In this document: piece after piece, positions 1 through 49,897 of the stretch
How positions within the stretch are numbered: the stretch's first letter is position 1
How the letters are laid out: each line of letters begins with the position of its first letter
Source: Escherichia phage JLBYU19
Sequence record: OK272489.1
Strand: one strand, 5' to 3'
Length of the DNA stretch: 49,897 nt
Notes under the pieces: model-generated
The model's input: only the letters and a program-made list of their open reading frames with translations
Database searches by the model: none
Told to the model about the DNA's origin: nothing
Position numbers and translations under genes: made by a program

Positions 1-1
1 T

Positions 2-931
2 TTATAGCAGTGATTCGGGCTTGTAGAGTTTTCTTTCTACGCCCTGTTTAAAATTATCGTTAACAGGCATCATTATGTCAAGCCCTCTTTCCTCTGCCGC
101 GATTATCACATCACGATCATCTTTCCGGCAGACTACGCGCATTCTTCTTTCTCCTTTATATCTATGCGCAACCATTTCAAGATTTGAAGGAGTAAAACAG
201 GCCCACACCTCTTGACCAGTTGATAAATGAACATGCTGAGAATCAACCCAATCAAGGCACAAATAGATCGTCTTATCTGTACTACCTGTTTTAACAACAG
301 ATCCGCGCGTGTAGTCGCGAGCTAAAAACCAATCCTTTCCATCCTCATCAATGAAAAGCACGTTACACATTTCATCATCCAGCCCGTCATCATGCACCAG
401 GTGACAAGGTAGCGCGTGAATGTATCGACCATCCTTGACGCCGCAATCATAATGACAATCTTCCGGCGGATATATCCCCTCATAAACGCTTAAAGGTGTG
501 CGATCGAATTTTAATGTTTTTGCCATCACTTTTTCGCAACATTCATGACTTGCCTGTTTCCCGAACGAGTAACCAGAAGAACGCGAAGCGCGTTTGTTTG
601 CTCTGATCCTGTAATCTTGTGGCACTTTTCCGAGGAAGCGGCCCAAAATGTTGATGGCCTCGCTGTAAGGTTCGCCAGTTAATTTCATTAACCAACCGAT
701 CCCCGTGTCGTTGCCGCACACGTTGCAGATCGCGCCGCCGTCGCCCTCTTCATTTAGCTTATCAGTCCATCTAAAACGATCCTTACCGCCGCAGTGTGGG
801 CAAGGCTGATGCTTTTTGTTGAAAACATCGCTATGCAGCCCGCAAATGCTGTGTAGTGCTTCACGCCATAACCCCTTCATATATGGCAAAACATCTTCTT
901 TCTGATAGGTCATAAAGTTTTCAGTATTCAT
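2..931 (-). CDS. DNA primase (zinc-ribbon + TOPRIM-like)
   Basis: 309 aa from ATG 931 (GAGG RBS); N-terminal CPHCGGKDRFRW zinc-binding motif typical of phage/plasmid primases; track ORF extension to 1009 lacks RBS. Confidence 0.75.
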   Translation of the reverse strand: MNTENFMTYQKEDVLPYMKGLWREALHSICGLHSDVFNKKHQPCPHCGGKDRFRWTDKLNEEGDGGAICNVCGNDTGIGWLMKLTGEPYSEAINILGRFLGKVPQDYRIRANKRASRSSGYSFGKQASHECCEKVMAKTLKFDRTPLSVYEGIYPPEDCHYDCGVKDGRYIHALPCHLVHDDGLDDEMCNVLFIDEDGKDWFLARDYTRGSVVKTGSTDKTIYLCLDWVDSQHVHLSTGQEVWACFTPSNLEMVAHRYKGERRMRVVCRKDDRDVIIAAEERGLDIMMPVNDNFKQGVERKLYKPESLL

Positions 932-986
932 GGCAAACCTCAATAAAAAAGCCCAGCAAATATTATCATTTCGCTGGGCCTTATCA

Positions 987-1463
987 TTAGCTATTCGTGC
1001 TGTTATCACCTTTGTAGAATCTTCCGCCTGGTTCGTAGTCTGAATTTTTGACTACGCGCAACATTTCGTATTTGTCGCAACGGGTAGTAAGAGGCTTGCC
1101 GTTAGAATCAAACCGCAGATCTGGACGACAAAACGAGGCGCGGTATCCTTTGCATCCATTATATTTGTAGTCGTTATGCACCTTTTGTGCTCCAGCGGCT
1201 GAAATCATACCACGCTTTCGCCATTGGTTAACGACTTGCTGAGATACGCGCAGACGTCGAGCCATAGCAGGAACACCGCCGTAATACTCGATCAGAATGT
1301 CAAGGCGAGATTTCAGGCTTGCTTTTACCTCATCTCGCAGGATAAGAAATCCGGTTCGGTGTTTTCGTGGCTTTTTGTCTTTACCTCGTCGCGTTCCGTT
1401 GTTACCGTTAATAGTGCGCTTGTCGATCTCACCCGTAGATACTGCAATTCGTGCATCTTTCAT
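987..1463 (-). CDS. putative HTH DNA-binding protein
   Basis: 158 aa, basic; RRLRVSQQVVNQWRKRG helix-turn-helix-like segment; GAGGTGA RBS; divergent from helicase gene. Confidence 0.5.
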   Translation of the reverse strand: MKDARIAVSTGEIDKRTINGNNGTRRGKDKKPRKHRTGFLILRDEVKASLKSRLDILIEYYGGVPAMARRLRVSQQVVNQWRKRGMISAAGAQKVHNDYKYNGCKGYRASFCRPDLRFDSNGKPLTTRCDKYEMLRVVKNSDYEPGGRFYKGDNSTNS

Positions 1464-1474
1464 CTAGTCACCTC

Positions 1475-1494
1475 ATAGCATTTTTTGTTAAAAC
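1475..1494 (+). promoter_or_regulatory. conserved junction element (variant ATAGCATTTTTTGTTAAAAC)
   Basis: TTGTTA at 1485-1490, TATTAT 22 nt downstream (1513-1518); precedes helicase gene. Confidence 0.55.
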
Positions 1495-1550
1495 AGTTTA
1501 TTGTAATGAGTCTATTATATACTCCAAATGGCATTTTTTAAAGGTTTAAG

Positions 1551-3548
1551 ATGATTCCAAATATCGAAAAACAAATATCAGCGTTAGGCGAGGCAGTAAT
1601 AAAAAGCATCCAAGAGCGATTCACGGTTGGCAATATAGTGCCTTATCCTTATCAGTGCGTTGCGTATGCCGAGATCGCAAAGCGCATGAAAAACTATGAG
1701 CATCCTTTCTTCGTTAAGGCTTCTGTGTCGGCTGGCAAAACTTTGATGTTTGCGATGGTTGCGGCGCAATGCCGCAAGATGGGATTGAAAATGATGGTCC
1801 TTGCTCGCCAGGCTGAAATTGTTGATCAGGATTCAGAAGAGATCAGCAATCTTGGCGTGCCAAACTCAATCTATTGCGCCGGACTGAAAACAAAAAGCGC
1901 ATACTTTCCGATCGTAGTCGGTTCTGAGGGCACTGTAGTAAACGGATTGTTTAAGTCGTTAGGTGATTATGTTCCGCACGTTATCGGTATTGATGAATGT
2001 CACCAGGTGGATTGGGAGGATCTCGCTGATGCGATAGAAAATAATGAATCTTACCAGCAGATGACCACTAAGAAGGATTTACCTGTACTGATTGGAGAAG
2101 AACAGCAATTTGATTCCAATGGCGATCCAATGTTCGGAACAGGGCGCACACAGTACACCGTAATAATCATGGAAATGATGCGCAGGTGTCGCGAGGCATA
2201 CGGGCACGAATTGCGAATATTCGGTATGACTGGATCTGAGTTTCGCGGCGTGGTTCCAATACTGGTTGAAGATAAGAACAAAAAGGGATTCTGGCGTGAG
2301 CAGGTGACTAACATAGACACAAACTACTTAATCAAATTTGGTTCTGTAGTGCCAACAAATTTCGGCGACGTAGGCGACCTGGGGTATGACCTTTCAGAGT
2401 TCGAAGCCAGTAGCGAGGATGGCGTTTCAGACTTTGACGCTAAAACATTGCGCAAGATGGAAGAAAAGATCCATCAAGACGCAACAATGACACAGAAAAT
2501 CATGGCTAAAGTCCATGAGATATGCAAAGACAGGAACGGAGTTTTAGTTACATGCGCAGGGGAAAGACACTGCAAGGAGGCCGCCGCCGCACTTCCGCCA
2601 GGCGTTGAATACAGGATCATAACTGGCAAGACTGGAGACAATCAGCGTAAAGAGTGGCTGAGGGAGGCATACGAGGGAAAAGTAAAATACATCTTCCAGG
2701 TACAGGCGCTTACCACTGGCGTTAACGTTCCGTTTTGGGATACTTCTGTAATACTGAGAAAGATAGGTTCTCTAACATTGCTTATCCAGCTTTTGGGGCG
2801 CGGTATGCGACTGCTTAAGCAATGGCACATTGAGCAGGGATTCAAGAAAAAAGATCATCTTGTATTGGATTTTGCCGGTACTATGGATGAGTTAGGGGAT
2901 TTGTATTTCGATCCAATCCTTGAGCAAGCGCAATTCCAAAAGAGATTTACAAACGGGAAAGAGCCTAAGACTTGTCCGATATGTGGAACGCTAAACAGCT
3001 TTTACGCTCGCCGATGTATGCACGTAGACGATAACGGGAAGAGATGCGAGCATTTTTGGACTTACAGAATTTGCGAGGACCAGGTAGATCCGAGAACGAA
3101 AAAGATAATCAAGCGCGGTTGCGGAACAAAAAACGACGTAGTGGCGAGAGTATGCCGTTGTTGCGATATTTCTCTTGTCGATCCTAACGAGAAGTTAAGC
3201 GGCAAGCACTACACCAAAAACGATTGGTGCAACGTTAAATCTTTCCGCGTTGATATGACGAAAAACCAGAAAGGAATTGTTTTTTGCTATGAGCTTGAGG
3301 CCAACGGCGACACATTCAAGGCATACGAAAGATTTTTCCCTGAGTCAGAAAGCAACATTTGCCGGACGATATGGAGAAAAATAGCATTGCAGCACATACC
3401 GGATCGCAAGGTTGCTGGTATGGTGGCGAGCTATAGAAATGCGCGTAAAATAATGTCATACGCTCATCACATCATGCCTCCTGTACGCGTAACGCATCGC
3501 AAAAACGGCAAAGGTGAGGATAACATTGCAAAACGGGAGTTTGTTTAA
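1551..3548 (+). CDS. SF2 DNA helicase (DEAD/DEAH-box) with C-terminal zinc-ribbon region
   Basis: 665 aa; Walker A-like SVSAGKT, motif II GIDECHQV, several CxxC pairs in C-terminal third. Confidence 0.85.
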   Translation: MIPNIEKQISALGEAVIKSIQERFTVGNIVPYPYQCVAYAEIAKRMKNYEHPFFVKASVSAGKTLMFAMVAAQCRKMGLKMMVLARQAEIVDQDSEEISNLGVPNSIYCAGLKTKSAYFPIVVGSEGTVVNGLFKSLGDYVPHVIGIDECHQVDWEDLADAIENNESYQQMTTKKDLPVLIGEEQQFDSNGDPMFGTGRTQYTVIIMEMMRRCREAYGHELRIFGMTGSEFRGVVPILVEDKNKKGFWREQVTNIDTNYLIKFGSVVPTNFGDVGDLGYDLSEFEASSEDGVSDFDAKTLRKMEEKIHQDATMTQKIMAKVHEICKDRNGVLVTCAGERHCKEAAAALPPGVEYRIITGKTGDNQRKEWLREAYEGKVKYIFQVQALTTGVNVPFWDTSVILRKIGSLTLLIQLLGRGMRLLKQWHIEQGFKKKDHLVLDFAGTMDELGDLYFDPILEQAQFQKRFTNGKEPKTCPICGTLNSFYARRCMHVDDNGKRCEHFWTYRICEDQVDPRTKKIIKRGCGTKNDVVARVCRCCDISLVDPNEKLSGKHYTKNDWCNVKSFRVDMTKNQKGIVFCYELEANGDTFKAYERFFPESESNICRTIWRKIALQHIPDRKVAGMVASYRNARKIMSYAHHIMPPVRVTHRKNGKGEDNIAKREFV

Positions 3549-3967
3549 TGGCTATAACTGATAAAGGCGATTATCTTGAGTTTTACGAAAGGGATCCAAC
3601 CGACACGAGAAGGGAAGTTAATCACCAGATAGATAGTTTTCAGTGGTTGACTTATGCTCATCCTTATTTGCTGGCGTGGCATACGGTAAACGAGAATGAG
3701 AAGTCTAAAGCAACGGCGATGATTGATCAGCAGTCCGGCTTGGTTAAGGGAGTAAGCGATTTCATCATCCTGATTGGTTTAAACGGAAAATACCCCTTTG
3801 CAGCGATTGAGATCAAACGAGTGAATAAATCAGGCAAGGGGAAAGCATCACCAGTCAGCGATGAACAAAAGGCTTTTTTGCGTCGCGTTCGCAGCTTAGG
3901 AGGATTCGCTGCGGTAGCCTACGGATTCAATCAGTTTAAGTTGGCTATTGAATACATGCTTAAATAG
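3548..3967 (+). CDS. VRR-NUC-like nuclease (PD-(D/E)xK)
   Basis: 139 aa; VSDFIIL...IEIKR core; start overlaps helicase stop (TAATG). Confidence 0.6.
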   Translation: MAITDKGDYLEFYERDPTDTRREVNHQIDSFQWLTYAHPYLLAWHTVNENEKSKATAMIDQQSGLVKGVSDFIILIGLNGKYPFAAIEIKRVNKSGKGKASPVSDEQKAFLRRVRSLGGFAAVAYGFNQFKLAIEYMLK

Positions 3968-3982
3968 CACTTTTTGTTAAAA
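3963..3982 (+). promoter_or_regulatory. conserved junction element AATAGCACTTTTTGTTAAAA
   Basis: exact consensus; contains stop of upstream gene; CATAAT at 4002-4007, 22 nt after TTGTTA. Confidence 0.6.
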
Positions 3983-4041
3983 CTGGCGCGATGGATTGCG
4001 CCATAATTCAATAACACGAGATAGCTTTTAATAGCGGAGAA

Positions 4042-4773
4042 ATGAAAATGGCTAAAGATATTTTAGATAAAGACACACATGACGCATTCGTTAGCTTTGA
4101 GCAGTTGGAGAGAGAAACGTTTATAGGGAATGCCCTTGCAACTGGAGGCCATTACCAGGCAGTAAAGCCAAATCAATATTATAAGGTAAGCGGAAACCGA
4201 TACGCTGGAAGCACTACGCCGGACGTTGTGCGCGATATGTGGAGCACGCCTCAAGAGATCGTGGAGTGGATGGAATCAGAATTTGGTGAATACGATCTCG
4301 ACGCGGCAGCAAGCCAGGAAAACGCAGTTTGCGAGAAGTTCTATAGCAAGGAAACAAACTGCTTAAAGCGTTGGTGGGGTAGCAACAAGCACGTATGGCT
4401 TAACCCGCCGTACAGCAACCCAACTCCATTTATCAAGAAAGCAATTGAGCAAATGGAGCACAACAACCAAATTGATGTTTTGTTGCCAGCAGACAACTCT
4501 ACAGCATGGTTTTATGAGGCACAGAAAAACGCGGCTGAAATCATCTGGATCACTGGCGAGGTTTACGAAGAGGGTGGAGTAGAATACTCCCGCACCGGAA
4601 GAATCGCCTTTGTGTCTGGATTGACTGGCGAGCCTGTGCAGGGCAACAACAAGGGAAGCGTGATTTTTGTCATGCGCAAACTTAAAGAAGGCGAGGAGCA
4701 GAAAACGCGATACGTTAAGATCAGCGATATTTGCCCTTCTGTAACCGAACGTCGCGCACGCAAACGGAGCTAA
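4042..4773 (+). CDS. dam: DNA N6-adenine methyltransferase (phage Dam-type)
   Basis: 243 aa; catalytic NPPY motif (WLNPPYS) and upstream DLDAAAS motif; GGAG RBS. Confidence 0.8.
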   Translation: MKMAKDILDKDTHDAFVSFEQLERETFIGNALATGGHYQAVKPNQYYKVSGNRYAGSTTPDVVRDMWSTPQEIVEWMESEFGEYDLDAAASQENAVCEKFYSKETNCLKRWWGSNKHVWLNPPYSNPTPFIKKAIEQMEHNNQIDVLLPADNSTAWFYEAQKNAAEIIWITGEVYEEGGVEYSRTGRIAFVSGLTGEPVQGNNKGSVIFVMRKLKEGEEQKTRYVKISDICPSVTERRARKRS

Positions 4774-4777
4774 CACG

Positions 4778-5035
4778 ATGGAAAAAGAGAGAAGCGTTTA
4801 TTTAAATGAAACTGGCGAGTGGTTGTTATTTCGCGCTATGGTGTGCGATGCACTTGATAAAAACCCTAACGTGAAAAAGATGATTGATTGCGATCCGTGG
4901 GAATTTTCAAGCGCATTAGATATGAGCTTTGAGGAGACAAGAAAACTCCCGCTTGAAAAATGGCACGAACAAATCAGAAATGACATGCAAGAGTTTGTCG
5001 ATTCGTGGAATTTTCAGCACGGAATGATCCACTAA
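4778..5035 (+). CDS. hypothetical protein
   Basis: 85 aa ORF; GGAG RBS; stop codon embedded in conserved junction element. Confidence 0.5.
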   Translation: MEKERSVYLNETGEWLLFRAMVCDALDKNPNVKKMIDCDPWEFSSALDMSFEETRKLPLEKWHEQIRNDMQEFVDSWNFQHGMIH

Positions 5036-5053
5036 TAGCACTTTTTGTTAAAA
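5034..5053 (+). promoter_or_regulatory. conserved junction element AATAGCACTTTTTGTTAAAA
   Basis: exact consensus; CATAAT at 5073-5078; GC dyad 5055-5073. Confidence 0.6.
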
Positions 5054-5110
5054 CGCCCGGCCTAGTGTCGGGCATAATTATTTCAACGAAGCAAACATGA
5101 GGAAATAAAA

Positions 5111-5290
5111 ATGGTGGTATTCGATAAACGCGCTTTTAACCTTGCTCAAGAAGTAGCAAAAGGTTCAGTGGATGGCGGTTCAAAGGAAGGATTCCAGTTT
5201 GATTGGGAGATCGCAATGTTTTTACTGAAAGTTGCATACGGTCACGCACCAATTGAACAAGCGGAGGCATATTATAAGCATGAAGGTTGA
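5111..5290 (+). CDS. hypothetical small protein (not in ORF track)
   Basis: 59 uninterrupted codons; GAGGA RBS 8 nt upstream; downstream of junction-element promoter at 5034. Confidence 0.4.
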   Translation: MVVFDKRAFNLAQEVAKGSVDGGSKEGFQFDWEIAMFLLKVAYGHAPIEQAEAYYKHEG

Positions 5291-5522
5291 GCAAGGAAGA
5301 GATGCGGTATGGAATCACGCTAAAGAATGCGGTATTGCCGACGATATAAAGAAGATCGCGCAATACTTTGATATTGCAGATGTGAGCATAATTAGCGGCG
5401 ACAAGATGACTTTCCTCAAGGAAAGGCCGCGAAAAATGGTAAGAGTTCCAGCAGTTCCAACAAAAATTGATTTCAAAGAGGCAATGGCTAAAATCCGAGA
5501 GCCTCGCAAATATTATAAATGA
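5280..5522 (+). CDS. hypothetical protein
   Basis: 80 aa from ATG 5280 (GGAGG 11 nt upstream); overlaps preceding small ORF by 11 nt. Confidence 0.45.
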   Translation: MKVEQGRDAVWNHAKECGIADDIKKIAQYFDIADVSIISGDKMTFLKERPRKMVRVPAVPTKIDFKEAMAKIREPRKYYK

Positions 5523-5616
5523 GGATAGTTATCATGTGGCGCTTGTTTGTTCTACCGTTACCCGTTATCATCGCTGTTACAGTTATGTACCATATAGTGA
5601 TGAGATAGGTAGCAGA

Positions 5617-6732
5617 ATGAAAAATGTAAAAATTACAGATGAGCAATTCAAGATCGAACGGGCGGCAGGTAAGACATATAAACAGATCGCTCAAGAGTAC
5701 GGAATGAATGTGAGAAGCGTCGAGCGTCGCGCGGCGCGTCTTGCAAAGCAAGGACAGCTATCGACCATCGGAGCGCCTGGTTTTGGTGTTCATGGTGAGT
5801 CAGTAATGACTGACAAAGAAGGAAATATAATCCTCAAGTGGACCAAAACCAGCAAGGATAAAGAGCAATTAGAGGCATTGATGCGCGCAGCTATGGAGGC
5901 GTTTAGCGAGGAAGTGCCGCGATTAGATCCAGTTCCATTGCAGGAGCGTAATTATAATGAAACGCTTTCATTGTATCCGATCTTTGACATGCACTTAGGC
6001 GCTATGGCCCATAAGCACGAATGCGGCGAAAATTGGGATACTGCGACGGCAGAGCGCGTTATGAATAACTTTATCGACTATGCTTTGATGTGCGCGCCGG
6101 ACAGCGAAAAGGCTGTTATCCTGATTGGTGGCGATATGCTTCATAGCGATGGCCTGGAGGCTGTGACACCTGCAAGCGGTCACGTACTTGATCAAGATAG
6201 CCGATATGCAAAATTGGTTTACGTTGCAATCCGTGCAATGCGTCGCGCAATTAATAAAATGCTGTTAAAGCATAAACATGTTGAGGTGCAGATCGTAGAG
6301 GGGAATCACGACCAATCAGGAATGATTTGGCTACGCGCAGCGATGGCGGCAGCATATGAGAACGAGCCGCGCGTTTACGTTGATGTTTCTCCTCGCGTTG
6401 TTCACCACACGCAATACGGAAAAACTTTCCTTGCGTACCATCACGGGCACACAGTGCGTAAACCGGAGACTTTGCTAATGATGTGCGCGTCAGATTGGCG
6501 GGAGGACTTCGGGAACTCAAAAACGATGTATGCGCACGTAGGGCACTGGCATCACCAGACCGTAACAGAAACGTCGCTTGGCATCGTGGAGGTGCATAGC
6601 ACCCTGGCGGCAAAAGACGCATACGCCGCGCGAGGTGGCTGGAGATCTCGACGCCGTGCGGCGGTTATCATTTACGACAAAGAGCATGGAGAGGTCGGGC
6701 GATTTGTCCACTATCCAGAAATGATGAATTGA
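5617..6732 (+). CDS. metallophosphoesterase (calcineurin-like) with N-terminal HTH-like segment
   Basis: 371 aa from ATG 5617; motifs DMH, GGDMLHSDG, GNHD, HHGH, GHWHH; N-terminal TYKQIAQEYGMNVRSVERRAARL. Confidence 0.7.
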   Translation: MKNVKITDEQFKIERAAGKTYKQIAQEYGMNVRSVERRAARLAKQGQLSTIGAPGFGVHGESVMTDKEGNIILKWTKTSKDKEQLEALMRAAMEAFSEEVPRLDPVPLQERNYNETLSLYPIFDMHLGAMAHKHECGENWDTATAERVMNNFIDYALMCAPDSEKAVILIGGDMLHSDGLEAVTPASGHVLDQDSRYAKLVYVAIRAMRRAINKMLLKHKHVEVQIVEGNHDQSGMIWLRAAMAAAYENEPRVYVDVSPRVVHHTQYGKTFLAYHHGHTVRKPETLLMMCASDWREDFGNSKTMYAHVGHWHHQTVTETSLGIVEVHSTLAAKDAYAARGGWRSRRRAAVIIYDKEHGEVGRFVHYPEMMN

Positions 6733-6777
6733 TGAATTTTTATTTAAATCAATGACAAATTAAATCAAAAACTTGCA

Positions 6778-6808
6778 AAGGGGCGGCGTTTGTCGCCTCT
6801 TTTTTTTG
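6778..6808 (+). terminator. intrinsic terminator after phosphoesterase gene
   Basis: GC-rich imperfect hairpin GGGGCGGCG/CGCCTC followed by T8. Confidence 0.5.
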
Positions 6809-6878
6809 TTTAATTTTTTTACCATGTGCGTTTATCATGCGGTCAATATATTGACTTTAATTAATATGGAGAATAAAA

Positions 6879-7094
6879 ATGAAAGATTTTATTAACGCAG
6901 CTACCGCCGGATCTGGCGGTTCATCTATCGCAAGCGCCGCTACAGGGCAGTTAACCATTGCTATTGCCAGTTTTATTTTAATGGCTGCATTCGGTGCGTG
7001 GGGCGCTTACCTTCGCTGGCGTGATAGTAAAAAATTCCACGAGGCGATCGAAAAAGGTGATATTCAAAAAGCTATTGAGATCAGGGGCAAGTAA
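6879..7094 (+). CDS. holin (single TMD, pinholin-like)
   Basis: 71 aa; one hydrophobic helix [19 protein letters not shown], charged C-terminus; immediately precedes endolysin. Confidence 0.6.
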
Positions 7095-7585
7095 TGAGCA
7101 TAAAGAACAGGGTAGCGGCTGCGGCCTTTGGCGTTGCGGTTGCCTTGACTTCTCCACTTCTTGAAGAGATCGAAGGGGTAAGATACAAGCCATACAAAGA
7201 TATTGCGGGGGTATGGACGGTTTGCGCAGGAATCACCGGACCAGATGTTATCCTGGGGAAAACGTACACTAAAAAAGAGTGTGATGCTTTGTTGGCTAAA
7301 CATATCCAGGTTGCTAAAAAAGAAGTTGACAAGCAGGTTAAGGTTGACATTCCTGATAGTATGCGTGCAGCAATGTACTCATTCACTTACAATGCAGGTG
7401 TGGGAGCTTTCAGAAATTCAACAATGCTGAAACTCATCAACCAGGGGAAATTAAACGAGGCTTGCGATCAGCTTTATCGTTGGACGTATTACCATAACCC
7501 CAAAACAGGAAAGCGCGAGAAGTCTAAAGGCTTGCTTAACAGGCGCAAGGTCGAATACAAATATTGCACAATGGATCTTAAATGA
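7094..7585 (+). CDS. endolysin (lysozyme fold) with SAR-like N-terminus
   Basis: 163 aa; [10 protein letters not shown]...CAGIT lysozyme catalytic region; Gly/Ala-rich weakly hydrophobic N-terminus [14 protein letters not shown]; start overlaps holin stop. Confidence 0.75.
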
Positions 7586-7977
7586 TGAAGAAATTTTTAC
7601 TTACACCAATCGCAATGGCGGTGATCTTGTCTGGATGTTCAAGCGTTACGCCACTGACCGGATTAATCGGCAGTAAGCCGGAAATCACAGCGCAGGCTGG
7701 CGCGGAGAACGTGAAGCAGACAGTTGGCATTACAGCAAGGCAGGACGCCAGCACAAAACAGGAAACCACAATAAAGGAATCTGCGGTTGACAAGGTGGAC
7801 ACGTCCAGCAAGAAGGATTTCACAACATCAACCATTCAGGCCAATACCATCAAGGCAGACAAAATTCAGGTCGTGCAGGGTAATAACGGCAGATGGTACG
7901 ATCCAGTAATCATATGCGTGGTTGTGTTTCTTGTGCTGATTTGTCTTTACTGGATAGAAAAGAAAAAGGAGGCTTAA
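7582..7977 (+). CDS. unimolecular spanin (u-spanin)
   Basis: 131 aa; N-terminal lipoprotein signal with lipobox LSGC and C-terminal [19 protein letters not shown]; last gene of lysis cassette. Confidence 0.7.
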
Positions 7978-7995
7978 CGCCTCCTTTATTTTTAT
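7967..7995. terminator. bidirectional intrinsic terminator between convergent lysis and early genes
   Basis: AGGAGGC-ttaac-GCCTCCT hairpin flanked by A/T tracts on both sides. Confidence 0.6.
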
Positions 7996-8216
7996 GCGTC
8001 GGGCCACATATGGCTTTCGTTTGTTGGCTTGTTCGATTCGTCGTACTGCCTTACTTCAATGCTGCAAGTGTCGCCGTATAGTCCTGCAATCTTGCGCTCA
8101 TTTTCAACCGCCGATTGCTCACTCCAGCCTGAATCCTTATCGTAAACTGTCGGGATTTCAGAAGAAGATCCATTTGCATGATTGTATACGCGAACTACTA
8201 AAAACTTGCTGGACAT
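7992..8216 (-). CDS. hypothetical protein
   Basis: 74 aa from ATG 8216 (AAGGA RBS); downstream of junction-element promoter 8279. Confidence 0.5.
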   Translation of the reverse strand: MSSKFLVVRVYNHANGSSSEIPTVYDKDSGWSEQSAVENERKIAGLYGDTCSIEVRQYDESNKPTNESHMWPDA

Positions 8217-8278
8217 AATTTTTCCTTTTTGGTTGTTTCGTTTCGATGAAACAAATATACCCGACACTAGGCCGGGCG

Positions 8279-8298
8279 TTTTAACAAAAAATGCTATT
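8279..8298 (-). promoter_or_regulatory. conserved junction element (AATAGCATTTTTTGTTAAAA on minus strand)
   Basis: one mismatch to consensus; followed on minus strand by same GC dyad as copy at 5034 and TATATT. Confidence 0.6.
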
Positions 8299-8488
8299 CC
8301 ATACGCTTTACCGTAACCAGTAATACACCATCATCATTGCATAAAACATGTTCAGTGGTGCTAAAAGCGCGCATATCTGAATAAAGCAGCGTAAGTAACG
8401 CATGAATAAAATCCTCATGTGAGATTGAATTTACGGCGCAGTGCTTCAAGATCTTGTCTATTAGCTTTTGCCTGGAACAATTCATCAT
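8294..8488 (-). CDS. hypothetical protein
   Basis: 64 aa; GGGGAG RBS; stop inside junction element; overlaps next ORF by 74 nt so start uncertain. Confidence 0.35.
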   Translation of the reverse strand: MMNCSRQKLIDKILKHCAVNSISHEDFIHALLTLLYSDMRAFSTTEHVLCNDDGVLLVTVKRME

Positions 8489-8810
8489 CGCCCATCTCCC
8501 CTATTCTAGCCATATCCCTGATCCAGTCGTTGCGCATACCATCCAGGCTATACAATTCGAATCCGAAAGGCCGCTTTGACGATCCTTTGGACCAGTATTT
8601 TCCGCAGACTCCATCTATATAACCAGCCGTCATCATTCTTGCGCAAAATTCCTTAGATGCAAGGCTGGCGAACATTCGCGGCGTAAGTCCGGCGGCCCGT
8701 GCGAGCCGCTCACATTCTCTATGCTGATAGATAAATTTGGCTATGTGCTGCCTGTTAAACCAGTCGTATGACTCACACCATTTATACAGATCAAGCAAAA
8801 ACATAATCAT
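8415..8810 (-). CDS. hypothetical protein
   Basis: 131 aa; start overlaps stop of upstream gene (ATGA). Confidence 0.5.
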   Translation of the reverse strand: MIMFLLDLYKWCESYDWFNRQHIAKFIYQHRECERLARAAGLTPRMFASLASKEFCARMMTAGYIDGVCGKYWSKGSSKRPFGFELYSLDGMRNDWIRDMARIGEMGDDELFQAKANRQDLEALRRKFNLT

Positions 8811-10387
8811 CCCAGCAGTATTGGATTGACAAAAATAACACCATTAATCACACAAACATAATTTCTTTCTTCCAGCATTGGCAGCAAGTGCCCTTCTATC
8901 CTCTTCATTACGCCAGCCTGACCAACGAAAGGTTTTACCTTTCTCGCTGATTCGTACAGGGCGCGAATATTCAGGATCCCTTTGTTCGCCTTGCCGTGCC
9001 TCGTGATCAATTCAATCAATTTACCCATTTCAGCATCATCACCAGCATAACCAGAAGCATTGGCGGCGCTAATGTATGTTTTGCTCAATTCCTGAAACAT
9101 GATCAACGCCTCTTGCATTGTTTCCACGTCGATCTCTTTCGACTTCTGCGGGTATCCGGCAGGATTAAACCAGTTACGGATAACATGCAGGACGGAAGCA
9201 AGCCTGATCACCTGTTTATCCATTTTACCCAGCGCACCGCGTAACATTGTATGAGAATACTTTCCGCCGTCTGCAAGATGCGGTTCCATATCCTGGCGAG
9301 CAATGTTGAGCACTCGCATAGCTGAACGGCTTATTTTCAGCGATATATTTGATTCGCTCATGATGTTATGCACCAATTGATAATATTGGGCCTTCAATTC
9401 AGGATCCACCGCCTCATAGGTAGAATCACCATTTTCATCAATGAATGAGCGACGGCCTAAGAATGATTCCTCACGGACCAACAAAAAGCGCTCACTCACA
9501 CCGATACCGCGCGATCCAGCGTCCATGATTCCGCTTATCGTTTCATCCTGGGCTATAACGCTCATACATCCAAGCGCGCGAAAACTCATGTTATTGTCAG
9601 CATTAGCACGGGCAATTGATACGTGACCATTATCCCACGCCTTAAGCACTAGCTCGCTGTTAGTCTTCCTTTCGCTATTGGCATAGGTCAAGCCTAACAG
9701 GCTGTTAATACTTGTTGCTTCGTCAGATATTACGGCAAAGTTACCTTGCTTGTTGTTGATTTTCGCCAAGCCTTCTGGAGTTGTATCTGAAACAGGGAAA
9801 GTTATATCACACATCTTTTCCAGCTTCTCCTCCAGATCCTCTTTTTCCTGGTATAGAGATTCCATATCAGCGCCGGACCTTTCGCTTTTCATCTCCTTTG
9901 CAAGACCTGCCAACTTTGCCTGTATTTTCTTTCTTTCCTTGCGGCGTTGCTCGTTGATCTTCTCAACTTCCGCAATCATCGGAGCAATAGCCATGCTGTT
10001 GATCGCAGATTTACCAGTTGACGGCGGCTGGCTTGTAACGACGTAAAGCGCAGTCGGCTGATCTGTTCCGTGATAGTCAACCGTAAAGCGTCCAAGCATA
10101 GCGGCAGAAATGCAGCCGATAAAGTGCATGTAAGCCGATGATTCAGGGAATTGAACGGATCGCGCAATGCTGCGTGATAGCTTTCCGACAACATCAATAT
10201 CATTACCAAGAGAAATAACGGGGTAGCGATCGTGACCGCTATTTACATCCTTCACGTCGCCCCAAAAGCTGGACGACTGGCGATAGCCGTTAGCCTGAAT
10301 TGATACGCGAACTGGTGAAAGGTTCTGGCTTTCAGCCATAGCGATTATTTGCTGTGGAGTTAATTTGTTCGTTTCTAATGAAAACAT
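8807..10387 (-). CDS. putative replication-associated protein with P-loop-like motif
   Basis: 526 aa; PPSTGKSA P-loop-like segment, central charged coiled-coil; AAGGAG RBS; first gene after junction element 10441. Confidence 0.45.
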   Translation of the reverse strand: MFSLETNKLTPQQIIAMAESQNLSPVRVSIQANGYRQSSSFWGDVKDVNSGHDRYPVISLGNDIDVVGKLSRSIARSVQFPESSAYMHFIGCISAAMLGRFTVDYHGTDQPTALYVVTSQPPSTGKSAINSMAIAPMIAEVEKINEQRRKERKKIQAKLAGLAKEMKSERSGADMESLYQEKEDLEEKLEKMCDITFPVSDTTPEGLAKINNKQGNFAVISDEATSINSLLGLTYANSERKTNSELVLKAWDNGHVSIARANADNNMSFRALGCMSVIAQDETISGIMDAGSRGIGVSERFLLVREESFLGRRSFIDENGDSTYEAVDPELKAQYYQLVHNIMSESNISLKISRSAMRVLNIARQDMEPHLADGGKYSHTMLRGALGKMDKQVIRLASVLHVIRNWFNPAGYPQKSKEIDVETMQEALIMFQELSKTYISAANASGYAGDDAEMGKLIELITRHGKANKGILNIRALYESARKVKPFVGQAGVMKRIEGHLLPMLEERNYVCVINGVIFVNPILLG

Positions 10388-10440
10388 TCGTTAGCTTCTC
10401 CTTTGTGGGCCGTAAATTTTAACGGCCCAATACTACCCCG

Positions 10441-10460
10441 TTTTGTCAAAAAGTGCTATT
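10441..10460 (-). promoter_or_regulatory. conserved junction element (AATAGCACTTTTTGACAAAA on minus strand)
   Basis: TTGACA variant; TAAAAT 22 nt downstream inside GGGCCG/CGGCCC dyad; precedes 8807..10387. Confidence 0.6.
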
Positions 10461-10677
10461 TGATCCGCTCTATTGCAACCAGAAGTCGATCAGGCTGGAG
10501 GTCGCTGTAGCATTCTCCTGTAATCCCATCCTTAAACGTAAAGTAAAGCGCCTTATGATATGAAAAACCAATCAGCCAACCTACCGCCGTTTTTTTGATG
10601 GGCCTGACTATATCGCCAGGCTTGAAAGTCTTTGTGGTAGAATGCGTTACTTTGTAACGGTTCTCACTGTTTATCAC
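10456..10677 (-). CDS. hypothetical protein
   Basis: 73 aa; coupled to upstream ORF; stop inside junction element. Confidence 0.45.
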   Translation of the reverse strand: MINSENRYKVTHSTTKTFKPGDIVRPIKKTAVGWLIGFSYHKALYFTFKDGITGECYSDLQPDRLLVAIERIK

Positions 10678-11060
10678 AGATATTTGCCCTCAAACAGATA
10701 ACATCCGCCAGCAGAGAATCCGACCTCTTCACGGTACAGGTTCCAGCGGTCGCCGCACTCATCAAAAACATAACCCGCAACGCTTCCAAGCGGTCGCCCT
10801 TTCTCGATCTGGTATCGCTTGCCCTGCTTAAAGTGCTTTTTGCACGGCATGTTATGATCTACAAACGTGCAAAGAACGGTTTTTGTGTTAATGGTGCGGT
10901 AATCATCTCGGTTTGCTGGAAGCCAACGGCTACCCTTAACAAGCGTCTTAACCTGGAACTCTTCCATCTCGATCACATCATTACTTCCTGCAATATTCTG
11001 ATAAACCGTTTTAAAACGGCCTTTCATCAATACGTTGGTTTCATTACAGATAACATTCAT
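10674..11060 (-). CDS. hypothetical protein
   Basis: 128 aa; AAGGAG RBS; first ORF after junction element 11115. Confidence 0.5.
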   Translation of the reverse strand: MNVICNETNVLMKGRFKTVYQNIAGSNDVIEMEEFQVKTLVKGSRWLPANRDDYRTINTKTVLCTFVDHNMPCKKHFKQGKRYQIEKGRPLGSVAGYVFDECGDRWNLYREEVGFSAGGCYLFEGKYL

Positions 11061-11114
11061 GATTAGATCTCCTTTGTTTGTTCGATGTGATTATGCCAGG
11101 TTTTTACACCTGGC

Positions 11115-11134
11115 TTTTAACAAAAAGTGCTATT
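11115..11134 (-). promoter_or_regulatory. conserved junction element (minus strand)
   Basis: exact consensus on minus strand; stop of upstream gene embedded; CATAAT 22 nt downstream. Confidence 0.6.
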
Positions 11135-11816
11135 TTGAGTTTGACTCAAAGACGGCGCGAGCAAATCCGCGCGGAGTGAGGGAGCGTAGTTGCTTTGTTC
11201 TGGCAGACTTACCGCCTAAAAACTTCCAACCCCAAAAGAACATTACGCCCTCATCATTGGATAACGGCTTGCGTTCCGGTTCGGTAAATCCGTTGCCGCA
11301 CCAGATAGCCGTCCTTTTAGTGTAGCCATCCTTTAGCGGCATTTTGGGGTGAAATGACCCATCGGATTCGTCCAAGTAGTTACCAAAATCGCGCGGATTG
11401 AAATAAAAATCCGGCTTGCGCCATAGCGTTGATAGTCGGCCTACCGGATTCTCAGCCATCCAGGGAACACCGAAATGATTTCCGACTTTTTCAACCATGA
11501 TTGCATTTTGGAGCGCGATATGAATATCGTCTTCGCTGCGCACATGCTTACTTCCTGATTGGGCGAACATGGTGCAGTCTGGAAAGCCAAATACAATATC
11601 AGGTTTTGGAATATCCATCTTAATGACGTTTTCAATGAAATTTTCATCAATCCACATATTCACATAATGCAGATTTTCATGCTTCATTTTGATGAAATAT
11701 TCTCCGTGATTGCCTTCGTCAGCGTTAAAGCAATAGCATTGATAACCAGCCTTCGCATATTCAAGCAACATGATTCCAGATCCATCAAACATTGAGTAAG
11801 CAACTTTATTTCCCAT
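11130..11816 (-). CDS. C5-cytosine DNA methyltransferase-like protein (short form)
   Basis: 228 aa from ATG 11816; FDGSG (motif I-like), GFPDCTMFAQSG (PC motif IV-like), ENP (motif VI-like); no obvious target-recognition domain; start ambiguous (11816/11840/11876). Confidence 0.5.
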   Translation of the reverse strand: MGNKVAYSMFDGSGIMLLEYAKAGYQCYCFNADEGNHGEYFIKMKHENLHYVNMWIDENFIENVIKMDIPKPDIVFGFPDCTMFAQSGSKHVRSEDDIHIALQNAIMVEKVGNHFGVPWMAENPVGRLSTLWRKPDFYFNPRDFGNYLDESDGSFHPKMPLKDGYTKRTAIWCGNGFTEPERKPLSNDEGVMFFWGWKFLGGKSARTKQLRSLTPRGFARAVFESNSK

Positions 11817-12333
11817 GATTTTTATGATACCCCAATTCATTCTCGGCTTTACGTTTTGCGGCAACAGCATCTCCAAAACTGGAGAAACAACCTATATAAA
11901 TCCTACTTCCTCGCTTTCCGCTTCCAACCCTTACAATCCACTTGCCATGTTTATTTTTATGCACACCTGGCATGCCACTTGTATTGTTTTTCTGCTTTGA
12001 TGTGTTTCGCATATTTCCTTTGTGATCTTTTAACTCAAAGTTTATTGCTCTGTTATCAGTCGTAATGTGATTTACGTGATCAACCTCCATTCCTTCCGGT
12101 ATAGGCCCATAGTGCATTTCATAGCATATTCTATGAACTTTCAGGTTATAACGTTTTCCGTTTACAGTAAGTGCGGTTTCTAAATATCTGCCACCACTAC
12201 CCAAAGAGCCAACCTCATTACCAGCATTACAAGCATTCCATTGTTTAACTCTTGATTGGTGAATATCTTTTCTTTCTTTCCAGAACAGCTTTCCGGTTTC
12301 TGGATTGTATGTAAAGTAATCGTGCCAATTCAT
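11806..12333 (-). CDS. HNH homing endonuclease with AP2-type DNA-binding domain
   Basis: 175 aa; HNH motif EVDHVNHITTDNRAINFEL; C-terminal AP2-like GVHKNKHGKWIVRV...YIGCF; GAGGT RBS. Confidence 0.75.
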   Translation of the reverse strand: MNWHDYFTYNPETGKLFWKERKDIHQSRVKQWNACNAGNEVGSLGSGGRYLETALTVNGKRYNLKVHRICYEMHYGPIPEGMEVDHVNHITTDNRAINFELKDHKGNMRNTSKQKNNTSGMPGVHKNKHGKWIVRVGSGKRGSRIYIGCFSSFGDAVAAKRKAENELGYHKNHGK

Positions 12334-12341
12334 TCATTACC

Positions 12342-12566
12342 TCAAAACGGAAAACAGCGCGGACAACCAGGATCGAAATCGCATCCACAATCATTAACAA
12401 TCATATTGGGATCTGCAAATATTGCGCTTGATTCAAGATCCATATCCATATCACCTAAAGCCTCATCAAGAGTCTTAATTTTATATGCCACTTCAAGCGC
12501 CGCCTCTTTATTTAGTCCGGCATCTTCTGCCATTTGAAGGCGCTCAAAAAAACCGTCCTGACTCAT
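12342..12566 (-). CDS. hypothetical acidic Cys-cluster protein
   Basis: 74 aa, strongly acidic, C-terminal CGCDFDPGCPRC. Confidence 0.45.
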   Translation of the reverse strand: MSQDGFFERLQMAEDAGLNKEAALEVAYKIKTLDEALGDMDMDLESSAIFADPNMIVNDCGCDFDPGCPRCFPF

Positions 12567-12679
12567 CGCATAATCTCCTTAATAACAACCAAGATAATAG
12601 CCAGGCCAGCAGCAGTAACCAAAAAGCCAGCCGCGCCAATAATCGAATAAAAAAAGAAATCAATAGCTTTATCCATCAT
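12563..12679 (-). CDS. hypothetical small membrane protein (not in ORF track)
   Basis: 38 codons MMDKAIDFFFYSIIGAAGFLVTAAGLAIILVVIKEIMR; GAGGTGA RBS; stop overlaps next start (ATGA). Confidence 0.4.
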   Translation of the reverse strand: MMDKAIDFFFYSIIGAAGFLVTAAGLAIILVVIKEIMR

Positions 12680-12689
12680 TTTTCACCTC

Positions 12690-12714
12690 ATTTAAAAGGC
12701 GGCAAAACGCCGCC
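12690..12714 (-). terminator. intrinsic terminator (minus strand)
   Basis: GGCGGC-aaaa-CGCCGCC stem followed on minus strand by TTTTAAA. Confidence 0.5.
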
Positions 12715-12721
12715 AGATTAA

Positions 12722-12949
12722 TTAAAGAGCGCGCCAACTTTGAATATAGAAAGCGTTTTCTTCCAGTAATTCTTTTAACTGATCTTTATTGTATTTGCGC
12801 ACCTTACCGCCTGGATGGATACCAATAAGATAGCCGCCTTTGCCCTCGGTGATAGTGATTTGGCTAATTCCGCAGGACTTATCAAGTTTTACAGCCACGC
12901 GGTGATGAGCGTCAATAGTTGCCATAATGTTTAAAACTTTTGCTTTCAT
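12722..12949 (-). CDS. hypothetical protein
   Basis: 75 aa ORF followed by intrinsic terminator 12690-12714. Confidence 0.45.
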   Translation of the reverse strand: MKAKVLNIMATIDAHHRVAVKLDKSCGISQITITEGKGGYLIGIHPGGKVRKYNKDQLKELLEENAFYIQSWRAL

Positions 12950-13057
12950 TTAAATATCCTCAATTGAAATATGAATGACGTGGCGCTCTTTTTCCGTCGC
13001 CGCCGTAATGGTCATTTGCAACCGCTACCATCCAGGCATTTTTGAAAATAAATAGCC

Positions 13058-13270
13058 TCATTTCTTATTTTTTAGCTTAAATTTATGACCTGGAACACCA
13101 GCGCCAATATACCCATCGTTGTATTCCATTAAATAAAGGTGAAGACCATTATCTGAAATTAAATGAGGATCTTCTTTGATATTTCCCATTAGCGGGTATT
13201 CTTTTCCGCGCGTAAATTTCCAAATTGAGTTATAAGTTTCTACGCATTTAAGTTTTAATTGCTTTGCCAT
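13058..13270 (-). CDS. hypothetical protein
   Basis: 70 aa ORF in co-directional early array. Confidence 0.4.
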   Translation of the reverse strand: MAKQLKLKCVETYNSIWKFTRGKEYPLMGNIKEDPHLISDNGLHLYLMEYNDGYIGAGVPGHKFKLKNKK

Positions 13271-13551
13271 TATGCGATCCCAGTTACGTTAAAACTTACA
13301 GCCCTTGTTGCGCTAAATACATAAGCATCAACAGCGCCGCCAAATACACGAATTTTACCCTGGCCGTACTGCGCATTCATATTTCGCCAAACCGTTCTAT
13401 TAGAGCAGAATGCGCTACCAGTCTTAATAAGCGTATCCATCTCTTTTCTTAGATCGCGATAGTCAAGCCAGAATCTAAAGGCACGCTGTTTAATTCGCGC
13501 CGCCTTGATTTTTTCTCTTGCGCTATTGAAATCATTCTTTTCGTATGCCAT
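13270..13551 (-). CDS. hypothetical protein
   Basis: 93 aa, basic; single-nucleotide stop/start overlaps with neighbours. Confidence 0.45.
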   Translation of the reverse strand: MAYEKNDFNSAREKIKAARIKQRAFRFWLDYRDLRKEMDTLIKTGSAFCSNRTVWRNMNAQYGQGKIRVFGGAVDAYVFSATRAVSFNVTGIA

Positions 13552-13748
13552 TAAATGATCTCCATGTATGTTTCAAAGCCATTTAACTTGAACAGGCCGT
13601 TTTCACATTTGCGCACGTTCCAAGTTAGCCCTGAGTGGTACGCCTCCATATCATCAAGGTCAATGGTGATTTCAGCACCTTTCTTAAACAAGCCTTTTTC
13701 GTGAGACTTGTCGCGCTTAACAACTTTAACATCAACCTGATTTTCCAT
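13551..13748 (-). CDS. hypothetical protein
   Basis: 65 aa from ATG 13748 (GAGGA RBS), directly downstream of junction element 13805. Confidence 0.5.
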   Translation of the reverse strand: MENQVDVKVVKRDKSHEKGLFKKGAEITIDLDDMEAYHSGLTWNVRKCENGLFKLNGFETYMEII

Positions 13749-13804
13749 CTTTAAATCCTCGCTTGTTGTCGATGGGTGTAATATACCATTCAGGCGCACA
13801 TCGT

Positions 13805-13824
13805 TTTTAACAAAAAGTGCTATT
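13805..13824 (-). promoter_or_regulatory. conserved junction element (minus strand)
   Basis: exact consensus; TATATT 22 nt downstream; conserved leader shared with copies at 14311 and 15615. Confidence 0.6.
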
Positions 13825-14110
13825 CAACAACTTTTCCAGTTAAAGAGATAAGTTGCCTTGTAATCTTGTGGCGGCGATACTTACGCGCAACAACAGGAAG
13901 GCTTTCACCGCTTTGATGGCCAAAGCAGATCGGCAATTCACCTTCAAGGGAGCGGAAGCCACCAAATTCAAGATCCCGCACTGGCTTCGTGCGCCAGGCT
14001 TCAATAAATCCGCGCTCGTCACGAGTGATATAGCGGTATATGTTCGGGAGGGGCAATTGTATCCCCTCAAAATCCACGGTATCGGTATAGCTATAAAACT
14101 TAGAACTCAT
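13820..14110 (-). CDS. hypothetical protein
   Basis: 96 aa from ATG 14110; stop inside junction element; track N-terminal extension to 14161 rejected. Confidence 0.45.
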   Translation of the reverse strand: MSSKFYSYTDTVDFEGIQLPLPNIYRYITRDERGFIEAWRTKPVRDLEFGGFRSLEGELPICFGHQSGESLPVVARKYRRHKITRQLISLTGKVVE

Positions 14111-14252
14111 AGTCAACAACTCCAAACTCATTGACGATTTGGGCCTTGTAGAAGCCGCCATTTTTCGCCAGGTTGTAACAAGCGGCTACGGTTTCAAATT
14201 CGCGCGCTTCCGGCTGGCTGTTTTCGTGTTCCCAGGTAATCAGAGTAACCAT
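14100..14252 (-). CDS. hypothetical small protein (not in ORF track)
   Basis: 50 codons; GAGGA RBS; first ORF after junction element 14311; overlaps next start by 11 nt. Confidence 0.4.
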   Translation of the reverse strand: MVTLITWEHENSQPEAREFETVAACYNLAKNGGFYKAQIVNEFGVVDYEF

Positions 14253-14310
14253 TTTCAAATCCTCGCATTCGTTGTCGATGCGTGTAATGTACAGGAATGC
14301 GAGGATTGAG

Positions 14311-14330
14311 TTTTAACAAAAAGTGCTATT
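14311..14330 (-). promoter_or_regulatory. conserved junction element (minus strand)
   Basis: exact consensus; TACATT 22 nt downstream. Confidence 0.6.
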
Positions 14331-14593
14331 TAGTCCAGGAATTCGATTTCACGCTCTCCAGTTAACGGATCTACAAGCCAGAATCCGAGCGGTTCGTCGC
14401 GAACACCTTCATAGAATCCAAGCGCCGCCAGATCTTCACCTTTAACGAATACCAGGTTTCCGCTACGGCTTACGTGAGAAACGTTAACGATAACCGGAAA
14501 TGTGCGATCCTTAAATGCAGGCCGCAGGGCGTAACATCCGTTGTTGAGCAAACGTGCTTTGCGCTTAACTGGAATAGGTGCATTAATTTTCAT
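14330..14593 (-). CDS. hypothetical protein
   Basis: 87 aa; AAGGAG RBS; stop adjacent to junction element. Confidence 0.5.
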   Translation of the reverse strand: MKINAPIPVKRKARLLNNGCYALRPAFKDRTFPVIVNVSHVSRSGNLVFVKGEDLAALGFYEGVRDEPLGFWLVDPLTGEREIEFLD

Positions 14594-14605
14594 GGTTATT
14601 ACTCC

Positions 14606-14818
14606 TTATCGTAAAGATTTAAAGACGTATAGTTTATTGCGGTAACTATATATCCGCATTGTTATTTCTCGCAGTGCAATATATTCCTTCCTGTTTTCCG
14701 GCAGACTGGCGAGCAATAACAGGCAGTATTTATAAGCGCGGTCAAGATTCCTTTCCGTGCCCCTGCAATATCCCTTGTTGCGCCTGGAGCGGTACAGCCA
14801 TAACAATTTCTTGAACAT
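14606..14818 (-). CDS. hypothetical protein (uncertain)
   Basis: 70 aa Arg-rich ORF from ATG 14818, 2 nt after upstream stop; no clear RBS. Confidence 0.25.
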   Translation of the reverse strand: MFKKLLWLYRSRRNKGYCRGTERNLDRAYKYCLLLLASLPENRKEYIALREITMRIYSYRNKLYVFKSLR

Positions 14819-14819
14819 T

Positions 14820-15029
14820 TCAGATACGCCCATACAGATCACAGACTTCGTTGATAAAATTGCTTTGCGCCCCTTTGTTGTCACGCTCAAGAATTGCGCG
14901 GCATTCAAACTTATGATTATGCACGATGACTACAACCATGTTTTCAGGCATTGAGCGGTTATAGCGTTGCGCATCAGTGATTAAAACATCCATACCCATC
15001 TCATGTGCTTTCTTGATCACATCCAACAT
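14820..15029 (-). CDS. hypothetical protein (paralog of 15017..15283)
   Basis: 69 aa from ATG 15029 (AGGAG RBS); C-terminal NFINEVCDLYG resembles DFINDVCLLQ of neighbour. Confidence 0.45.
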   Translation of the reverse strand: MLDVIKKAHEMGMDVLITDAQRYNRSMPENMVVVIVHNHKFECRAILERDNKGAQSNFINEVCDLYGRI

Positions 15030-15283
15030 TTTTTCTTCTCCTGCAATAAGCAAACATCATTGATAAAATCAGCACGGCCCTTAATGTTGCTGATGTGGAA
15101 CGTCTTTTCAGCGTACAGGCCATCACCTTCAATCACGATCATTACGCGAGTCGGTTTATTCACGGTCGCACACGAAAAGAGTGGTCGCACCGGAAGAAAT
15201 TTAGTAGCCACACCCAGGTTAGCCCTGGCGGCCCTGCAAAATGCCTCCGCCAGATCCAAATCATTTTCGGTAATCACCGCCAT
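15017..15283 (-). CDS. hypothetical protein (paralog of 14820..15029)
   Basis: 88 aa; GAGGAG RBS. Confidence 0.45.
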   Translation of the reverse strand: MAVITENDLDLAEAFCRAARANLGVATKFLPVRPLFSCATVNKPTRVMIVIEGDGLYAEKTFHISNIKGRADFINDVCLLQEKKKCWM

Positions 15284-15555
15284 TACTTCTTGATCTCCTC
15301 ACTGATAAATTTCAGCACCTGACGCAAGAAAACCTCGTTGTTGATAGTCGCTGGCAATTCTTCTTTCACTTCTTGCGGCAGATAGATATTGCCGTGCCAG
15401 GTCAAGCAATCGTAGTTGATACGATAAGAGCAAAGCCACTCGCAATCGTTATCTGCTTCCCAAATGCAGAGTTGCAGAACATCGCCAAAATCTTCAACAG
15501 TCAGATCCAGACCGTGACGCTTAGCGAAATTGAAAGTGGTTTTGCTGATGTTCAT
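15283..15555 (-). CDS. hypothetical protein
   Basis: 90 aa; AGGAG RBS; first gene after junction element 15615. Confidence 0.5.
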   Translation of the reverse strand: MNISKTTFNFAKRHGLDLTVEDFGDVLQLCIWEADNDCEWLCSYRINYDCLTWHGNIYLPQEVKEELPATINNEVFLRQVLKFISEEIKK

Positions 15556-15614
15556 TGCTATCTCCTGAGCGGTTCGTTTCGATGTGTGTAATGTACCCGA
15601 TCAGACGGCCTGAG

Positions 15615-15634
15615 TTTTAACAAAAAGTGCTATT
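15615..15634 (-). promoter_or_regulatory. conserved junction element (minus strand)
   Basis: exact consensus; TACATT 22 nt downstream; faces away from AT-rich control region. Confidence 0.6.
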
Positions 15635-15663
15635 TGACGGTTAGCGCCAGGATTGTGATCGAA

Positions 15664-15753
15664 ATAATCAGAAGTAATCATTCGTAATCAAATCACGTCA
15701 AAATGATGATTGCCTTTGCAAATTTGATGAGAAAAGTAATCACGTTTAATCAT
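15664..15753. repeat. iteron-like short direct repeats (A/G)TAATCA
   Basis: ATAATCA 15665, GTAATCA 15674, GTAATCA 15684, GTAATCA 15736, TTAATCA 15747; first three spaced 9-10 bp. Confidence 0.5.
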
Positions 15754-15936
15754 TGGTTGCAGGGGAGATAGTGAAACCTTCCCCTCTTGCCTCACTTTTC
15801 CGCCTGGCTGTCAGTGGTTGTTGTCTTTTGTTCACCCCTGTTACCGATTTCAGGCGGCGTGTTTCCGCGCGGTTTTCCGGTGTAGCGAAAACGGAAAAAA
15901 CAAAAAAAATCCTATATAATACATTGAAAATAAAGA

Positions 15937-16075
15937 TTATTTATTTATATATATCTATAATGTTTTCTTTTTGTTCTCACTGTTACAGTGCTTTTTGTTG
16001 GGTGTGGTGTGGTTGTGTGTTGGTATATATGGATAGTTGCGCGCGCGGCGGATTGCATATGTATATATACTTTTT
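15937..16075. repeat. AT/GT-rich block homologous to 43926-44060
   Basis: TTATTTATTTAT(A/G)TAT... then TTGTTTT(C/T)TT.., GT-rich GGTGTGGTGTGG, ATGTATATATAC; same order in both copies. Confidence 0.55.
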
Positions 16076-16188
16076 CCGGCGGATTGCGTTAACAGCGTGA
16101 ACAGAAAAATAACAGCCCTGAAATCAACAACTTGCGCATGATTTTGTAGTTTTTCGATATTGGTAACGTTTTGAATACAACAAAAACA

Positions 16189-16216
16189 TTGACACGCACC
16201 AAATAGCTTTTATAAT
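16189..16216 (+). promoter_or_regulatory. sigma70-type promoter (consensus hexamers)
   Basis: TTGACA 16189-16194, 16-nt spacer, TATAAT 16211-16216; 32 nt upstream of ATG 16248. Confidence 0.6.
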
Positions 16217-16247
16217 GCGCCAACAGTCAACAACTGGAGGAAAGGAA

Positions 16248-16712
16248 ATGGAACAGAAGACCACTAAGGACTATTGCGATTGGCTTCGCGAGCTTGGTCG
16301 CCGCATGGCTAGTGGCGATATTGAAGAGTATAAAATGTCACTAATTGACCTGGCCGGAATGTTAAGCGGTGACGACTGCTACAAGATCACGCGCAGTTCA
16401 TCCTACAGCCGGACCATTATCAACCGCGTTCCAGAAGTAAGGGCCGCAGGTCGGGTAAGTATCAAGGTCGAGGAAACGGAAGATGATAAATTTTACGTTT
16501 TCCGCATGGTGCGCGAATCAAAAAGGAAAATCATCACACCCGAAGAATTGCCAGCAATCAAGGCAAGGGCGATCAAAAAGTTTGCCGATCGCTTACTGGC
16601 AGCAATCCCGAACATCGTTGACCTGGAAGGGGATAAACTGGCTGGAGCTTGTGAGGGCGTAAGCCGCTACCAGGATATGATCCGCGAAATCATCAAAGAG
16701 GAGGAGCAATAA
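16248..16712 (+). CDS. hypothetical early protein
   Basis: 154 aa from ATG 16248 (GGAGGAAAGG RBS), directly downstream of consensus sigma70-type promoter. Confidence 0.5.
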   Translation: MEQKTTKDYCDWLRELGRRMASGDIEEYKMSLIDLAGMLSGDDCYKITRSSSYSRTIINRVPEVRAAGRVSIKVEETEDDKFYVFRMVRESKRKIITPEELPAIKARAIKKFADRLLAAIPNIVDLEGDKLAGACEGVSRYQDMIREIIKEEEQ

Positions 16713-16837
16713 TGAAAAAGGCATTAATCGGCGTTTTGGCGGCAATGACACTCCTGAACGGCGGCGAAGGCACTAAGGTTATGGCACACGCTATGGTAAT
16801 GGCTGAATTTGAGGAAGTGAAAGATGAAAACAAATAA
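16712..16837 (+). CDS. hypothetical small protein (not in ORF track)
   Basis: 41 codons with hydrophobic N-terminus; GAGGAGG RBS. Confidence 0.3.
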   Translation: MKKALIGVLAAMTLLNGGEGTKVMAHAMVMAEFEEVKDENK

Positions 16838-17045
16838 GCGCGTCAAGCACAGGTTTACTGATAACCACGGCGACGCGATTGATGTATACAAGTTCGGCGA
16901 TCGCGTGTTTATTGATGGCACGTTTGAAGGTGGGCGTAGGCCGGATTTTAGGTCGATACTTACCGTTGACCAAGTGCGCAAGCTGGCAGATAAGTTAAAT
17001 GATCTGGCAGATGAAATAGAATACAAGCAAATCCATTTTAATTGA
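16824..17045 (+). CDS. hypothetical protein
   Basis: 73 aa; GAGGA RBS. Confidence 0.45.
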   Translation: MKTNKRVKHRFTDNHGDAIDVYKFGDRVFIDGTFEGGRRPDFRSILTVDQVRKLADKLNDLADEIEYKQIHFN

Positions 17046-17056
17046 TAGGTTTTATA

Positions 17057-17599
17057 ATGAAAAAATACACTTTCGAACTATGGGGCAAGAAGTACGAATT
17101 AATTACCAGCAAGCCGATTGTTATCGTTGACCTGGACGGCACACTATCGGACGGATCGCATCGTTTGCATTTGCTGCCAACTGAAAACTTGCACCTTACG
17201 GAATCGTGGAGCGAGTTTAACAGGGCCGCAGCAGGAGATTCACCGATTAAAAGCACGATCGCGATTGTTAACGGTTTGTGGGTGTCGGGATTTGCCATCG
17301 TCATCTTGACCGGACGCAGCGACGAGGTTCGCTACGAAACCTGCAAATGGTTGAATGAGAACGGCGTGAAGTTTGACGAAATCATCATGCGCCGCCAGGA
17401 TGACAACCGAAAGGATACGGTTATTAAAGAGGAAGCCTTGCGCGCTATCGGACTGGAAAACATTGTGTGCGCTTTTGATGATTCGCCGAACGTGGTTAAG
17501 CACTTCCGCAGCCTGGGAATCACAACCTATCAGGTCACGGAATACGACAAGCCGCACGCTCACATGCAATCTCACGGCGTGGAGGAGTTGCAGAAATGA
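17057..17599 (+). CDS. HAD-superfamily phosphatase (nucleotidase / polynucleotide 3-phosphatase-like)
   Basis: 180 aa from ATG 17057; DxDGT motif (VDLDGTLSDG) plus ILTGR and FDDS motifs. Confidence 0.65.
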   Translation: MKKYTFELWGKKYELITSKPIVIVDLDGTLSDGSHRLHLLPTENLHLTESWSEFNRAAAGDSPIKSTIAIVNGLWVSGFAIVILTGRSDEVRYETCKWLNENGVKFDEIIMRRQDDNRKDTVIKEEALRAIGLENIVCAFDDSPNVVKHFRSLGITTYQVTEYDKPHAHMQSHGVEELQK

Positions 17600-17805
17600 T
17601 CCTGAATGTAGCATATGCTAACCCTCGCGGCCGCAATATATACGGCTTTAAGGTTGGCGCGATGGTCAACGCCAGGATAAACGAAAAAGGCGTATTAGTT
17701 GTCAAGTCACCTAAAACTGGCATTGATATGCACATCAAGGAGAACGGCGGAAGATTGTTTATCAGGTCAATGTCTGGTCAAACGCTCGCAACTTTCACCA
17801 AATAG
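17596..17805 (+). CDS. hypothetical protein
   Basis: 69 aa; ATGA overlap with upstream gene; stop inside junction element. Confidence 0.45.
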   Translation: MILNVAYANPRGRNIYGFKVGAMVNARINEKGVLVVKSPKTGIDMHIKENGGRLFIRSMSGQTLATFTK

Positions 17806-17819
17806 CACTTTTGCAAAAA
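17801..17819 (+). promoter_or_regulatory. conserved junction element (variant AATAGCACTTTTGCAAAAA)
   Basis: TTGCAA variant; TATAGT at 17839-17844 inside GGGCTT/AAGCCC dyad. Confidence 0.55.
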
Positions 17820-17875
17820 CAGATTATCGGGCTTGCTGTATAGTAAGCCCATCAACAACAAGCGAGGATTAAATC

Positions 17876-18139
17876 ATGGCTAACAAGATCGAATTTTTCA
17901 AAGCGGTAGACATTATTGATGGCGCTCCTAGCTTCTTTGCCATCCATTCCATTGACGGCAAGGATATTGGGTACGACGTTATCCGTCGAGATGGAATCTC
18001 AAAACTTAGCGATCTGGTAGGGCATATTGTGTCAAACGGGAAATGCGCATGGCCCGATTCGCCACGAGAGCCACGCCGCCGCGACATGGTAGAGCCTGCT
18101 CTGCTTTACACTCTGGTAGTAGAAGGAGAAAATAAATGA
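17876..18139 (+). CDS. hypothetical protein
   Basis: 87 aa; GAGGA RBS after junction element 17801. Confidence 0.5.
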   Translation: MANKIEFFKAVDIIDGAPSFFAIHSIDGKDIGYDVIRRDGISKLSDLVGHIVSNGKCAWPDSPREPRRRDMVEPALLYTLVVEGENK

Positions 18140-18321
18140 TTTGGTTACTTGCTTTTTTGGTTGTTTTTCTTTACATTTCAGGCTTGTTTACGTTCCGCGC
18201 GTTGGTGAAATATTCTGACGCGACAGACAAGGACGATAAAATCGTTCTCGCTTTCTGGTTTGTTTGGGCGTGGTTAGCAATTTACGAGATCATTAGAGAC
18301 AAACAGAAATTTGAGTGGTGA
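18136..18321 (+). CDS. hypothetical membrane protein
   Basis: 61 aa with two hydrophobic segments; ATGA overlap. Confidence 0.4.
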   Translation: MIWLLAFLVVFLYISGLFTFRALVKYSDATDKDDKIVLAFWFVWAWLAIYEIIRDKQKFEW

Positions 18322-18380
18322 TTCTTGCTATGGCGCATTCATGCAGTGCGCCATGTTGAGAAAACCTAAAGGGGGAGACG

Positions 18381-18530
18381 ATGCGTAACTTTGAAAAAAT
18401 CATTACCAAAAAGAAGCGTCGCGGGTACGATGAGCATGTGGAGCTTGTGAAAAAGCAACGCAAGAAGCGCAACGAAGACAAGAAGCGCAGGAAAAAATTT
18501 AATGCGATTTTTCGCTATGGAGATCATTAA
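18381..18530 (+). CDS. hypothetical basic small protein (not in ORF track)
   Basis: 49 codons, Lys/Arg-rich; AAGGGGGA RBS. Confidence 0.35.
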   Translation: MRNFEKIITKKKRRGYDEHVELVKKQRKKRNEDKKRRKKFNAIFRYGDH

Positions 18531-18532
18531 TC

Positions 18533-19123
18533 ATGAAACGAGACATTATTATCCTTAATGGGCCGCCTGGCTGTGGAAAGGACACTATTGCAGCTTACCT
18601 AACGGGCCATCGTTACCCAGCGGTTAAGGCGTCATTCAAGCAGCCGATGTTCGATATTGCGTTTTCCATGCTGGGCGTGTACAGATACGATGAATTTATG
18701 GACCTGTACAACGACCGAGAACAAAAAGAAAAGCCTCAAGTTATTTTGGGCGGCAAGTCACCTCGACAATTCATGATCTGGATTAGCGAGGATGTAATGA
18801 AGCCAGTTTTTGGGGATCACTATTTCGGGCGTCGAATGGTTGAAGAGATTCACGAGATGTACCGAGATTTGGCGGTTGTGATCAGTGATGGCGGATTCCC
18901 CGAAGAAATCAAGCCGCTCGTTAAGGCGGGGCATGAGGTGCATATTTGCCGATTGCATCGCGACGGCTTCACGTTTGCTGGCGATTCGAGAGACTACATT
19001 GACCTGAGCGGTTATCACTATCGAATCCATCACTATGACTTCCACTTGCAGGACGGCAAGCCGGAACTGGCTGTAAACGAGATCGTCAATACTGTCAAAT
19101 GGAAGCACACACAGATTAAATAG
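18533..19123 (+). CDS. P-loop nucleotide kinase (dNMP kinase-like)
   Basis: 196 aa; N-terminal Walker A ILNGPPGCGKDT. Confidence 0.6.
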   Translation: MKRDIIILNGPPGCGKDTIAAYLTGHRYPAVKASFKQPMFDIAFSMLGVYRYDEFMDLYNDREQKEKPQVILGGKSPRQFMIWISEDVMKPVFGDHYFGRRMVEEIHEMYRDLAVVISDGGFPEEIKPLVKAGHEVHICRLHRDGFTFAGDSRDYIDLSGYHYRIHHYDFHLQDGKPELAVNEIVNTVKWKHTQIK

Positions 19124-19137
19124 CACGAATTGCTAAA
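19119..19137 (+). promoter_or_regulatory. conserved junction element (variant AATAGCACGAATTGCTAAA)
   Basis: TTGCTA variant; TATAAT at 19158-19163; GC dyad 19139-19157. Confidence 0.55.
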
Positions 19138-19193
19138 CGCGGGGTTATCGGCCCCGCTATAATGCGCACATCAACAATCAAGAGGAAATCACA

Positions 19194-19574
19194 ATGGTTA
19201 ACATCAGAAAAATTCGCGTCGGCACTAAATTCTTAGTTACTTACGCAATTCCAGATAGCGGAATGAAGAAGGGCCAGATTGTTAAGGTTGATAGCAAAAG
19301 ATTCGGAATCCCTGGCATCAATGGCTATCTAATCAATAAAGATCTTGGATTCGGCGGCTTCGCTATCCGTTCGCTTGATGGTATTGTTGCTACCCTCAAG
19401 CAAATCACTAACCATCGCGGCTGCCCAATCAAGACGATTAAAGCGCCAACCAATTACGGCAAACTGGATAATCGTCGAATCCGCCGCCTGGCGCGTAACG
19501 CGTTAAAATTCCGTGGCGTAGGCGATGATTTCTACTATGGTTACAAGAGGATCGCGCGCAATGCTGGGAAATAA
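19194..19574 (+). CDS. hypothetical protein
   Basis: 126 aa; AAGAGGA RBS after junction element 19119. Confidence 0.5.
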   Translation: MVNIRKIRVGTKFLVTYAIPDSGMKKGQIVKVDSKRFGIPGINGYLINKDLGFGGFAIRSLDGIVATLKQITNHRGCPIKTIKAPTNYGKLDNRRIRRLARNALKFRGVGDDFYYGYKRIARNAGK

Positions 19575-19673
19575 CAATAACGCAACGAATCCTAAGCCAC
19601 CTTTTGATTTTCATTCCGCAATGATTGCGGTATTATCAATGCTACTTTTTCTTTATAGCATGAGGGCGCCACT

Positions 19674-19922
19674 ATGGTTTTTAACGCATTGAAACGACTG
19701 TTTAAGCCGGAATACCGGATCGTATTTTGCCGAGACTGTTCTACTTATCATGTGCAGCGACGCAGCTTAGGCGGCAATTGGCACTATGTTACAGACGACT
19801 TTTTCGGCATTATTGCCACTGAATTTAAGTATTACAGCGATGCTTATATGTACGTCAAGAAGCGCCACCGCTTACGCAAGTGTCGTTTTTCCGTGCTGAT
19901 TCACGTTAATGATTGTTACTGA
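19674..19922 (+). CDS. hypothetical protein with Cys pairs
   Basis: 82 aa, basic; CRDC plus distal Cys residues. Confidence 0.4.
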   Translation: MVFNALKRLFKPEYRIVFCRDCSTYHVQRRSLGGNWHYVTDDFFGIIATEFKYYSDAYMYVKKRHRLRKCRFSVLIHVNDCY

Positions 19923-19929
19923 GGTTAAA

Positions 19930-20112
19930 ATGAAAACTGGTATTATTATTCTTTTCCTGATCCTTTTCGGCAGTCATTTAACCATTAACTACGATGGCAT
20001 TATGGCATTTTGGGGCAACTTGATGATGTTTGCCGCTGGTTCGATTGCTGGCTACTCTGACGGGAAAAAGGATGGCGTTCGCAAGATGCTGATGGGGCTT
20101 AAACAAAAATAA
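19930..20112 (+). CDS. hypothetical membrane protein
   Basis: 60 aa from ATG 19930 (GAGG RBS); two hydrophobic helices. Confidence 0.4.
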   Translation: MKTGIIILFLILFGSHLTINYDGIMAFWGNLMMFAAGSIAGYSDGKKDGVRKMLMGLKQK

Positions 20113-20123
20113 GGGGATCTGAA

Positions 20124-20414
20124 ATGGCAAACAAAACTTACCGCAAACTACTGGTTAACGCTTTTGAAAACATCGCGCAGTGTAACAAGTGGAACGACTC
20201 TAAACACTCGCCAGTCACAATGAAGCGCGCAGGATTCAAAAATGCTCGTTCATGGGCGCGAGCTTTCGCAGCTTGCTATATGCCGGATGGCGGACTAGGG
20301 GTGATGAACGATTTTTTGATCAACATGATAGAGGAAGCGGCGCGAGAGGATCGACCGCTGACACAGCGAGATTTTGACGACTTCGCGCGCGATGAGCTTT
20401 ACTATCTGAGCTAA
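20124..20414 (+). CDS. hypothetical protein
   Basis: 96 aa; AAGGGGA RBS; stop inside junction element. Confidence 0.45.
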   Translation: MANKTYRKLLVNAFENIAQCNKWNDSKHSPVTMKRAGFKNARSWARAFAACYMPDGGLGVMNDFLINMIEEAAREDRPLTQRDFDDFARDELYYLS

Positions 20415-20432
20415 TAGCACTTTTTGTTAAAA
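20413..20432 (+). promoter_or_regulatory. conserved junction element AATAGCACTTTTTGTTAAAA
   Basis: exact consensus; TAAAGT at 20452-20457 within AAGGGCA/TGCCCTT dyad. Confidence 0.6.
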
Positions 20433-20489
20433 CTTCCGCAAGGGCATTTGGTAAAGTGCCCTTATTGAAGCGAAACAGAGGAAAGCGCA

Positions 20490-20702
20490 ATGAAAATCAA
20501 AATCACCAAAATCGACACTGTCAACGGCGACGGATCAATCACTCTTGAGCAATGTGGCCTGGTTGTTGGTGATGTGCTGGAAGTTGACGGACATTTCAGC
20601 GACGGATCTTATTGTGTTATTGCGCCGCGTAACAGCGAGTTTATCAAGGCTGGCGACAATATTAGTGTTAACCATGACGAATGCGAGGTAGTAGAAGAAT
20701 GA
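20490..20702 (+). CDS. hypothetical acidic protein
   Basis: 70 aa; GAGGAAAG RBS after junction element 20413. Confidence 0.45.
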   Translation: MKIKITKIDTVNGDGSITLEQCGLVVGDVLEVDGHFSDGSYCVIAPRNSEFIKAGDNISVNHDECEVVEE

Positions 20703-20962
20703 TCACGATTAACCTGTCAGAGCAGCAAGCGCGCATTATGTTAGCGGCCTTTGGCTGGCGAGATGATGACGGCATCCAGGCAACGGTTAAAATTCCTGAG
20801 CAAGTGGCCCGTGAAGTTTTCAGCCAGCTAGAACACGCATTTGATCCTGCTGGGACTGAGCAAGCGGAAGCTGCCGCATGGTTCGGAGAGAATGGATACA
20901 GAGATCAGCAAGTCGAAAACTGGAAGCGCATAAACGAGACTATGGAGGAATCAGGTTTATGA
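20699..20962 (+). CDS. hypothetical acidic protein
   Basis: 87 aa from ATG 20699 (ATGA coupling). Confidence 0.45.
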   Translation: MITINLSEQQARIMLAAFGWRDDDGIQATVKIPEQVAREVFSQLEHAFDPAGTEQAEAAAWFGENGYRDQQVENWKRINETMEESGL

Positions 20963-21273
20963 TTTACATTCACTACTACCAAATCGGAACTAACGAGAAC
21001 AAGAAAGAGCATCGTTTCATCCATGATGATTTGGACAAGGCAAAGGCGCAGCAACAGGTTTTAGGAGGTGTCATTCAGGCTTTTGAGCCTGTAGAAGATA
21101 TTGAGTACCGCGAGCATTTAAAAGATGTTGTTATTGATGAGATCTCTTGCTTGATTGATGATATGACAAATCACGGCCCTGGTTCCCCGTGGGAAGATGC
21201 AGGATCTGTAACGTGGGATAAGGCCAAAGTTAAGACGCTAAACAACTTTCGAGAGATTCTCGACGGTTTTTAA
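20959..21273 (+). CDS. hypothetical protein
   Basis: 104 aa from ATG 20959 (ATGA coupling). Confidence 0.45.
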   Translation: MIYIHYYQIGTNENKKEHRFIHDDLDKAKAQQQVLGGVIQAFEPVEDIEYREHLKDVVIDEISCLIDDMTNHGPGSPWEDAGSVTWDKAKVKTLNNFREILDGF

Positions 21274-21343
21274 TTAAAAACGCATAGCCGTTAGAGCGCC
21301 TAAATCGCATTCTAACGAGCTATTTTTCTGGTAAGGTGATTTA

Positions 21344-21472
21344 ATGGATGAGTACAAACAACCCTCGCAATGGTGCAAAGAGAAGCAGGAGGAAGCACTT
21401 GAGCGCGGAGATGTAGAAGAAGCTATGAACTATTTCAAACTTGCGGAAGAATGGAAGGGGAGAGGATACTGA
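21344..21472 (+). CDS. hypothetical small protein (not in ORF track)
   Basis: 42 codons; AAGGTGA RBS. Confidence 0.3.
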   Translation: MDEYKQPSQWCKEKQEEALERGDVEEAMNYFKLAEEWKGRGY

Positions 21473-21702
21473 TGTTCGGCATGAACGAGGCGCAATTCAA
21501 CGCAGCTAAACGCCAGGCTAAAAAGTGCGGCGAGGCAATGAAAGCGGATGTGGAAAAGCGCGGGAAGTATGTTGATGAAGTAATGAAGGGAATCATTGCA
21601 GAACACTACCAGCCAATCGCGCCAATGTTGACGATCACTCAATTCATTTGGCTATGTGGTTACTTGCGCGGACGTTGGGGGAACGCTTTCGACAGGGAAT
21701 GA
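21472..21702 (+). CDS. hypothetical protein
   Basis: 76 aa from ATG 21472, overlapping upstream stop. Confidence 0.4.
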   Translation: MFGMNEAQFNAAKRQAKKCGEAMKADVEKRGKYVDEVMKGIIAEHYQPIAPMLTITQFIWLCGYLRGRWGNAFDRE

Positions 21703-21791
21703 TTGACAACTCTTTCCTGATTGGTTAGCATGGCGTCGTTTACATAAGAGCGGCTTTGTCCGAACGCGTGACGCGATAGTCACACAACAAC

Positions 21792-21850
21792 GGCGATATG
21801 CAGGAGGTTTTTGCAATGCAAAATAATCCGTAAGACGTATCGCCTTTTTT
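21792..21850 (+). terminator. possible terminator/attenuator (long-loop hairpin + T6)
   Basis: GGCGATA ... TATCGCC 7-bp stem enclosing about 39 nt, followed by TTTTTT. Confidence 0.3.
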
Positions 21851-21864
21851 AATGGAGATCCAAA

Positions 21865-22098
21865 ATGATTAAATACAAATTAACCGTTTCTTTCCGTGAT
21901 ACCGTTATTCATCCTTTCTACAATAGCTTTGTTAACAGCTTTACAGTAGAAGCGACAAGTGATCAGCTTGACGGTGACGAAACTTGCATTTCTATCGGCA
22001 ATGTTGCTTATCCGATTCACAACATTACCAGCATTAAGCGTGAGGTTGTCGCTGATGAATTACAAAGTGAAGATGACGATCCGGCGAATGGGGCGTAA
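21865..22098 (+). CDS. hypothetical acidic protein
   Basis: 77 aa; GGAG RBS; preceded by hairpin plus T6. Confidence 0.45.
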   Translation: MIKYKLTVSFRDTVIHPFYNSFVNSFTVEATSDQLDGDETCISIGNVAYPIHNITSIKREVVADELQSEDDDPANGA

Positions 22099-22240
22099 CT
22101 GCCAATCATGCAAACAGGAATATGAATGCGTAGTCGATGCTCTTGATGAACTGGAAGCAGTAGCAAAAGCAAAAGAGCAATCGGGCGCTAATCCTGAAAC
22201 ACATCAATTTTCAATTAATCTTGTGAGGGCTTTACAATGA
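22073..22240 (+). CDS. hypothetical CxxC protein (start uncertain)
   Basis: 55 aa in alternative frame, overlapping upstream gene by 26 nt; weak RBS. Confidence 0.25.
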   Translation: MTIRRMGRNCQSCKQEYECVVDALDELEAVAKAKEQSGANPETHQFSINLVRALQ

Positions 22241-22461
22241 TCGCATTATCTTTCTGCATTGGTTTTATCATGGCTATCATTATCTTTTCCGTTGTCATGC
22301 GCTTTGCTTATAAGTTCGTGATTAATAAAGGTTGGTACGCTTCTGCCATCTGGAGCGAAAAACAAAAGAAATGGCTTGTACGTGGTCAATACCTGATGAT
22401 CGGCAGCAAGATCCTAAATTCCATTCGAGCCAAAGATGGGAAAGTAAAATATACAGCTTAA
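22237..22461 (+). CDS. hypothetical membrane protein
   Basis: 74 aa; N-terminal hydrophobic helix; followed by intrinsic terminator. Confidence 0.4.
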   Translation: MIALSFCIGFIMAIIIFSVVMRFAYKFVINKGWYASAIWSEKQKKWLVRGQYLMIGSKILNSIRAKDGKVKYTA

Positions 22462-22465
22462 AAAT

Positions 22466-22490
22466 CACCCGCCGAACGGCGGGTTTTTTA
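22466..22490 (+). terminator. intrinsic terminator at end of early rightward block
   Basis: CACCCGCC-gaac-GGCGGG hairpin + T7. Confidence 0.65.
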
Positions 22491-22502
22491 TTGCCCGTTG
22501 TT

Positions 22503-22511
22503 TGGTATAAT
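22503..22511 (+). promoter_or_regulatory. candidate extended -10 promoter before terminase genes
   Basis: TGGTATAAT (TGn + TATAAT) 12 nt after terminator T-tract and 29 nt before TerS ATG; no good -35. Confidence 0.35.
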
Positions 22512-22539
22512 CAGGCATCTAACCAAAGGAGGATTAACA

Positions 22540-23067
22540 ATGGCTAAAAACGTTGAGCCTGCTGTAAAGGCATTAAATTTCAAAGAGTTATACAATAAAA
22601 CTTATGGCGATATTGTTACGCTAAACAACCGCCACAAGTACACGCCGGAACAGGTTTTTGATATGGCGATCCGCTATTTCACTTGGGCCGAAGAGAATCA
22701 CATCCAGGCGGCTGAAACTGCTTCCTTTCAGGGTGACGTGTACGAGAGCAGAGTTTACAAGCCTCGCGTTTTCACGGTTAACGGATTCAGCTTGTATCTC
22801 GGCGTGACTGAGGCTGCCGTAAGCAAATGGCGTAAAGAGCCTGGATTCTGCGATGTGATGGAGTTTGTTGATAAAGTAATTTACGAGCAAAAATTCCAGC
22901 TTGCGGCAAATAACATGATTAATGCTGGATTTATCGGTAAAGAGATCGGCGTAGAGAAGCCAGCAACAGTGAGCGTTGAAGCTAGCGCGGCAGCTAATGC
23001 AAGCATTGACGCAGTAACTGCCGATGAGGTGAAAGAGGCTGTTATTGATATTCTGGAGCAACTTTAA
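22540..23067 (+). CDS. terminase small subunit
   Basis: 175 aa from ATG 22540 (AAGGAGG RBS); immediately upstream of and overlapping large terminase gene. Confidence 0.55.
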   Translation: MAKNVEPAVKALNFKELYNKTYGDIVTLNNRHKYTPEQVFDMAIRYFTWAEENHIQAAETASFQGDVYESRVYKPRVFTVNGFSLYLGVTEAAVSKWRKEPGFCDVMEFVDKVIYEQKFQLAANNMINAGFIGKEIGVEKPATVSVEASAAANASIDAVTADEVKEAVIDILEQL

Positions 23068-24635
23068 TGATCATATGGGAAGATTTGACGGCGGCGCAAA
23101 AGCGAGCCATTAAAGAAATCAGTGAGCATTCATTCGAAAAGATGATCAGAATCTGGTTTCAGTTATTGCAGGGGCAAAAATTCCAGAGCAACTGGCATTT
23201 TAGCTTATTGTGCAGTGAGGTAGAGAAGATCATCAATGGAGAGTCGCAGAATGTGATTTTCAACATTACGCCAGGTAGCGGTAAGACTGAGATTTTCTCG
23301 ATCCACATGTCACCCTACGCGTCATTGAAAAGTCGGAAGGTGAGAAACCTTAACCTTTCGTTTAGTGATGGACTTGTCCAGCAAAACAGCAACAGGATAA
23401 AGGAGATTATCGGTTCTCCTGAGTGGCAAGAGCTATGGCCAGGAAAACTGGCAAAGGCGAGCGCAAAAGATCTCATAGTTACGGATGGCGGCAAGGTTAA
23501 ATTGCAAGTTAACTCACGTTCTATTGGCGGACAGGTAACAGGTTTGCGTGGCGGCTATATGGACGATGGTTTTACTGGTATGCTGGTTCTGGACGATCCA
23601 GACAAGCCGGATGATATGCTTTCTAAGGTCAAGCGTGAGGCGATCCACATGCGGTTAAAAAACACAGTGCGATCGCGTCGAATGAAAGACACTACGCCGA
23701 TTGTTATGGTGCAACAGCGACTACACGTTAATGATTCCACCTGGTTCATGCTTAATGGCGGAATGGGTGGTATTGAGTTTAAAGTCGTGAGCATTCCGGC
23801 GCTGGTTACGAAAGAATACCGCGAATCGCTTCCTGATTGGTTGAAGCCTGAATTTGATCGTGATGTGCTGTCAAGTAAGCCAGTGATGATAGATGGCGTT
23901 GCTCATTATTCATTTTGGCCTGCGAAGGAAAGCGCGGAGGAGTTGCTTGCATTGCGCAATGCAGATCCTTACACGTTCTCCAGCCAATACCAACAGCAAC
24001 CAATCGCGCTGGGCGGGAACGTGTTTAAAACAGAGTGGTTCCAGTATTACGGCAGCGGCGAAAAATGCGCACTTCCTAAACCGGATCGCTTTGAATACAC
24101 ATTTATTACTGGAGATACCGCGCAGAAGGCCGGAGAGCTTAACGACTATTCTGTTTTTTGTTATTGGGGGATGTATAAGAATCGCGTTTACTTCATTGAT
24201 GGCATTCGCGGAAAGTGGGAAGCGCCGGATCTTGAATTAAATTTTATTGCCTTCGTTAATCAGTGCTGGAAGCGCAATAAGGAGTGTGGCAGCTTGCGAC
24301 GTATCCACATTGAGGATAAGGCCAGCGGCACTGGTTTGATTCAGGGGGCCAAAAAGAAGATCCCGATTGATATAAATCCCGTTCAGCGAAGCAACGACAA
24401 GGTAACGAGAGCAATGGACGCCGCGCCAGTAATGAGGGCCGGACGTGTGGCACTGCCAGAAAATCACCCAATGCTGCCTGAGATACTGGCAGAGGTTGCA
24501 GCATTCACTTTTGATGATTCTCATCCCCATGATGATATTGTCGATAATATAGTTGATGCTGTTAACGTCGAAATGAACTTGGCAGATGATCCGGTGGCAA
24601 GGATGAAAAAGCTGGCTGGTCTACGCAATAAATAG
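23067..24635 (+). CDS. terminase large subunit
   Basis: 522 aa; Walker A-like NITPGSGKT; position and size. Confidence 0.8.
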   Translation: MIIWEDLTAAQKRAIKEISEHSFEKMIRIWFQLLQGQKFQSNWHFSLLCSEVEKIINGESQNVIFNITPGSGKTEIFSIHMSPYASLKSRKVRNLNLSFSDGLVQQNSNRIKEIIGSPEWQELWPGKLAKASAKDLIVTDGGKVKLQVNSRSIGGQVTGLRGGYMDDGFTGMLVLDDPDKPDDMLSKVKREAIHMRLKNTVRSRRMKDTTPIVMVQQRLHVNDSTWFMLNGGMGGIEFKVVSIPALVTKEYRESLPDWLKPEFDRDVLSSKPVMIDGVAHYSFWPAKESAEELLALRNADPYTFSSQYQQQPIALGGNVFKTEWFQYYGSGEKCALPKPDRFEYTFITGDTAQKAGELNDYSVFCYWGMYKNRVYFIDGIRGKWEAPDLELNFIAFVNQCWKRNKECGSLRRIHIEDKASGTGLIQGAKKKIPIDINPVQRSNDKVTRAMDAAPVMRAGRVALPENHPMLPEILAEVAAFTFDDSHPHDDIVDNIVDAVNVEMNLADDPVARMKKLAGLRNK

Positions 24636-24650
24636 CACTAATTGCTAAAA
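24631..24650 (+). promoter_or_regulatory. conserved junction element (variant AATAGCACTAATTGCTAAAA)
   Basis: atypical: TATAAT only 5 nt downstream (24656-24661), then a terminator hairpin before portal gene. Confidence 0.4.
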
Positions 24651-24664
24651 AGTTATATAATCAA

Positions 24665-24690
24665 GGCTGGATTTTTCCAGCCTTTTTTAT
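24665..24690 (+). terminator. intrinsic terminator between terminase and portal genes
   Basis: GGCTGGA-ttttt-CCAGCC hairpin + T6. Confidence 0.6.
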
Positions 24691-24705
24691 TATGGAGATT
24701 TGACG

Positions 24706-25998
24706 ATGAGTGAAAAAACAAGGCTAGTTAAGGCCGATGGATACAACGAGATTTTCAAGGGCAGCAAGGGCAATGGGCGTGTGGAGTTGCCTTTCTTTAT
24801 GCAAGGGTTCGAATACACCACGCACGCTGATTTTTACATTCGCGACGGCCTAGCAAAACGAATCATCGACGTTGTTCCAGAAGAAATGGTGACGCCTGGA
24901 TTTAATATTGACGGCGTGGAAGACGAGGAAAGTTTTAGATCTTTGTGGGATGAGAAGAGACTAAACGATAAAATCATTGATGCGCTTTGCTGGTCGCGTC
25001 TTTTTGGTGGCGCTGCAATCGTAGCAATCGTCCAGGATGGCAGGTCGTTAAAGTCACCTGTAGCGCCTGGTGCAATCCTTGAAGATGTTCGCGTTTACGA
25101 TCGCTTTCAGGTTAGGGTAGAAAAGCGCGAAACTAATCCACGCAAGGTAAGATATGGTGAGCCATTAATTTACACCATTTCACCTGGTGCCGACTTGCCA
25201 GAATACCAGGTTCACTATTCGCGAGTCTGTATTATCGACGGTGAGCGGCTACCAAATCAGCGGCGTCAATCAAATGATGGGTGGGGTGAGTCGATCCTGA
25301 ATAAGAGACTTGTTGAGGCTATTTGTGATTATAACTACTGCGAAAACTTAGCAACTCAATTGTTGCGACGTAAGCAACAGGCGGTATGGAAAGTTAAAGG
25401 TCTTGCTGATCTTTGTGATGATGATGATGGTGTTAGTGCCGCACGTTTGCGACTTGCTCAAGTTGATGATGAGGGTGGCGTAGGCCGTGCGATCGGCATT
25501 GATGCGGAAGATGAGGAATATGATGTTTTAAATTCTGATATTTCTGCCGTCGATTCGTTCTTGGAAAAGAAGATGGATCGCATTGTATCTCTTTCCGGCA
25601 TCCATGAAATCATCCTCAAAAACAAGAACGTTGGCGGTGTTAGCGCGAGCCAAAACACGGCGCTTGAAACCTTCTCCAAGCTGATCGACAGAAAGCGAAA
25701 GGAAGAATACAAACCAATCCTTGAATTTCTGATCCCGTTCCTGATTCAAGAGGAAGAATGGAGTATTCAGTTTGCGCCGTTAAGCGTTCCCAGCGAAAAG
25801 GACCAGGCCGAGATCTTGAACAAGAACATTGATTCTTTGAGCAAGGCTATTGACGGTCAATTCATGGATACAGAGGAGGCGCGCGACACATTGCGAGCCA
25901 TTGCGCCTAACGTTAAACTAAAAGACGGCAATAACATTAAATTACCTGAGCAGGACGTAGAGCCGGAGCCAGGAACAACCGAGGGTAGCAATCAATGA
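24706..25998 (+). CDS. portal protein
   Basis: 430 aa from ATG 24706 (GGAG RBS); follows terminase. Confidence 0.6.
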   Translation: MSEKTRLVKADGYNEIFKGSKGNGRVELPFFMQGFEYTTHADFYIRDGLAKRIIDVVPEEMVTPGFNIDGVEDEESFRSLWDEKRLNDKIIDALCWSRLFGGAAIVAIVQDGRSLKSPVAPGAILEDVRVYDRFQVRVEKRETNPRKVRYGEPLIYTISPGADLPEYQVHYSRVCIIDGERLPNQRRQSNDGWGESILNKRLVEAICDYNYCENLATQLLRRKQQAVWKVKGLADLCDDDDGVSAARLRLAQVDDEGGVGRAIGIDAEDEEYDVLNSDISAVDSFLEKKMDRIVSLSGIHEIILKNKNVGGVSASQNTALETFSKLIDRKRKEEYKPILEFLIPFLIQEEEWSIQFAPLSVPSEKDQAEILNKNIDSLSKAIDGQFMDTEEARDTLRAIAPNVKLKDGNNIKLPEQDVEPEPGTTEGSNQ

Positions 25999-26750
25999 TA
26001 GTGAAAGGCGTCGTTAAACAATGGCGCTTTCCTGAAGCAAGCGAGCGGCAATTGCGCCGCTCAATTCAGGAGGCGATAAGGGATCTTGTTGTGCTGATGC
26101 GCAGCAAAACAAAGGAAATGAAATTTGACGCGGACACCGAAGAAATCAACGCCGCAGAGGATGAGATTAGTAGCTTCGCGTTAAAGCTAATAGCTGGCAT
26201 CGCCGCATCACTTCCGGCTATCGGTCTTGCTGTTTATAAATTCAACTCGAAGCAATTTATTAACGTAGCCAAATCAACGGGAGGCAAGTCAAATTCAGCC
26301 GTTATCATCCTTATGGCTATTGGGGCCAATGCGAATGAGAGTTGGTATAGGACGCTATACGGTCAATGGCATGACATGACGATCGCATCTCTTCAAAAGC
26401 TATTTGGAAACATCGTGTCTGACTGGTCAACCAATATTAGATTGGCAAACTTTCGCGGAATGAGAGATAGCCAGGTTAATGAATTGGCTGGTAAGAGGTT
26501 CGCAGTGTATAGCTCTTGGGGTAAGACAAGGGCGGAAAACATCATAGGCGCTTGGAATAGTAGACTCATGCGCCAGCGTCTTTATGATTCAAAAGTAACT
26601 CATTATTTTTGGCATGGTATGCTTGATGACAGAGAGCGATTGCAGCATGTACAATGGGAAGGTAAGCGCATTGCGCTAGATTCTGAACATGATTTTCCTG
26701 GTGAGCCTTTCGGTTGTCGTTGTTGGGCCATACCAGATTGGAACAGTTAA
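25995..26750 (+). CDS. head morphogenesis / minor head protein
   Basis: 251 aa; start overlaps portal stop; position between portal and scaffold. Confidence 0.45.
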   Translation: MIVKGVVKQWRFPEASERQLRRSIQEAIRDLVVLMRSKTKEMKFDADTEEINAAEDEISSFALKLIAGIAASLPAIGLAVYKFNSKQFINVAKSTGGKSNSAVIILMAIGANANESWYRTLYGQWHDMTIASLQKLFGNIVSDWSTNIRLANFRGMRDSQVNELAGKRFAVYSSWGKTRAENIIGAWNSRLMRQRLYDSKVTHYFWHGMLDDRERLQHVQWEGKRIALDSEHDFPGEPFGCRCWAIPDWNS

Positions 26751-26760
26751 GAGGTATTAA

Positions 26761-27876
26761 ATGAAGGCAAAACAAAGATTTGATAGCGCCAAAGTAAAGG
26801 CGCACTTTGATGATAACGGGTTTTTAGTTGATCGCCCTATCGTGGCGCGAATTGGTTTACAAGTCTATCAGACTCCTTTCGGTGAGCGCCGAGAATTTCG
26901 CCCTGCGTCAGAAGTATTCAAGGCCGACTCGCTCGCCACCTTTGCAGGGAAGCCGGTCACGGTTGGTCACGTCACGGTAACGCCAGAAAATGCCGAAAAG
27001 GTTGTGGTTGGTTCTTGTGCTGGCGCTGGTGTGCCTAACGGGATCGGCGTAGAGGTTCCGTTAAGCATTTACTCAAAACGAGCAATCGAAAGCGCAAAGA
27101 AGCGAGACACGGCGGAAATTTCAGTTGGTTATACATCGGTTGATATTGATAAACCAGGCTGGGGCAATAATAAAACTGGTGAGTACGTTTTCGATGAGGA
27201 CGTTAGCGAAGACTGGAAACCTGATTCTCCTGATTGGGTTAAGTTTGATGCAATCCAGACTGAAATCAAGGTAAACCACATCGCGTTAGTTTTCCGAGGT
27301 CGAGCTGGCATTGCAAAATTAAACCTTGATAGCCAGCAAGATTTTCCGTATAGTGACGACGTTATTAACAACAAAGAGGATCAAATCATGACTGTAAAAA
27401 TTAAACTGGATGGCGCTGTAGAGTTTGACGTGCCGAAAGCGGTTGCGGATCACATTGAATCACTGAAAGCTGATACCAAAGCGCAGAAAGAAAAGGCTGA
27501 CAGCCTAGAAGCTGAGCGAGACGCACTGCAAACCAAAGTAGATGGCATTCAGGATCAGATTGATGCCGCAGTCAAGAAGGCCAAAGAAGATGCCGAGCAA
27601 TATGCTCAATTAGTGGCAGACGCTAAAGAGTTAGGCATCAAGTGCGACGGCCTGGATGCGAAAGCAATCAAGGTTGCATACATCAAGGAAGTTATGGGCA
27701 ATGACGTTTCTGATAAAACTGATGCCTATATCGAAACAGCTTTCGACATCGCCAAAAACTCTGATAAAATGGCGGCGCAGCGTAAGAGCATTAAAGGTGA
27801 CTCTTTCGCGAATGAAAAGCAGGATGACGCAGGTTCTAAGCTGAATCCTAACGCTCGTTTTGAGAAACTGAAATAA
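26761..27876 (+). CDS. capsid scaffolding protein (possibly with N-terminal protease-like domain)
   Basis: 371 aa; C-terminal half is a charged coiled coil (KADSLEAERDALQTKVDGIQDQIDAAVKKAKED). Confidence 0.5.
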   Translation: MKAKQRFDSAKVKAHFDDNGFLVDRPIVARIGLQVYQTPFGERREFRPASEVFKADSLATFAGKPVTVGHVTVTPENAEKVVVGSCAGAGVPNGIGVEVPLSIYSKRAIESAKKRDTAEISVGYTSVDIDKPGWGNNKTGEYVFDEDVSEDWKPDSPDWVKFDAIQTEIKVNHIALVFRGRAGIAKLNLDSQQDFPYSDDVINNKEDQIMTVKIKLDGAVEFDVPKAVADHIESLKADTKAQKEKADSLEAERDALQTKVDGIQDQIDAAVKKAKEDAEQYAQLVADAKELGIKCDGLDAKAIKVAYIKEVMGNDVSDKTDAYIETAFDIAKNSDKMAAQRKSIKGDSFANEKQDDAGSKLNPNARFEKLK

Positions 27877-27888
27877 GGAGTAATTAAA

Positions 27889-28398
27889 ATGGCTAAAATT
27901 GGAGCAAGTTATTTTGACACTATGGCGCGTGCGCTTCCTGGTCAGGTATCCGACACGTCAGCATATAACATCGACGGCGCTTGCGTTCTTGACAAGGAAG
28001 ACGGCATCCCAATCCTGGTTGGCGTGGCTGTTAAGCTAAAAGGCGTTGACTCAATGGGTAACAAGCTGATCGACTCCATTTCCGCTGGAGGTGATGTTCC
28101 TTATGGCGTTGGCATCCGCTCTCACTTTCAAACCACGGCTGATAATGGTCGAATGGTTTATGAGGTTGGCGGCGGAATCAACGTTATGACAGAGGGCCGC
28201 GTTTGGATGATTGTCGATGATTCAGATAAGGCCAAAAAGCCATCGTATCGCGAGCCTGTAAAAATTGATGAAAACACTGGCAAGGTGAAAAGTGGTGGCG
28301 CTATCAATACCAACTGGATTTACACGGGAGATAAAACCACATTTGGAACTGGCGAAGATGTGTTGACTTTGTTTGAAGTTCAGGTTTTCCCAAGCTAA
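27889..28398 (+). CDS. capsid decoration/cement-like protein (paralog 1)
   Basis: 169 aa; AGGAG RBS; motifs YNIDG, GRVW, WIYTGD shared with next ORF; followed by terminator. Confidence 0.45.
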   Translation: MAKIGASYFDTMARALPGQVSDTSAYNIDGACVLDKEDGIPILVGVAVKLKGVDSMGNKLIDSISAGGDVPYGVGIRSHFQTTADNGRMVYEVGGGINVMTEGRVWMIVDDSDKAKKPSYREPVKIDENTGKVKSGGAINTNWIYTGDKTTFGTGEDVLTLFEVQVFPS

Positions 28399-28403
28399 AA
28401 TTA

Positions 28404-28432
28404 AGGCGCTCGCTTGAGCGCCTTTTTTATTA
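28404..28432 (+). terminator. intrinsic terminator after decoration-like paralog 1
   Basis: AGGCGCTCG-cttg-AGCGCCT hairpin + T6. Confidence 0.6.
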
Positions 28433-28448
28433 TGTAAGGAGAAATGAA

Positions 28449-29006
28449 ATGGCTAAAGATTATTCATCTGTTATGGGTCTTTCTTGCCCTGGTTGTTTGG
28501 TTGACTCTACTCGCTACAATATTGATGGAACTGGCGTTTGTGGTTCTGAGTCGATTATTGCTGGTAAGGTTGTTTTCTTCAAAGAGAGAGTAGAAGGTTA
28601 TAGCATATTTGTTGATCATAAAGAGCATGATGCGGTTGTTGCTGGCGTCGCGCTAAGGAGCAACATAACAACGACAGTTAACGAGGAAGACGGGTATTCA
28701 GACTACAAGGAAGGAGACGCCATCAACATTTTGACAAGAGGTGTTGTATGGTGTGTAACTCAAACAATTGAATCTCCTCCTGAACATGGCGATCTTGTTT
28801 ATGTTAACAATGATGGCTTTGTAGCAAAGAGTGACGGGGATGAAATCGTCGATGGCTGGATTTTTACTGGTGACTTCTACAAGTTTGATGAAACAATAAA
28901 CATAGTAGGAGTAAGGATAACGCCGCTTCATCATAGAAAATACCTTCTTACTGGTGCGATAATTGAGGCTGAAAATGGCTACATAGAGGGGAACAGAGAC
29001 GATTAA
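28449..29006 (+). CDS. capsid decoration/cement-like protein (paralog 2)
   Basis: 185 aa; AGGAG RBS; motifs YNIDG, RGVVW, WIFTGD. Confidence 0.45.
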   Translation: MAKDYSSVMGLSCPGCLVDSTRYNIDGTGVCGSESIIAGKVVFFKERVEGYSIFVDHKEHDAVVAGVALRSNITTTVNEEDGYSDYKEGDAINILTRGVVWCVTQTIESPPEHGDLVYVNNDGFVAKSDGDEIVDGWIFTGDFYKFDETINIVGVRITPLHHRKYLLTGAIIEAENGYIEGNRDD

Positions 29007-29232
29007 TAACGTTCAATTAAAGGTAACGGTTGTTCCTACTTGGGCTGATGACAAAACGGGTCAGTGGACAATTACAAACGAGCAAGATCCAAAGGTTGCC
29101 AGCGTTAGCCGTACAGGTCTTGTTGTTCCTACTGGTGTAGGAGGCAGAGTTAACGTCAACTGGACTGCTAATGATGGTTCTGGAGTTGCTGACCAGTTTG
29201 ATATTGTATTTAAGAAAACCGCTGGCGAATAA
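28987..29232 (+). CDS. Ig-like (Big_2-type) domain segment lacking its own start codon (+1 frame)
   Basis: 81-codon open frame overlapping the last 18 nt of 28449..29006; reads VQLKVTVVPTW...KVASVSRTGLVVPTGVGGRVNVNWTANDGSGVADQFDIVF; no start codon before the domain. Confidence 0.45.
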   Translation, partial: RGTETINNVQLKVTVVPTWADDKTGQWTITNEQDPKVASVSRTGLVVPTGVGGRVNVNWTANDGSGVADQFDIVFKKTAGE

Positions 29233-29257
29233 CTGATAGCATAAAAAAACATTGCAC

Positions 29258-29276
29258 GTTTAACAAAAAGTGCTAT
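29258..29276 (-). promoter_or_regulatory. conserved junction element, oriented away from adjacent capsid gene
   Basis: plus strand reads GTTTAACAAAAAGTGCTAT; flanked by inverted repeat TGATAGCA (29234) / TGCTATCA (29271). Confidence 0.45.
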
Positions 29277-29282
29277 CATCTA

Positions 29283-29308
29283 GGCCGTTACATTTAACGG
29301 CCTTTTTT
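29283..29308 (+). terminator. intrinsic terminator immediately upstream of major capsid gene
   Basis: GGCCGTT-acattt-AACGGCC hairpin + T6, directly followed by GGAGG RBS. Confidence 0.6.
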
Positions 29309-29322
29309 ATGGAGGAAGCAAA

Positions 29323-30294
29323 ATGGCTAAAAAATACGATGAATTAGATGCTACCATTGTAGCAAATCATTTACAGGTTCAGGGCGTTAAGGGTGATGCT
29401 TCTGATATGGGTATTTGGACCGCTCAAGAGCTACACAAGATCCGTTCAACGGCATACGAGAAAGAGTATCCGGCAGGTTCCGCACTTCGCGTATTCCCTG
29501 TAACAAACGAGCTTTCTGATACTGATAAGACTTTTGAGTATCAGACTTTTGATAAGGTTGGCTACGCGAAAATTATCGCCGACTACACCGACGATCTGCC
29601 GACCGTGGACGCGCTGATGACTTCTGAATTTGGCAAGGTGTTCCGCCTGGGTAACGCTTTTCTGATCTCCATTGATGAGATTAAAGCGGGTCAGCGAACT
29701 GGCAAGAGCCTGTCAACTCGCAAGGCTAACGCTGCGCAAAATGCGCATGATCAGTTGATTAACTTCCTGGTGTTCAAAGGTTCCAAGCCTCATAAGATCG
29801 TTTCCGTTTTCGATCACCCTAACCTTACGAAAATTGTTTCTAAAGGATGGATGAGCCAGGATGGAAACACCAAGTTCCCTGATGTGGCAAGCGATGAACT
29901 GGAGGCTGCAATCGAGACTATCGAGGAAGTAACCAAAGGTCAGCACCGCGCGACTAACATCCTGATCCCGCCGTCCATGCGTAAAGTCTTGACGGTTCGA
30001 ATGGAAAATACCACTGAAAGTTATCTTGAATACTTCCAGAAGCAAAACGGCGGCATCACTATCGACTCTATCGCAGAGCTTGAGGATATTGACGGCAAAG
30101 GTACGAAAGGTTGCTTGGTTTACGAAAAAGATCCAATGAACATGAGCATTGAGATTCCAGAAGCGTTTAACATGCTTCCGGCGCAGCCAAAAGACCTTCA
30201 TTTCAAGGTTCCTTGCACTTCCAAGTGTACTGGCCTTACTATTTACCGTCCGTTTACGATGGTGCTTATTACTGGCTTGAAAAAGTCAACTTAA
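29323..30294 (+). CDS. major capsid protein
   Basis: 323 aa; GGAGG RBS; flanked on both sides by intrinsic terminators (own unit); position in head module. Confidence 0.6.
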   Translation: MAKKYDELDATIVANHLQVQGVKGDASDMGIWTAQELHKIRSTAYEKEYPAGSALRVFPVTNELSDTDKTFEYQTFDKVGYAKIIADYTDDLPTVDALMTSEFGKVFRLGNAFLISIDEIKAGQRTGKSLSTRKANAAQNAHDQLINFLVFKGSKPHKIVSVFDHPNLTKIVSKGWMSQDGNTKFPDVASDELEAAIETIEEVTKGQHRATNILIPPSMRKVLTVRMENTTESYLEYFQKQNGGITIDSIAELEDIDGKGTKGCLVYEKDPMNMSIEIPEAFNMLPAQPKDLHFKVPCTSKCTGLTIYRPFTMVLITGLKKST

Positions 30295-30305
30295 TTAGAT
30301 AACAT

Positions 30306-30337
30306 GGGGAGCCTTAAGGGTTCCCCTTTTTTTATTT
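30306..30337 (+). terminator. intrinsic terminator after major capsid gene
   Basis: GGGGAGCC-ttaag-GGTTCCCC hairpin + T7. Confidence 0.65.
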
Positions 30338-30351
30338 ACGGAGTACACAAA

Positions 30352-30618
30352 ATGAGCAAAACTTTAAAACTTAAAGTAACTGGCGTTTGCATGATTATTA
30401 TGGACGGTAAGCGTTATCACCCTGGTGATGAGATTGAAATTGAATCTGATCGCATTAATGATTCCGCAATTGAATACCTGATCGCTCGCGGCGATGTGGA
30501 AGTTAAAGACAATTCCGAAATTAACGAGCAAATCAAGGAGAAAGCGGAGAAGAAGCGCAAAAAAGATCCTACCGAGGGCAAGAGCCGCAAAGAGCTAGAG
30601 GATGGCGGCGAATATTAA
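30352..30618 (+). CDS. hypothetical structural-module protein
   Basis: 88 aa from ATG 30352 (GGAG RBS). Confidence 0.4.
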
Positions 30619-30667
30619 TAATTGGGGCGCTTATGCGCCCCTTGTCATATCTGGAGAAAACAAAATG
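30616..30667 (+). repeat. leader element shared with ssb leader (46277-46325)
   Basis: GAATATTAATAATTGGGGCGCTTATGCGCCCCTTGTCATATCTGGAGAAAACAAAATG vs GAATAATAAACGGGGCGCTTGCGCCCCTTTTGTCATAGGAGAAAACAAAATG. Confidence 0.55.
30626..30650 (+). terminator. hairpin/attenuator in leader of connector gene
   Basis: GGGGCGC-ttat-GCGCCCC followed by TTGTCAT (weak U-tract). Confidence 0.35.
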
Positions 30668-31084
30668 GTAGATGAATTTTACACAGACGCTGAAATCGTT
30701 CAGCAAATCGTAAAGTTGGCCCCACCAATGCAGCAGGTTGATCCCGATTTAATTGTGGCATGGATTGAGCTTGCTAAAGAATTTGTTTGCAAAAAACGGT
30801 TTAAAAACTCATACCCGAAAGCGGTTGCGCTTTACACTCTTCACCTTATGACCTTAGACGGGGCAATGAAACAGGAAGGTGAAAGCGTAGAAAGCTATTC
30901 CCGCCGCGTTGCATCGTTCACTCTGACTGGTGAGTTTAGTCAGACGTTTGATCGAATTTCTTCCGATACAAGCGGAAAGCAGATCCGACAAACGCCGTGG
31001 GGCAAAATGTACGAAGTGTTAAACCGTAAGCACGGTGGCGGCTTTGGACTTGTAACTGGATTGCGCCGGAGATGTTGCCGATGA
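30665..31084 (+). CDS. putative head-tail connector protein
   Basis: 139 aa from ATG 30665 (GGAG RBS); position between capsid and tail genes. Confidence 0.4.
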
Positions 31085-31455
31085 ATTACAATGAGATTGC
31101 AAGAATGGCTACTGCTGGGATTAACTTTTTCAGCGACGCTAACGGTATGTTTAAGTGCATCACGCAGCAGGGAGGGGTTGAGATTATCGGCGGAGAGGAA
31201 GTTGCCAAGCCTGAGATTTCAGTGATGATAAAGGGGCTTGTTAGATCTCCGAGGACTAGAGAGGTTGACGGTGAAACGATCCGAGTAACCGACAAGTTGG
31301 GGGTATTCACCAATGAAACTGAGATCAAAAATGGTTATCAGATTGAAATTGATGGCGATCGTTATGTTGTCGTTGAAGCAAGACCAGTCAGACAGACTAA
31401 CATCACGGCAGCTTATCGTCCGATATTAAGGAGGATTGCAGTGCATGGCGGATAA
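31081..31455 (+). CDS. putative head-tail joining protein
   Basis: 124 aa; ATGA overlap with upstream gene. Confidence 0.4.
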
Positions 31456-31888
31456 TTATAAGATCAGGGAATTTCACGGTGATATAAGCAGGTGGATTGA
31501 TTCAGTAAGCAGCGGCCTTGTTGATTGCGTTGAAATGTTCGCGACAAACGTCCACGAGGATCTTGTAAAGCGTTCGCCAGTTGATACGGGCCGATATAAA
31601 GCTAACTGGCAGGTAACAGCAAACAAGCCGCCGCTATATGCTCTCAATCAATACGATCGCGATGGTAGTAAAACCATTGCAGAAGGCAAGCGAGCAATAT
31701 ATGCAATCATGCGGGGCGGTGGAGCGGTGCGGTCAATCTATTTTTCAAACATGCTTATTTACGCCAATGCGCTTGAATACGGGCATTCAAAACAAGCGCC
31801 GTCCGGCGTGCTGGGAATCGTGGCGGTAAAGCTGCGATCCTATATGACTAAGGCAATAAAGGATTCGAGGGCAAAAAATGCACTATGA
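31445..31888 (+). CDS. neck protein, HK97 gp10-like
   Basis: 147 aa; VDTGRYKANW motif; GGAGG RBS. Confidence 0.45.
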   Translation: MADNYKIREFHGDISRWIDSVSSGLVDCVEMFATNVHEDLVKRSPVDTGRYKANWQVTANKPPLYALNQYDRDGSKTIAEGKRAIYAIMRGGGAVRSIYFSNMLIYANALEYGHSKQAPSGVLGIVAVKLRSYMTKAIKDSRAKNAL

Positions 31889-32279
31889 TTTAATGTTAGC
31901 GGCAAGAAAGGCGCTGGCGGAGGAATATGAATCACGATTCAAGATCGCCTATGAAAACGTTGATTTTGTTCCGCCTGGTGATGGTTCGATGTGGTTAAAA
32001 TTTGACTACATGGAAGCCGACACAGATCGCATATCTCTTGATAGAAAATGCGTTTCTTATATCGGATTGGTTCAGGTTGGAATTGTTATGCCTCCTGGCG
32101 GCGGCACTGATAAAGCGCGTTTGCTGGCTAAAGAGATTGCGAGATTTTTCTATGATGGTAGAATGTTTGAAACTGGCTATATTAGCGATGGGGCAAAGGT
32201 CCACACATTACTAAAAAGTGAAACAGGTTGGTTCTTACCGATCCGTTTCAGTGTTAGGCTTGACACAAAGGAGGAATAA
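31878..32279 (+). CDS. putative tail terminator/completion protein
   Basis: 133 aa; overlaps upstream gene by 11 nt; precedes major tail gene. Confidence 0.4.
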   Translation: MHYDLMLAARKALAEEYESRFKIAYENVDFVPPGDGSMWLKFDYMEADTDRISLDRKCVSYIGLVQVGIVMPPGGGTDKARLLAKEIARFFYDGRMFETGYISDGAKVHTLLKSETGWFLPIRFSVRLDTKEE

Positions 32280-32281
32280 TC

Positions 32282-32944
32282 ATGCACTTGCCTAATGGTT
32301 CTCAAATTTTCATCGGCGTTAATATGGGTGAGCCAATTAGCGCGACTCAAATCAGCAATGCTGATAATCCTGTTTTTACAACCGAAAACACTCAAAGCAT
32401 CAAAAAAGGCGCTTATGTTCTTATTGAAACATCTTCTTGGGGCAAACTTGTTAGTCGAGTGCTTCGAGTTAAGGAAGTATCAGATAATGCAAGTGTTACT
32501 CTTGAGGGTGTTAGCACTAAAGATACAAACGTATTTCCAGAAGGACAGAACACAGCAACTTTCCGAGAAGTGAAATCTTGGGTAGAGGTTCCTTGCGTAC
32601 AGGATCTTGCGCAGGACGGCGGCGAGCAACAGTATTACACTTATCAGTGTTTGGCTGATGACCGGGAGCAGCAGTTGCCGACCCACAAGAGCGCGGTTTC
32701 TCTTACCTACACTTTCGCTCATGAATATGATAACCCGATTTATCCGATCTTGCGCGAGGCTGAGGAATCCGGCGACGTAACCGCTTTGCGTATGTACGTG
32801 CCGAAAGCTAAAGAGATGCGTTGCTGGGCTGGCGTATTGTCTTTTAATGACATTCCGCAAACAACTATGAACGAAATGGAAACTGTTTCCCTTTCTGTAT
32901 CTCTGAAAGGCCGATTCACGTTCTTACCTTCCGACGTTAAGTAA
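32282..32944 (+). CDS. major tail protein
   Basis: 220 aa; AAGGAGG RBS; followed by strong terminator; upstream of G/GT chaperone genes. Confidence 0.6.
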   Translation: MHLPNGSQIFIGVNMGEPISATQISNADNPVFTTENTQSIKKGAYVLIETSSWGKLVSRVLRVKEVSDNASVTLEGVSTKDTNVFPEGQNTATFREVKSWVEVPCVQDLAQDGGEQQYYTYQCLADDREQQLPTHKSAVSLTYTFAHEYDNPIYPILREAEESGDVTALRMYVPKAKEMRCWAGVLSFNDIPQTTMNEMETVSLSVSLKGRFTFLPSDVK

Positions 32945-32947
32945 AAC

Positions 32948-32970
32948 AAGGGGCGTTGCGCCCCTTTTTT
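32948..32970 (+). terminator. intrinsic terminator after major tail gene
   Basis: GGGGCG-ttg-CGCCCC hairpin + T6. Confidence 0.7.
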
Positions 32971-33010
32971 CATTCCTGTAAAATCAATCTATCAAATAAA
33001 TTAATTCCAC

Positions 33011-33029
33011 TTTTAACAAAAAGTGCTAT
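33011..33029 (-). promoter_or_regulatory. conserved junction element, oriented away from adjacent tail chaperone gene
   Basis: plus strand reads TTTTAACAAAAAGTGCTAT immediately followed by AAGGAG RBS of 33044 gene. Confidence 0.45.
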
Positions 33030-33043
33030 AAGGAGATCTTAAG

Positions 33044-33361
33044 ATGGCAAAGATGAAACTAACGTTAGGCCCACTGCCTGATTTTAAGCTGCCTGTTTCT
33101 TTCGTGCTTCCAAATGGTGATGAGCAAGTTATTGTTTTTACCGTGCGCCACAAGAAGGCAAGCGAAATTCACGAACGATACACGGCAGAAAAGCCGATGA
33201 GCGACGTAGAAATGATCACCTTCCTTGCTTCCGGTTGGGATCTGGAAGATGAATTTAACGAGGAAAACGTTGCTAAATTGCTGGATTATTACCCGTCTGC
33301 GTCATTATCGCTGACTGGTCATTATATGAAAGCACTTGCGGGGCAGCGGGTAAAAAACTAA
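33044..33361 (+). CDS. tail assembly chaperone (gpG-like)
   Basis: 105 aa; AAGGAG RBS; slippery heptamer A_AAA_AAC sits immediately before its stop. Confidence 0.7.
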   Translation: MAKMKLTLGPLPDFKLPVSFVLPNGDEQVIVFTVRHKKASEIHERYTAEKPMSDVEMITFLASGWDLEDEFNEENVAKLLDYYPSASLSLTGHYMKALAGQRVKN

Positions 33362-33678
33362 AGCGGGCGGTTTACCTGTTTTACCTCAAGCCGCCAACTG
33401 ACGCACAATTAGAGGCCGTCGGCCTATCCCGTTCAGACTACGAAGGGGAGGAGCCGCCGGAGGTAATTTTTGATGAATCAATGTTTCAATCTTGGGATCT
33501 GTTTTGCGCTATGCAGACGCAATGGAGATCGACTAGCGGCAGTGTGTATGGGTTCGACTATAACGTTTTGCCTATGCTTTTTGACATTTACAAGATTGAG
33601 GATCGGGAGATGGCGCTAAATGATTTGCGCATCATGGAACAAAAGGCGCTAGAAATGATTCATTCAAACAAAACATAA
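33277..33678 (+). CDS. tail assembly chaperone T-domain (-1 frame, expressed as G-T fusion)
   Basis: -1 frame open from 33277, overlapping gpG-like ORF; QSWDLFCAMQTQW region typical of phage tail assembly protein T. Confidence 0.6.
   Translation: MAGLLPVCVIIADWSLYESTCGAAGKKLKRAVYLFYLKPPTDAQLEAVGLSRSDYEGEEPPEVIFDESMFQSWDLFCAMQTQWRSTSGSVYGFDYNVLPMLFDIYKIEDREMALNDLRIMEQKALEMIHSNKT
33352..33358 (+). other. -1 programmed frameshift slippery heptamer A_AAA_AAC (G to G-T)
   Basis: heptamer in frame of gpG-like ORF 3 nt before its stop; -1 frame continues open to 33678. Confidence 0.6.
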
Positions 33679-33698
33679 GCGCCGCGAGGCGCTTTTTT
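33677..33698 (+). terminator. intrinsic terminator/attenuator before tape measure gene
   Basis: AAGCGCC-gcga-GGCGCTT hairpin + T6. Confidence 0.55.
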
Positions 33699-33717
33699 AA
33701 TATCTGGAGGTTTTAAA

Positions 33718-36399
33718 ATGGCTGAAAAATACGCTGGCCTAACGCTAGGCGTTGACGTGTCGCAGGTCAACAATGCTGTTAAATCATTGCAGCAATTCAA
33801 GAAGGCAAACGACGACGCAAAAAAAAGCGTTAATGAATTTGTTGATTCTGAGGTTGTGGCCCGACAGCAAGCAAAACAGCTTGCCGAAGAACTGGCGCGC
33901 CAGAAAGCAGAATTTAAGAAAATCCAGGAGTCAATTGATCCCACTGCATCAAAGATGGATAAGCTGCGAAAGGCAGCGACACAGCTTGATGCGCTATGGA
34001 AAAAGGGCGTTGTTCCTGATCAGACTTTTTTTGAGCTTGGGGCAATTCTTGAGACGCAGCAAAACAAGCTGATCGCAACCAAAAAAGCGATGACAGAGGA
34101 AGGCCGCGCGGCGCTTGAGGAATCAAAGAACAAGGCGCGTGCAGCGGAAGAGGCTAAAAAATTCGTCCAGGCTTTGCGTGAGCAGGAAGAAGCAGCAGGA
34201 AAAAGCAAGTCTGAATTGCTGGAAATGAAAGCGGCACAGCTTGGAGTTAGCCAGGAGGCAGCACCTTACATCGCAAGACTGAAAGAGCAGGAAAAGCAGA
34301 TCCAGAAACTTGGGATTTCTACAGGCCAATACAAACAAGCAATGGCGCAATTGCCAATGCAGATCACAGACGTGGTGACTTCACTTGCTTCTGGTATGCC
34401 AGTTTGGTTGGTCGCAGTCCAGCAGGGTGGACAGATCAAGGATTCTTTTGGTGGTGCATCCAATGCTTTAAAAGCGTTGCTATCTTTCCTGAATCCGGCA
34501 AACGTGGCGTTTGGCTTACTTTCAGGCACGCTGGCAATTGCTGCATATAATGCCTACAAAGCACAGACAGAGCTTGAGGCAATTAAAAAAACCGTTCAGG
34601 AAACAACTGGCTTGAGTGGTGAGTTTGCCGAAAAGATTGCTATAGGAATCCAGGAGCTTTCCGACAAGACAGGCGAAAGCGCCGAAGATCTGGCAAAGGC
34701 TTACATAACAACGAAAGACGGCGCGAGCGAGGCGATTAAAAAACTGGTTGACGTTGGCATGACTTATGATGACGCAAAAAAGAAAGTCAACGAGTACAAG
34801 GGCGCGTCTAGCTTTGTCAGCTTGAATAACGAAATTGCAAACCACAAAAACAAAGTCCTTGAGTTGGGCGATTCGTGGTATGAGGTTTTGAAAGCGAAGC
34901 GTGATTACGCTTCCCCGTCCGGCGGCCTGTTAGGTAAGGAGCTTGGCTATGTTAACCCTATGCTTAAGTTTGCACTTAACACTTATGAAGACATTGGAAA
35001 GGTCGTAAAAGATGCGAATAAGGACATGGCGGAACGAGCGGAGCGAATCGACAAAGAAAACCTGGCCTTAAACAGAGTGCGCGCAGCACAGGAGGCTTTA
35101 AACAAAGCCATTGAGGATCAGAAAAATGTGGCGAGTTCGGCTGATGAAGAACTGAAAAAGCGCGCGGCTGAAAACGTGGAGTTTAGGCGCAAAGAGCTTG
35201 AGGAAATCAAGAAGCAGGAGCAGAAAAAGAAAGAGGCTAAAGGGGGAATAGTTCGCGGCCCTACTGAGCAGCTTGATAAAGAGTTGTACGTTTTAAAGGC
35301 GCAACTGGAAACTCTTAAAGAGCATCGCACTGTTAACGATGTTATTTCTCGCCAGCGTAAATCTTTATGGAGCATCGAAAAGCAGATCGAGATCCTGGAG
35401 AATGCGCAGAGCAAGCGTAAATTGACCGGAGCGGAACAGGCGCTACTAAACGAGCAAAAGGCCGTTCTTGAAATGGCAAGACAAAAAGCTGAGCTAGGGG
35501 ATCAGATTGTTTTGCAGGAGCGCAAAAACAAGCTGGAGCAAGATAGTCTTAAGTTTATCCGTGAAACTGAGGCTGCTATTGATGCGATTGGCCTTAAGCA
35601 ACTTGGCTACACTGAAAAGCAGATCGAGCGTGAGCTAGAGTTACGCAAGCTGCGCACCGACTACGAGGCGCAAGGCGGAAGCGTTAGCGACGAAGTTTTT
35701 CAGGAAATGGAGACGAAACTTAAGCTGTATTACCAGGCACAAGACGAGGCGCAAGGCAACTGGTTAGCCGGAGCAAAGAACGCATGGGAGCTATTCGCGG
35801 AAGATGCAAACAATGCCTATGGCAATGTTCAGCAGATCGCAAGCGAGGCGTTAAACGGCCTTACAAACCAATTAGCGAATTTTATCGCTACTGGCAAGGC
35901 AAACTTTAAAGACTTCTCGACGGCTATCATCAAAATGATTATCCAGATGATCACGAAAATGGTCGTCTTTAATGCGTTATCTGGCCTGATGGGTGGTCAA
36001 ACCTGGACGATGGGGAGCTTGCTTAAGAATATTGGCGGATTTGCTGGCGGTGGATACACTGGAGACGGCGGGAAGTATGAGCCAGCCGGAATTGTCCATA
36101 AAGGTGAATTTGTCATGACGAAGGAGGCGACGCAGCGTATCGGGGTAGGAAACTTGTACCGCATGATGCGAGGCTATGCTAACGGCGGCGTTGTTGGTAG
36201 TTCCGGCTATACTGGCGGTGTAGCTGTCACTGGTGGAGCACCTCAATTTAACATTGGGGGGATTGATGTTAGCATCAATAACGGCAGCGATCCGAAGGGC
36301 ATCGAAACTGGTGTTAAGATGATCTTTACTGATATGATTAAACGTTCCTGTATGCAGGGCGGCGAGGTTTACGAATTTGTTATGAGCAAGCGAGGTTGA
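33718..36399 (+). CDS. tape measure protein
   Basis: 893 aa; extensive coiled coil, Gly-rich C-terminal region; GGAGG RBS. Confidence 0.85.
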   Translation: MAEKYAGLTLGVDVSQVNNAVKSLQQFKKANDDAKKSVNEFVDSEVVARQQAKQLAEELARQKAEFKKIQESIDPTASKMDKLRKAATQLDALWKKGVVPDQTFFELGAILETQQNKLIATKKAMTEEGRAALEESKNKARAAEEAKKFVQALREQEEAAGKSKSELLEMKAAQLGVSQEAAPYIARLKEQEKQIQKLGISTGQYKQAMAQLPMQITDVVTSLASGMPVWLVAVQQGGQIKDSFGGASNALKALLSFLNPANVAFGLLSGTLAIAAYNAYKAQTELEAIKKTVQETTGLSGEFAEKIAIGIQELSDKTGESAEDLAKAYITTKDGASEAIKKLVDVGMTYDDAKKKVNEYKGASSFVSLNNEIANHKNKVLELGDSWYEVLKAKRDYASPSGGLLGKELGYVNPMLKFALNTYEDIGKVVKDANKDMAERAERIDKENLALNRVRAAQEALNKAIEDQKNVASSADEELKKRAAENVEFRRKELEEIKKQEQKKKEAKGGIVRGPTEQLDKELYVLKAQLETLKEHRTVNDVISRQRKSLWSIEKQIEILENAQSKRKLTGAEQALLNEQKAVLEMARQKAELGDQIVLQERKNKLEQDSLKFIRETEAAIDAIGLKQLGYTEKQIERELELRKLRTDYEAQGGSVSDEVFQEMETKLKLYYQAQDEAQGNWLAGAKNAWELFAEDANNAYGNVQQIASEALNGLTNQLANFIATGKANFKDFSTAIIKMIIQMITKMVVFNALSGLMGGQTWTMGSLLKNIGGFAGGGYTGDGGKYEPAGIVHKGEFVMTKEATQRIGVGNLYRMMRGYANGGVVGSSGYTGGVAVTGGAPQFNIGGIDVSINNGSDPKGIETGVKMIFTDMIKRSCMQGGEVYEFVMSKRG

Positions 36400-36752
36400 T
36401 AATGAAACTGGATCAGTTTAAGTGGTGTACGCAGGTTCAGAATGGTGGCGGGGCCATGACGTCATCGAATAACGATCGAGAGATTGCATTCGGTAACGGA
36501 TACACACAGGTAGCATCTGGAGGTTTTAACACAATCCGGCGAGAGTTCAGCATTGTTTACGCTGGGCTTGATTACAGAGATGTTGTCAAGTTCCTGAATG
36601 AGCACAGGCTAAAACCTTTCTTGTGGATCATGCCAGATGGAAGCCCTGGATTGTTTAGGGTGAAAAGCGGTAGCGTCGGCCTTACTCCATTGTCGCCAAC
36701 CGTTCAGGAAGTAAAAGCCACTTTTACGGAGCAATTTACATCAATGCAGTAA
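36396..36752 (+). CDS. minor tail protein (lambda gpM-like)
   Basis: 118 aa directly after tape measure gene; followed by terminator. Confidence 0.65.
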   Translation: MIMKLDQFKWCTQVQNGGGAMTSSNNDREIAFGNGYTQVASGGFNTIRREFSIVYAGLDYRDVVKFLNEHRLKPFLWIMPDGSPGLFRVKSGSVGLTPLSPTVQEVKATFTEQFTSMQ

Positions 36753-36756
36753 TTTA

Positions 36757-36781
36757 AAGCCGCCTTTGTGCGGCTTTTTTC
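36757..36781 (+). terminator. intrinsic terminator after gpM-like gene
   Basis: AGCCGC-ctttgt-GCGGCT hairpin + T6. Confidence 0.6.
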
Positions 36782-36814
36782 TTGATGTTACAATGAGCAA
36801 AAAGGAGGTAGAAA

Positions 36815-37576
36815 ATGGCTAATAAAGAATCAGGTAGAGTTGAATTTGAGAACTGCCTACAAAGTTTGTACCCAGGCGAAATTATAACGCTTGTAGAGAT
36901 TGACGGGACGAAGTTCGGAGCAAATATTTACCGATTTCACAATGAGAACATCTCTTATACTGCCGAAGAATTAATGCAAGCGCAGCAAACCGGAATATTG
37001 CCGCCGAAAGATATTATTTTTCAGGGTGAGGTTTACGGAGCGCGGCCTTTCGGTGTGAGCGGTATTAACTTCACAAGTAACGGCAGGGCAGATAAGCCTC
37101 AGCTTATAGTGTCAAACCTTGACAGCAGGGTGAGCGCCATGATCAGAAATTACAATGGCATGATGCAAGCAAAGGTGACTTTCTGGATAACGGCAAAGGA
37201 ATTTATCGGAGAAGGCGGAGCAATCAAAGATGGCGCTTACAGAAAATTGGTTTATTACATTGAGCGCCCAAGCCAGTACAATAGAGAGATAGCGAAATTT
37301 GATCTAACATCTCCTTACGATATGGATGGACTGATGATCCCGCCGCGCATCACTCAAAGCGTTTGCTATTGGGCGCAAAGGGGATGGTACAGGAGCGGAA
37401 AGGGTTGCTCTTATAACGGATCGGCAATGTTCGATAAAGACAATAAGCCAGTAACAGATCCATCACAAGACTATTGCGCCGGAACTGTAACGGCTTGCAA
37501 ATTGAGATTCGGTCAGCAAAACGAGTTGGATTTCGGCGGTTGCGCGGTGGCGTCACTGCTACGGAGGAATCAATAA
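36815..37576 (+). CDS. minor tail protein (lambda gpL-like)
   Basis: 253 aa; C-terminal Cys cluster; AAGGAGG RBS. Confidence 0.65.
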   Translation: MANKESGRVEFENCLQSLYPGEIITLVEIDGTKFGANIYRFHNENISYTAEELMQAQQTGILPPKDIIFQGEVYGARPFGVSGINFTSNGRADKPQLIVSNLDSRVSAMIRNYNGMMQAKVTFWITAKEFIGEGGAIKDGAYRKLVYYIERPSQYNREIAKFDLTSPYDMDGLMIPPRITQSVCYWAQRGWYRSGKGCSYNGSAMFDKDNKPVTDPSQDYCAGTVTACKLRFGQQNELDFGGCAVASLLRRNQ

Positions 37577-38307
37577 TGATTAGTGCAAAAATTAAACTTG
37601 AAATAATGCAGCACGTTAAAGAGGAATACCCTAAAGAGGCTTGCGGCGTCATAACTCAAAAGTCACGGGTACAGAAATATCACCGCATAACCAACGTGCA
37701 TGACGATCCAGAAAATCATTTTGAAATGGACGCCGTAGAATACGCTGAATCGCTCGACAAAGGCGAATTAATCGCGGTGGTGCATTCCCATTGCGGGGAT
37801 GGTGCTAGTACGATACCGAGCGCGCACGACTCATGTATGTGCGATGAAATGGGTGTGTCGTGGATTATAGTTTCATGGCCCGAAGGTGATATGAGAATTG
37901 TCGAGCCGCAGGAGAGGCCGCTTATCGGTCGCCCGTGGTCGCTGGGGTCGTTCGATTGCTGGGGTCTTATCATGGCATGGCATAAACAGCACGGAGTAGT
38001 ATTGAATGACTTCCGAAAACCTTACGAGTGGTGGAAGTCAGAATATGGTGAAAATCTTTACCAGGATAATTATTTGAAAGAGGGATTTATTGAAACTAAC
38101 GAGCCTCCAAAACCTGGTGATATGGTGATTATGCAGCTATCATCGCCAGTCTGGAATCATGCGGGGATTTATTTGGGTAACAATCAGCTATTACATCATG
38201 CGTTTGGAAAGCTATCTCGCATTGACTTGTATTCTGGATGGTATCAGGAGCACACTGTAAAAATTTGCCGACATAAGGATCTGAAATATGACATTGAAAG
38301 TAATTAA
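37576..38307 (+). CDS. tail assembly protein (lambda gpK-like; JAB/MPN + NlpC/P60-like)
   Basis: 243 aa from ATG 37576; JAMM-like VVHSHCGDGASTIPSAHD and DCWGLI Cys motif. Confidence 0.7.
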   Translation: MISAKIKLEIMQHVKEEYPKEACGVITQKSRVQKYHRITNVHDDPENHFEMDAVEYAESLDKGELIAVVHSHCGDGASTIPSAHDSCMCDEMGVSWIIVSWPEGDMRIVEPQERPLIGRPWSLGSFDCWGLIMAWHKQHGVVLNDFRKPYEWWKSEYGENLYQDNYLKEGFIETNEPPKPGDMVIMQLSSPVWNHAGIYLGNNQLLHHAFGKLSRIDLYSGWYQEHTVKICRHKDLKYDIESN

Positions 38308-38884
38308 ACTATCTGGTTCCCTGGGGCGTAGATTTGGCGTCTTTCACAAAATGGCGGTTGACTCATACCCCGAAGCAATACGAGCGTTATCTTCCCAGGT
38401 TGATGGGTTCAAAGACTACATGCAAAGCGAAGTAGGATCGCGAATGAAGTATGCTGTATTTGTTGATGGAAAAAACGTTAGTCAGCATGATGAAAAATCA
38501 TGGAAGTGCGCGCGAGAGGTTCGAATAGTTCCCGTTCCAACTGGTTCTAAGTCCGGCGGCCTGTTCAATGTTGTTTTTGGTGCTGTAATTATGGCTACTG
38601 CGTTCATTACTGGCGGTGCAAGCCTGGCGGCTATGGGCGCTTTTGCATCTTCCGCATTTATGATGGGTGGTGCTATCGCGCTTGGCGGTGTCATGCAAAT
38701 GATCTCGCCGCAGCAGGGCGGAATGAAACTGCAAAGCCAATCAGCAGAAAACAAGCCTTCTTACGCTTTCGGCGGTGCTGTAAATACCACGGCGGCAGGT
38801 TATCCGGTTCCTTTGCCATATGGATATAGGACAGTAGGCGGCGCAATCTGGTCGGCTGGCAGCTACGCAGAAGATAAAGCATAA
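38288..38884 (+). CDS. tail assembly protein (lambda gpI-like)
   Basis: 198 aa; hydrophobic Gly/Ala-rich central segment; followed by terminator. Confidence 0.6.
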   Translation: MTLKVIKLSGSLGRRFGVFHKMAVDSYPEAIRALSSQVDGFKDYMQSEVGSRMKYAVFVDGKNVSQHDEKSWKCAREVRIVPVPTGSKSGGLFNVVFGAVIMATAFITGGASLAAMGAFASSAFMMGGAIALGGVMQMISPQQGGMKLQSQSAENKPSYAFGGAVNTTAAGYPVPLPYGYRTVGGAIWSAGSYAEDKA

Positions 38885-38890
38885 AAAAAT

Positions 38891-38914
38891 ACCCGCCTTG
38901 CGCGGGTTTTTTTG
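38891..38914 (+). terminator. intrinsic terminator after gpI-like gene
   Basis: ACCCGC-cttg-CGCGGGT hairpin + T7. Confidence 0.6.
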
Positions 38915-38962
38915 TGCATTTATAATGTGCAAACCAAGAAACAGCACAAAAGGTTAAAAGTC

Positions 38963-41900
38963 ATGGCTAAATATATGATAAGCGGCAGCAAGGGCGGAAG
39001 CAAAAAGCCATACGTGCCAAAAGAGATGGAAGATAACCTTATCTCGATAAACAAGATTAAAGTTTTGCTGGCTGTATCTGATGGCGAGTGCGATCCAGAT
39101 TTCACGTTGCGCGATCTTTATCTTGATGATGTTCCGGTTATTGCCAGCGATGGCACTGTTAACTACGAGGGAGTTACGGCTGAATATCGACCAGGTACGC
39201 AGACGCAAGATTACATCCAGGGTTTTACTGACACATCAAGTGAGGTGACAGTTGCAAGAGATATTACCGGAGACAATCCTTATATTATTTCTGTTACAAA
39301 TAAAAATCTATCTGCGGTAAGAATAAAGATCCTGATGCCAGTAGGCATTAAAACAGAGGATAACGGCGATCTTGTTGGCGTAAGGGTTGAGTATGCCGTA
39401 GATATGGCTGTTGATGGCGGTTCTTATAGCGAGGTTATGAGAGATGTAATTGACGGCAAGACAAGATCAGGATACGACCGCAGCAGAAGGATTGATCTTC
39501 CTAAGTTTGATGAGCGCGTTTTAATCCGAGTAAAGCGACTGACTCCAGACAGCACATCTTCAAAGGTGACTGATAAAATCAAGCTGCAAAGTTACGCTGA
39601 GGTTATTGATGCAAAATTCCGCTATCCTCTGACTGGACTTGTATTCGTAGAATTTGACAGCGAATTGTTTCCTACGCAAATCCCTAACATTTCTATAAAA
39701 AAGAAATGGAAGATTATTAATGTGCCAAGCAACTATGATCCAATATCAAGAGAATATCACGGGTCATGGGATGGGACTTTTAAAAAAGCGTGGTCAAATA
39801 ATCCTGCTTGGGTTCTTTATGATCTGGTGACAAATCAGCGTTATGGACTTGATCAGCGAGAGTTAGGAATACAGATCGACAAGTGGAGCTTATACGAGGC
39901 GGGCGTTTACTGCGATCAGAAAGTTCCAGACGGTAAAGGCGGCACTGAGCCTCGCTACCTATGCGATGTGGTGATTCAGAATCAAGTTGAGGCTTATCAG
40001 CTAATCCGTGACATTTGCTCAATCTTTCGCGGAATGAGTTTTTGGAATGGTGAGAGCTTATCAATCGTGATTGATAAGCCGCGCGATCCATCATACGTGT
40101 TTACTAATGAAAACGTCATCAACGGTGATTTTCAGTACACAAACGCAAGCGAAAAAAGCATGTACACGCAGTGTAACGTGACGTTTGACGACGAACAAAA
40201 CATGTATCAGCAGGACGTAGAGGGGGTTTTTGATACTGAGGCGGCATTACGATTTGGATACAACCCAACAAGCATTACAGCGATCGGGTGTACGCGCAGG
40301 AGCGAAGCGAATCGTCGCGGTCGTTGGGTTTTGAAAACAAACCTTAGAAGCACTACTGTAAACTTTGCTACCGGACTAGAGGGGATGATTCCATCAATAG
40401 GTGATGTTATTGCTATCGCTGATAATTTTCAGAGTAGCAACCTAACGTTAAACCTATCGGGCCGAGTAATGGAAGTTTCAGGGCTGCAGGTTTTCGTTCC
40501 GTTTAAGGTTGATGCTCGCCCTGGTGATTTTATTATCATCAACAAGCCGGACGGCAAGCCAGTTAAGCGCACGATCTCAAAGGTTAGCGCAGACGGAAAA
40601 ACCATTGAGTTAAATATTGGATTTGGTTTTGATGTTAAGCCTGATACTGTTTTTGCGATTGACCGTACTGATCTTGCGTTGCAGCAATACGTTGTGACAA
40701 CCATCAGCAAGGGTGATGACGAAGACGAGTTTACCTATTCAATCACGGCTGTAGAGTACGATCCGAACAAATACGACGAGATTGATTATGGAGTAAACAT
40801 TGATGACAGACCGACTTCAATTGTTCAGCCTGACGTGATGGCAGCGCCTGAGAACGTTAAGATCTCATCTTATTCTCGCGTCGTGCAGGGTGTTAGCGTT
40901 GAGACTATGGTTGTTTCATGGGATAAGGTTCCTTACGCATCGCTTTATGAAATGCAGTGGCGAAAAGGTGATGGTAACTGGCTGAATACGCCGCAGACCG
41001 CTAACAAAGAGATAGAGGTAGAAGGGATTTACTCTGGCAACTACCAAGTAAGGGTGAGATCCGTTTCTGCAAGCGGTAACGCTTCCCCGTGGTCAAAGAT
41101 TGCAACCGCCACTCTGACAGGTAAAGTTGGAGAGCCAGGAGCGCCGATTAATCTTACGGCTTCTGATAATGAAGTTTTTGGCATTCGTGTCAAATGGGGT
41201 ATGCCGGAAGGATCAGGCGATACGGCTTACATTGAGCTTCACCAATCGCCAGACGGAACGGTTGAAAACTCAAGTCTGCTTACGCTGATTCCATATCCTC
41301 AATATGAGTATTGGCATAGCACGTTACCAGCGGGGCAAGTTGTATGGTATAGAATCCGCAGCGTTGACAGAATAGGCAACGTTTCAAGCTGGACTGACTT
41401 TGTTCGCGGCATGGCGTCAGATGACGTTGAATCTGTTTTGGGCGACATTCTGGACAAGATTTTTGATACAGAAGCTGGTCAAGAAATCAAAGAGAACGCC
41501 ATAGACAGTGCCAATAAAATCAAAGACCAGGCGCAATCAATCATACAGAACGCGTTGGCAAATGATGCAGATGTGAAGTGGACGCGAGTGCAAAACGGAA
41601 AGCGCAAGGCTGAATATGGTCATGCTCTTGAGCTTATCGCCAATGAAACAGAAGCGCGCGTAACTCAAATCGAAGAATTAAGGGCATCAATTGATGGCGA
41701 GATAACATCAAGCATCAAGACAGTGCAGGAGGCAATTGCCACTGAATCAGAGACGCGAGCGACTCAAATTCAGCAGCTTGATTCTAAATTCACAAAAGAA
41801 ATCGACGGCGTGCGCAAGGATACTTCTGCAAGCATTAGCGATGTAAGGCAGACAATCACTAACGAGTCAGAAGCGCGCGCTCAGGCCGTTCAGCAGCTTG

Positions 41901-42541
41901 ACGCTAAGTTCACGAAAGAGATAAACGACCTTGACGGAGTTATCAAAACAGAAGTCGAGGCTAACATCTCAGAAGTGAAACAGGCGATCGCCAATGAGAC
42001 AGAGGCAAGGGTTCAGGCTGACCAGGCATTAACAGCACGATTTGGCGACGTTGAATCTGCATTGGTTGAAAAGTTGGATTCTTGGGCGAGCGTTGATTCA
42101 GTTGGGGCTAAATACGCTATGAAACTTGGCCTTACTTACAAAGGCCAGCAATACAGCGCAGGAATGGTGATGCAGCTTTCGCAGGGTTCATCCGGCCTTA
42201 TCTCGCAAATTTTGTTTGATGCTAACAGGTTCGCCATTATGACTAGCTCTACTGGAGGGACTTTTACTTTGCCTTTCGTGGTTGAGAATAATCAGGTTTT
42301 CATTAATAGTCTTTTGGTGAAGAACGGTTCAATCACTAATGCGATGATTGGTAATGTGATTCAGTCAAACAACTTTGTTCAAAACCAGCAAGGATGGAGG
42401 CTTGATAAAAACGGAATCTTTGAGAATTACGGATCAACGCCAGGAGAAGGAGCTACTAAATTCACCAATGAGGGATTGAAGGTAAAAGATGCAAACGGAG
42501 TATTGAGGGTTGAAGTCGGAAGGATTACCGGAAGCTGGTAA
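38963..42541 (+). CDS. central tail fiber / host-specificity protein (lambda gpJ-like)
   Basis: 1192 aa from ATG 38963; largest ORF of tail module, after gpI-like gene. Confidence 0.8.
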   Translation: MAKYMISGSKGGSKKPYVPKEMEDNLISINKIKVLLAVSDGECDPDFTLRDLYLDDVPVIASDGTVNYEGVTAEYRPGTQTQDYIQGFTDTSSEVTVARDITGDNPYIISVTNKNLSAVRIKILMPVGIKTEDNGDLVGVRVEYAVDMAVDGGSYSEVMRDVIDGKTRSGYDRSRRIDLPKFDERVLIRVKRLTPDSTSSKVTDKIKLQSYAEVIDAKFRYPLTGLVFVEFDSELFPTQIPNISIKKKWKIINVPSNYDPISREYHGSWDGTFKKAWSNNPAWVLYDLVTNQRYGLDQRELGIQIDKWSLYEAGVYCDQKVPDGKGGTEPRYLCDVVIQNQVEAYQLIRDICSIFRGMSFWNGESLSIVIDKPRDPSYVFTNENVINGDFQYTNASEKSMYTQCNVTFDDEQNMYQQDVEGVFDTEAALRFGYNPTSITAIGCTRRSEANRRGRWVLKTNLRSTTVNFATGLEGMIPSIGDVIAIADNFQSSNLTLNLSGRVMEVSGLQVFVPFKVDARPGDFIIINKPDGKPVKRTISKVSADGKTIELNIGFGFDVKPDTVFAIDRTDLALQQYVVTTISKGDDEDEFTYSITAVEYDPNKYDEIDYGVNIDDRPTSIVQPDVMAAPENVKISSYSRVVQGVSVETMVVSWDKVPYASLYEMQWRKGDGNWLNTPQTANKEIEVEGIYSGNYQVRVRSVSASGNASPWSKIATATLTGKVGEPGAPINLTASDNEVFGIRVKWGMPEGSGDTAYIELHQSPDGTVENSSLLTLIPYPQYEYWHSTLPAGQVVWYRIRSVDRIGNVSSWTDFVRGMASDDVESVLGDILDKIFDTEAGQEIKENAIDSANKIKDQAQSIIQNALANDADVKWTRVQNGKRKAEYGHALELIANETEARVTQIEELRASIDGEITSSIKTVQEAIATESETRATQIQQLDSKFTKEIDGVRKDTSASISDVRQTITNESEARAQAVQQLDAKFTKEINDLDGVIKTEVEANISEVKQAIANETEARVQADQALTARFGDVESALVEKLDSWASVDSVGAKYAMKLGLTYKGQQYSAGMVMQLSQGSSGLISQILFDANRFAIMTSSTGGTFTLPFVVENNQVFINSLLVKNGSITNAMIGNVIQSNNFVQNQQGWRLDKNGIFENYGSTPGEGATKFTNEGLKVKDANGVLRVEVGRITGSW

Positions 42542-42545
42542 AAAA

Positions 42546-42569
42546 GGGGGCATAGCCCCCTTTAATTTT
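42546..42569. terminator. bidirectional terminator between gpJ-like gene and leftward accessory operon
   Basis: GGGGGC-atag-CCCCC hairpin with flanking A- and T-tracts. Confidence 0.6.
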
Positions 42570-43182
42570 AATCATAGTGTGATGCATTTATAACCAAAAC
42601 AGATGAAGCGGTGTAAATACCAACAGGTCCAGGAGTTTGTGCAACCTGCCTAGAAAAAGAGTAGATCCCGTTACCATACGCGGCAGCTTGAGACTCAAAA
42701 ATCATGAATCCACCTAAAGCCGGATTAGGAACAGAGTTTAATGCTGTCAGTGATGGCATTATGGCGCAAGGATAGCCCATGTTAACATCAAATGCGATCC
42801 CGCTTACGCCTACTTGCTTTGCATCTAGCGGCCTCATTTTTCCATGATAAACCATTTCACCATGAGCATTATAAAACGCTATGCCGTGACTACCTGGGGG
42901 AGTCACCATATTACTAAAAGCATAAACAATAACCTCACCCTGATTATCAGATCTATCAAGTCTTATTGCGTGCCTTCCACCATTGTTAAATTGCGTGAAT
43001 GATATGTATGATTTAGCGGTCAATCTAACAAAGAAAAAACATACCCTATCAACAGGAATTGACGAAGTAAAAACGGTTCCGGTATTAGCAGATATTACGG
43101 CCCGATCAATTAGATTAACTGGAGTGAAATCTGGACTTAACCATAACGATCCGTCTGATTTTTTTATACTCATCCCGTACAT
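42568..43182 (-). CDS. hypothetical protein (leftward accessory operon)
   Basis: 204 aa from ATG 43182 (GGGGTGA RBS), 2 nt after upstream stop. Confidence 0.45.
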   Translation of the reverse strand: MYGMSIKKSDGSLWLSPDFTPVNLIDRAVISANTGTVFTSSIPVDRVCFFFVRLTAKSYISFTQFNNGGRHAIRLDRSDNQGEVIVYAFSNMVTPPGSHGIAFYNAHGEMVYHGKMRPLDAKQVGVSGIAFDVNMGYPCAIMPSLTALNSVPNPALGGFMIFESQAAAYGNGIYSFSRQVAQTPGPVGIYTASSVLVINASHYD

Positions 43183-43184
43183 TA

Positions 43185-43463
43185 TCACCCCCAAAAAGTA
43201 TATATATATCTTGAATCAGATCCAGAAAGCCCACTCCATGTAACGGTGTCGCCACTTACCCCTAAGTTTGGTGCGCCAGGGTCGCCACCACGCCAGGAAT
43301 TCATGCCAACATATATTGCTTTCAATGATTTACCTGGCGGCCTGTTTTGGTAAGTCTTGCTACCTGATGGCTGAGTGAATTTATCAAGGAAGAAAACAGG
43401 CGTTAAAAGCCCTGTAACTTCCCTTCCTCGATCGTCATATATTGCATAACCATATTGCGCCAT
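43185..43463 (-). CDS. hypothetical protein (leftward accessory operon)
   Basis: 92 aa ORF. Confidence 0.4.
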   Translation of the reverse strand: MAQYGYAIYDDRGREVTGLLTPVFFLDKFTQPSGSKTYQNRPPGKSLKAIYVGMNSWRGGDPGAPNLGVSGDTVTWSGLSGSDSRYIYTFWG

Positions 43464-43732
43464 TAATTACACCTCAAATCAATAAATTTACTTTCATTTT
43501 GCCAACGGTTGATAAATTTAACTTCTTTATTGTCAACGCTCAACCTGTATTGCTTTTGGCTGAATCTGTTTTCTCGGACTGCATTAATTTTGACTTCATG
43601 TAATCCGTTAACAGGGAATGTTTTAACGTTAAATTTTGCCGTGCAATCGATCTCCTTGAAGTTGCCAGTAGGCGACGCTGCGCATCCTGTCAGAGCGGCT
43701 ACAGTGGCGATAACTGCGATTAACTTTTTCAT
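43463..43732 (-). CDS. putative outer-membrane lipoprotein (Cor/Llp-like superinfection-exclusion candidate)
   Basis: 89 aa from ATG 43732 (AAGGAG RBS); signal peptide plus lipobox LTGC; first gene after junction element 43789. Confidence 0.5.
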   Translation of the reverse strand: MKKLIAVIATVAALTGCAASPTGNFKEIDCTAKFNVKTFPVNGLHEVKINAVRENRFSQKQYRLSVDNKEVKFINRWQNESKFIDLRCN

Positions 43733-43788
43733 CTTCAATACTCCTTAGTTGTTGTTGGATGCAACTATACACGATCTTGGGCATCGCG

Positions 43789-43807
43789 TTTAGCAAAAAG
43801 TGCTATT
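43789..43807 (-). promoter_or_regulatory. conserved junction element (AATAGCACTTTTTGCTAAA on minus strand)
   Basis: TATAGT 21-22 nt downstream on minus strand; precedes Cor-like lipoprotein operon. Confidence 0.55.
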
Positions 43808-43925
43808 TGTTATTTTTTGTTTTCCGGTGTTATCGAATTTAAGACGGCGTAAATTTAGCGCAAAATTTAGACAACATAAGATCAATAAACAATCAATAAA
43901 ATAGATATATACATATAAAATCAAT

Positions 43926-44060
43926 AGTTTATTTATTTATGTATGTATATTTGTTTTTTCTTGTTATCTGCGTTTCTTGTGGTTTTGGTTGTTTGTGGTG
44001 ATTTTTCTTTCTGAGTATCTGTATGTGCCATCATTCATGTGTATGTATATAATCCGGCGT
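43926..44060. repeat. AT/GT-rich block homologous to 15937-16075
   Basis: TTTATTTATTTATGTATGTATATTTGTTTTTTCTTGTT, TTGTGGTTTTGGTTGTTTGTGGTG, GTGTATGTATATAAT. Confidence 0.55.
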
Positions 44061-44175
44061 ATCTGAGAGAACATGGGAACAAGAAAAATAACACACATTA
44101 ATCATTAACTTATGAGTCAAATCTGTTTTCTTGCCATCTGAGAACGTTTAGAAAACAGAAAAAACAAAACAGCTA

Positions 44176-44203
44176 TTGACTAAATCAACCAAGTGGCTAC
44201 AAT
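44176..44203 (+). promoter_or_regulatory. sigma70-type promoter
   Basis: TTGACT 44176-44181, 16-nt spacer, TACAAT 44198-44203; upstream of exonuclease gene. Confidence 0.55.
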
Positions 44204-44233
44204 GCACGCATAAAGCAACAAGGAGCATTAAAG

Positions 44234-45289
44234 ATGAGTGATTTTAACGCCTACACTAGCGAAGAAATGAGCAACGAGCTTTATCATGATCCTAACGCGT
44301 GGACGGCTGAATATGTCAGCGGTTCCAGCCTGGCGGAGATTTACAGCACTTGCCCGGCGTACTGGAAGTACAAGCCGCGCCAGGAAACTAAAGCACTTGT
44401 TTTCGGTACGCAGTCGCATACCAACTTTGAAAGCAAGGAGCTATTCGAAAAAACATATCGCCGCGCACCGTCGCAGGATGATTTTAAAGACCTGATCACT
44501 AGTCAAACGGCGTTAGCATCAAAGCTGAAATCTTTTGGCCTGAAAGGTACGACGGGTAAACAATACCCTGAATTACTGGAAATGCTGTACAAGTGCGGCG
44601 AGGATCTCAATGTGTGGTGGCTTATCGAAATGATGGCAGAATGCCAGGCCGCAGCGGACGGAGTGCAGTTAATAGACGCTAAAGATTATGATGCCTGTGT
44701 AGCGATGCGGCGCGTACTTGAGGCCATACCGGAGCATAACGCTTGCATGAACAGCCCAACCGCGCAGCGTGAAATGTCAATATTTGGGATCATCAACGGC
44801 GTAAAAGTAAAAGTGCGTCTTGATCACGTTGACGTAAACAAGGATGTAAAGGCAACAATCATTAACGGTTACGACGAAAAAGGCAGGCCGATTTATGAAG
44901 AAGTCACCTATCCAGAAGCGGTGATTATCACTGACTACAAAACAACGGTTAGCGCAAATCCGGTTGACTTCCAGCGCCTGGCTTACAATCACGGCTATTA
45001 TCTTAAAATGGCTTTGCAACATGACTTATTCAAAAAGGCGTATCCAGACGAGGAAAGGCCAGTGATTGTAAGATTGCTTGCTCAAGAGAAGAAAGAGCCT
45101 TACTTGCCGCTCGCATTCCGCATGAACATTGAGCAGTTGAAGATTGGGCGTATCCAGTACATGAGCGTGATCAACAAGTTTAACGTTTGCCAGCAGTTAG
45201 ATGAATGGCCTTCGTATGCAAACGGACAACCAGAAATTGATCTTGATACTCCTGATTGGGTACGTGCTCAATTCAGGCAGTATCTGTGA
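44234..45289 (+). CDS. recombination exonuclease (PD-(D/E)xK, RecE/YqaJ-like)
   Basis: 351 aa; RLDHVD ... ITDYKTT nuclease-type motifs; first gene after sigma70-type promoter; precedes Erf and SSB. Confidence 0.5.
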   Translation: MSDFNAYTSEEMSNELYHDPNAWTAEYVSGSSLAEIYSTCPAYWKYKPRQETKALVFGTQSHTNFESKELFEKTYRRAPSQDDFKDLITSQTALASKLKSFGLKGTTGKQYPELLEMLYKCGEDLNVWWLIEMMAECQAAADGVQLIDAKDYDACVAMRRVLEAIPEHNACMNSPTAQREMSIFGIINGVKVKVRLDHVDVNKDVKATIINGYDEKGRPIYEEVTYPEAVIITDYKTTVSANPVDFQRLAYNHGYYLKMALQHDLFKKAYPDEERPVIVRLLAQEKKEPYLPLAFRMNIEQLKIGRIQYMSVINKFNVCQQLDEWPSYANGQPEIDLDTPDWVRAQFRQYL

Positions 45290-45320
45290 CAAACTAAACA
45301 AATAGCTAAACTTTTATAAT

Positions 45321-45344
45321 GGTTGGTGATATAATTCACCAACC
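45321..45344. repeat. perfect 9-bp inverted repeat GGTTGGTGA-tataat-TCACCAACC
   Basis: palindrome directly after TATAAT at 45315-45320, 20 nt upstream of ATG 45365. Confidence 0.5.
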
Positions 45345-45364
45345 AGATAACGGGAGAATGAGAA

Positions 45365-45622
45365 ATGACAGATAAAGACAATGCCACATTATTGCATTTA
45401 GAACGATTCATTGATCGAGTAACCATTGCAATGAAAGAATTTATTAAGCCGATGAACATTAAAGAGTCGGAAGAAATGAAGACTTATATCAAGGACGTGG
45501 TTGCATCCATTGACAATGTTATCCTTGTTGCAACGATGAGCAAGGGAAACAAAGAGCGAGAGAGGTTGGTTGCTGAATCAACAGAAGAATTTATTAAAAT
45601 GCTTGAAAGCGAGAAGGAATAA
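45365..45622 (+). CDS. hypothetical protein
   Basis: 85 aa; GGGAGAA RBS. Confidence 0.45.
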   Translation: MTDKDNATLLHLERFIDRVTIAMKEFIKPMNIKESEEMKTYIKDVVASIDNVILVATMSKGNKERERLVAESTEEFIKMLESEKE

Positions 45623-46276
<654 letters not shown>

Positions 46277-46279
<3 letters not shown>

Positions 46280-46325
46280 TAAACGGGGCGCTTGCGCCCC
46301 TTTTGTCATAGGAGAAAACAAAATG
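46277..46325 (+). repeat. leader element shared with connector-gene leader (30616-30667)
   Basis: same stop-hairpin-TTGTCATA-GGAGAAAACAAA-ATG arrangement. Confidence 0.55.
46285..46308 (+). terminator. hairpin/attenuator in ssb leader
   Basis: GGGGCGC-tt-GCGCCCC followed by TTTTGTCAT. Confidence 0.4.
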
Positions 46326-46775
46326 CACGTTATTACAGGTGAGATTCGAAAAGAGCCAAAAGTAAAGCAAATGCCTAACGGCAGCACGCTATATGTTATT
46401 GAGCTTTCCGAGCGATACAAAGACCGAGAAGGAAATTGGCAGTATACAAACTATGTGTTTTTCTTTAACGCGAAAACAGACGGCCTGAATGGTTGGTATG
46501 CCGAGGCGTTCCAGGTAGGCAAGGTTGTTTCTGTTTCCTGCGATACCTTGCGAGTTGAAACGCGAGAATACAACGGAAAGATTTACAGCACCGTGCAGCC
46601 TGGCGGATTTGCAAACTTGCTATTTAGCCAGAGAGGTGAAAGCCAGCAACAATATCAGCAGCGAACGCAAGGAGGCTGGGGGCAACCACAACAGCAACAG
46701 CAACAAAATACTCAACAGCATCCGCAGCAAAGCAATCAGCCTCCGATTGACTTTGACGACGATATACCATTCTGA
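46323..46775 (+). CDS. ssb: single-stranded DNA-binding protein
   Basis: 150 aa from ATG 46323 (AGGAG RBS); Gln/Gly-rich linker and acidic C-terminal tail DFDDDIPF. Confidence 0.8.
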   Translation: MHVITGEIRKEPKVKQMPNGSTLYVIELSERYKDREGNWQYTNYVFFFNAKTDGLNGWYAEAFQVGKVVSVSCDTLRVETREYNGKIYSTVQPGGFANLLFSQRGESQQQYQQRTQGGWGQPQQQQQQNTQQHPQQSNQPPIDFDDDIPF

Positions 46776-46783
46776 TAACAAAA

Positions 46784-46810
46784 AGCCCCGCATATGCGGG
46801 GCTTTTTTTA
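46784..46810. terminator. bidirectional terminator between ssb and leftward fiber cluster
   Basis: AGCCCCGC-atat-GCGGGGCT hairpin flanked by A5 and T7. Confidence 0.7.
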
Positions 46811-47314
46811 TTCTAACGTGGTTGGTTTGTTTACCAGTGCCGCTACAACCGCTTTTAGCTCGTCAATTTCTTTTCTCATCTCATCGTTTTCCGCTTTCAG
46901 TTTCTTAACGTGGTGAATCAGTGGAACAGTGAGGCGGTCATACATAACGCCTTCCGCCACCATGCCATTACTTGAAGCAATGGCAGGATCTTCTCCTTCT
47001 TGCAGCGGTCGCCAGTGAACGTACTCCGGCGCAATTTCTCCAACCTCTTCCGCGATTAGCCCGTACCATCCCCAATCTTTACGGTCGCTTTCACAAGTTG
47101 ACCGATACCAAACAGGACGCATTTCAAGCATCAGATCCGCATATTCATCAATAACCGATTCTACGCTGCTCTTATAACGAGAAGAGGAAGTGGAGCGTAA
47201 AACTTGCGACACTCCAGCATTTGGATCAAGCCATAAGTTTGCTGATTGAGCGGTTGTGTTAAGATTAAATAAATAAAATGCATCGTTACCAGTTAGGGGG
47301 GTAAAAACTCCCAC
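46808..47314 (-). CDS. tail-fiber C-terminal chaperone-like domain protein (peptidase S74-like)
   Basis: 168 aa from GTG 47314; SSRYKSSVESV ... DWGWYGLIAEEVGEIAPEYV resembles auto-processing chaperone domain of tail fibers. Confidence 0.45.
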   Translation of the reverse strand: MGVFTPLTGNDAFYLFNLNTTAQSANLWLDPNAGVSQVLRSTSSSRYKSSVESVIDEYADLMLEMRPVWYRSTCESDRKDWGWYGLIAEEVGEIAPEYVHWRPLQEGEDPAIASSNGMVAEGVMYDRLTVPLIHHVKKLKAENDEMRKEIDELKAVVAALVNKPTTLE

Positions 47315-47546
47315 TATACCTTCCGCTACCCAACTCGGATGATAGATCAGTTTGTTTTAGATACAGCTTCAACTTATTGTCAACATCAGTAGTTGATGCT
47401 TTTCCTGCGACATCCTGTTTTAGTGTCGAAACATCACTTTTCAGCTTCGTTATATCACCAGGAATAGTAGCAACATCCTGTTTTAGTGTTGAAACGTCAT
47501 TTTTCAGCTTCGTTATATCACTAGGTATAACAGTGACTGTAGCCAT
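47286..47546 (-). CDS. tail fiber-like coiled-coil repeat protein (possible upstream part of split fiber gene)
   Basis: 86 aa; two 21-aa repeats DITKLKxDVSTLKQDVA; overlaps next ORF by 29 nt in another frame. Confidence 0.45.
   Translation of the reverse strand: MATVTVIPSDITKLKNDVSTLKQDVATIPGDITKLKSDVSTLKQDVAGKASTTDVDNKLKLYLKQTDLSSELGSGRYSGSFYPPNW
47411..47526. repeat. tandem direct repeat, 2 x 63 bp
   Basis: CATCCTGTTTTAGTGTCGAAACATCACTTTTCAGCTTCGTTATATCACCAGG repeated with few substitutions 63 bp apart; encodes 21-aa repeat. Confidence 0.6.
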
Positions 47547-47558
47547 TTTCCTAACTCC

Positions 47559-47837
47559 TTAAGCCCATTCTCTAATAGGCTGATCTAACTCAACCACGTA
47601 TCCATTAAAAATTACGGCATCAAACTTATCATCAATGATTCGCACATTAACGAAATAGCCGTCGTTCTTTCGCGCAATCTCCTCGCCATCGTCAGATCGT
47701 GCAATTACTGTATAAGTATTGCCGATTACATCGAGCAGGATTGCATCCTGAATGGATTCGTTATCATCCCAATTAATTTTTCCTAAAAAGGCCGAAAACT
47801 CGGCCTTGTCTGAAAATTTTAATGTTAAATCACGCAT
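47559..47837 (-). CDS. hypothetical protein
   Basis: 92 aa from ATG 47837 (TAATG overlap with fiber gene stop). Confidence 0.4.
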   Translation of the reverse strand: MRDLTLKFSDKAEFSAFLGKINWDDNESIQDAILLDVIGNTYTVIARSDDGEEIARKNDGYFVNVRIIDDKFDAVIFNGYVVELDQPIREWA

Positions 47838-49792
47838 TAAACAATTTCCCCCAATTGATGATCTGTTAGTGCCTTGTGCCATATACGGAAGTTTCTAACG
47901 TGCCCGAAAAGATGACGTTCTCCCGTAGTTGTTTGTCCGCCAATCCTTATAGTAGCCGTCGATCTTATGTATCTCCATTCCGCTTTTGATTCGCTTGATA
48001 TTATGGAATTACTTACACAACAAGTATTGTAATCACTCTTTACTCTCATTCCCATGATCATCTTTTTTAGTTTCGCATTCTCGTAAACCCTTCGGTTTGA
48101 GTTACCTATGTCGCAACAAGGGAATCCGTCATTATCGCCTTCGGCAGACCCGAAAGCAAGAATTATTGCCGCTCCGGTTTGATGGCCGGATGTATCAAAA
48201 ACACGTGGCGCAGCGTTTGGCGTTATACTCCAGTTTTTATGAGCTTCCACAAGCACTGTAAACGGCAAATTGTAAAGGTTGTTTTTTATTGGCAATGTAA
48301 CCATATCGCTTGCCCTTGTTGTCGGACTTTCATTAGTTATAATGAATGATGAAGCGCAAGATCCAACCTCTACTTGAGGAGTTGTTAAATCCATAAAGCT
48401 ATTTTCATCAAAAACTTCTCCTTGTTTATTAACGACCTGTATTACCCCCCTAATGGAAGTTGATTCATCAGTAACTTTGTAAACTATTTCTGCAAAAATC
48501 CATTCCCCGTCTATGGTAGCGTTCTTTAGCACTATGTTTTTTGCGTCAACTCCAGAAGTTGCCACCCCTAAGTTATCGCAATCAATAATAGCAGAAGCAA
48601 CAGAAGATAAAGGATCTCCCTTGTCAAATCTTGCTGCAAATCTTACATTTTTCCCCTTAGCCCTAAAAGATATTGTAACTCCATCACCCTTTACAACTGC
48701 AATCTTATTTGTAGTAAGTCCAGCTATAATAGTGTAAGAGCCTACGCCACCTAAATATTCCCCTGGTTTAAATGTTGCATACTTAAACCCCCTTTCATCA
48801 GTCTTAGTTTCACCTCTTTCTAATCTTGGATTTGGATTCCATGATTCAGGCTTATTTGAATTTACAAAATAGTTTGTTCTCTGCCCTTCAATCAAAAGAC
48901 CATCCTTTTCAAATCTAGGTTCATCAATAGCAGCATCAGTAAGCAACCCAGACTTATTAATGTAAGTAGCGGTTGATGCACGTTTAAACTTAACAATCTT
49001 GTCACCTGGCATCGTGATCTCATCATCACCTATGACAATCTTTTTGTATGACGGCGAGAATCCGGTGATCATATCCAGGGAATCATTAAATGGTATCCAC
49101 ACGTCAGGTAGAGGCTGCAATAAATCTTTGTAAGGTTCTGCGGCCTGTTTTGCGTATTCCTCCGCTTGATCTCGCGCACTTTCAGCGCCTGCCTTTGCGG
49201 TGTTCGCAGCATCACGCGCAGTTTCAGCGCCTTTTCTTGCAGTTTCAGCGCCAGTCTTTGCAGTGTTTGCAGCGTCGCGCGCGGATTCAGCGGCAGCCTT
49301 TGCAGTGTCAGCACCTTTCTTGCTATTCTCTGCATTTGTTGCGCTTGTCTTTGCGTTATTCTCGCTAGTTTTAGCTGCCTTCTGGCTTGCTGCGGCTGCG
49401 TCAGCATTTGTCTTTACGTCTTCCTGGATCTTCTGTAGCTTATCCCAATCAAAATCCTTGATGATCTCAATAAATCCAGCAAACTCCGATTCCTTCCCCT
49501 GGTAATAACGCAACGTTTCCGCTACGTCTTGCGCAAGACCGTCAACCGTTAACGAGTCATGAAGCAAGATCAGGTAATTTGTCTTCTGTACTACCGCGCC
49601 TCCAGTAGTAATTGCGCGAATGCTTGTATCGCTAATCACTTCTGTAATCACAGCAGCTTGCAAAGGTTGAGCAAGAAAGAAAATAGTTGCACCTGGGCGA
49701 ATCAAGGTTAATTGCTCACGCCATTTTGTACCGTAACCAGTTACATAACCTTGCGCGTCCATAGACGCTTGGCCTTGTCTGTAAATCGCCAT
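47837..49792 (-). CDS. tail fiber protein
   Basis: 651 aa from ATG 49792 (AGGAGG RBS 9 nt upstream); Ala-rich repeat region TAKAAAESARDAANTAK. Confidence 0.65.
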   Translation of the reverse strand: MAIYRQGQASMDAQGYVTGYGTKWREQLTLIRPGATIFFLAQPLQAAVITEVISDTSIRAITTGGAVVQKTNYLILLHDSLTVDGLAQDVAETLRYYQGKESEFAGFIEIIKDFDWDKLQKIQEDVKTNADAAAASQKAAKTSENNAKTSATNAENSKKGADTAKAAAESARDAANTAKTGAETARKGAETARDAANTAKAGAESARDQAEEYAKQAAEPYKDLLQPLPDVWIPFNDSLDMITGFSPSYKKIVIGDDEITMPGDKIVKFKRASTATYINKSGLLTDAAIDEPRFEKDGLLIEGQRTNYFVNSNKPESWNPNPRLERGETKTDERGFKYATFKPGEYLGGVGSYTIIAGLTTNKIAVVKGDGVTISFRAKGKNVRFAARFDKGDPLSSVASAIIDCDNLGVATSGVDAKNIVLKNATIDGEWIFAEIVYKVTDESTSIRGVIQVVNKQGEVFDENSFMDLTTPQVEVGSCASSFIITNESPTTRASDMVTLPIKNNLYNLPFTVLVEAHKNWSITPNAAPRVFDTSGHQTGAAIILAFGSAEGDNDGFPCCDIGNSNRRVYENAKLKKMIMGMRVKSDYNTCCVSNSIISSESKAEWRYIRSTATIRIGGQTTTGERHLFGHVRNFRIWHKALTDHQLGEIV

Positions 49793-49807
49793 TTGTAAAA
49801 TCCTCCT

Positions 49808-49826
49808 AAATAGCACTTTTTGCTAA
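49808..49826 (+). promoter_or_regulatory. conserved junction element, oriented away from adjacent tail fiber gene
   Basis: AAATAGCACTTTTTGCTAA directly abutting AGGAGG RBS of minus-strand fiber gene; second AATAGCA at 49838. Confidence 0.4.
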
Positions 49827-49857
49827 TGACAATGCAGATAATAGCATTTTCAAGTGC

Positions 49858-49882
49858 AAAAAAAAACCCCGCATAAGCGGGG
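49858..49882 (-). terminator. intrinsic terminator (minus strand) at right end
   Basis: CCCCGC-ataa-GCGGGG preceded on plus strand by A9, i.e. hairpin + U-tract on minus strand. Confidence 0.55.
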
Positions 49883-49897
49883 CAATACTAGCGGAGT

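What the first reader, a model, noticed from the sequence alone, without database searches (positions are those of the whole stretch)
15664..15753. Helically phased iteron-like repeats (A/G)TAATCA in the large non-coding region
Five copies of a 7-mer lie within 90 bp, the first three at 9-10 bp spacing. They sit between a leftward junction-element promoter and a rightward consensus sigma70 promoter, in a 690-bp stretch with no convincing ORF. This is a candidate binding array for an initiator or regulator, possibly a replication origin or early-transcription operator.
Basis: partly seen in the sequence, partly recalled or inferred. Interest (0 to 1): 0.5.

Follow-up and report, generated by a model that had tools for sequence, protein, structure and literature searches.

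The report
Phased TAATCA repeats beside the packaging cut
Five same-strand copies of TAATCA, spaced in whole helical turns, sit just upstream of the point where this T1-like coliphage most likely cuts its DNA to start packaging, so they are more probably a docking site for the packaging enzyme than a replication origin.

Summary
The repeat array is real and is not a chance feature. TAATCA occurs on the + strand at 15665, 15675, 15685, 15737 and 15747, giving spacings of 10, 10, 52 and 10 bp. It is the densest hexamer cluster in the genome, and no simulated genome reached five copies.

The window is a Warwickvirus, a T1-like phage of the Drexlerviridae. The array lies in a 692-bp non-coding region between diverging gene blocks.

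The main new evidence is that four independent GenBank records begin at exactly the homologous nucleotide. They come from four genera and two subfamilies. That nucleotide is window 15771 (…GGGGAGATA|GTGAAACC), 18 bp after the last repeat. Several more records begin within about 20 nt of it. The T1 reference record also starts inside this region, where it annotates its terminal redundancy.

Mosaic relatives show that 15637-15830 (array plus cut) is an independent module. It separates from the leftward genes and from the AT-rich block, right promoter and first rightward genes. Relatives carry a different phased 7-mer, RGAATAW, at the same place.

Best reading, at about 0.45: the array is the recognition part of the pac site, bound by the P22-gp3-type small terminase. 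Binding was not tested. Origin iterons and an operator are less likely but not excluded.

The parts
15664..15670 (+). Repeat copy 1, ATAATCA
15674..15680 (+). Repeat copy 2, GTAATCA, 10 bp after copy 1
15684..15690 (+). Repeat copy 3, GTAATCA, 10 bp after copy 2. A degenerate AAATCA follows at 15691-15696.
15736..15742 (+). Repeat copy 4, GTAATCA, 52 bp after copy 3. It reads GCAATCA in phage atuna and in metagenome contig L153.
15746..15752 (+). Repeat copy 5, TTAATCA, 10 bp after copy 4.
15760..15778 (+). G-rich tract and inferred pac cleavage point, CAGGGGAGATA|GTGAAACC, with the cut between 15770 and 15771. Records XY3, PHB17, Pocis76 and SH2 begin at the homologous G.
15637..15830 (.). 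The array-plus-cut module as delimited by recombination breakpoints. The left boundary comes from MatMar, which is about 95% identical up to 15635 and diverged beyond. The right boundary comes from atuna, which is about 97% identical genome-wide but replaced from about 15830 to 17000.
   Evidence: the 135-bp core is present at 96% identity or more in exactly 60 records
15615..15633 (-). It is one of 16 copies in the window and lies next to the array, but it is separable from the array.
   Evidence: PMC11447400
22540..23067 (+). Small terminase gene (175 aa, Pfam GP3_package PF16677, E = 3.8e-11). It is the candidate binder of the array. Binding is inferred, not shown.

Best explanation
The TAATCA array is the recognition and assembly part of the phage's pac site.

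Proposed mechanism: during late infection the ring-shaped small terminase (a P22 gp3-type protein encoded at 22540..23067) binds the five phased repeats on one face of the DNA across about 90 bp of concatemer. This positions the large terminase to make the first cut 18 bp to the right, at 15770|15771. Packaging then runs rightward by the headful mechanism.

What is shown:
- The array is real, non-random and unique in the genome.
- It abuts the nucleotide at which independent genome records of four genera begin.
- Array and cut point travel together as a recombination module.
- Relatives have a different phased 7-mer at the same position.

What is inferred:
- That the shared record starts are physical pac ends.
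- That the small terminase, rather than another protein, binds the repeats.
For: 1. Position.
- XY3 (Warwickvirus), PHB17 (Changchunvirus), Pocis76 (Hafnia phage) and SH2 (Tunavirus, a different subfamily) all start at the homologous G of GTGA/GTGT. The preceding G-rich tract sits at the other end of each record.
- Shfl1, S2_02, IME167, Henu5_2, YSP2 and KKP 3830 start or end within about 20 nt of it.
- The T1 reference starts 68 nt upstream, in the same intergenic region, and annotates 1..2800 as the repeat region.
- All these records run rightward from the cut, matching T1's packaging direction.

2. Literature. T1 and TLS package by the headful mechanism from a pac site placed in this untranslated region, but its sequence has not been defined (PMC7718038; PMC11447400).

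3. Uniqueness. There is only one TAATCA cluster in about 50 kb. None of the other 15 direct-repeat promoters has more than 2 AATCA/TGATT motifs in its 150 nt upstream, against 7 here.

4. Modularity. MatMar breaks homology exactly at the left edge of the module, and atuna breaks it about 60 bp right of the cut.

5. Same place, different motif. In MatMar, pSf-1 and T1 the genome's densest RGAATAW cluster lies at the homologous site, as TTATTCC and GGAATAA copies at 9-10 bp spacing; vojen and SH2 show the same motifs there by eye.

6. The phage has a gp3-family small terminase.

7. From memory, not tested here: phased repeats spanning about 9 helical turns fit models in which DNA wraps around an 8-10-mer small-terminase ring. 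They also fit the repeat-based pac and cos sites of SPP1, P1 and lambda.
Against: - No binding or cleavage data exist for this phage. The cut point rests on where depositors chose to start their records; I could not read their methods or raw reads.
- The array lies wholly on the side of the cut that is not packaged in the first headful. This is acceptable for an SPP1 pacL-like role, but it differs from lambda cosB.
- The co-occurrence test does not discriminate. The 60 records that carry the array also have the small terminase at 98% identity or more (I matched the two lists by eye). The Cro-like regulator shows the same count, 60 records at 99% or more, which I take to be the same clade.
- T1, MatMar and pSf-1 share the RGAATAW motif although their small terminases differ from one another about as much as from the window's. 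There is therefore no clean covariation between terminase and motif.
- Natural variants are too similar to show selection on the cores: 1 of 13 variable sites falls in a core, against 2.9 expected, P about 0.18.
- There is no significant similarity to the P22 pac 22-mer.
Confidence: 0.45

Rival explanations
1. The array is a set of binding sites for a phage transcription regulator acting on the divergent early promoters. The regulator could be the Cro/YdaS-like protein at 987..1463 or an early protein. The array would then be an upstream activator or architectural site for the leftward direct-repeat promoter.
For: - The array starts 30 bp beyond the upstream end of the leftward promoter element, in a divergent control region.
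- The phage encodes a helix-turn-helix-like protein that related records annotate as a transcriptional regulator.
- That protein has one window-specific change (T to V) in the putative recognition helix.
- It shows the same 60-record count as the array.
Against: - The repeats are direct, not palindromic.
- They do not overlap either core promoter and lie about 440 bp from the rightward one.
- No TAATCA occurs in the regulator's own 96-bp promoter region.
- None of the other 15 direct-repeat promoters has such an array.
- MatMar keeps the leftward promoter and genes at about 95% identity with a different array, so the promoter does not depend on it.
- The Pfam hits for the regulator fall below the curated cut-offs.
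Confidence: 0.2
2. The repeats are origin iterons, that is, binding sites for a replication initiator.
For: - The region is non-coding, between diverging gene blocks, and at the cumulative GC-skew minimum.
- An AT-rich block conserved across the family lies 140 bp to the right, at 15893-15960.
- No origin is known for T1-like phages.
Against: - The repeats are 7-mers at 10-bp spacing, not 17-22-bp iterons.
- No initiator gene is adjacent; the neighbours are a DUF7174 protein and small proteins of unknown function.
- The GC-skew switch is equally explained by the switch in transcription direction.
- atuna keeps the array but has the AT block and its flanking repeats replaced, so the two are not co-adapted.
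- A better iteron candidate exists next door: TGTTCAC(C) copies flanking the AT block, identical to the type-1 ori repeat annotated in phage P4.
Confidence: 0.1
3. The repeats are sites for a host DNA-binding protein. Candidates are an OmpR/PhoB-type response regulator that reads 10-11-bp direct repeats (the CpxR box GTAAA-N5-GTAAA resembles GTAAT-N5-GTAAT; this is from memory) or a nucleoid protein that bends the DNA.
For: - The exact 10-bp direct-repeat geometry.
- The resemblance to response-regulator boxes, which is recalled from memory and was not tested.
Against: - The motif is confined to one 60-record clade, and other coliphages with the same host have another motif at this position.
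- There is no IHF consensus in the array.
- A-tract phasing is not exceptional, ranking only in the top 10-17% of windows.
Confidence: 0.08
4. The array is a non-functional local duplication (slippage) product that persists in one young clade.
For: - The array is known only from a clade that is 96-100% identical here.
- Substitutions do not significantly avoid the cores.
- Copies 1-2 and copies 4-5 form a 24-nt repeat pair at 75% identity.
Against: - Whole-turn phasing of all five copies across a 52-bp gap.
- Other lineages have independently phased arrays of another 7-mer at the same position.
- The array sits right next to a conserved cleavage point.
Confidence: 0.1

Closest known systems
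SPP1 pac site (pacL-pacC-pacR), bound by the small terminase G1P (from memory)
   Same: - Short repeated boxes lie about 100 bp or less upstream of the cleavage point, on the side that is not encapsidated.
- There is one precise first cut followed by one-directional headful packaging.
   Different: - The terminase family differs (P22 gp3-type here).
- The motif differs.
- No second box set on the packaged side has been identified here.
- Nothing has been tested biochemically.
P1 pac site, with 4 + 3 TGATCA/G hexamers flanking the cut, Dam-regulated and bound by PacA (from memory; the P1 genome paper was not available)
   Same: - Two clusters (3 + 2) of a phased hexamer that differs from the P1 hexamer by one base.
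- The phage also encodes a Dam methylase.
   Different: - TAATCA contains no GATC, so it cannot be controlled by methylation in the same way.
- The inferred cut lies to the right of both clusters rather than between them.
- The terminase is unrelated.
P22 pac, a 22-bp site inside gene 3 recognised by gp3
   Same: The small terminase belongs to the same protein family (Pfam GP3_package; tblastn about 30% identity to P22 gene 3).
   Different: - There is no significant match to the P22 22-mer: best 12 of 22 in the array, against a genome-wide maximum of 15 of 22 elsewhere.
- The site lies about 6.8 kb upstream of the terminase gene in non-coding DNA, and it is repetitive.
Lambda-type and plasmid-type origin iterons
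   Same: Same-strand direct repeats in a non-coding region near an AT-rich tract.
   Different: - The unit length is 7 nt rather than about 19-22 nt.
- There is no adjacent initiator gene.
- The array separates from the AT-rich tract in natural recombinants.

Membership tests
pac site of a headful-packaging phage | Lies at the physical end of the first-packaged DNA, the unique first cut | tested here: met
   This evidence is indirect. Four independent records from four genera start at the homologous nucleotide, window 15771, which is 18 bp after the array. Six more start or end within about 20 nt. The T1 reference start and its annotated terminal repeat lie in the same region. Raw reads were not examined.
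pac site of a headful-packaging phage | The phage has small and large terminase subunits and packages by the headful mechanism | tested here: met
   The small terminase matches Pfam GP3_package. The large terminase is 64% identical to that of T1. Headful packaging is reported for T1 and TLS (PMC11447400, PMC7718038).
pac site of a headful-packaging phage | Present once per genome | tested here: met
   There is a single TAATCA cluster. The next densest has two copies on one strand.
pac site of a headful-packaging phage | The small terminase binds the element specifically, and the element is needed or sufficient for cleavage and packaging | not testable with these tools
   This needs gel-shift or footprint assays and plasmid-transduction or deletion experiments.
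P1-type pac (Dam-controlled hexamers) | The repeated hexamers contain GATC | tested here: not met
   TAATCA has no GATC. The only GATC sites in the non-coding region are at 15599 and 15657.
Iteron-type replication origin | Direct repeats of about 17-22 bp bound by an initiator encoded nearby | tested here: not met
   The units are 7 nt at 10-bp spacing. The neighbouring genes encode a DUF7174 protein and proteins of unknown function, with no Rep-like domain.
Iteron-type replication origin | Functionally coupled to an adjacent AT-rich unwinding element | tested here: inconclusive
   The AT-rich block lies 140 bp away. atuna retains the array with a replaced AT-block region, which argues against coupling but does not exclude it.
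Iteron-type replication origin | Replication starts there | not testable with these tools
   This needs marker-frequency analysis or initiation mapping.
Operator of a Cro/CI-type phage regulator | Palindromic sites that overlap a core promoter and usually also occur at the regulator's own promoter | tested here: not met
   The repeats are direct. They lie 30 bp or more beyond the upstream end of the leftward promoter element and about 440 bp from the rightward promoter. They are absent from 1464-1559, upstream of the regulator gene.

The most novel reading that the evidence does not exclude
The 15637-15830 module would be the first sequence-defined pac site of the T1 family (Drexlerviridae). 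In this reading a P22-gp3-type small terminase reads an array of phased 7-mers about 20-110 bp upstream of a conserved cut (G-rich tract|GTGA). The 7-mer has been exchanged between lineages, TAATCA here and RGAATAW in T1, MatMar and pSf-1. Packaging specificity in this family would then be modular and could be swapped.
Probability: 0.35. Interest if true: 0.5.

Novelty: new member of a known kind. Interest (0 to 1): 0.35.

Why it matters
T1-like phages are common laboratory and fermenter contaminants, generalized transducers and phage-therapy candidates. Even so, the papers I could read state that their pac site has not been identified, or place it only by restriction mapping and a weak resemblance to P22.

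A nucleotide-level cut point with an adjacent candidate recognition array would give a defined fragment to test. That fragment could be used for engineering packaging or transduction, for orienting genome records consistently, and for asking how a gp3-type small terminase reads DNA.

This is not a new kind of system. Repeat-based pac and cos recognition sites are well known.

Tried and rejected
- **Co-occurrence of array and protein alleles.** The 60 records with the array also have the small terminase at 98% identity or more (lists matched by eye). The Cro-like regulator gives the same count of 60. This looks like a clade effect and does not discriminate between the two proteins.
- **Window-specific residues.** Both proteins carry window-specific substitutions. 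Uninformative.
- **Similarity to the P22 pac 22-mer.** Best 12 of 22 in the array, against a genome-wide maximum of 15 of 22 elsewhere. Rejected.
- **Intrinsic curvature from AA/TT phasing.** The array window ranks only in the top 10-17%. No support.
- **Single-strand secondary structure of the module.** z = -0.26. None.
- **Rfam.** Only two sub-threshold snoRNA hits, which I treat as chance.
- **IHF consensus.** None in the array.
- **Selection on the cores among natural variants.** 1 of 13 variable sites falls in a core, not significant.
- **DUF7174 allele against the TGTT-type repeat flanking the AT block.** No covariation; PHB17 is a counter-example. The primase and helicases are the same in the window and atuna although the TGTT motif differs.
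- **Searches that returned little.** The IMG/VR scan with an AT-block pattern returned mostly unrelated AT-rich contigs. The terminase-based locus search returned only 4 loci. The metagenome scan gave a few near-identical relatives plus chance 19-mer matches.
- **Literature.** I found no paper in the held library that defines the T1-family pac sequence or origin. The P1 genome paper was not available.

Full report
**What the window is.** The 1-kb stretch around the finding is 98-99.5% identical to many Escherichia phages: Poky, the JLBYU isolates, tonnikala, FritzSarasin and others. FritzSarasin is classified as Drexlerviridae, Tempevirinae, Warwickvirus, so this is a T1-like siphovirus. Matching T1 proteins against the window gives this map:
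- primase at 5..913 (-)
- a Cro-like protein at 987..1463 (-)
- helicases, Dam methylase and a block of leftward small genes ending at 15555
- a 692-bp non-coding region
- rightward small genes from 16248
- small terminase at 22540..23067 and large terminase from 23067

TAATCA occurs on the + strand at 15665, 15675, 15685, 15737 and 15747. Four copies fit RTAATCA and the fifth is TTAATCA. The spacings are 10, 10, 52 and 10 bp, so all copies lie on roughly one face of the helix.

In 2000 second-order Markov genomes this hexamer never reached five same-strand copies in 90 bp. It is the densest cluster of any hexamer in the real genome. In 300 simulated genomes the best cluster of any hexamer was 3 or 4. 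The consensus promoter at 16189-16216 is confirmed. It was described for phage TLS as a 21-nt repeat about 76 nt upstream of start codons (PMC11447400).

**The decisive context is a shared genome end 18 bp from the array.** In the T1 reference record the non-coding region between the last leftward gene and the first rightward gene spans the record ends. Position 1 opens an annotated 2.8-kb repeat region, which is the terminal redundancy.

Four independently deposited records begin at exactly the same homologous nucleotide:

| Record | Genus | Junction (end of record \| start of record) |
|---|---|---|
| XY3 | Warwickvirus | …GGGGAGATA\|GTGAAACC |
| PHB17 | Changchunvirus | …GAGGGGAATC\|GTGAAACC |
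| Pocis76 | Hafnia phage (Tempevirinae), Latvia | …GAGAGAGGTTGTA\|GTGACGTG |
| SH2 | Tunavirus (other subfamily) | …GAGGGAGGATCTA\|GTGTTACC |

In the window this is the bond between 15770 and 15771. Further records start or end nearby: Shfl1 and S2_02 about 13-14 nt upstream, IME167 and Henu5_2 20 nt downstream, and YSP2 and KKP 3830 roughly 10-25 nt downstream.

All of these records run rightward from this point, which is T1's packaging direction. The literature I could read says only that the pac site of T1-like phages lies in this untranslated region and is unidentified (PMC7718038). For TLS it was placed by restriction mapping and a six-base resemblance to P22 (PMC11447400). I infer that 15770|15771 is the first (pac) cut. 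This is an inference from record boundaries. I could not read the depositors' methods or raw reads.

**Array and cut form an independent module.**
- MatMar is about 75-80% identical to the window overall. It is about 95-98% identical across 12250-15635, which covers the leftward genes and the direct-repeat promoter. Homology breaks exactly where the array region begins.
- atuna is about 97% identical genome-wide and keeps array and cut, with one core change in copy 4. It has about 15830-17000 replaced, which covers the AT-rich block, the right promoter and the first two rightward genes.

The array therefore does not belong to the leftward promoter or genes. It also does not belong to the AT block, the right promoter or the DUF7174 gene at 16248..16712.

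**Relatives carry another phased 7-mer at the same place.** Between the direct-repeat element and the cut, MatMar, pSf-1, vojen, T1 and SH2 have TTATTCC and GGAATAA copies at 9-10 bp spacing, in inverted arrangement. In MatMar, pSf-1 and T1 this is the densest RGAATAW cluster in the whole genome. Copy 1 of the window (GAAATAATCA) resembles T1's GGAATAATCA, so the two arrays may share ancestry. Other lineages (PHB17/W011D, YSP2) show other local repeats, TTGCA-type and TGATT-type. A conserved position with a lineage-variable phased motif is what a fast-evolving specific protein-DNA recognition site would look like.

**Which protein binds?** The small terminase matches Pfam GP3_package, the P22 gp3 family, and is the natural candidate.

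I tried to separate it from the Cro-like regulator and could not. The 60 records that hold the array also hold the terminase at 98% identity or more (lists matched by eye). The regulator shows the same count of 60 records at 99% or more. Both proteins carry window-specific substitutions.

Indirect arguments against the regulator:
- No TAATCA lies upstream of its own gene.
- The repeats are direct rather than palindromic.
- None of the other 15 direct-repeat promoters has such an array.
- By inference, a family-wide regulator pairs more naturally with the family-wide direct-repeat element.

**Origin reading.** The cumulative GC-skew minimum falls here, but so does the switch in transcription direction. 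The repeats are 7-mers, no initiator gene is adjacent, and atuna uncouples the array from the AT-rich block.

A better origin candidate lies just to the right. The AT-rich block at 15893-15960 is conserved across Escherichia, Salmonella, Citrobacter, Klebsiella and Hafnia phages. It is flanked by TGTTCAC(C) copies at 15829 (+) and 16097 (-). The annotated P4 record shows that P4's type-1 ori repeat is TGTTCACC. The T1 record notes that its primase resembles the P4-type alpha protein. Relatives have TGTTCGC, TGTTATC or TGTTAAT in the same arrangement. I found no protein that covaries with this motif, so this stays a lead.

**Negative or neutral tests.** These were the P22 pac match, A-tract phasing, single-strand structure, Rfam, the IHF consensus and sparing of the cores among natural variants (1 of 13 variable sites, not significant).

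**Verdict.** The array is a real, statistically exceptional, clade-specific phased repeat. The best-supported function is the recognition part of the pac site next to the first packaging cut, with confidence about 0.45. Less likely readings are a regulator site (0.2), origin iterons (0.1), host-factor sites (0.08) and a neutral duplication (0.1). If the pac reading is right, this is a new member of a known kind. It would be useful because the pac site of the T1 family is undefined in the literature I could read, but it would not surprise a specialist.

Noticed in passing
16 sites in the window, e.g. 3964-3982(+), 15615-15633(-), 20414-20432(+): The family-wide direct repeat ATAGCACTTTTTGTTAAAAC fits the MarA/SoxS/Rob 'marbox' consensus AYNGCACNNWNNRYYAAAY at 13 of 14 specified positions. 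The consensus is recalled from memory. At most copies an 18-19-nt gap then leads to a -10-like hexamer (CATAAT, TATATT, TACATT, TATAGT), with no usable -35. This is the geometry of class II marbox promoters, with a forward box overlapping -35 (PMC12052159). It suggests these phage promoters depend on an activator, perhaps host Rob/MarA/SoxS or the phage Cro-like protein. The TLS paper lists other ideas but not this one.
   Followed up: partly
window 15819-16114 (AT block 15893-15960; TGTTCACC at 15829; TGTTCTC at 15972; TGTTCAC on the - strand at 16097): An AT-rich block conserved across many Drexlerviridae genera is flanked by TGTTCAC-type repeats, direct on the left and inverted on the right. 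These match the type-1 ori repeat annotated in phage P4. The motif varies by lineage: TGTTCGC in MatMar, TGTTATC in pSf-1, vojen and atuna, and TGTTAAT in T1. This is a better origin candidate than the TAATCA array. I found no protein that covaries with it.
   Followed up: partly
window 15636/15637 and about 15830-17000: Recombination breakpoints in relatives fall at the end of the direct-repeat element (MatMar) and about 60 bp right of the cut (atuna). The conserved direct-repeat elements may act as crossover points between modules.
   Followed up: partly
window 16046-16056 and 16077-16087: There is an exact 11-nt direct repeat, CGGCGGATTGC, twice and 31 bp apart. It brackets an alternating ATATGTATATATAC tract and lies between the AT block and the consensus promoter.
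   Followed up: no
window 16122-16134: This is the only IHF consensus match (AATCAACAACTTG) in the non-coding region. It lies about 55 bp upstream of the -35 of the consensus rightward promoter.
   Followed up: no
GenBank records MG0656xx ('Campylobacter phage A1xx'), seen: Fifteen to 22 records labelled as Campylobacter jejuni phages match this T1-like coliphage region and its terminase and regulator at 70-85% identity. They look like Drexlerviridae coliphage sequences and are probably contaminants or mislabelled.
   Followed up: no
L014 (pSf-1, NC_021331) 25054-25524: The annotated small terminase of pSf-1 loses all similarity to its relatives after about residue 100. This looks like a frameshift in the record.
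   Followed up: no
window, location not determined: The hexamers TTGCAG and CAGCAA each form a cluster of 4 copies within 90 bp somewhere in the genome. These are the next densest hexamer clusters after TAATCA. I did not locate them.
   Followed up: no
T1 (L007) 97-118 and 48740-48760; SH2 and Shfl1 record starts: In Tunavirus phages a second copy of the direct-repeat element, in the same leftward orientation, lies about 30 nt to the right of the inferred cut. The cut is therefore bracketed by two such elements. The window has only the left one.
   Followed up: no

What the first reader, a model, noticed from the sequence alone, without database searches (positions are those of the whole stretch)
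15937..16075. Two homologous AT/GT-rich blocks about 28 kb apart, each upstream of a rightward early operon
Blocks 15937-16075 and 43926-44060 share the same ordered sequence: TTATTTATTTAT(A/G)TAT, then TTGTTTTYTT, a GT-rich TGTGG run, and ATGTATATA. Each lies between a leftward junction-element promoter (15615, 43789) and a rightward sigma70-type promoter (16189, 44176). These are duplicated control regions and are candidate origins, curved-DNA/UP regions or host-factor binding sites.
Basis: seen in the sequence. Interest (0 to 1): 0.6.

Follow-up and report, generated by a model that had tools for sequence, protein, structure and literature searches.

The report
Twin origin-like control modules in T1-like phage
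The two blocks are the cores of a conserved ~370-base non-coding module that every T1-like phage examined carries twice, built like a replication origin (repeated protein-binding words around the most easily melted DNA in the genome) and joined to a strong early promoter, so it gives a testable candidate for the still-unmapped T1 replication origin.

Summary
The window is a near-complete T1-like phage genome (Drexlerviridae, Warwickvirus). Blocks 15937-16075 and 43926-44060 align far better than shuffled sequence (z 7.4), and the homology extends over about 370 nt (15817-16188 and 43804-44175; z 25). Each module ends at a near-consensus sigma70 promoter.

The same two-copy module is present in T1, TLS, Stevie, haarsle, Samwise and MKP-1. 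One copy lies in the large divergent intergenic region that holds the T1/TLS pac site. The other lies upstream of recE.

Each module has phased, oppositely oriented arrays of a short word. The word is lineage-specific: TGTTCN, GTGTAACA or GTAAGAT. The arrays flank the least stable AT-rich DNA in the genome and its most G+T-skewed tract. An IHF-consensus site and an A-tract lie next to the -35.

No conserved ORF, RNA structure, DnaA box or Chi site was found.

My best reading (about 0.45) is twin iteron-plus-unwinding-element origins coupled to early promoters, analogous to SPP1 oriL/oriR or P4 ori/crr. The main rival (about 0.3) is a purely transcriptional control region. Function is inferred, not shown.

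The parts
15607..15634 (-). Leftward copy of the known T1/TLS 21-nt direct repeat (aaATAGCACnnnTTGnTAAAA). It forms the left boundary of intergenic region A.
   Evidence: Repeat family D1. The repeat is described in PMC11447400 with unknown function.
15635..15816 (.). A-only segment, absent from copy B. It carries five TAATCA words in 10-bp phase (15665, 15675, 15685, 15737, 15747). It corresponds to where T1 and TLS place coordinate 1 (the pac site).
   Evidence: Gap in the A/B alignment; word positions; T1/TLS record coordinates and the TLS pac mapping.
15817..16188 (+). Module A, the full extent of homology with module B.
   Evidence: nhmmer profile hit 15818-16188.
15819..15844 (+). Forward word array 1: TGTT at 15819, 15829 and 15839, spaced 10 bp. 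It includes an exact TGTTCACC.
15893..15911 (+). A-tract with AACA, forming the reverse arm of unit 1.
15912..15961 (.). AT-rich core (CTATATAATA ... TTATTTATTTATATATAT). It is the least stable 50-bp duplex in the genome and the candidate DNA-unwinding element.
   Evidence: Nearest-neighbour dG -46.4 kcal/mol against a genome mean of -68.3 (z 4.8), rank 1.
15961..15986 (+). Forward word array 2: TGTTTT, TGTTCT and TGTTAC at 15961, 15972 and 15981.
15987..16030 (+). G+T-rich tract (GCTTTTTGTTGGGTGTGGTGTGGTTGTGTGTTGG).
   Evidence: The 60-nt window starting at 15965 has keto skew 0.70, second highest in the genome.
16031..16075 (.). Alternating purine-pyrimidine tracts (GCGCGCGCG, CATATGTATATATAC), with a GGCGGATTGC direct repeat at 16047 and 16078.
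16076..16114 (+). CCGGCG box followed by the reverse word array (TTAACA, TGAACA and ATAACA at 16089, 16098 and 16109).
16122..16134 (+). Exact match to the IHF consensus WATCAANNNNTTR (AATCAACAACTTG), centred about 95 nt upstream of the predicted start.
   Evidence: Only 5 strict matches exist in the whole genome. The column is conserved in the module alignment.
16172..16216 (+). A-tract (UP-like) plus the sigma70 promoter TTGACA-16-TATAAT.
   Evidence: It is orthologous to TLS promoter P01.
43780..43807 (-). Leftward 21-nt direct repeat that abuts module B.
43804..44175 (+). Module B.
   Evidence: nhmmer hit 43806-44166.
43808..43833 (+). Forward word array 1: TGTTAT, TGTTTT and TGTTAT at 43808, 43818 and 43828.
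43901..43950 (.). AT-rich core, the second least stable 50-bp duplex in the genome.
   Evidence: dG -47.6 kcal/mol, z 4.6. The 100-bp window 43862-43961 ranks first.
43951..44010 (+). Forward word array 2 (43952, 43962) and the G+T-rich tract.
   Evidence: Keto skew 0.77, the highest in the genome; word positions.
44011..44053 (.). Alternating purine-pyrimidine tract (CATGTGTATGTATATAAT).
44054..44093 (+). CCGGCG box followed by the reverse word array (AGAACA, GGAACA and ATAACA at 44068, 44076 and 44088).
44100..44112 (+). IHF-like site AATCATTAACTTA, with one mismatch to the consensus, at the position orthologous to 16122.
44152..44203 (+). A-tract (UP-like) plus the sigma70 promoter TTGACT-16-TACAAT upstream of recE.
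   Evidence: It is orthologous to TLS promoter P51.
8807..10387 (-). DUF3987 helicase, MCM-like AAA+ with a C-terminal winged helix. It is an inferred, unproven candidate reader of the repeat words.
   Evidence: Pfam DUF3987; AlphaFold model with pLDDT 88; MCM matches; winged-helix domain; co-variation of the wing/helix segment with the word type.
2..1009 (-). Primase, homologous to the primase domain of P4 alpha. It is an inferred trans-acting partner.
   Evidence: Zn_Ribbon_Prim; BLASTP to P4 alpha residues 20-263, E 1e-14.

Best explanation
Each block is the core of a ~370-bp non-coding module that T1-like phages keep in two copies. I read the modules as twin iteron-type replication-origin regions whose opening is coupled to an adjacent strong early promoter.

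Shown:
- The module has three sets of a short word arranged in 10-bp-phased arrays of opposite orientation.
- These arrays bracket, first, the most easily melted AT-rich segment of the genome and, second, a strongly G+T-skewed tract ending in alternating purine-pyrimidine DNA.
- Next come a CCGGCG box, an IHF-consensus site, an A-tract and a near-consensus sigma70 promoter.
- The word differs between phage lineages.

Inferred:
- A phage-encoded protein binds the arrays. The best candidate is the winged-helix end of the MCM-like DUF3987 helicase, working with the P4-alpha-like primase.
- IHF bends the DNA.
- Negative supercoiling behind the firing promoter helps melt the AT core.
- The strand-asymmetric G+T tract then serves as the single-stranded landing or priming zone.

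The two copies could be two independent origins, or one origin plus an auxiliary site, as in SPP1 oriL/oriR or P4 ori/crr.
For: 1. Real, extended homology: z 7.4 and z 25.
2. Exactly two full copies per genome in the window, TLS, Stevie, haarsle and Samwise. T1 and MKP-1 have the same layout at the same two places. No third copy was found.
3. Word arrays sit at conserved positions: forward at about 5/15/25 and 148/158/168, reverse at about 65-82, 255-285 and 340-360. They are enriched over genome background (Poisson P 1e-2 to 1e-9).
4. An unbiased 6-mer scan recovers lineage-specific words: MKP-1 GTAAGA/TCTTAC, 13 copies in the modules against 10 in the remaining 49 kb (P 6e-21); T1 TGTAAC/GTTACA (P 8e-9); haarsle TGTTAT/ATAACA (P 2e-12); TLS GTGAAC.
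5. The AT cores are the two least stable 30-, 50- and 100-bp windows of the genome (z 3.9-5.0). The G+T tracts are the two most keto-skewed 60-nt windows (0.77 and 0.70, next 0.50).
6. An IHF consensus sits at a conserved position. There are 5 strict matches genome-wide and 2 are in the A and B intergenic regions.
7. The phage encodes its own primase, homologous to P4 alpha, and an MCM-like helicase with a winged helix. The segment RKVKPF.GQ.GVMKRIE is constant in all TGTTCN phages and altered in T1 and MKP-1.
8. No origin has been identified for T1-like phages. The TLS and SU57 papers report finding none.
9. Precedent exists. SPP1 has two distant origins of similar organisation, with direct repeats plus an AT-rich unwinding element (PMC6316719). 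P4 ori and crr carry TGTTCACC iterons.
Against: - There is no experimental evidence of initiation at either site.
- Both copies sit directly upstream of two of the three recognisable sigma70 promoters. In T1, TLS and Stevie the words run into the core promoter, which fits an operator or enhancer role equally well.
- The words are degenerate. Only the TGTT core is shared, and in haarsle copy A uses TGTTAT while copy B uses TGTTCT. This is unlike the near-identical iterons of P4 or lambda.
- There is no significant sequence homology to P4 ori or crr, and no homolog of the P4 alpha origin-binding domain by sequence.
- The winged helix is a generic fold (best E 0.035). Its co-variation with the word type is confounded by phylogeny.
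- GC-skew support is confounded by transcription direction.
- No DnaA boxes are present and the modules contain no GATC.
Confidence: 0.45

Rival explanations
1. The modules are purely transcriptional control regions for the two rightward host-RNA-polymerase promoters. IHF bends the upstream A/T-rich DNA onto the polymerase alpha subunits, as at lambda pL. The word arrays are operators or enhancer sites for a phage regulator that times early expression. The AT-rich and G+T-rich DNA acts as a spacer, a supercoil-sensitive element or an H-NS target.
For: Both modules end at near-consensus sigma70 promoters. These correspond to two of the only three sigma70 promoters found in TLS. An A-tract abuts the -35, and the IHF consensus is centred about -95. 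The words occur inside the promoter spacer or over the -10 in TLS_A, Stev_A and T1_A. The words are lineage-specific, so a phage-encoded DNA-binding protein is implied.
Against: This reading does not explain why the genome's two least stable duplexes and two most strand-skewed tracts are conserved 150-280 nt upstream of the promoters. The recognition helix of the annotated HTH regulator does not track the word type: MKP-1 matches the window while TLS differs. About 15 sites spread over 370 bp is unusually large for a phage promoter. The third sigma70 promoter, TLS P57, has no such module.
Confidence: 0.3
2. The shared module is part of the packaging (pac) recognition site. The small terminase would bind the word arrays, as in P1 pac (hexamer arrays plus IHF) or SPP1 pacL/pacR.
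For: Copy A lies in the intergenic region where the T1 and TLS records place coordinate 1, the pac site. Hexamer arrays flanking a central region with an IHF site resemble P1 pac; that resemblance is from my own knowledge and was not tested.
Against: Copy B has the full module but lies 28 kb from the mapped pac region. TLS shows a single submolar pac fragment. T1 and TLS coordinate 1 falls in the A-only segment, 120-220 nt left of the shared module. That segment has its own phased TAATCA/GATT repeats. TerS divergence does not track the word type.
Confidence: 0.07
3. The module is a recombination or fork-processing site rather than an initiation site. The G+T-rich strand would be a preferred substrate for RecA or Erf-type pairing or a Chi-like signal. 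Alternatively the bound arrays stall forks to trigger concatemer synthesis, the role proposed for SPP1 oriR.
For: The G+T skew is extreme. Copy B directly precedes recE-erf-ssb. A fork-stalling model for SPP1 oriR is described in the literature.
Against: There is no Chi, and no Chi variant with a single mismatch in its first three positions, in either intergenic region. The G+T tract varies in sequence and length between genera. Copy A is not next to recombination genes.
Confidence: 0.08
4. The blocks encode a small structured RNA or a small hydrophobic, Cys-rich peptide.
For: Block A carries an open frame, ATG at 15960 to the stop at 16100. GU-rich RNA could pair with other RNAs.
Against: Nothing in the window reaches an Rfam gathering score. 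RNAalifold gives a consensus energy of -0.55 kcal/mol with an unfavourable covariation term. Single-sequence z-scores are -0.6, -0.8, -2.35 and -0.5. Frames, lengths and stop positions are not conserved across 10 homologues. There is no ribosome-binding site before the ATG.
Confidence: 0.03

Closest known systems
Bacillus phage SPP1 oriL and oriR
   Same: SPP1 is also a pac-type siphovirus of about 45-50 kb with two distant regions of similar organisation. Each has direct repeats for a phage origin-binding protein next to an AT-rich unwinding element, and one lies in a long intergenic region (PMC6316719).
   Different: There is no sequence relation. The SPP1 repeats are bound by gp38, which works with a DnaB-type helicase and its loader, whereas T1-like phages have a P4-alpha-like primase and an MCM-like helicase. 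Here both copies are non-coding and fused to sigma70 promoters. Function here is unproven.
Satellite phage P4 ori and crr (type 1 iterons TGTTCACC bound by the alpha primase-helicase)
   Same: P4 has two cis elements kilobases apart. Both carry short words in direct and inverted arrays at 9-11-bp spacing. The Tempevirinae words (TGTTCAC/GTGAACA, with one exact TGTTCACC at 15829) resemble the P4 iteron. The window primase is homologous to the P4 alpha primase domain.
   Different: No significant DNA homology was found. No homolog of the alpha C-terminal origin-binding domain was found by sequence. The words are degenerate and change to GTGTAACA (T1) or GTAAGAT (MKP-1). Primase and helicase are separate genes.
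Iteron plasmids with auxiliary origins (R6K alpha/beta/gamma)
   Same: Several related sites share one initiator. Some copies have many iterons and others few, as in MKP-1 where B has 11 and A has 2. IHF sites and an AT-rich region are present. The R6K comparison is from my own knowledge.
   Different: This is a phage, not a plasmid. No DnaA box is present. Looping between the copies is speculative.
IHF- and UP-element-activated sigma70 promoters (lambda pL type)
   Same: An IHF consensus lies about 95 nt upstream of the start, with A-tracts against the -35.
   Different: That model covers only the right-hand 110 nt of the module. It does not cover the blocks reported in the finding.
TLS/T1 21-nt direct repeat (aaATAGCACnnnTTGnTAAAA)
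   Same: It flanks both modules on the left and shares the AACAAAAAG motif with the module's A-rich arms.
   Different: It is a separate, already described element with 18-21 copies per genome. The blocks are not copies of it.

Membership tests
Iteron-type replication origin (general) | Multiple copies of a replicon-specific short word clustered at the site. | tested here: met
   Phased arrays. Unbiased 6-mer enrichment gives P from 2e-5 to 6e-21, with lineage-specific words.
Iteron-type replication origin (general) | Adjacent AT-rich DNA-unwinding element. | tested here: met
   The two lowest-stability 30-, 50- and 100-bp windows of the genome lie in A and B. Actual unwinding was not tested.
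Iteron-type replication origin (general) | Specific binding of the words by a replicon-encoded initiator. | not testable with these tools
   Only indirect evidence is available. The helicase winged-helix segment co-varies with the word type, while the HTH regulator and TerS do not.
Iteron-type replication origin (general) | Replication starts there (bubble arcs, marker frequency, autonomous or phage-dependent replication of a cloned fragment). | not testable with these tools
   No data were found in the searched literature. Published 'origins' for T1-like phages are GC-skew minima only.
P4 ori/crr | Type 1 iteron TGTTCACC in multiple copies. | tested here: inconclusive
   The window has one exact TGTTCACC (15829). 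TLS and Stevie have GTGAACA words. Most copies share only TGTT.
P4 ori/crr | DNA sequence homology to P4 ori or crr. | tested here: not met
   nhmmer E >= 0.31. Local alignment z <= 2.6 in 23 of 24 tests, with one at 3.9.
P4 ori/crr | Alpha-type protein with primase, helicase and a C-terminal origin-binding domain. | tested here: inconclusive
   The primase domain is homologous (E 1e-14). No match to alpha residues 264-777 was found. A separate helicase carries a generic winged helix.
SPP1-type dual origins | Two distant regions of similar organisation (direct repeats plus an AT-rich unwinding element). | tested here: met
.
SPP1-type dual origins | gp38-like origin-binding protein. | not tested
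   No search for a gp38 homolog was run.
pac site of a headful phage | A single site where the packaging series starts; recognised by the small terminase. | tested here: inconclusive
   The module is present twice. T1 and TLS coordinate 1 maps to the A-only segment left of the module. This rests on record coordinates, and physical ends were not examined.
UP-element / IHF-assisted sigma70 promoter | A/T-rich -40 to -60 region and an IHF site upstream of a sigma70 core promoter. | tested here: met
   These features lie outside the reported block coordinates. Activation was not tested.
Intrinsically curved DNA | A/T tracts phased at 10-11 bp. | tested here: not met
   AA/TT periodicity within the blocks is at the 32nd-77th percentile. 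Only 15791- and 43781- reach the 98th-99th percentile.
Known RNA family (Rfam) | Covariance-model match at the gathering score, or conserved structure with covariation. | tested here: not met

The most novel reading that the evidence does not exclude
The two modules may act together as one bipartite replication system. The MCM-like helicase would read the lineage-specific words through its C-terminal winged helix. One copy would fire as the origin. The other would either be looped to it as an enhancer (as in P4 ori-crr or R6K) or act as a programmed fork barrier. That barrier, sitting directly upstream of recE-erf-ssb, would switch replication to recombination-dependent concatemer synthesis. 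Under this reading the promoter, the origin and the pac neighbourhood would form a single integrated control hub in a classical T phage.
Probability: 0.15. Interest if true: 0.8.

Novelty: new variant of a known kind. Interest (0 to 1): 0.58.

Why it matters
T1 is one of the original seven T phages, and Drexlerviridae are abundant in sewage, in gut samples and in laboratory contamination events. Even so, no replication origin has been defined for the family, and recent genome papers state that none could be found.

A conserved, precisely delimited pair of candidate origin regions turns this into a direct experiment, such as marker-frequency sequencing or testing whether plasmids carrying a module are amplified on infection. 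It also suggests how a split P4-alpha-like primase and an MCM-like helicase might be targeted to DNA. Finally, it identifies the cis elements that would have to be preserved or exploited when engineering T1-like phages or building phage-dependent replicons.

If the rival reading is right instead, the module is an unusually large, lineage-tuned enhancer/operator for host-polymerase early promoters. That would bear on how these phages time early expression.

Tried and rejected
- Structured ncRNA: no Rfam match, no consensus structure or covariation, folding energies not different from shuffles. Rejected.
- Small peptide ORF (ATG at 15960): frames and stops are not conserved in 10 homologues. Rejected.
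- Intrinsic curvature of the blocks: AA/TT periodicity is unexceptional. Rejected for the blocks, possible for the upstream arm.
- Host-factor arrays (ArcA, OmpR or PhoP-like direct repeats, considered from memory): rejected because the word changes between phage lineages, even between phages that infect the same host (T1 and TLS, both E. coli).
- DnaA boxes, Chi and a Dam (GATC) cluster: none in the modules.
- True homology to P4 ori/crr: not significant.
- A P4 alpha origin-binding domain in a window protein: none by phmmer or BLASTP. PDB sequence searches with the primase and the helicase were uninformative. A fold search with the helicase C-terminal domain gave only generic winged-helix matches, the best being an MCM4 WH at E 0.035.
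- HTH regulator (987-1463) as the word reader: its recognition helix does not track the word type.
- Extra sigma70 promoters inside the module (for example at CTATATAATA): no usable -35, and the scan count was not above shuffles.
- A literature search for the bare word TGTTCACC returned only primer sequences.
- Searches for a T1 origin or transcriptome found nothing relevant.
- Record start positions of deposited genomes near the modules looked arbitrary and were not pursued.

Full report
**What the window is.** Megablast of both regions finds 97-99% identical T1-like coliphages, including orkinos, tuinn, tunzivis and JLBYU16. Orkinos is classified in Drexlerviridae, Tempevirinae, Warwickvirus. 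At 49,897 bp the window is essentially one whole, circularly permuted genome. On the circle the two blocks are 28.0 kb and 21.9 kb apart.

**Checking the observation.** The ordered motifs are present as described. Local alignment of the two blocks scores 52 against 23.6 +/- 3.9 for dinucleotide-preserving shuffles (z 7.4; 0 of 500). Widening the regions raises this to z 25, and the aligned stretch runs from about 15894 to 16188 and from 43883 to 44166. A further matching piece lies at 15817-15860 and 43808-43851.

A profile built from the homologues places the module at 15818-16188 and 43806-44166 and finds no third copy. The left flanks are copies of the 21-nt repeat known from TLS and T1. 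The right flanks are near-consensus sigma70 promoters.

**Where the copies sit.** Copy A occupies the 690-bp divergent intergenic region between the leftward small-gene arm and the rightward arm that leads to the terminase. In the T1 and TLS records this region straddles coordinate 1, which is the mapped pac site. The SU57 paper places pac in the same untranslated region. Copy B lies upstream of recE (exonuclease VIII), erf and ssb.

Copy A contains a 180-nt segment (15635-15816) with no counterpart in B. This segment is where T1 and TLS coordinate 1 maps, and it has its own phased TAATCA words. I infer that the packaging signal belongs to this A-only segment, and that the shared module does something else.

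**Conservation.** The same two-copy arrangement is found in:
- T1 (Tunavirinae)
- TLS and Stevie (Tlsvirus)
- haarsle (Hanrivervirus)
- Samwise (Henuseptimavirus)
- Klebsiella phage MKP-1, which I take to be Webervirus-like; its record gives no taxonomy below class

A B-type copy is also present in Rtpvirus IME253.

Module B aligns at about 70% identity over 95% of its length across genera. Within Warwickvirus both modules are 94-99.8% identical. Paralogous copies within a genome are 55-60% identical, and orthologous B copies are 70-95% identical. In MKP-1 the AT-rich cores of A and B look nearly identical when the two printed sequences are compared by eye (identity not computed). This suggests the two copies co-evolve.

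**Anatomy.** All Tempevirinae copies share one layout, in this order:
1. Three forward words (TGTTnn) at 10-bp spacing.
2. A CCGGCG(T)A box.
3. Two reverse words within an A-tract.
4. CTATATAATA and an AT-rich core.
5. Three forward words.
6. A G+T-rich tract of variable sequence and length.
7. Alternating purine-pyrimidine DNA.
8. A second CCGGCG box.
9. Three reverse words.
10. The conserved block AAATCAnnnnCTTA.
11. An A-tract carrying reverse words.
12. The -35 of the promoter.

Word counts exceed genome background in every copy (P 1e-2 to 1e-9).

An unbiased 6-mer scan shows that the enriched word depends on the lineage:
- GTAAGA/TCTTAC in MKP-1: 13 copies in the modules against 10 elsewhere (P 6e-21).
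- TGTAAC/GTTACA in T1.
- TGTTAT and TGTTCT in haarsle.
- GTGAAC in TLS.

Phages of the same host use different words. The words therefore most likely serve a phage-encoded DNA-binding protein, not a host factor or simple curvature.

**Physical properties.** The AT cores (15912-15961 and 43901-43950) are the two least stable duplex windows in the genome at 30, 50 and 100 bp (z 3.9-5.0). The G+T tracts are the two most keto-skewed 60-nt windows (0.77 and 0.70, next 0.50). AA/TT helical periodicity is not exceptional inside the blocks.

The strict IHF consensus WATCAANNNNTTR occurs five times in the genome. Two of these are in the A and B intergenic regions, and one is at the conserved position 16122; its counterpart in B, at 44100, has one mismatch. 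There are no DnaA boxes, no Chi and no GATC in the modules.

**What it is not.**
- Rfam finds nothing.
- RNAalifold gives essentially no consensus structure.
- Single-sequence folds do not differ from shuffles.
- No reading frame is conserved.

**Candidate trans-acting proteins.** The primase (2-1009, minus strand) is homologous to residues 20-263 of P4 alpha. The DUF3987 protein (8807-10387, minus strand) models confidently (pLDDT 88) as an MCM-like AAA+ helicase with a C-terminal winged helix. The winged helix matches only generic folds.

Its helix-wing segment is constant in the five TGTTCN phages and changed in T1 and MKP-1. The recognition helix of the HTH regulator does not follow the word type. 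This is suggestive only, because phylogeny could produce the same pattern.

**Comparison with known systems.** The P4 record confirms TGTTCACC iterons in both ori and crr, in direct and inverted arrays at 9-11-bp spacing. The resemblance of the Tempevirinae words to that iteron is a lead, not homology: profile and alignment tests against P4 ori and crr are not significant.

SPP1 provides a functional precedent. It has two distant origins of similar organisation, each with direct repeats plus an AT-rich unwinding element. One lies in a long intergenic region and is proposed to stall forks and trigger the switch to concatemer synthesis.

**Interpretation.** Repeat arrays, an unwinding element, an IHF site and an adjacent strong promoter together are the classical make-up of an iteron-type origin. 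These phages encode their own primase and helicases, yet have no known origin. I therefore favour twin origin regions coupled to early transcription, at about 0.45.

The main alternative, at about 0.3, is a large enhancer/operator for the two rightward host-polymerase promoters. It is supported by the position of the modules, and by words that reach into the core promoters of T1, TLS and Stevie. The two readings are not mutually exclusive.

A packaging role for the shared module is unlikely because of copy B and the A-only segment. Roles in recombination or fork arrest remain possible.

**Novelty.** The searched literature describes the 21-nt repeat and GC-skew 'origins' but not this duplicated module. 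The TLS paper states that no origin-like repeats were found. I class the module as a new variant of a known kind, namely iteron-type and dual phage origins, with its function still to be shown.

Noticed in passing
window 15635-15816: This A-only segment lies between the leftward 21-nt repeat and module A. It carries five TAATCA words in 10-bp phase (15665, 15675, 15685, 15737, 15747) and a short hairpin (AGGGGA...TCCCCT, about 15773-15797). It corresponds to where T1 and TLS place coordinate 1, so it is a candidate for the true pac/TerS recognition region.
   Followed up: partly
window 3963-4008, 5034-5079, 19119-19164, 20413-20458 and at least 9 reverse-oriented copies (8271, 10433, 11107, 13797, 14303, 15607, 29250, 33003, 43780): This is the known 21-nt direct repeat AATAGCACnnnTTGnTAAAA. 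In several copies it is followed by a GC-rich hairpin and then a -10-like ATAATT/TATAAT about 23 nt after the TTGTTA. The layout looks like a promoter whose spacer is too long unless the hairpin matters. The repeat shares AACAAAAAG with the A-rich arms of the modules. Its function is listed as an open question in PMC11447400.
   Followed up: partly
window 8807-10387 (- strand): The DUF3987 'helicase' models as an MCM-like AAA+ protein with a C-terminal winged helix. The top PDB matches are eukaryotic and archaeal MCM subunits (E down to 8e-6). The C-terminal 85 residues also match a separate PHROG of unknown function (phrog_7327).
   Followed up: yes
window 16047-16056 and 16078-16087: The direct repeat GGCGGATTGC occurs twice, 31 nt apart, flanking the CATATGTATATATAC tract in block A only. 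It is not present in block B.
   Followed up: no
window 47407-47529 and 49176-49301: There are two tandem 63-nt repeats (90% and 76% identity). One lies in the ORF 47286-47546 and the other in the large leftward ORF 47837-49816, which has no Pfam match and occupies the position of the tail-fibre gene in T1 and TLS. They are probably coding repeats.
   Followed up: no
locus L013 (Klebsiella phage MKP-1) 9560-10055 and 44023-44441: In this Klebsiella phage (I take it to be a Webervirus; its record gives no taxonomy below class) the B copy sits directly downstream of the primase gene and carries 11 GTAAGA/TCTTAC words. The A copy carries only 2. The AT-rich cores of the two copies look nearly identical by eye (identity not computed). 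This is an asymmetric arrangement reminiscent of a main origin plus an auxiliary site.
   Followed up: partly
search results: Fifteen to eighteen GenBank records named 'Campylobacter phage' (MG0656xx, host C. jejuni, unannotated) are T1-like genomes that carry both modules. They are probably coliphage contaminants or mislabelled records.
   Followed up: no
window 41636-42011: Four to five copies of a roughly 25-nt repeat lie 99-132 nt apart inside the large tail-protein ORF 38912-42541. They are probably coding repeats of a fibre-like domain.
   Followed up: no

What the first reader, a model, noticed from the sequence alone, without database searches (positions are those of the whole stretch)
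16189..16216. Consensus sigma70 promoters mark two early operons, unlike the element-type promoters elsewhere
TTGACA-N16-TATAAT (16189-16216) and TTGACT-N16-TACAAT (44176-44203) are near-perfect host promoters. They drive the 16248 operon and the exonuclease/Erf/SSB operon, which suggests these are immediate-early units read by unmodified host RNAP, with the element-type promoters acting in a later or separate class. Both also contain AATAGC between the hexamers.
Basis: partly seen in the sequence, partly recalled or inferred. Interest (0 to 1): 0.45.

Follow-up and report, generated by a model that had tools for sequence, protein, structure and literature searches.

The report
Conserved host-type promoters of T1-like phage
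The two sites are real-looking, evolutionarily conserved promoters for the unmodified E. coli RNA polymerase in a T1-like phage. Equivalent sites were already predicted in phage TLS, so the finding is largely ordinary, and the claim that they fire first is plausible but untested.

Summary
The window is almost a whole T1-like phage genome (Drexlerviridae, Warwickvirus). Both motifs are exactly where reported. TTGACA-16-TATAAT (16189-16216) is the only perfect consensus in the window, with about 0.04 expected by chance. TTGACT-16-TACAAT (44176-44203) is unremarkable as a bare motif, but it is conserved in 39 of 40 distinct relatives, always with a 16-nt spacer.

The detail "both contain AATAGC" is wrong for site 2.

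The "element-type promoters" are the published TLS 21-nt repeat. Here that repeat proves to be a palindrome centred near -42, followed 18 nt later by a -10 hexamer. This is the geometry of an activator-dependent promoter.

The early-versus-later split is plausible but too simple. At least three more conserved promoters with a -35 box exist:
- one before the Cro-like regulator gene;
- one before a structured RNA upstream of the small terminase gene (terS);
- one before the late capsid gene.

No timing data exist.

Not described in the papers I could read: both promoters end paralogous ~310-370-bp cassettes. Each cassette has an IHF-consensus site and lineage-specific direct repeats.

The parts
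16189..16216 (+). Promoter 1: TTGACA, 16-nt spacer, TATAAT. The spacer contains AAATAGC (16201-16207), which is the 5' half of the 21-nt element.
   Evidence: Syntenic promoters occur in about 14 lineages.
16217..16247 (+). Discriminator GCGCC, predicted start near A16223, leader and ribosome-binding sequence GGAGG. TATAATGCGCCA is identical to the corresponding 12 nt of E. coli rrnB P1.
   Evidence: The rrnB P1 sequence is taken from PMC7822876. The transcription start is inferred, not mapped.
16248..22461 (+). Left-end operon of small genes (DUF7174 protein, polynucleotide kinase, dNMP kinase, many unknowns), ending at the terminator 22467-22484. It contains internal element promoters at 19119 and 20413.
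15880..16188 (+). Upstream cassette 1: an AT-rich block, a GT-rich tract, TATATATA, CCGGCG, direct repeats, an IHF-like site and an A-rich stretch next to the -35 box. It is paralogous to cassette 2.
   Evidence: Local alignment z = 18 against shuffles.
16088..16115 (+). Direct repeats GTTAACAG / GTGAACAG / ATAACAG, with a period of 9-12 bp.
   Evidence: The repeat motif differs by phage lineage: GATTAACAC in T1, GATATACRC in Rtp.
16122..16134 (+). AATCAACAACTTG, a perfect match to the IHF core consensus WATCAANNNNTTR, preceded by an A-tract. It starts 67 nt upstream of the -35 box.
15640..15760 (.). GATT/TGAT-rich stretch. It resembles in composition the stretch around the ends of the T1, TLS and Rtp genome records, so it is a likely packaging (pac) region.
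   Evidence: This is an inference from the T1 terminal-repeat annotation.
44176..44203 (+). Promoter 2: TTGACT, 16-nt spacer, TACAAT.
   Evidence: Conserved in 39 of 40 distinct relatives with an invariant 16-nt spacer.
43866..44175 (+). Upstream cassette 2, paralogous to cassette 1. Repeats GAGAACA at 44067 and GGGAACA at 44076.
44100..44112 (+). AATCATTAACTTA, an IHF-like core with one mismatch, starting 76 nt upstream of the -35 box.
44234..46775 (+). Exonuclease VIII (44234-45289), a small ORF (45365-45622), Erf (45626-46279) and SSB (46324-46775). Terminator at 46780-46807.
1514..1542 (-). Third -35-type promoter (TTTAAA/TTAAAA ... TATAAT), in front of the Cro-like HTH regulator gene. It corresponds to TLS P57.
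987..1463 (-). 158-aa protein with a Cro/YdaS-type helix-turn-helix. It is the candidate binder of the 21-nt palindromic element.
   Evidence: Binding is inferred only.
1474..1518 (+). 21-nt element (1474-1494) plus the -10 hexamer TATTAT (1513-1518) of the helicase promoter. This -10 overlaps, face to face, the -10 of the regulator promoter.
21703..21731 (+). Fourth -35-type promoter: TTGACA-17-TAGCAT.
29252..29279 (+). Fifth -35-type promoter-like site, TTGCAC-16-TATCAT, before the capsid gene at 29323. The whole 21-nt element lies inverted within its spacer. It is followed by a hairpin plus a T-run.

Best explanation
Both sites are genuine promoters read by unmodified E. coli sigma70 RNA polymerase without any phage factor. 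Each has a -35 box (TTGACA/T), a 16-nt spacer, a -10 box (TAnAAT), a 'GC' start to the discriminator, an A-rich stretch just upstream of -35, and an IHF-consensus site about 100 bp upstream of the predicted start.

One promoter starts the left-end operon of small host-takeover and nucleotide-metabolism genes. The other starts the exonuclease/Erf/SSB recombination operon.

Together with a third such promoter, in front of a Cro-like regulator gene, they most likely form the first transcription wave. The roughly 15 'element' promoters lack a usable -35 box. They carry a palindrome, TAGCA-N5-TG(C/T)TA, centred near -42, and are most likely switched on afterwards by a phage DNA-binding protein, for which the Cro-like regulator is the best candidate.

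Shown here: motif anatomy, conservation, geometry and synteny with published TLS predictions. Inferred: activity, timing, IHF binding, and the identity and sign of action of the element-binding factor.
For: Exact motifs and their rarity.

Site 2 across 37 distinct anchored sequences: -35 box 1.95 bits per position and -10 box 1.70 bits, against 1.08 for the spacer and 0.65-0.88 for the flanks, with the spacer always 16 nt.

Site 1: TTGAC(A/G/T), 16-17 nt, nATAAT then GC, found 610-690 nt from the leftward gene in about 12 lineages, and also present in T1, TLS and Rtp.

Whole-genome scans: the exonuclease promoter ranks first in both T1 and TLS. The regulator promoter ranks second in T1 and fourth in TLS.

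Published TLS analysis lists only three intergenic sigma70 promoters, P01, P51 and P57, at the same three syntenic places, and states there is no phage RNA polymerase or sigma gene.

Element promoters: in 57 of 73 copies from four genomes a -10 hexamer lies exactly 18 nt after the element, and 47% have an extended -10 (TGn). The TTG(C/T)TA inside the element is 22 nt from the -10, too far to act as a -35 box.

The regulator has a Cro-type HTH. Its promoter overlaps the helicase element promoter in every lineage examined except one locus (L122), where neither a comparable promoter nor the element was found.

The operon gene content is typical of early genes. The T1 left DNA end lies 448 bp upstream of site 1.
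Against: No transcript start or timing data for any T1-like phage were found.

The site-1 -10 box is weak in T1 itself (TAACAC).

A -35-type promoter-like site with a 16-nt spacer also precedes the late capsid gene, and another precedes a structured RNA near terS. So promoter type does not map cleanly onto timing.

Element promoters also occur inside the 'early' left operon (19119, 20413).

Nearly half of the element promoters have an extended -10 and might fire without any activator.

Site 2 is far from the DNA end.
Confidence: 0.6

Rival explanations
1. There are no temporal classes. Both promoter types are read by unmodified host polymerase from the start. The 21-nt element acts as an UP-like or -35-substitute sequence, or as a host-factor site, so the two consensus promoters are simply the strongest of one pool.
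For: 47% of element promoters have an extended -10 (TGn), which can work without a -35 box. The TLS authors themselves suggest an UP-like role. Element promoters lie inside the left 'early' operon and in front of replication genes.
Against: The element is an imperfect 15-bp palindrome at a fixed phase, centred near -42. That is typical of a dimeric activator site, not of an UP element at -38 to -59. The other half of the element promoters have neither TGn nor a -35 box. A conserved phage HTH protein has its own -35-type promoter interlocked with an element promoter.
Confidence: 0.2
2. The element is an operator for a repressor, like a 'stoperator'. Element promoters would be on early and shut off later, or kept low. 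The -35-type promoters would be the unregulated or late-persisting ones, which reverses the reader's order.
For: The regulator's HTH is Cro-like, and Cro proteins are repressors. The full element lies inside the spacer of the capsid promoter, and half-sites (AAATAGC) lie in the spacers of the promoters at 16189 and 46224 and of many site-2 relatives. Those are repressing positions. The TLS paper raises the stoperator idea.
Against: A site centred at -42, on promoters that have no -35 box, is the classic activating position. A repressor site placed on promoters that would be weak without it makes little sense. The factor may do both, as lambda cI does.
Confidence: 0.12
3. The main function of the two loci lies in the ~370-bp cassettes (replication origins, or recombination or packaging sites). 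The strong promoters would serve chiefly to activate those sites by transcription. This does not exclude a promoter function.
For: The two cassettes are paralogous in the window, in TLS and in T1 (z = 18, 8 and 13). Each has an AT-rich block, 2-3 direct repeats whose sequence changes with phage lineage, and an IHF-consensus site. This layout is shared by iteron-type origins. No origin is known for T1-like phages. Cassette 1 adjoins the pac-like region.
Against: There are only 2-3 short repeats. No initiator protein was identified: the DUF3987 helicase has no detectable DNA-binding match. The cassette layout equally fits an upstream activating region like those of lambda PL or Mu Pe. GC skew follows gene direction and does not help.
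Confidence: 0.15
4. The matches are chance consensus hits with no function.
For: The site-2 motif alone is not enriched: 9 matches with up to 2 mismatches, against 6.0 expected.
Against: A perfect 12/12 match is expected about 0.04 times. Both sites sit 30-31 nt before operon start codons and are conserved, with fixed spacing, across three subfamilies.
Confidence: 0.02

Closest known systems
Predicted promoters P01, P51 and P57 of phage TLS (Kropinski, Misra and colleagues 2024, PMC11447400, Table S1)
   Same: The same three syntenic positions: the first gene of the left-end operon, the exonuclease gene and the regulator gene. The same TTGAC(G/T) -35 boxes. The same contrast with the 21-nt repeat aaATAGCACnnnTTGnTAAAA.
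   Different: This window is from a different genus (Warwickvirus), and its site 1 is a perfect consensus. The TLS paper does not assign timing, and the passages I read do not mention the repeat's fixed 18-nt distance to a -10 hexamer, its palindrome, or the paralogous upstream cassettes.
E. coli rrnB P1
   Same: 16-nt spacer, a TATAAT -10 box, and the identical 12 nt TATAATGCGCCA including the G+C-rich discriminator. There is also an A/T-rich upstream region and a host-factor site further upstream.
   Different: The -35 box is perfect here (TTGTCA in rrnB P1). The upstream site matches IHF rather than FIS. The UP-element match is only partial. The start position and ppGpp/DksA sensitivity are unknown. 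Site 2 has GCACGC.
Strong early promoters of T7 (A1-A3), T5 and T4 that are read by unmodified host polymerase
   Same: Near-consensus hexamers, A-rich upstream DNA, no phage factor needed, and (for site 1) a location close to a DNA end. The comparison itself rests on my own knowledge.
   Different: Timing is not measured here. Site 2 is internal. T1-like phages never switch to their own polymerase.
T4 middle promoters (MotA box), Mu Pm and late promoters (Mor/C), lambda PRM (cI at -42): analogues of the 'element-type' class
   Same: A sigma70 -10 box plus a phage-factor site replacing or overlapping the -35 region. The dyad is centred near -42. The comparison is from my own knowledge.
   Different: No factor has been demonstrated. 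The candidate is a Cro-type HTH protein unrelated to MotA or Mor. Many copies also carry an inverted repeat that brackets the -10 box.
IHF-stimulated phage promoters (lambda PL with a distal UP element, Mu Pe)
   Same: An IHF-consensus core with a 5' A-tract about 100 bp upstream of the start, followed by A-rich DNA. The comparison is from my own knowledge.
   Different: IHF binding is untested. The site belongs to a much longer, duplicated cassette.

Membership tests
Sigma70 -35/-10 promoter | -35 hexamer close to TTGACA | tested here: met
   6/6 at 16189 and 5/6 at 44176.
Sigma70 -35/-10 promoter | -10 hexamer close to TATAAT, with A at position 2 and T at position 6 | tested here: met
   TATAAT (6/6) and TACAAT (5/6).
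Sigma70 -35/-10 promoter | Spacer of 16-18 nt | tested here: met
   16 nt at both sites. Invariant at 16 nt in 39 of 40 site-2 relatives.
Sigma70 -35/-10 promoter | Placed upstream of a gene, leaving room for a leader and ribosome-binding site, and conserved at the orthologous place | tested here: met
   30-31 nt separate the -10 box from the ATG, with GGAGG or AAGGAG between. Synteny across three subfamilies.
Sigma70 -35/-10 promoter | Polymerase binding and a mapped transcription start | not testable with these tools
   No transcript data were found for T1-like phages.
Immediate-early phage promoter class | Transcribed without phage protein synthesis, before the other classes | not testable with these tools
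   Only indirect support: complete host-type anatomy, operon gene content, and no phage RNA polymerase or sigma gene reported.
Immediate-early phage promoter class | Located on the DNA that enters first or lies near a genome end | tested here: inconclusive
   In T1, site 1 lies 448 bp from the left end and inside the 2.8-kb terminal repeat. Site 2 is internal. The direction of DNA entry is unknown.
TLS-type 21-nt repeat ('element') promoter | Full aaATAGCACnnnTTGnTAAAA element, 18 nt upstream of the -10 box | tested here: not met
   Neither site is among the 13 full copies. Site 1 has only AAATAGC in its spacer, and site 2 has none on the + strand.
rrn P1-like, kinetically tuned promoter | 16-nt spacer plus a G+C-rich discriminator | tested here: met
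   Site 1 has TATAATGCGCCA, identical to rrnB P1. 'GC' follows the -10 box in most relatives at both sites.
rrn P1-like, kinetically tuned promoter | UP element, start 9 nt from the -10 box, short-lived open complex, ppGpp/DksA control | not testable with these tools
   Only an A-rich stretch from -37 to -46 is visible.
IHF-assisted promoter | WATCAANNNNTTR core with a 5' A-tract at a conserved upstream position | tested here: met
   Perfect at 16122 and one mismatch at 44100. Present 42-90 nt (mostly 66-90) upstream of the -35 box in 18 of 26 cassettes, against about 0.02 expected per 25-nt window on one strand.
IHF-assisted promoter | IHF binding and an effect on transcription | not testable with these tools
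   No tool available here can test binding or its effect on transcription.

The most novel reading that the evidence does not exclude
T1-like phages run a two-tier program entirely on host sigma70 polymerase.

Tier one is a handful of rrn-P1-like -35-type promoters. Two of them are embedded in duplicated cassettes that carry an IHF site and iteron-like repeats, and these cassettes may double as replication origins. One of the tier-one promoters makes a Cro-like protein.

In tier two, that protein activates about 15 promoters from a palindrome centred at -42. It also represses -35-type promoters that carry the same site, or a half-site, in their spacer. This includes its own promoter, through a face-to-face overlap with the helicase promoter.
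Probability: 0.3. Interest if true: 0.5.

Novelty: already known. Interest (0 to 1): 0.28.

Why it matters
T1 is a classic phage whose gene-expression program was never worked out. If confirmed, the result is a concrete wiring diagram that can be tested directly: which promoters need only the host enzyme, which need a phage factor, and which protein that factor is likely to be. The two promoters themselves are ordinary. Their counterparts in phage TLS have already been published.

Tried and rejected
- Literature searches for time-resolved transcription of T1-like phages found nothing usable. The only RNA-seq hit concerned a T5-like phage.
- The Rtp genome paper is not held in the library. The T1 RefSeq record annotates terminators and the terminal repeat but no promoters.
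- Rfam gave no hit in the whole window, nor in 21650-21900 at a loose threshold. There are no tRNA genes.
- A search for relatives using the first gene of the left operon gave only 2 loci, so I anchored site 1 on the leftward neighbouring gene instead.
- I considered that TTG(C/T)TA inside the element acts as a -35 box. I rejected this because it lies 22 nt from the -10 box.
- I considered that the GTGAACA repeats are P4-type iterons bound by the DUF3987 helicase. The literature search was unproductive and the protein has no PDB match. This remains a lead from memory only.
- I considered that AAATAGC in promoter spacers is a core promoter feature. I rejected this because its distance to the -10 box varies and it is absent from many relatives.
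- I did not run a structure prediction for the regulator. The profile search against the PDB already gave a Cro-type HTH.

Full report
**What the window is.** The 49.9-kb window is nearly a complete T1-like phage genome. It is 96-97% identical to Escherichia phage FritzSarasin and its relatives (Drexlerviridae, Tempevirinae, Warwickvirus). [quoted passage not shown]

**Observation.** Both motifs are exactly as reported.
- Site 1 is TTGACA (16189-16194), 16 nt, TATAAT (16211-16216). It lies 31 nt before ATG 16248.
- Site 2 is TTGACT (44176-44181), 16 nt, TACAAT (44198-44203). It lies 30 nt before the exonuclease ATG at 44234.

Site 1 is the only perfect match in the window and ranks first in a weight-matrix scan. 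About 0.04 perfect matches are expected by chance.

Site 2 is not unusual as a motif alone. There are 9 matches with up to 2 mismatches against 6.0 +/- 2.6 expected, and it ranks tenth in the matrix scan.

The remark that both carry AATAGC between the hexamers is right only for site 1. Site 2 has it only on the other strand, overlapping the -35 box.

**Conservation.** I fetched 43 loci encoding relatives of the exonuclease, at 57-100% protein identity. Of 40 distinct upstream sequences, 39 have TTGAC(T/A), exactly 16 nt, then TAnAAT-like, at the same place. Information content is 1.95 bits per position in the -35 box and 1.70 in the -10 box. It is 1.08 in the spacer and 0.65-0.88 in the flanks.

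Site 1 was anchored on the leftward neighbouring gene. In about 12 lineages, TTGAC(A/G/T), 16-17 nt, nATAAT followed by GC lies 610-690 nt from that gene. T1, TLS and Rtp have a promoter at the syntenic place too, although T1's -10 box is weak. In whole-genome scans the exonuclease promoter ranks first in both T1 and TLS.

**What is already published.** The 2024 TLS paper found "only three intergenic sigma70-like promoters". Its supplementary table places them before gene 01, before the exonuclease gene and before the regulator gene. These are the same three syntenic positions seen here.

There are 13 copies in the window with up to 3 mismatches, against 0.01 expected. So the core of the finding repeats a published in-silico result. 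The paper leaves the function of the repeat open.

**Anatomy of the element class.** I examined 73 copies from the window, T1, TLS and Rtp.
- In 57 of them a -10-like hexamer (TATAGT, CATAAT, TATAAT and similar) follows the element after exactly 18 nt.
- 47% have an extended -10 (TGn).
- The element is an imperfect palindrome, TAGCA-N5-TG(C/T)TA. Its centre falls near -42.
- The TTG(C/T)TA inside it is 22 nt from the -10 box, so it cannot serve as a -35 box.

This is the geometry of a class II activator site or of a T4 MotA-type promoter (a comparison from my own knowledge). The two classes therefore share the sigma70 -10 box and differ in the upstream half.

**A candidate factor.** The 158-aa protein encoded at 987-1463 on the minus strand has a Cro/P22-Cro-type helix-turn-helix. 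Its gene has its own -35-type promoter at 1514-1542 on the minus strand, with a strictly conserved -10 box. That -10 overlaps, face to face, the -10 of the helicase element promoter. The helicase element also lies in the regulator's leader, next to its ribosome-binding site. This arrangement holds in every lineage examined except one locus, L122. It would let the factor turn on the helicase promoter while shutting off its own gene. This is inference.

**Why the simple early/late split fails.** At least two more conserved -35-type promoters exist.
- The first is TTGACA-17-TAGCAT at 21703. It precedes a conserved structured RNA about 0.8 kb upstream of the small terminase gene.
- The second is TTGCAC-16-TATCAT at 29252, before the major capsid gene. 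The whole element lies inverted in its spacer, and a hairpin plus T-run follows. T1 and TLS have the same layout.

In addition, element promoters occur inside the left "early" operon. The element's 5' half, AAATAGC, lies in the spacers of the two best-scoring promoters in the window (16189 and 46224) and in many site-2 relatives. This hints that the same factor represses -35-type promoters, but single half-sites are weak evidence.

**Surroundings.** Both promoters sit at the right-hand end of long divergent intergenic regions. The ~310 nt upstream of each are paralogous to one another, with local-alignment z = 18 in the window, 8 in TLS and 13 in T1. Controls against other regions give z of about 1.

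The shared blocks, in order, are:
- an AT-rich stretch;
- a GT-rich tract;
- TATATATA;
- CCGGCG;
- 2-3 direct repeats, which are GTGAACA here, GATTAACAC in T1 and GATATACRC in Rtp;
- an A-tract plus an IHF-consensus core;
- A-rich DNA abutting the -35 box.

The IHF core is a perfect AATCAACAACTTG at 16122 and has one mismatch at 44100. It is present at a conserved distance in 18 of 26 cassettes.

Site 1 also shares TATAATGCGCCA, the 16-nt spacer and the G+C-rich discriminator with rrnB P1. This suggests a very strong promoter that is sensitive to growth rate. That is speculation.

The T1 reference record marks a terminal repeat at 1-2800, so the mature left end lies 448 bp upstream of the T1 site-1 promoter. 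A GATT-rich stretch of the same character is found in the window at about 15640-15760, to the left of cassette 1.

**Verdict.** The promoters are almost certainly real and are conserved. "Immediate-early" is a reasonable but untested label, and the two-class scheme is incomplete. The finding itself is already known from TLS. The cassette paralogy, the IHF sites, the -42 geometry and the interlocked regulator/helicase promoters are not described in the papers I could read. They give a testable model, at moderate confidence.

Noticed in passing
window 15880-16188 and 43866-44175: The ~310 nt upstream of the two promoters are paralogous, colinear cassettes (z = 18). The same paralogy holds within TLS (z = 8) and within T1 (z = 13). 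Their function is unknown: an upstream activating region, a replication origin, or both.
   Followed up: partly
window 16088-16115 and 44067-44093; L002, L004: Each cassette has 2-3 direct repeats with a 9-12 bp period. The motif changes with phage lineage: GTGAACA here and in TLS, GATTAACAC in T1, GATATACRC in Rtp. This suggests that a co-evolving phage DNA-binding protein recognises them.
   Followed up: partly
window 21703-21864: A conserved -35-type promoter (TTGACA-17-TAGCAT) is followed by a structured RNA of ~110-130 nt. The RNA has an invariant 5' ACAnAnGAG and a last loop of CCGTAA. RNAalifold predicts 13 pairs, 8 of them with compensatory changes across 7 lineages. In this group it ends in a terminator-like hairpin plus T6, just before ATG 21865. 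There is no Rfam match. It could be a leader, a small RNA, or an antitermination RNA for the late operon.
   Followed up: partly
window 29252-29322: Before the major capsid gene there is TTGCAC-16-TATCAT with the whole 21-nt element inverted in the spacer. It is followed by the hairpin GGCCGTTACATTTAACGGCC plus T6, then the ribosome-binding site. T1 and TLS have the same layout. Rtp has a -35-type promoter there without the element.
   Followed up: partly
window 1474-1542: The regulator promoter (minus strand) and the helicase element promoter (plus strand) overlap face to face at their -10 hexamers. The element lies in the regulator's leader, next to its ribosome-binding site. This is conserved in every lineage examined except one locus (L122).
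   Followed up: yes
element promoters in the window (e.g. 20413, 10440) and in L002-L004: 27% of element promoters have an exact inverted repeat of 6 bp or more that brackets the -10 hexamer, for example GGGGTA..TATAGT TACCCC. The stems covary. Shuffled controls give 2.6%. Other copies have a GC hairpin inside the 18-nt gap (3963, 5034, 8298, 11134, 19119). This is unexplained.
   Followed up: partly
window 46224-46300: TTGACA-18-TAAAAT is the second-best promoter score in the window. It has AAATAGC in its spacer and lies inside the 3' end of the Erf gene. A hairpin plus T-run follows (46285-46300), before the SSB start at 46324.
   Followed up: no
window 45300-45336: After the exonuclease stop codon there is a truncated element, AAATAGCTAAAC, followed by TATAAT and a hairpin whose loop holds a second TATAAT.
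   Followed up: no
window 15640-15760: A GATT/TGAT-rich stretch. It resembles in composition the stretch where the T1, TLS and Rtp genome records begin and end. T1 annotates a terminal repeat at 1-2800. This is the likely packaging (pac) region.
   Followed up: partly
window 33010-33043: An inverted copy of the element directly abuts the ribosome-binding site of the gene at 33044. T1 has the same arrangement and TLS lacks it. There is no room for a leader, so it is probably not a promoter for that gene.
   Followed up: no
window 47407-47529 and 49176-49301: Tandem 63-nt (21-codon) repeats, at 90% and 76% identity. At least the second pair lies inside the minus-strand tail-fibre gene (47837-49816).
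   Followed up: no

What the first reader, a model, noticed from the sequence alone, without database searches (positions are those of the whole stretch)
17057..19123. Separate HAD phosphatase and P-loop kinase genes (split polynucleotide-kinase/phosphatase-like or nucleotide-pool pair)
The HAD protein (DxDGT motif) and the kinase (GPPGCGKDT) lie 900 bp apart, with three small ORFs between them. Together they could reconstitute end-healing (PNKP-like) activity against tRNA or RNA-cleaving defences, or act in dNMP metabolism.
Basis: inference. Interest (0 to 1): 0.35.

Follow-up and report, generated by a model that had tools for sequence, protein, structure and literature searches.

The report
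T1-like phage phosphatase plus dNMP-kinase pair
Two early genes of a T1-like coliphage encode a stand-alone copy of the phosphatase half of T4 polynucleotide kinase and a T4-gp1-type nucleotide kinase; both are already annotated in close relatives, they form a conserved (sometimes fused) pair, and they most likely recycle host DNA breakdown products rather than repair RNA.

Summary
The window is about 96% identical to Warwickvirus phages (Drexlerviridae), such as FritzSarasin and tonnikala.

- **Phosphatase:** 17057-17599 encodes a 180-aa HAD protein of the Pnkp 3'-phosphatase family. The T4 catalytic residues checked are matched in a pairwise alignment. It has no kinase domain.
- **Kinase:** 18533-19123 encodes a 196-aa P-loop kinase. 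It falls in the same PHROG as T4 gp1 dNMP kinase, and gp1 (1DEK) is its best fold match. It shares only the P-loop with the Pnkp 5'-kinase.
- **Between them:** four small ORFs, not three.
- **Prior annotation:** relatives label these genes "polynucleotide kinase" and "dNMP kinase / ATP-binding protein", so the genes are known.

The work adds two points. "Polynucleotide kinase" is a misnomer for a phosphatase-only protein. The two genes also form a real module: the phosphatase lies upstream on the same strand in 62 of 80 related viral contigs. The genes overlap (ATGA) in some Drexlerviridae and in an Aeromonas podophage, and they are fused into one protein in a metagenomic lineage.

No RNA ligase, DNA ligase or tRNA gene was found. 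In related podophages the neighbouring genes are nucleases and nucleotide enzymes. Salvage of host-DNA breakdown products is therefore the best reading. A split RNA-repair PNKP is unlikely. Activities are untested.

The parts
16189..16216 (+). Promoter-like site with a perfect sigma-70 consensus (TTGACA-16-TATAAT), at the head of the + strand array of small early genes that includes both genes
   Evidence: 12 of 12 matches. No terminator-like site was found on the + strand between 16216 and 19700. This is a consensus match only, and function is not shown.
17057..17599 (+). Stand-alone HAD phosphatase (180 aa), homologous to the 3'-phosphatase domain of T4 Pnkp; has no kinase domain
   Evidence: Pfam HAD_PNKP at 2.2e-21. 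phrog_415 at 6.6e-67. PDB sequence hits are Pnkp1 4xrp and T4 Pnkp 1ltq/5uj0, phosphatase part only. BLASTP to T4 Pnkp residues 152-300: 29% identity, E 3e-10. Foldseek top hits are 5UJ0, 4XRU and 2IA5 (model pLDDT 72).
17129..17143 (+). HAD motif I, DLDGT (D25 is the predicted nucleophile, D27 the predicted acid/base)
   Evidence: Aligned to T4 Pnkp D165-V-D167-G-T.
17596..17805 (+). Small ORF A (69 aa), whose start overlaps the HAD stop codon (ATGA); function unknown
   Evidence: No Pfam or PHROG hit. An ORF of the same length and position is annotated in FritzSarasin as bas04_0072.
17876..18139 (+). Small ORF B (87 aa); function unknown
   Evidence: Hits phrog_25318 and phrog_12951, both of unknown function.
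18136..18321 (+). Small ORF C (61 aa, hydrophobic N-terminus); function unknown
   Evidence: phrog_9755 at 1.9e-22, unknown function.
18381..18530 (+). Small, very basic ORF D (49 aa) that ends 2 nt before the kinase start codon; function unknown
   Evidence: The only hit is a sub-threshold match to T7 gene 1.1 protein (PF08200, E 0.022).
18533..19123 (+). P-loop nucleotide kinase (196 aa) of the T4 gp1 dNMP-kinase family
   Evidence: phrog_139 at 3.4e-51, covering profile positions 81-261. T4 gp1 hits the same profile region at 1.8e-65. AF2 model pLDDT 91.8. Foldseek top hit is 1DEK (E 5.2e-07, TMq 0.69), and the later listed hits reach TMq 0.54 at most. hhalign to gp1 covers 74 columns at 85% probability.
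18560..18586 (+). P-loop GPPGCGKDT, with the GKDT ending also found in T4 gp1 (SGKDT)
   Evidence: G15, K16, D17 and T18 are invariant in 31 homologues. Aligned to gp1 GVKRSGKDT.

Best explanation
The two genes are co-oriented, probably co-transcribed early genes of a T1-like phage.

**Shown.**
- Gene 1 encodes a stand-alone homologue of the HAD 3'-phosphatase domain of T4 Pnkp. The catalytic residues checked are matched in a pairwise alignment.
- Gene 2 encodes a gp1-type deoxynucleoside monophosphate kinase.
- The two form a conserved two-gene module. Adjacent or overlapping genes look like the simpler arrangement. In this phage four small ORFs sit between them, and elsewhere the two are fused into one polypeptide.

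**Inferred mechanism.**
- T1-like phages degrade the host chromosome and reuse its nucleotides (PMC11447400), and no DNA polymerase gene is apparent in T1 or TLS (same paper) or annotated in FritzSarasin.
- The kinase would convert 5'-dNMPs released from host DNA into dNDPs. Host nucleoside diphosphate kinase would then make dNTPs.
- The phosphatase would remove 3'-phosphates from breakdown products. These could be 3'-phosphorylated DNA ends, 3'-dNMPs or 3',5'-bisphosphates. The products then become usable exonuclease and kinase substrates.

The enzymatic steps are inferred from family membership, not demonstrated.
For: **Identity of the phosphatase.**
- Family, sequence and fold hits.
- Residue matches to T4 Pnkp in the alignment: D25/D27 = D165/D167, T85 = S211, R87 = R213, D120 = D254, K124 = K258, D141/D142 = D277/D278.

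**Identity of the kinase.**
-.

**Module.**
- 62 of 80 viral contigs that carry the kinase have the HAD gene upstream on the same strand. Gaps run from -3 to 2165 nt.
- ATGA overlap in L050, L051 and L052.
- A 4-nt overlap in Aeromonas phage CF7, Autographiviridae.
- Fusion proteins P0257 (403 aa) and P0264 (461 aa) have HAD_PNKP at the N-terminus and a phrog_139 kinase at the C-terminus.
- P0257 is 46% identical to the window phosphatase and 43% identical to the window kinase. It is seen on three contigs, in at least two samples.

**Nucleotide and DNA-catabolism context.**
- In Autographiviridae the pair, or either gene alone, sits beside exonuclease, endonuclease VII and metallophosphoesterase genes.
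- In Minorna and CX5 the gene after the HAD gene encodes a dATP/dGTP diphosphohydrolase, PF18909.

**Literature.**
- T1 and TLS degrade host DNA and reuse the nucleotides; TLS Gp09 and Gp14 are annotated as PNK and dNMP kinase (PMC11447400).

**Absence of an RNA-repair partner.**
- No ligase or tRNA gene was found.
Against: - No enzyme assay exists for either protein or for any close relative that I could find.
- The phosphatase family's characterised members act on polynucleotide ends as well as on 3'-mononucleotides. The substrate cannot be read from sequence.
- The nuclease that degrades host DNA in T1-like phages is unidentified (PMC11447400). It is therefore unknown whether 3'-phosphorylated products arise at all.
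- 18 of 80 kinase loci lack the HAD gene, though a few of these are truncated. Some podophages have the HAD gene without the kinase. Each enzyme can therefore work alone.
- Kinase identity to gp1 is only about 17%, and plain sequence searches of the PDB find only the P-loop. Nucleotide specificity is unknown.
- The HAD model has low confidence over residues 29-63. This is a strongly conserved insert that T4 Pnkp lacks.
Confidence: 0.6

Rival explanations
1. Split PNKP for RNA repair. The kinase phosphorylates 5'-OH RNA ends and the phosphatase removes 2',3'-cyclic or 3'-phosphates. Together they would heal tRNAs cut by anticodon nucleases or other RNA-cleaving defences, as T4 Pnkp does with Rnl1.
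For: The phosphatase is a true homologue of the T4 Pnkp and Pnkp1 phosphatase domains. The two genes are linked and sometimes fused, in the phosphatase-then-kinase order. By my own knowledge, mammalian PNKP has that same domain order.
Against: The kinase belongs to the gp1 / NMP-kinase family, not the Pnkp kinase family. It gives no AAA_33 hit, whereas a genuine 295-aa phage Pnkp gives AAA_33 at 1.9e-17. It aligns to T4 Pnkp over the P-loop only. No Pnkp chain is among the 50 listed Foldseek hits. No RNA or DNA ligase was found in the window's large ORFs or in the annotation of the 96%-identical phage, and there are no phage tRNAs. Neighbouring genes in other phages are DNA nucleases and dNTP enzymes.
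Confidence: 0.1
2. DNA-end cleaning plus an independent nucleotide kinase. The phosphatase restores 3'-OH at 3'-phosphate DNA nicks or ends on phage DNA, so that host polymerase and ligase can act. The kinase separately boosts dNTP supply. The link between them would be loose.
For: The phosphatase belongs to the Pnkp family. By my own knowledge, the T4 3'-phosphatase was first linked to DNA metabolism. No DNA polymerase or ligase is annotated in the 96%-identical relative, so the phage presumably depends on host enzymes that need 3'-OH ends. Each gene occurs without the other in some phages.
Against: A loose link does not easily explain the overlapping genes in two phage families or the fusion that persists in a diverged lineage. 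In some podophages the HAD gene is replaced in partnership by another mononucleotide enzyme gene, a dNTP diphosphohydrolase, which points to nucleotide-level chemistry.
Confidence: 0.2
3. No functional relation. The two genes are simply neighbours in a syntenic early region of one phage family, and the pairing is inherited gene order.
For: Most of the 62 co-occurrences come from one family, Drexlerviridae, where gene order is conserved genome-wide. Variable small ORFs are freely inserted between the two genes.
Against: The same ordered and overlapping pair occurs in an unrelated family, in Aeromonas phage CF7 (Autographiviridae). The two proteins are also fused in a metagenomic phage lineage seen in at least two samples.
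Confidence: 0.08

Closest known systems
T4 polynucleotide kinase/phosphatase (PseT, Pnkp; PDB 1LTQ, 2IA5, 5UJ0)
   Same: The window HAD protein aligns to Pnkp residues 152-300 (29% identity, E 3e-10). DxDGT and the R213, D254, K258 and D277/D278 equivalents are conserved. Pnkp is the top fold match.
   Different: The window protein has no N-terminal AAA_33 5'-kinase domain. It carries a strongly conserved insert between motifs I and II (HRLHLLPT.NLHLTESW.EFN) that T4 lacks. No RNA ligase partner is present. The kinase gene linked to it belongs to another family.
T4 gp1 deoxynucleoside monophosphate kinase (PDB 1DEK)
   Same: Both hit the same PHROG (phrog_139) over the same profile region. Both have the GKDT P-loop. 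gp1 is the top Foldseek hit (TMq 0.69). hhalign extends 74 columns, past the P-loop.
   Different: Identity is about 17%. The window protein is 196 aa against 241 aa. Sequence-only PDB searches do not find gp1. Specificity is unknown. gp1 serves hydroxymethyl-dCMP, dGMP and dTMP (T4 record note). No base-hypermodification genes are annotated in the close relative, only Dam- and Dcm-like methyltransferases.
"Polynucleotide kinase" and "dNMP kinase / ATP-binding protein" genes of T1, TLS, FritzSarasin, tonnikala and other Drexlerviridae
   Same: These are the same genes. The region is about 96% identical at the DNA level, and the closest listed kinase hit is 99.5% identical in tblastn. TLS Gp09 and Gp14 are described this way in PMC11447400, and the pair is noted in PMC13164509.
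   Different: Nothing substantive differs. The number of small ORFs between the two genes varies: four here and in vB_Eco-B1.2, six in FritzSarasin, and none in some genera. The label "polynucleotide kinase" overstates what a phosphatase-only protein can do.
Capnocytophaga gingivalis Pnkp1 (Pnkp1-Rnl5-Hen1 RNA repair complex; PDB 4XRP, 4XRU)
   Same: This is the best PDB sequence hit to the HAD protein (E 5.1e-07), and the fold matches.
   Different: Pnkp1 is a 312-aa chain in which only residues 191-308 align to the window HAD protein. It works within a ligase- and Hen1-containing repair complex. None of those partners is present here.
Mammalian PNKP and phage nucleotide kinases T7 gp1.7 and T5 Dnk (functional analogues, from my own knowledge; not tested here)
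   Same: Mammalian PNKP has the phosphatase-then-kinase domain order seen in fusion proteins P0257 and P0264. T7 gp1.7 and T5 Dnk supply dNDPs from dNMPs derived from host DNA.
   Different: No homology was tested or claimed here. The mammalian PNKP kinase domain is of the Pnkp type, not the gp1 type.

Membership tests
HAD_PNKP (Pfam PF25109; Pnkp-type 3'-phosphatase domain) | Profile score above the curated gathering threshold | tested here: met
   76.9 bits against a cut-off of 27.6, E 2.2e-21, covering 138 of 143 profile positions.
HAD_PNKP (Pfam PF25109; Pnkp-type 3'-phosphatase domain) | Catalytic constellation of T4 Pnkp: DxDGT nucleophile motif, motif II Ser/Thr with Arg213, Asp254, Lys258 and Asp277/Asp278. 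The list of essential residues comes from my knowledge of the Shuman laboratory's mutagenesis. | tested here: met
   The BLASTP alignment gives D25/D27, T85/R87, D120, K124 and D141/D142. All except T85 (90% or more) are invariant in 27 homologues. The equivalent of T4 Arg176 is ambiguous (possibly R36) because the region between motifs I and II does not align.
HAD_PNKP (Pfam PF25109; Pnkp-type 3'-phosphatase domain) | Fold of the T4 Pnkp phosphatase domain | tested here: met
   Foldseek top hits are 5UJ0 (E 3.9e-08, TMt 0.70), 4XRU and 2IA5. The model has only medium confidence (pLDDT 72).
HAD_PNKP (Pfam PF25109; Pnkp-type 3'-phosphatase domain) | 3'-phosphatase activity on nucleic acid ends or 3'-nucleotides | not testable with these tools
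   Needs an enzyme assay.
Bifunctional polynucleotide kinase-phosphatase (T4 Pnkp type) | A P-loop 5'-OH polynucleotide kinase domain (Pfam AAA_33 type) in the same protein or in the partner protein | tested here: not met
   The HAD protein is 180 aa with no kinase domain. The partner kinase gives no AAA_33 hit, whereas a genuine phage Pnkp (L095, 295 aa) gives AAA_33 at 1.9e-17 plus HAD_PNKP. hhalign to T4 Pnkp covers only the 25-column P-loop. No Pnkp chain is among the 50 listed Foldseek hits.
Bifunctional polynucleotide kinase-phosphatase (T4 Pnkp type) | A companion RNA ligase for end sealing | tested here: not met
   No ligase family was found in the window's larger uncharacterised ORFs, and none is annotated in the 96%-identical FritzSarasin genome. 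Small ORFs were not all scanned, but by my own knowledge known RNA ligases exceed 300 aa.
gp1-type deoxynucleoside monophosphate kinase (phrog_139; PDB 1DEK) | Profile match co-linear with T4 gp1 | tested here: met
   The window kinase hits at 3.4e-51 on profile positions 81-261. T4 gp1 hits at 1.8e-65 on positions 83-261.
gp1-type deoxynucleoside monophosphate kinase (phrog_139; PDB 1DEK) | P-loop ending in GKDT | tested here: met
   GPPGCGKDT in the window against GVKRSGKDT in gp1. This ending is invariant in the family alignment.
gp1-type deoxynucleoside monophosphate kinase (phrog_139; PDB 1DEK) | NMP-kinase fold closest to gp1 | tested here: met
   The model has pLDDT 91.8. 1DEK ranks first (TMq 0.69), and the later listed hits reach TMq 0.54 at most.
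gp1-type deoxynucleoside monophosphate kinase (phrog_139; PDB 1DEK) | ATP-dependent phosphorylation of 5'-dNMPs, and which dNMPs | not testable with these tools
   Needs an enzyme assay. No curated Pfam or NCBIfam model reaches its threshold.

The most novel reading that the evidence does not exclude
The HAD phosphatase and the gp1-like kinase might together form an uncharacterised bifunctional enzyme. It would be a non-orthologous counterpart of Pnkp, built on an NMP-kinase scaffold, and it exists as a single polypeptide in some phages. One possible activity is to phosphorylate the 5'-OH and remove the 3'-phosphate of 3'-deoxynucleotides or short oligonucleotides, which would convert 3'-phosphorylated DNA breakdown products into 5'-dNMPs. 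Another is to heal nucleic-acid ends despite its nucleotide-kinase ancestry.
Probability: 0.15. Interest if true: 0.6.

Novelty: already known. Interest (0 to 1): 0.25.

Why it matters
As they stand, these are two routinely annotated genes of T1-like phages, so little changes.

Two modest points have practical value:
- The database label "polynucleotide kinase" or "3'-phosphatase, 5'-polynucleotide kinase" is wrong for this protein. It has only the phosphatase half, so claims of RNA repair or end-healing capacity in Drexlerviridae genomes should not rest on it.
- The phosphatase and the gp1-type kinase form a conserved unit that is sometimes translationally coupled and sometimes fused.

This gives a concrete, testable lead on an open question noted in the TLS re-annotation paper (PMC11447400). 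T1-like phages degrade the host chromosome and reuse its nucleotides, and no DNA polymerase gene is apparent in T1 or TLS. Which early genes do this is not known.

Tried and rejected
**Led nowhere or added nothing.**
- Sequence searches of the PDB with the kinase, as a single sequence and as a 31-sequence profile, found only P-loop matches: AAA ATPases, guanylate kinase and YorR. They were uninformative on family. Fold search and PHROG were needed.
- NCBIfam gave nothing above cut-off for either protein.
- Pfam gave nothing above cut-off for the kinase.
- The paper on retron Eco2 that mentions both polynucleotide kinase and Drexlerviridae was checked. Its mentions of polynucleotide kinase are T4 PNK used as a labelling reagent, so it is irrelevant.
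- Literature searches for phage-defence links of dNMP kinases and for phosphatase-only PNK proteins found nothing useful. One search failed on syntax.

**Considered and rejected.**
- The longer ORF from TTG 17042 as the HAD start. Homologues begin MKKYTFELWG, which matches ATG 17057.
- P0386 (363 aa) as a third fusion. Its N-terminal part is not a HAD domain, with only a weak HTH hit.
- Kuravirus's 297-aa "dNMP kinase" as a fusion. No Pfam domain was found in the protein.
- The FritzSarasin 297-aa protein upstream of the HAD gene as a metallophosphoesterase partner. It gives no Pfam hit, and no ORF of that size lies between the promoter-like site and the HAD gene in this window.
Full report
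**What the window is.** The region 16000-20000 is about 96% identical to Escherichia phages FritzSarasin (Bas04), tonnikala, vB_EcoS-95, SECphi27 and others. FritzSarasin is classified in Drexlerviridae, Tempevirinae, Warwickvirus, which are T1-like siphoviruses. In those records the two genes are already annotated. The first is "polynucleotide kinase", "putative kinase-phosphatase" or "3'-phosphatase, 5'-polynucleotide kinase". The second is "putative P-loop NTPase", "ATP-binding protein" or "dNMP kinase".

**Checking the observation.**
- The HAD ORF is 17057-17599 (+, 180 aa), with DLDGT at codons 25-29 (nt 17129-17143).
- The kinase ORF is 18533-19123 (+, 196 aa), with GPPGCGKDT at codons 10-18 (nt 18560-18586).
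- The 933-nt interval holds four tightly packed small + strand ORFs, not three: 17596-17805, 17876-18139, 18136-18321 and 18381-18530.
- The first overlaps the HAD stop codon (ATGA). The last ends 2 nt before the kinase ATG.
- ORFs of matching lengths are annotated as CDSs in FritzSarasin.
- A perfect sigma-70 consensus lies at 16189-16216, upstream of the whole + strand array. No terminator-like site follows it on the + strand before 19700. Co-transcription as early genes is therefore plausible, though these are pattern matches only.

**The phosphatase.** It passes the curated Pfam threshold for HAD_PNKP (76.9 bits against 27.6, E 2.2e-21) and matches phrog_415 (6.6e-67).
- Its only significant PDB sequence hits are the phosphatase parts of Capnocytophaga Pnkp1 and T4 Pnkp.
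- BLASTP against T4 PseT aligns it to residues 152-300 only (29% identity, E 3e-10).
- In that alignment D25/D27 match D165/D167, T85/R87 match S211/R213, D120 matches D254, K124 matches K258, and D141/D142 match D277/D278.
- These residues are invariant in 27 homologues, except T85, which is conserved in at least 90%.
- An AlphaFold model of medium confidence (pLDDT 72) finds the T4 Pnkp 3'-phosphatase (5UJ0), Pnkp1 and full-length T4 Pnkp as its best structural matches.
- The protein has no kinase domain, so "polynucleotide kinase" is a misnomer.
- It carries a strongly conserved segment between motifs I and II (HRLHLLPT.NLHLTESW.EFN). This segment does not align to T4 and is modelled with low confidence. 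It may determine substrate choice.

**The kinase.** No curated Pfam or NCBIfam model reaches threshold. Sequence searches of the PDB see only the P-loop. Three independent lines still place it with T4 gp1 dNMP kinase rather than with the Pnkp 5'-kinase.
- It matches phrog_139 at 3.4e-51 over profile positions 81-261. T4 gp1 matches the same profile region at 1.8e-65. The T4 Pnkp kinase domain does not hit that family.
- A profile of 31 homologues aligns to gp1 over 74 columns, beyond the P-loop (85% probability). It aligns to T4 Pnkp over the 25-column P-loop only.
- A confident model (pLDDT 91.8) has 1DEK (gp1 with dGMP) as its top Foldseek hit (E 5.2e-07, TMq 0.69). Archaeal adenylate kinases and other small-molecule kinases follow at TMq 0.54 or below. 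No Pnkp chain is among the 50 listed hits.
- As a positive control, a genuine 295-aa phage Pnkp (Enterobacter phage YOG) gives AAA_33 plus HAD_PNKP in Pfam. The window kinase gives no AAA_33 hit.

**Are the two genes functionally linked?** I fetched 80 viral contigs that encode a relative of the kinase.
- In 62 of them a relative of the HAD protein lies upstream on the same strand, and never in another arrangement.
- The distance varies from about 2.2 kb down to an ATGA start/stop overlap (L050, L051, L052). T1 itself (L068) has a 490-nt gap.
- So the simpler arrangement appears to be two adjacent, translationally coupled genes. The interval is a slot where small ORFs come and go: four here and in vB_Eco-B1.2, six in FritzSarasin.
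- Family-wide synteny alone would be weak evidence, but two observations go beyond it.
- First, the same ordered pair with a 4-nt overlap occurs in an unrelated family. In Aeromonas phage CF7 (Autographiviridae) it sits between exonuclease, endonuclease VII and a metallophosphoesterase on one side and the RNA polymerase gene on the other.
- Second, an exhaustive profile search of 1.8 billion representative proteins found two long members, P0257 (403 aa) and P0264 (461 aa). Both have HAD_PNKP/phrog_415 at the N-terminus and phrog_139 at the C-terminus.
- P0257 is 46% identical to the window phosphatase (E 1e-47) and 43% identical to the window kinase (E 3e-47). It is encoded as one uninterrupted gene on three contigs in at least two samples, including a 60.7-kb phage-like contig.
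- The two fusions share a linker motif (GPELHG), so they probably descend from a single fusion event that has since diverged below 50% identity.
- Each gene can also occur alone. The kinase occurs without the HAD gene in ISAO8, VP93 and 18 of the 80 contigs. The HAD gene occurs without the kinase in Minorna and CX5.

**What the pair most likely does.** The genomic company is DNA catabolism and nucleotide metabolism, not RNA repair.
- In podophages the genes sit with exonuclease, endonuclease VII and metallophosphoesterase genes.
- In Minorna and CX5 the gene directly after the HAD gene encodes a dATP/dGTP diphosphohydrolase domain protein (PF18909, E about 1e-34) rather than the kinase.
- The window has no tRNA gene. 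No ligase family appears among its larger unassigned ORFs. The fully annotated 96%-identical relative has no DNA or RNA ligase, no DNA polymerase and no other nucleotide-synthesis gene.
- The TLS re-annotation paper states that T1 and TLS degrade the host genome and reuse the nucleotides, and that the responsible early genes are unidentified. It lists Gp09 (PNK) and Gp14 (dNMP kinase) under nucleotide metabolism (PMC11447400).
- I therefore favour a salvage module. The kinase turns 5'-dNMPs from host DNA into dNDPs. The phosphatase removes 3'-phosphates from ends, 3'-dNMPs or 3',5'-bisphosphates, so that breakdown products enter that route.
- The family assignments are shown. The substrates and the pathway are inferred.

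**Rivals.**
- A split PNKP that heals cleaved tRNA or RNA is unlikely. The kinase is of the wrong family and there is no ligase.
- A DNA-end 3'-phosphatase acting independently of the kinase remains possible, because each gene can occur alone. It explains the coupling and the fusion less well.
- Pure synteny without any functional link is contradicted by the cross-family adjacency and the fusion.
- The most novel reading left open is that the pair or fusion is a Pnkp-like bifunctional enzyme built on an NMP-kinase scaffold. It might, for example, convert 3'-dNMPs to 5'-dNMPs. I give this about 15%.

**Verdict.** The genes do form a pair, and the nucleotide-pool alternative fits. The split RNA-repair PNKP alternative does not. 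The genes themselves are already known and annotated in many T1-like phages. The additions here are a corrected label for the phosphatase-only "PNK" and comparative evidence that the two proteins form one functional unit. Interest is low to modest.

Noticed in passing
Homologues P0088, P0097, P0103, P0108, P0111 (phage JulesPiccard), P0112, P0115 and P0120 in alignment A1; window 46272-46775 for the phage SSB: A subset of kinase homologues in other T1-like phages carries a C-terminal acidic tail ending D(D/E)IPW. This resembles the tip of the phage's own SSB, which ends DFDDDIPF, and, by my own knowledge, the E. coli SSB tip. It could recruit the kinase to proteins that bind the SSB tail, such as those at the replisome. 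The window kinase lacks this tail.
   Followed up: partly
Window 17570-17599 (HAD C-terminus ...SHGVEELQK) and homologues P0121, P0131, P0153, P0183 and P0209: Many 92-96% identical relatives have a 236-264-aa form of the phosphatase. It carries extra C-terminal modules after the conserved HGVE motif: a Cys-rich CxxxxC...CxxC segment and/or a module of about 57 aa. A short GV(E/D)(E/S)(L/I)K motif recurs at module boundaries, which suggests recombination junctions.
   Followed up: partly
Window 16189-16216 (+): A perfect 12/12 sigma-70 consensus promoter (TTGACA-16-TATAAT) sits just upstream of the DUF7174 gene. FritzSarasin annotates a shorter, 154-aa form of that gene, so its true start may be the ATG at 16248 rather than 16215.
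   Followed up: partly
Window 18381-18530 (+): The very basic 49-aa ORF directly before the kinase has a sub-threshold match to the T7 gene 1.1 protein family (PF08200, E 0.022, 15.6 bits against a cut-off of 21). This is probably a composition effect.
   Followed up: no
L093 2980-3294 (Escherichia phage Minorna) and L094 2974-3501 (Pectobacterium phage CX5): In these Autographiviridae a 52-58% identical stand-alone HAD_PNKP phosphatase gene is followed directly by a gene for a dATP/dGTP diphosphohydrolase domain protein (PF18909), in place of the dNMP kinase gene. This is an alternative nucleotide-enzyme partner occupying the same slot.
   Followed up: yes
P0257 residues about 97-103 (L090 8001-9212): The fused phosphatase-kinase P0257 has DNRSST where the window protein has DNRKDT. 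It therefore lacks the equivalent of T4 Pnkp Asp254. The other fusion, P0264, keeps it (RRDT). The phosphatase half of P0257 may be altered or impaired.
   Followed up: no
Window 11806-12333 (-) and 3548-3967 (+): A 175-aa HNH_3 endonuclease ORF lies next to the presumed Dcm-like methylase gene (11130-11876). No HNH gene is annotated in the FritzSarasin record, so it may be an inserted homing endonuclease. A VRR-NUC nuclease ORF follows the helicase gene.
   Followed up: no
and one search hit lists: Eighteen and 39 records named "Campylobacter phage" match this E. coli T1-like region or its kinase. Campylobacter jejuni is given as host for 18 and 37 of them. I did not examine these records, so I cannot say whether they are genuine Campylobacter phages or mislabelled or contaminated entries.
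   Followed up: no
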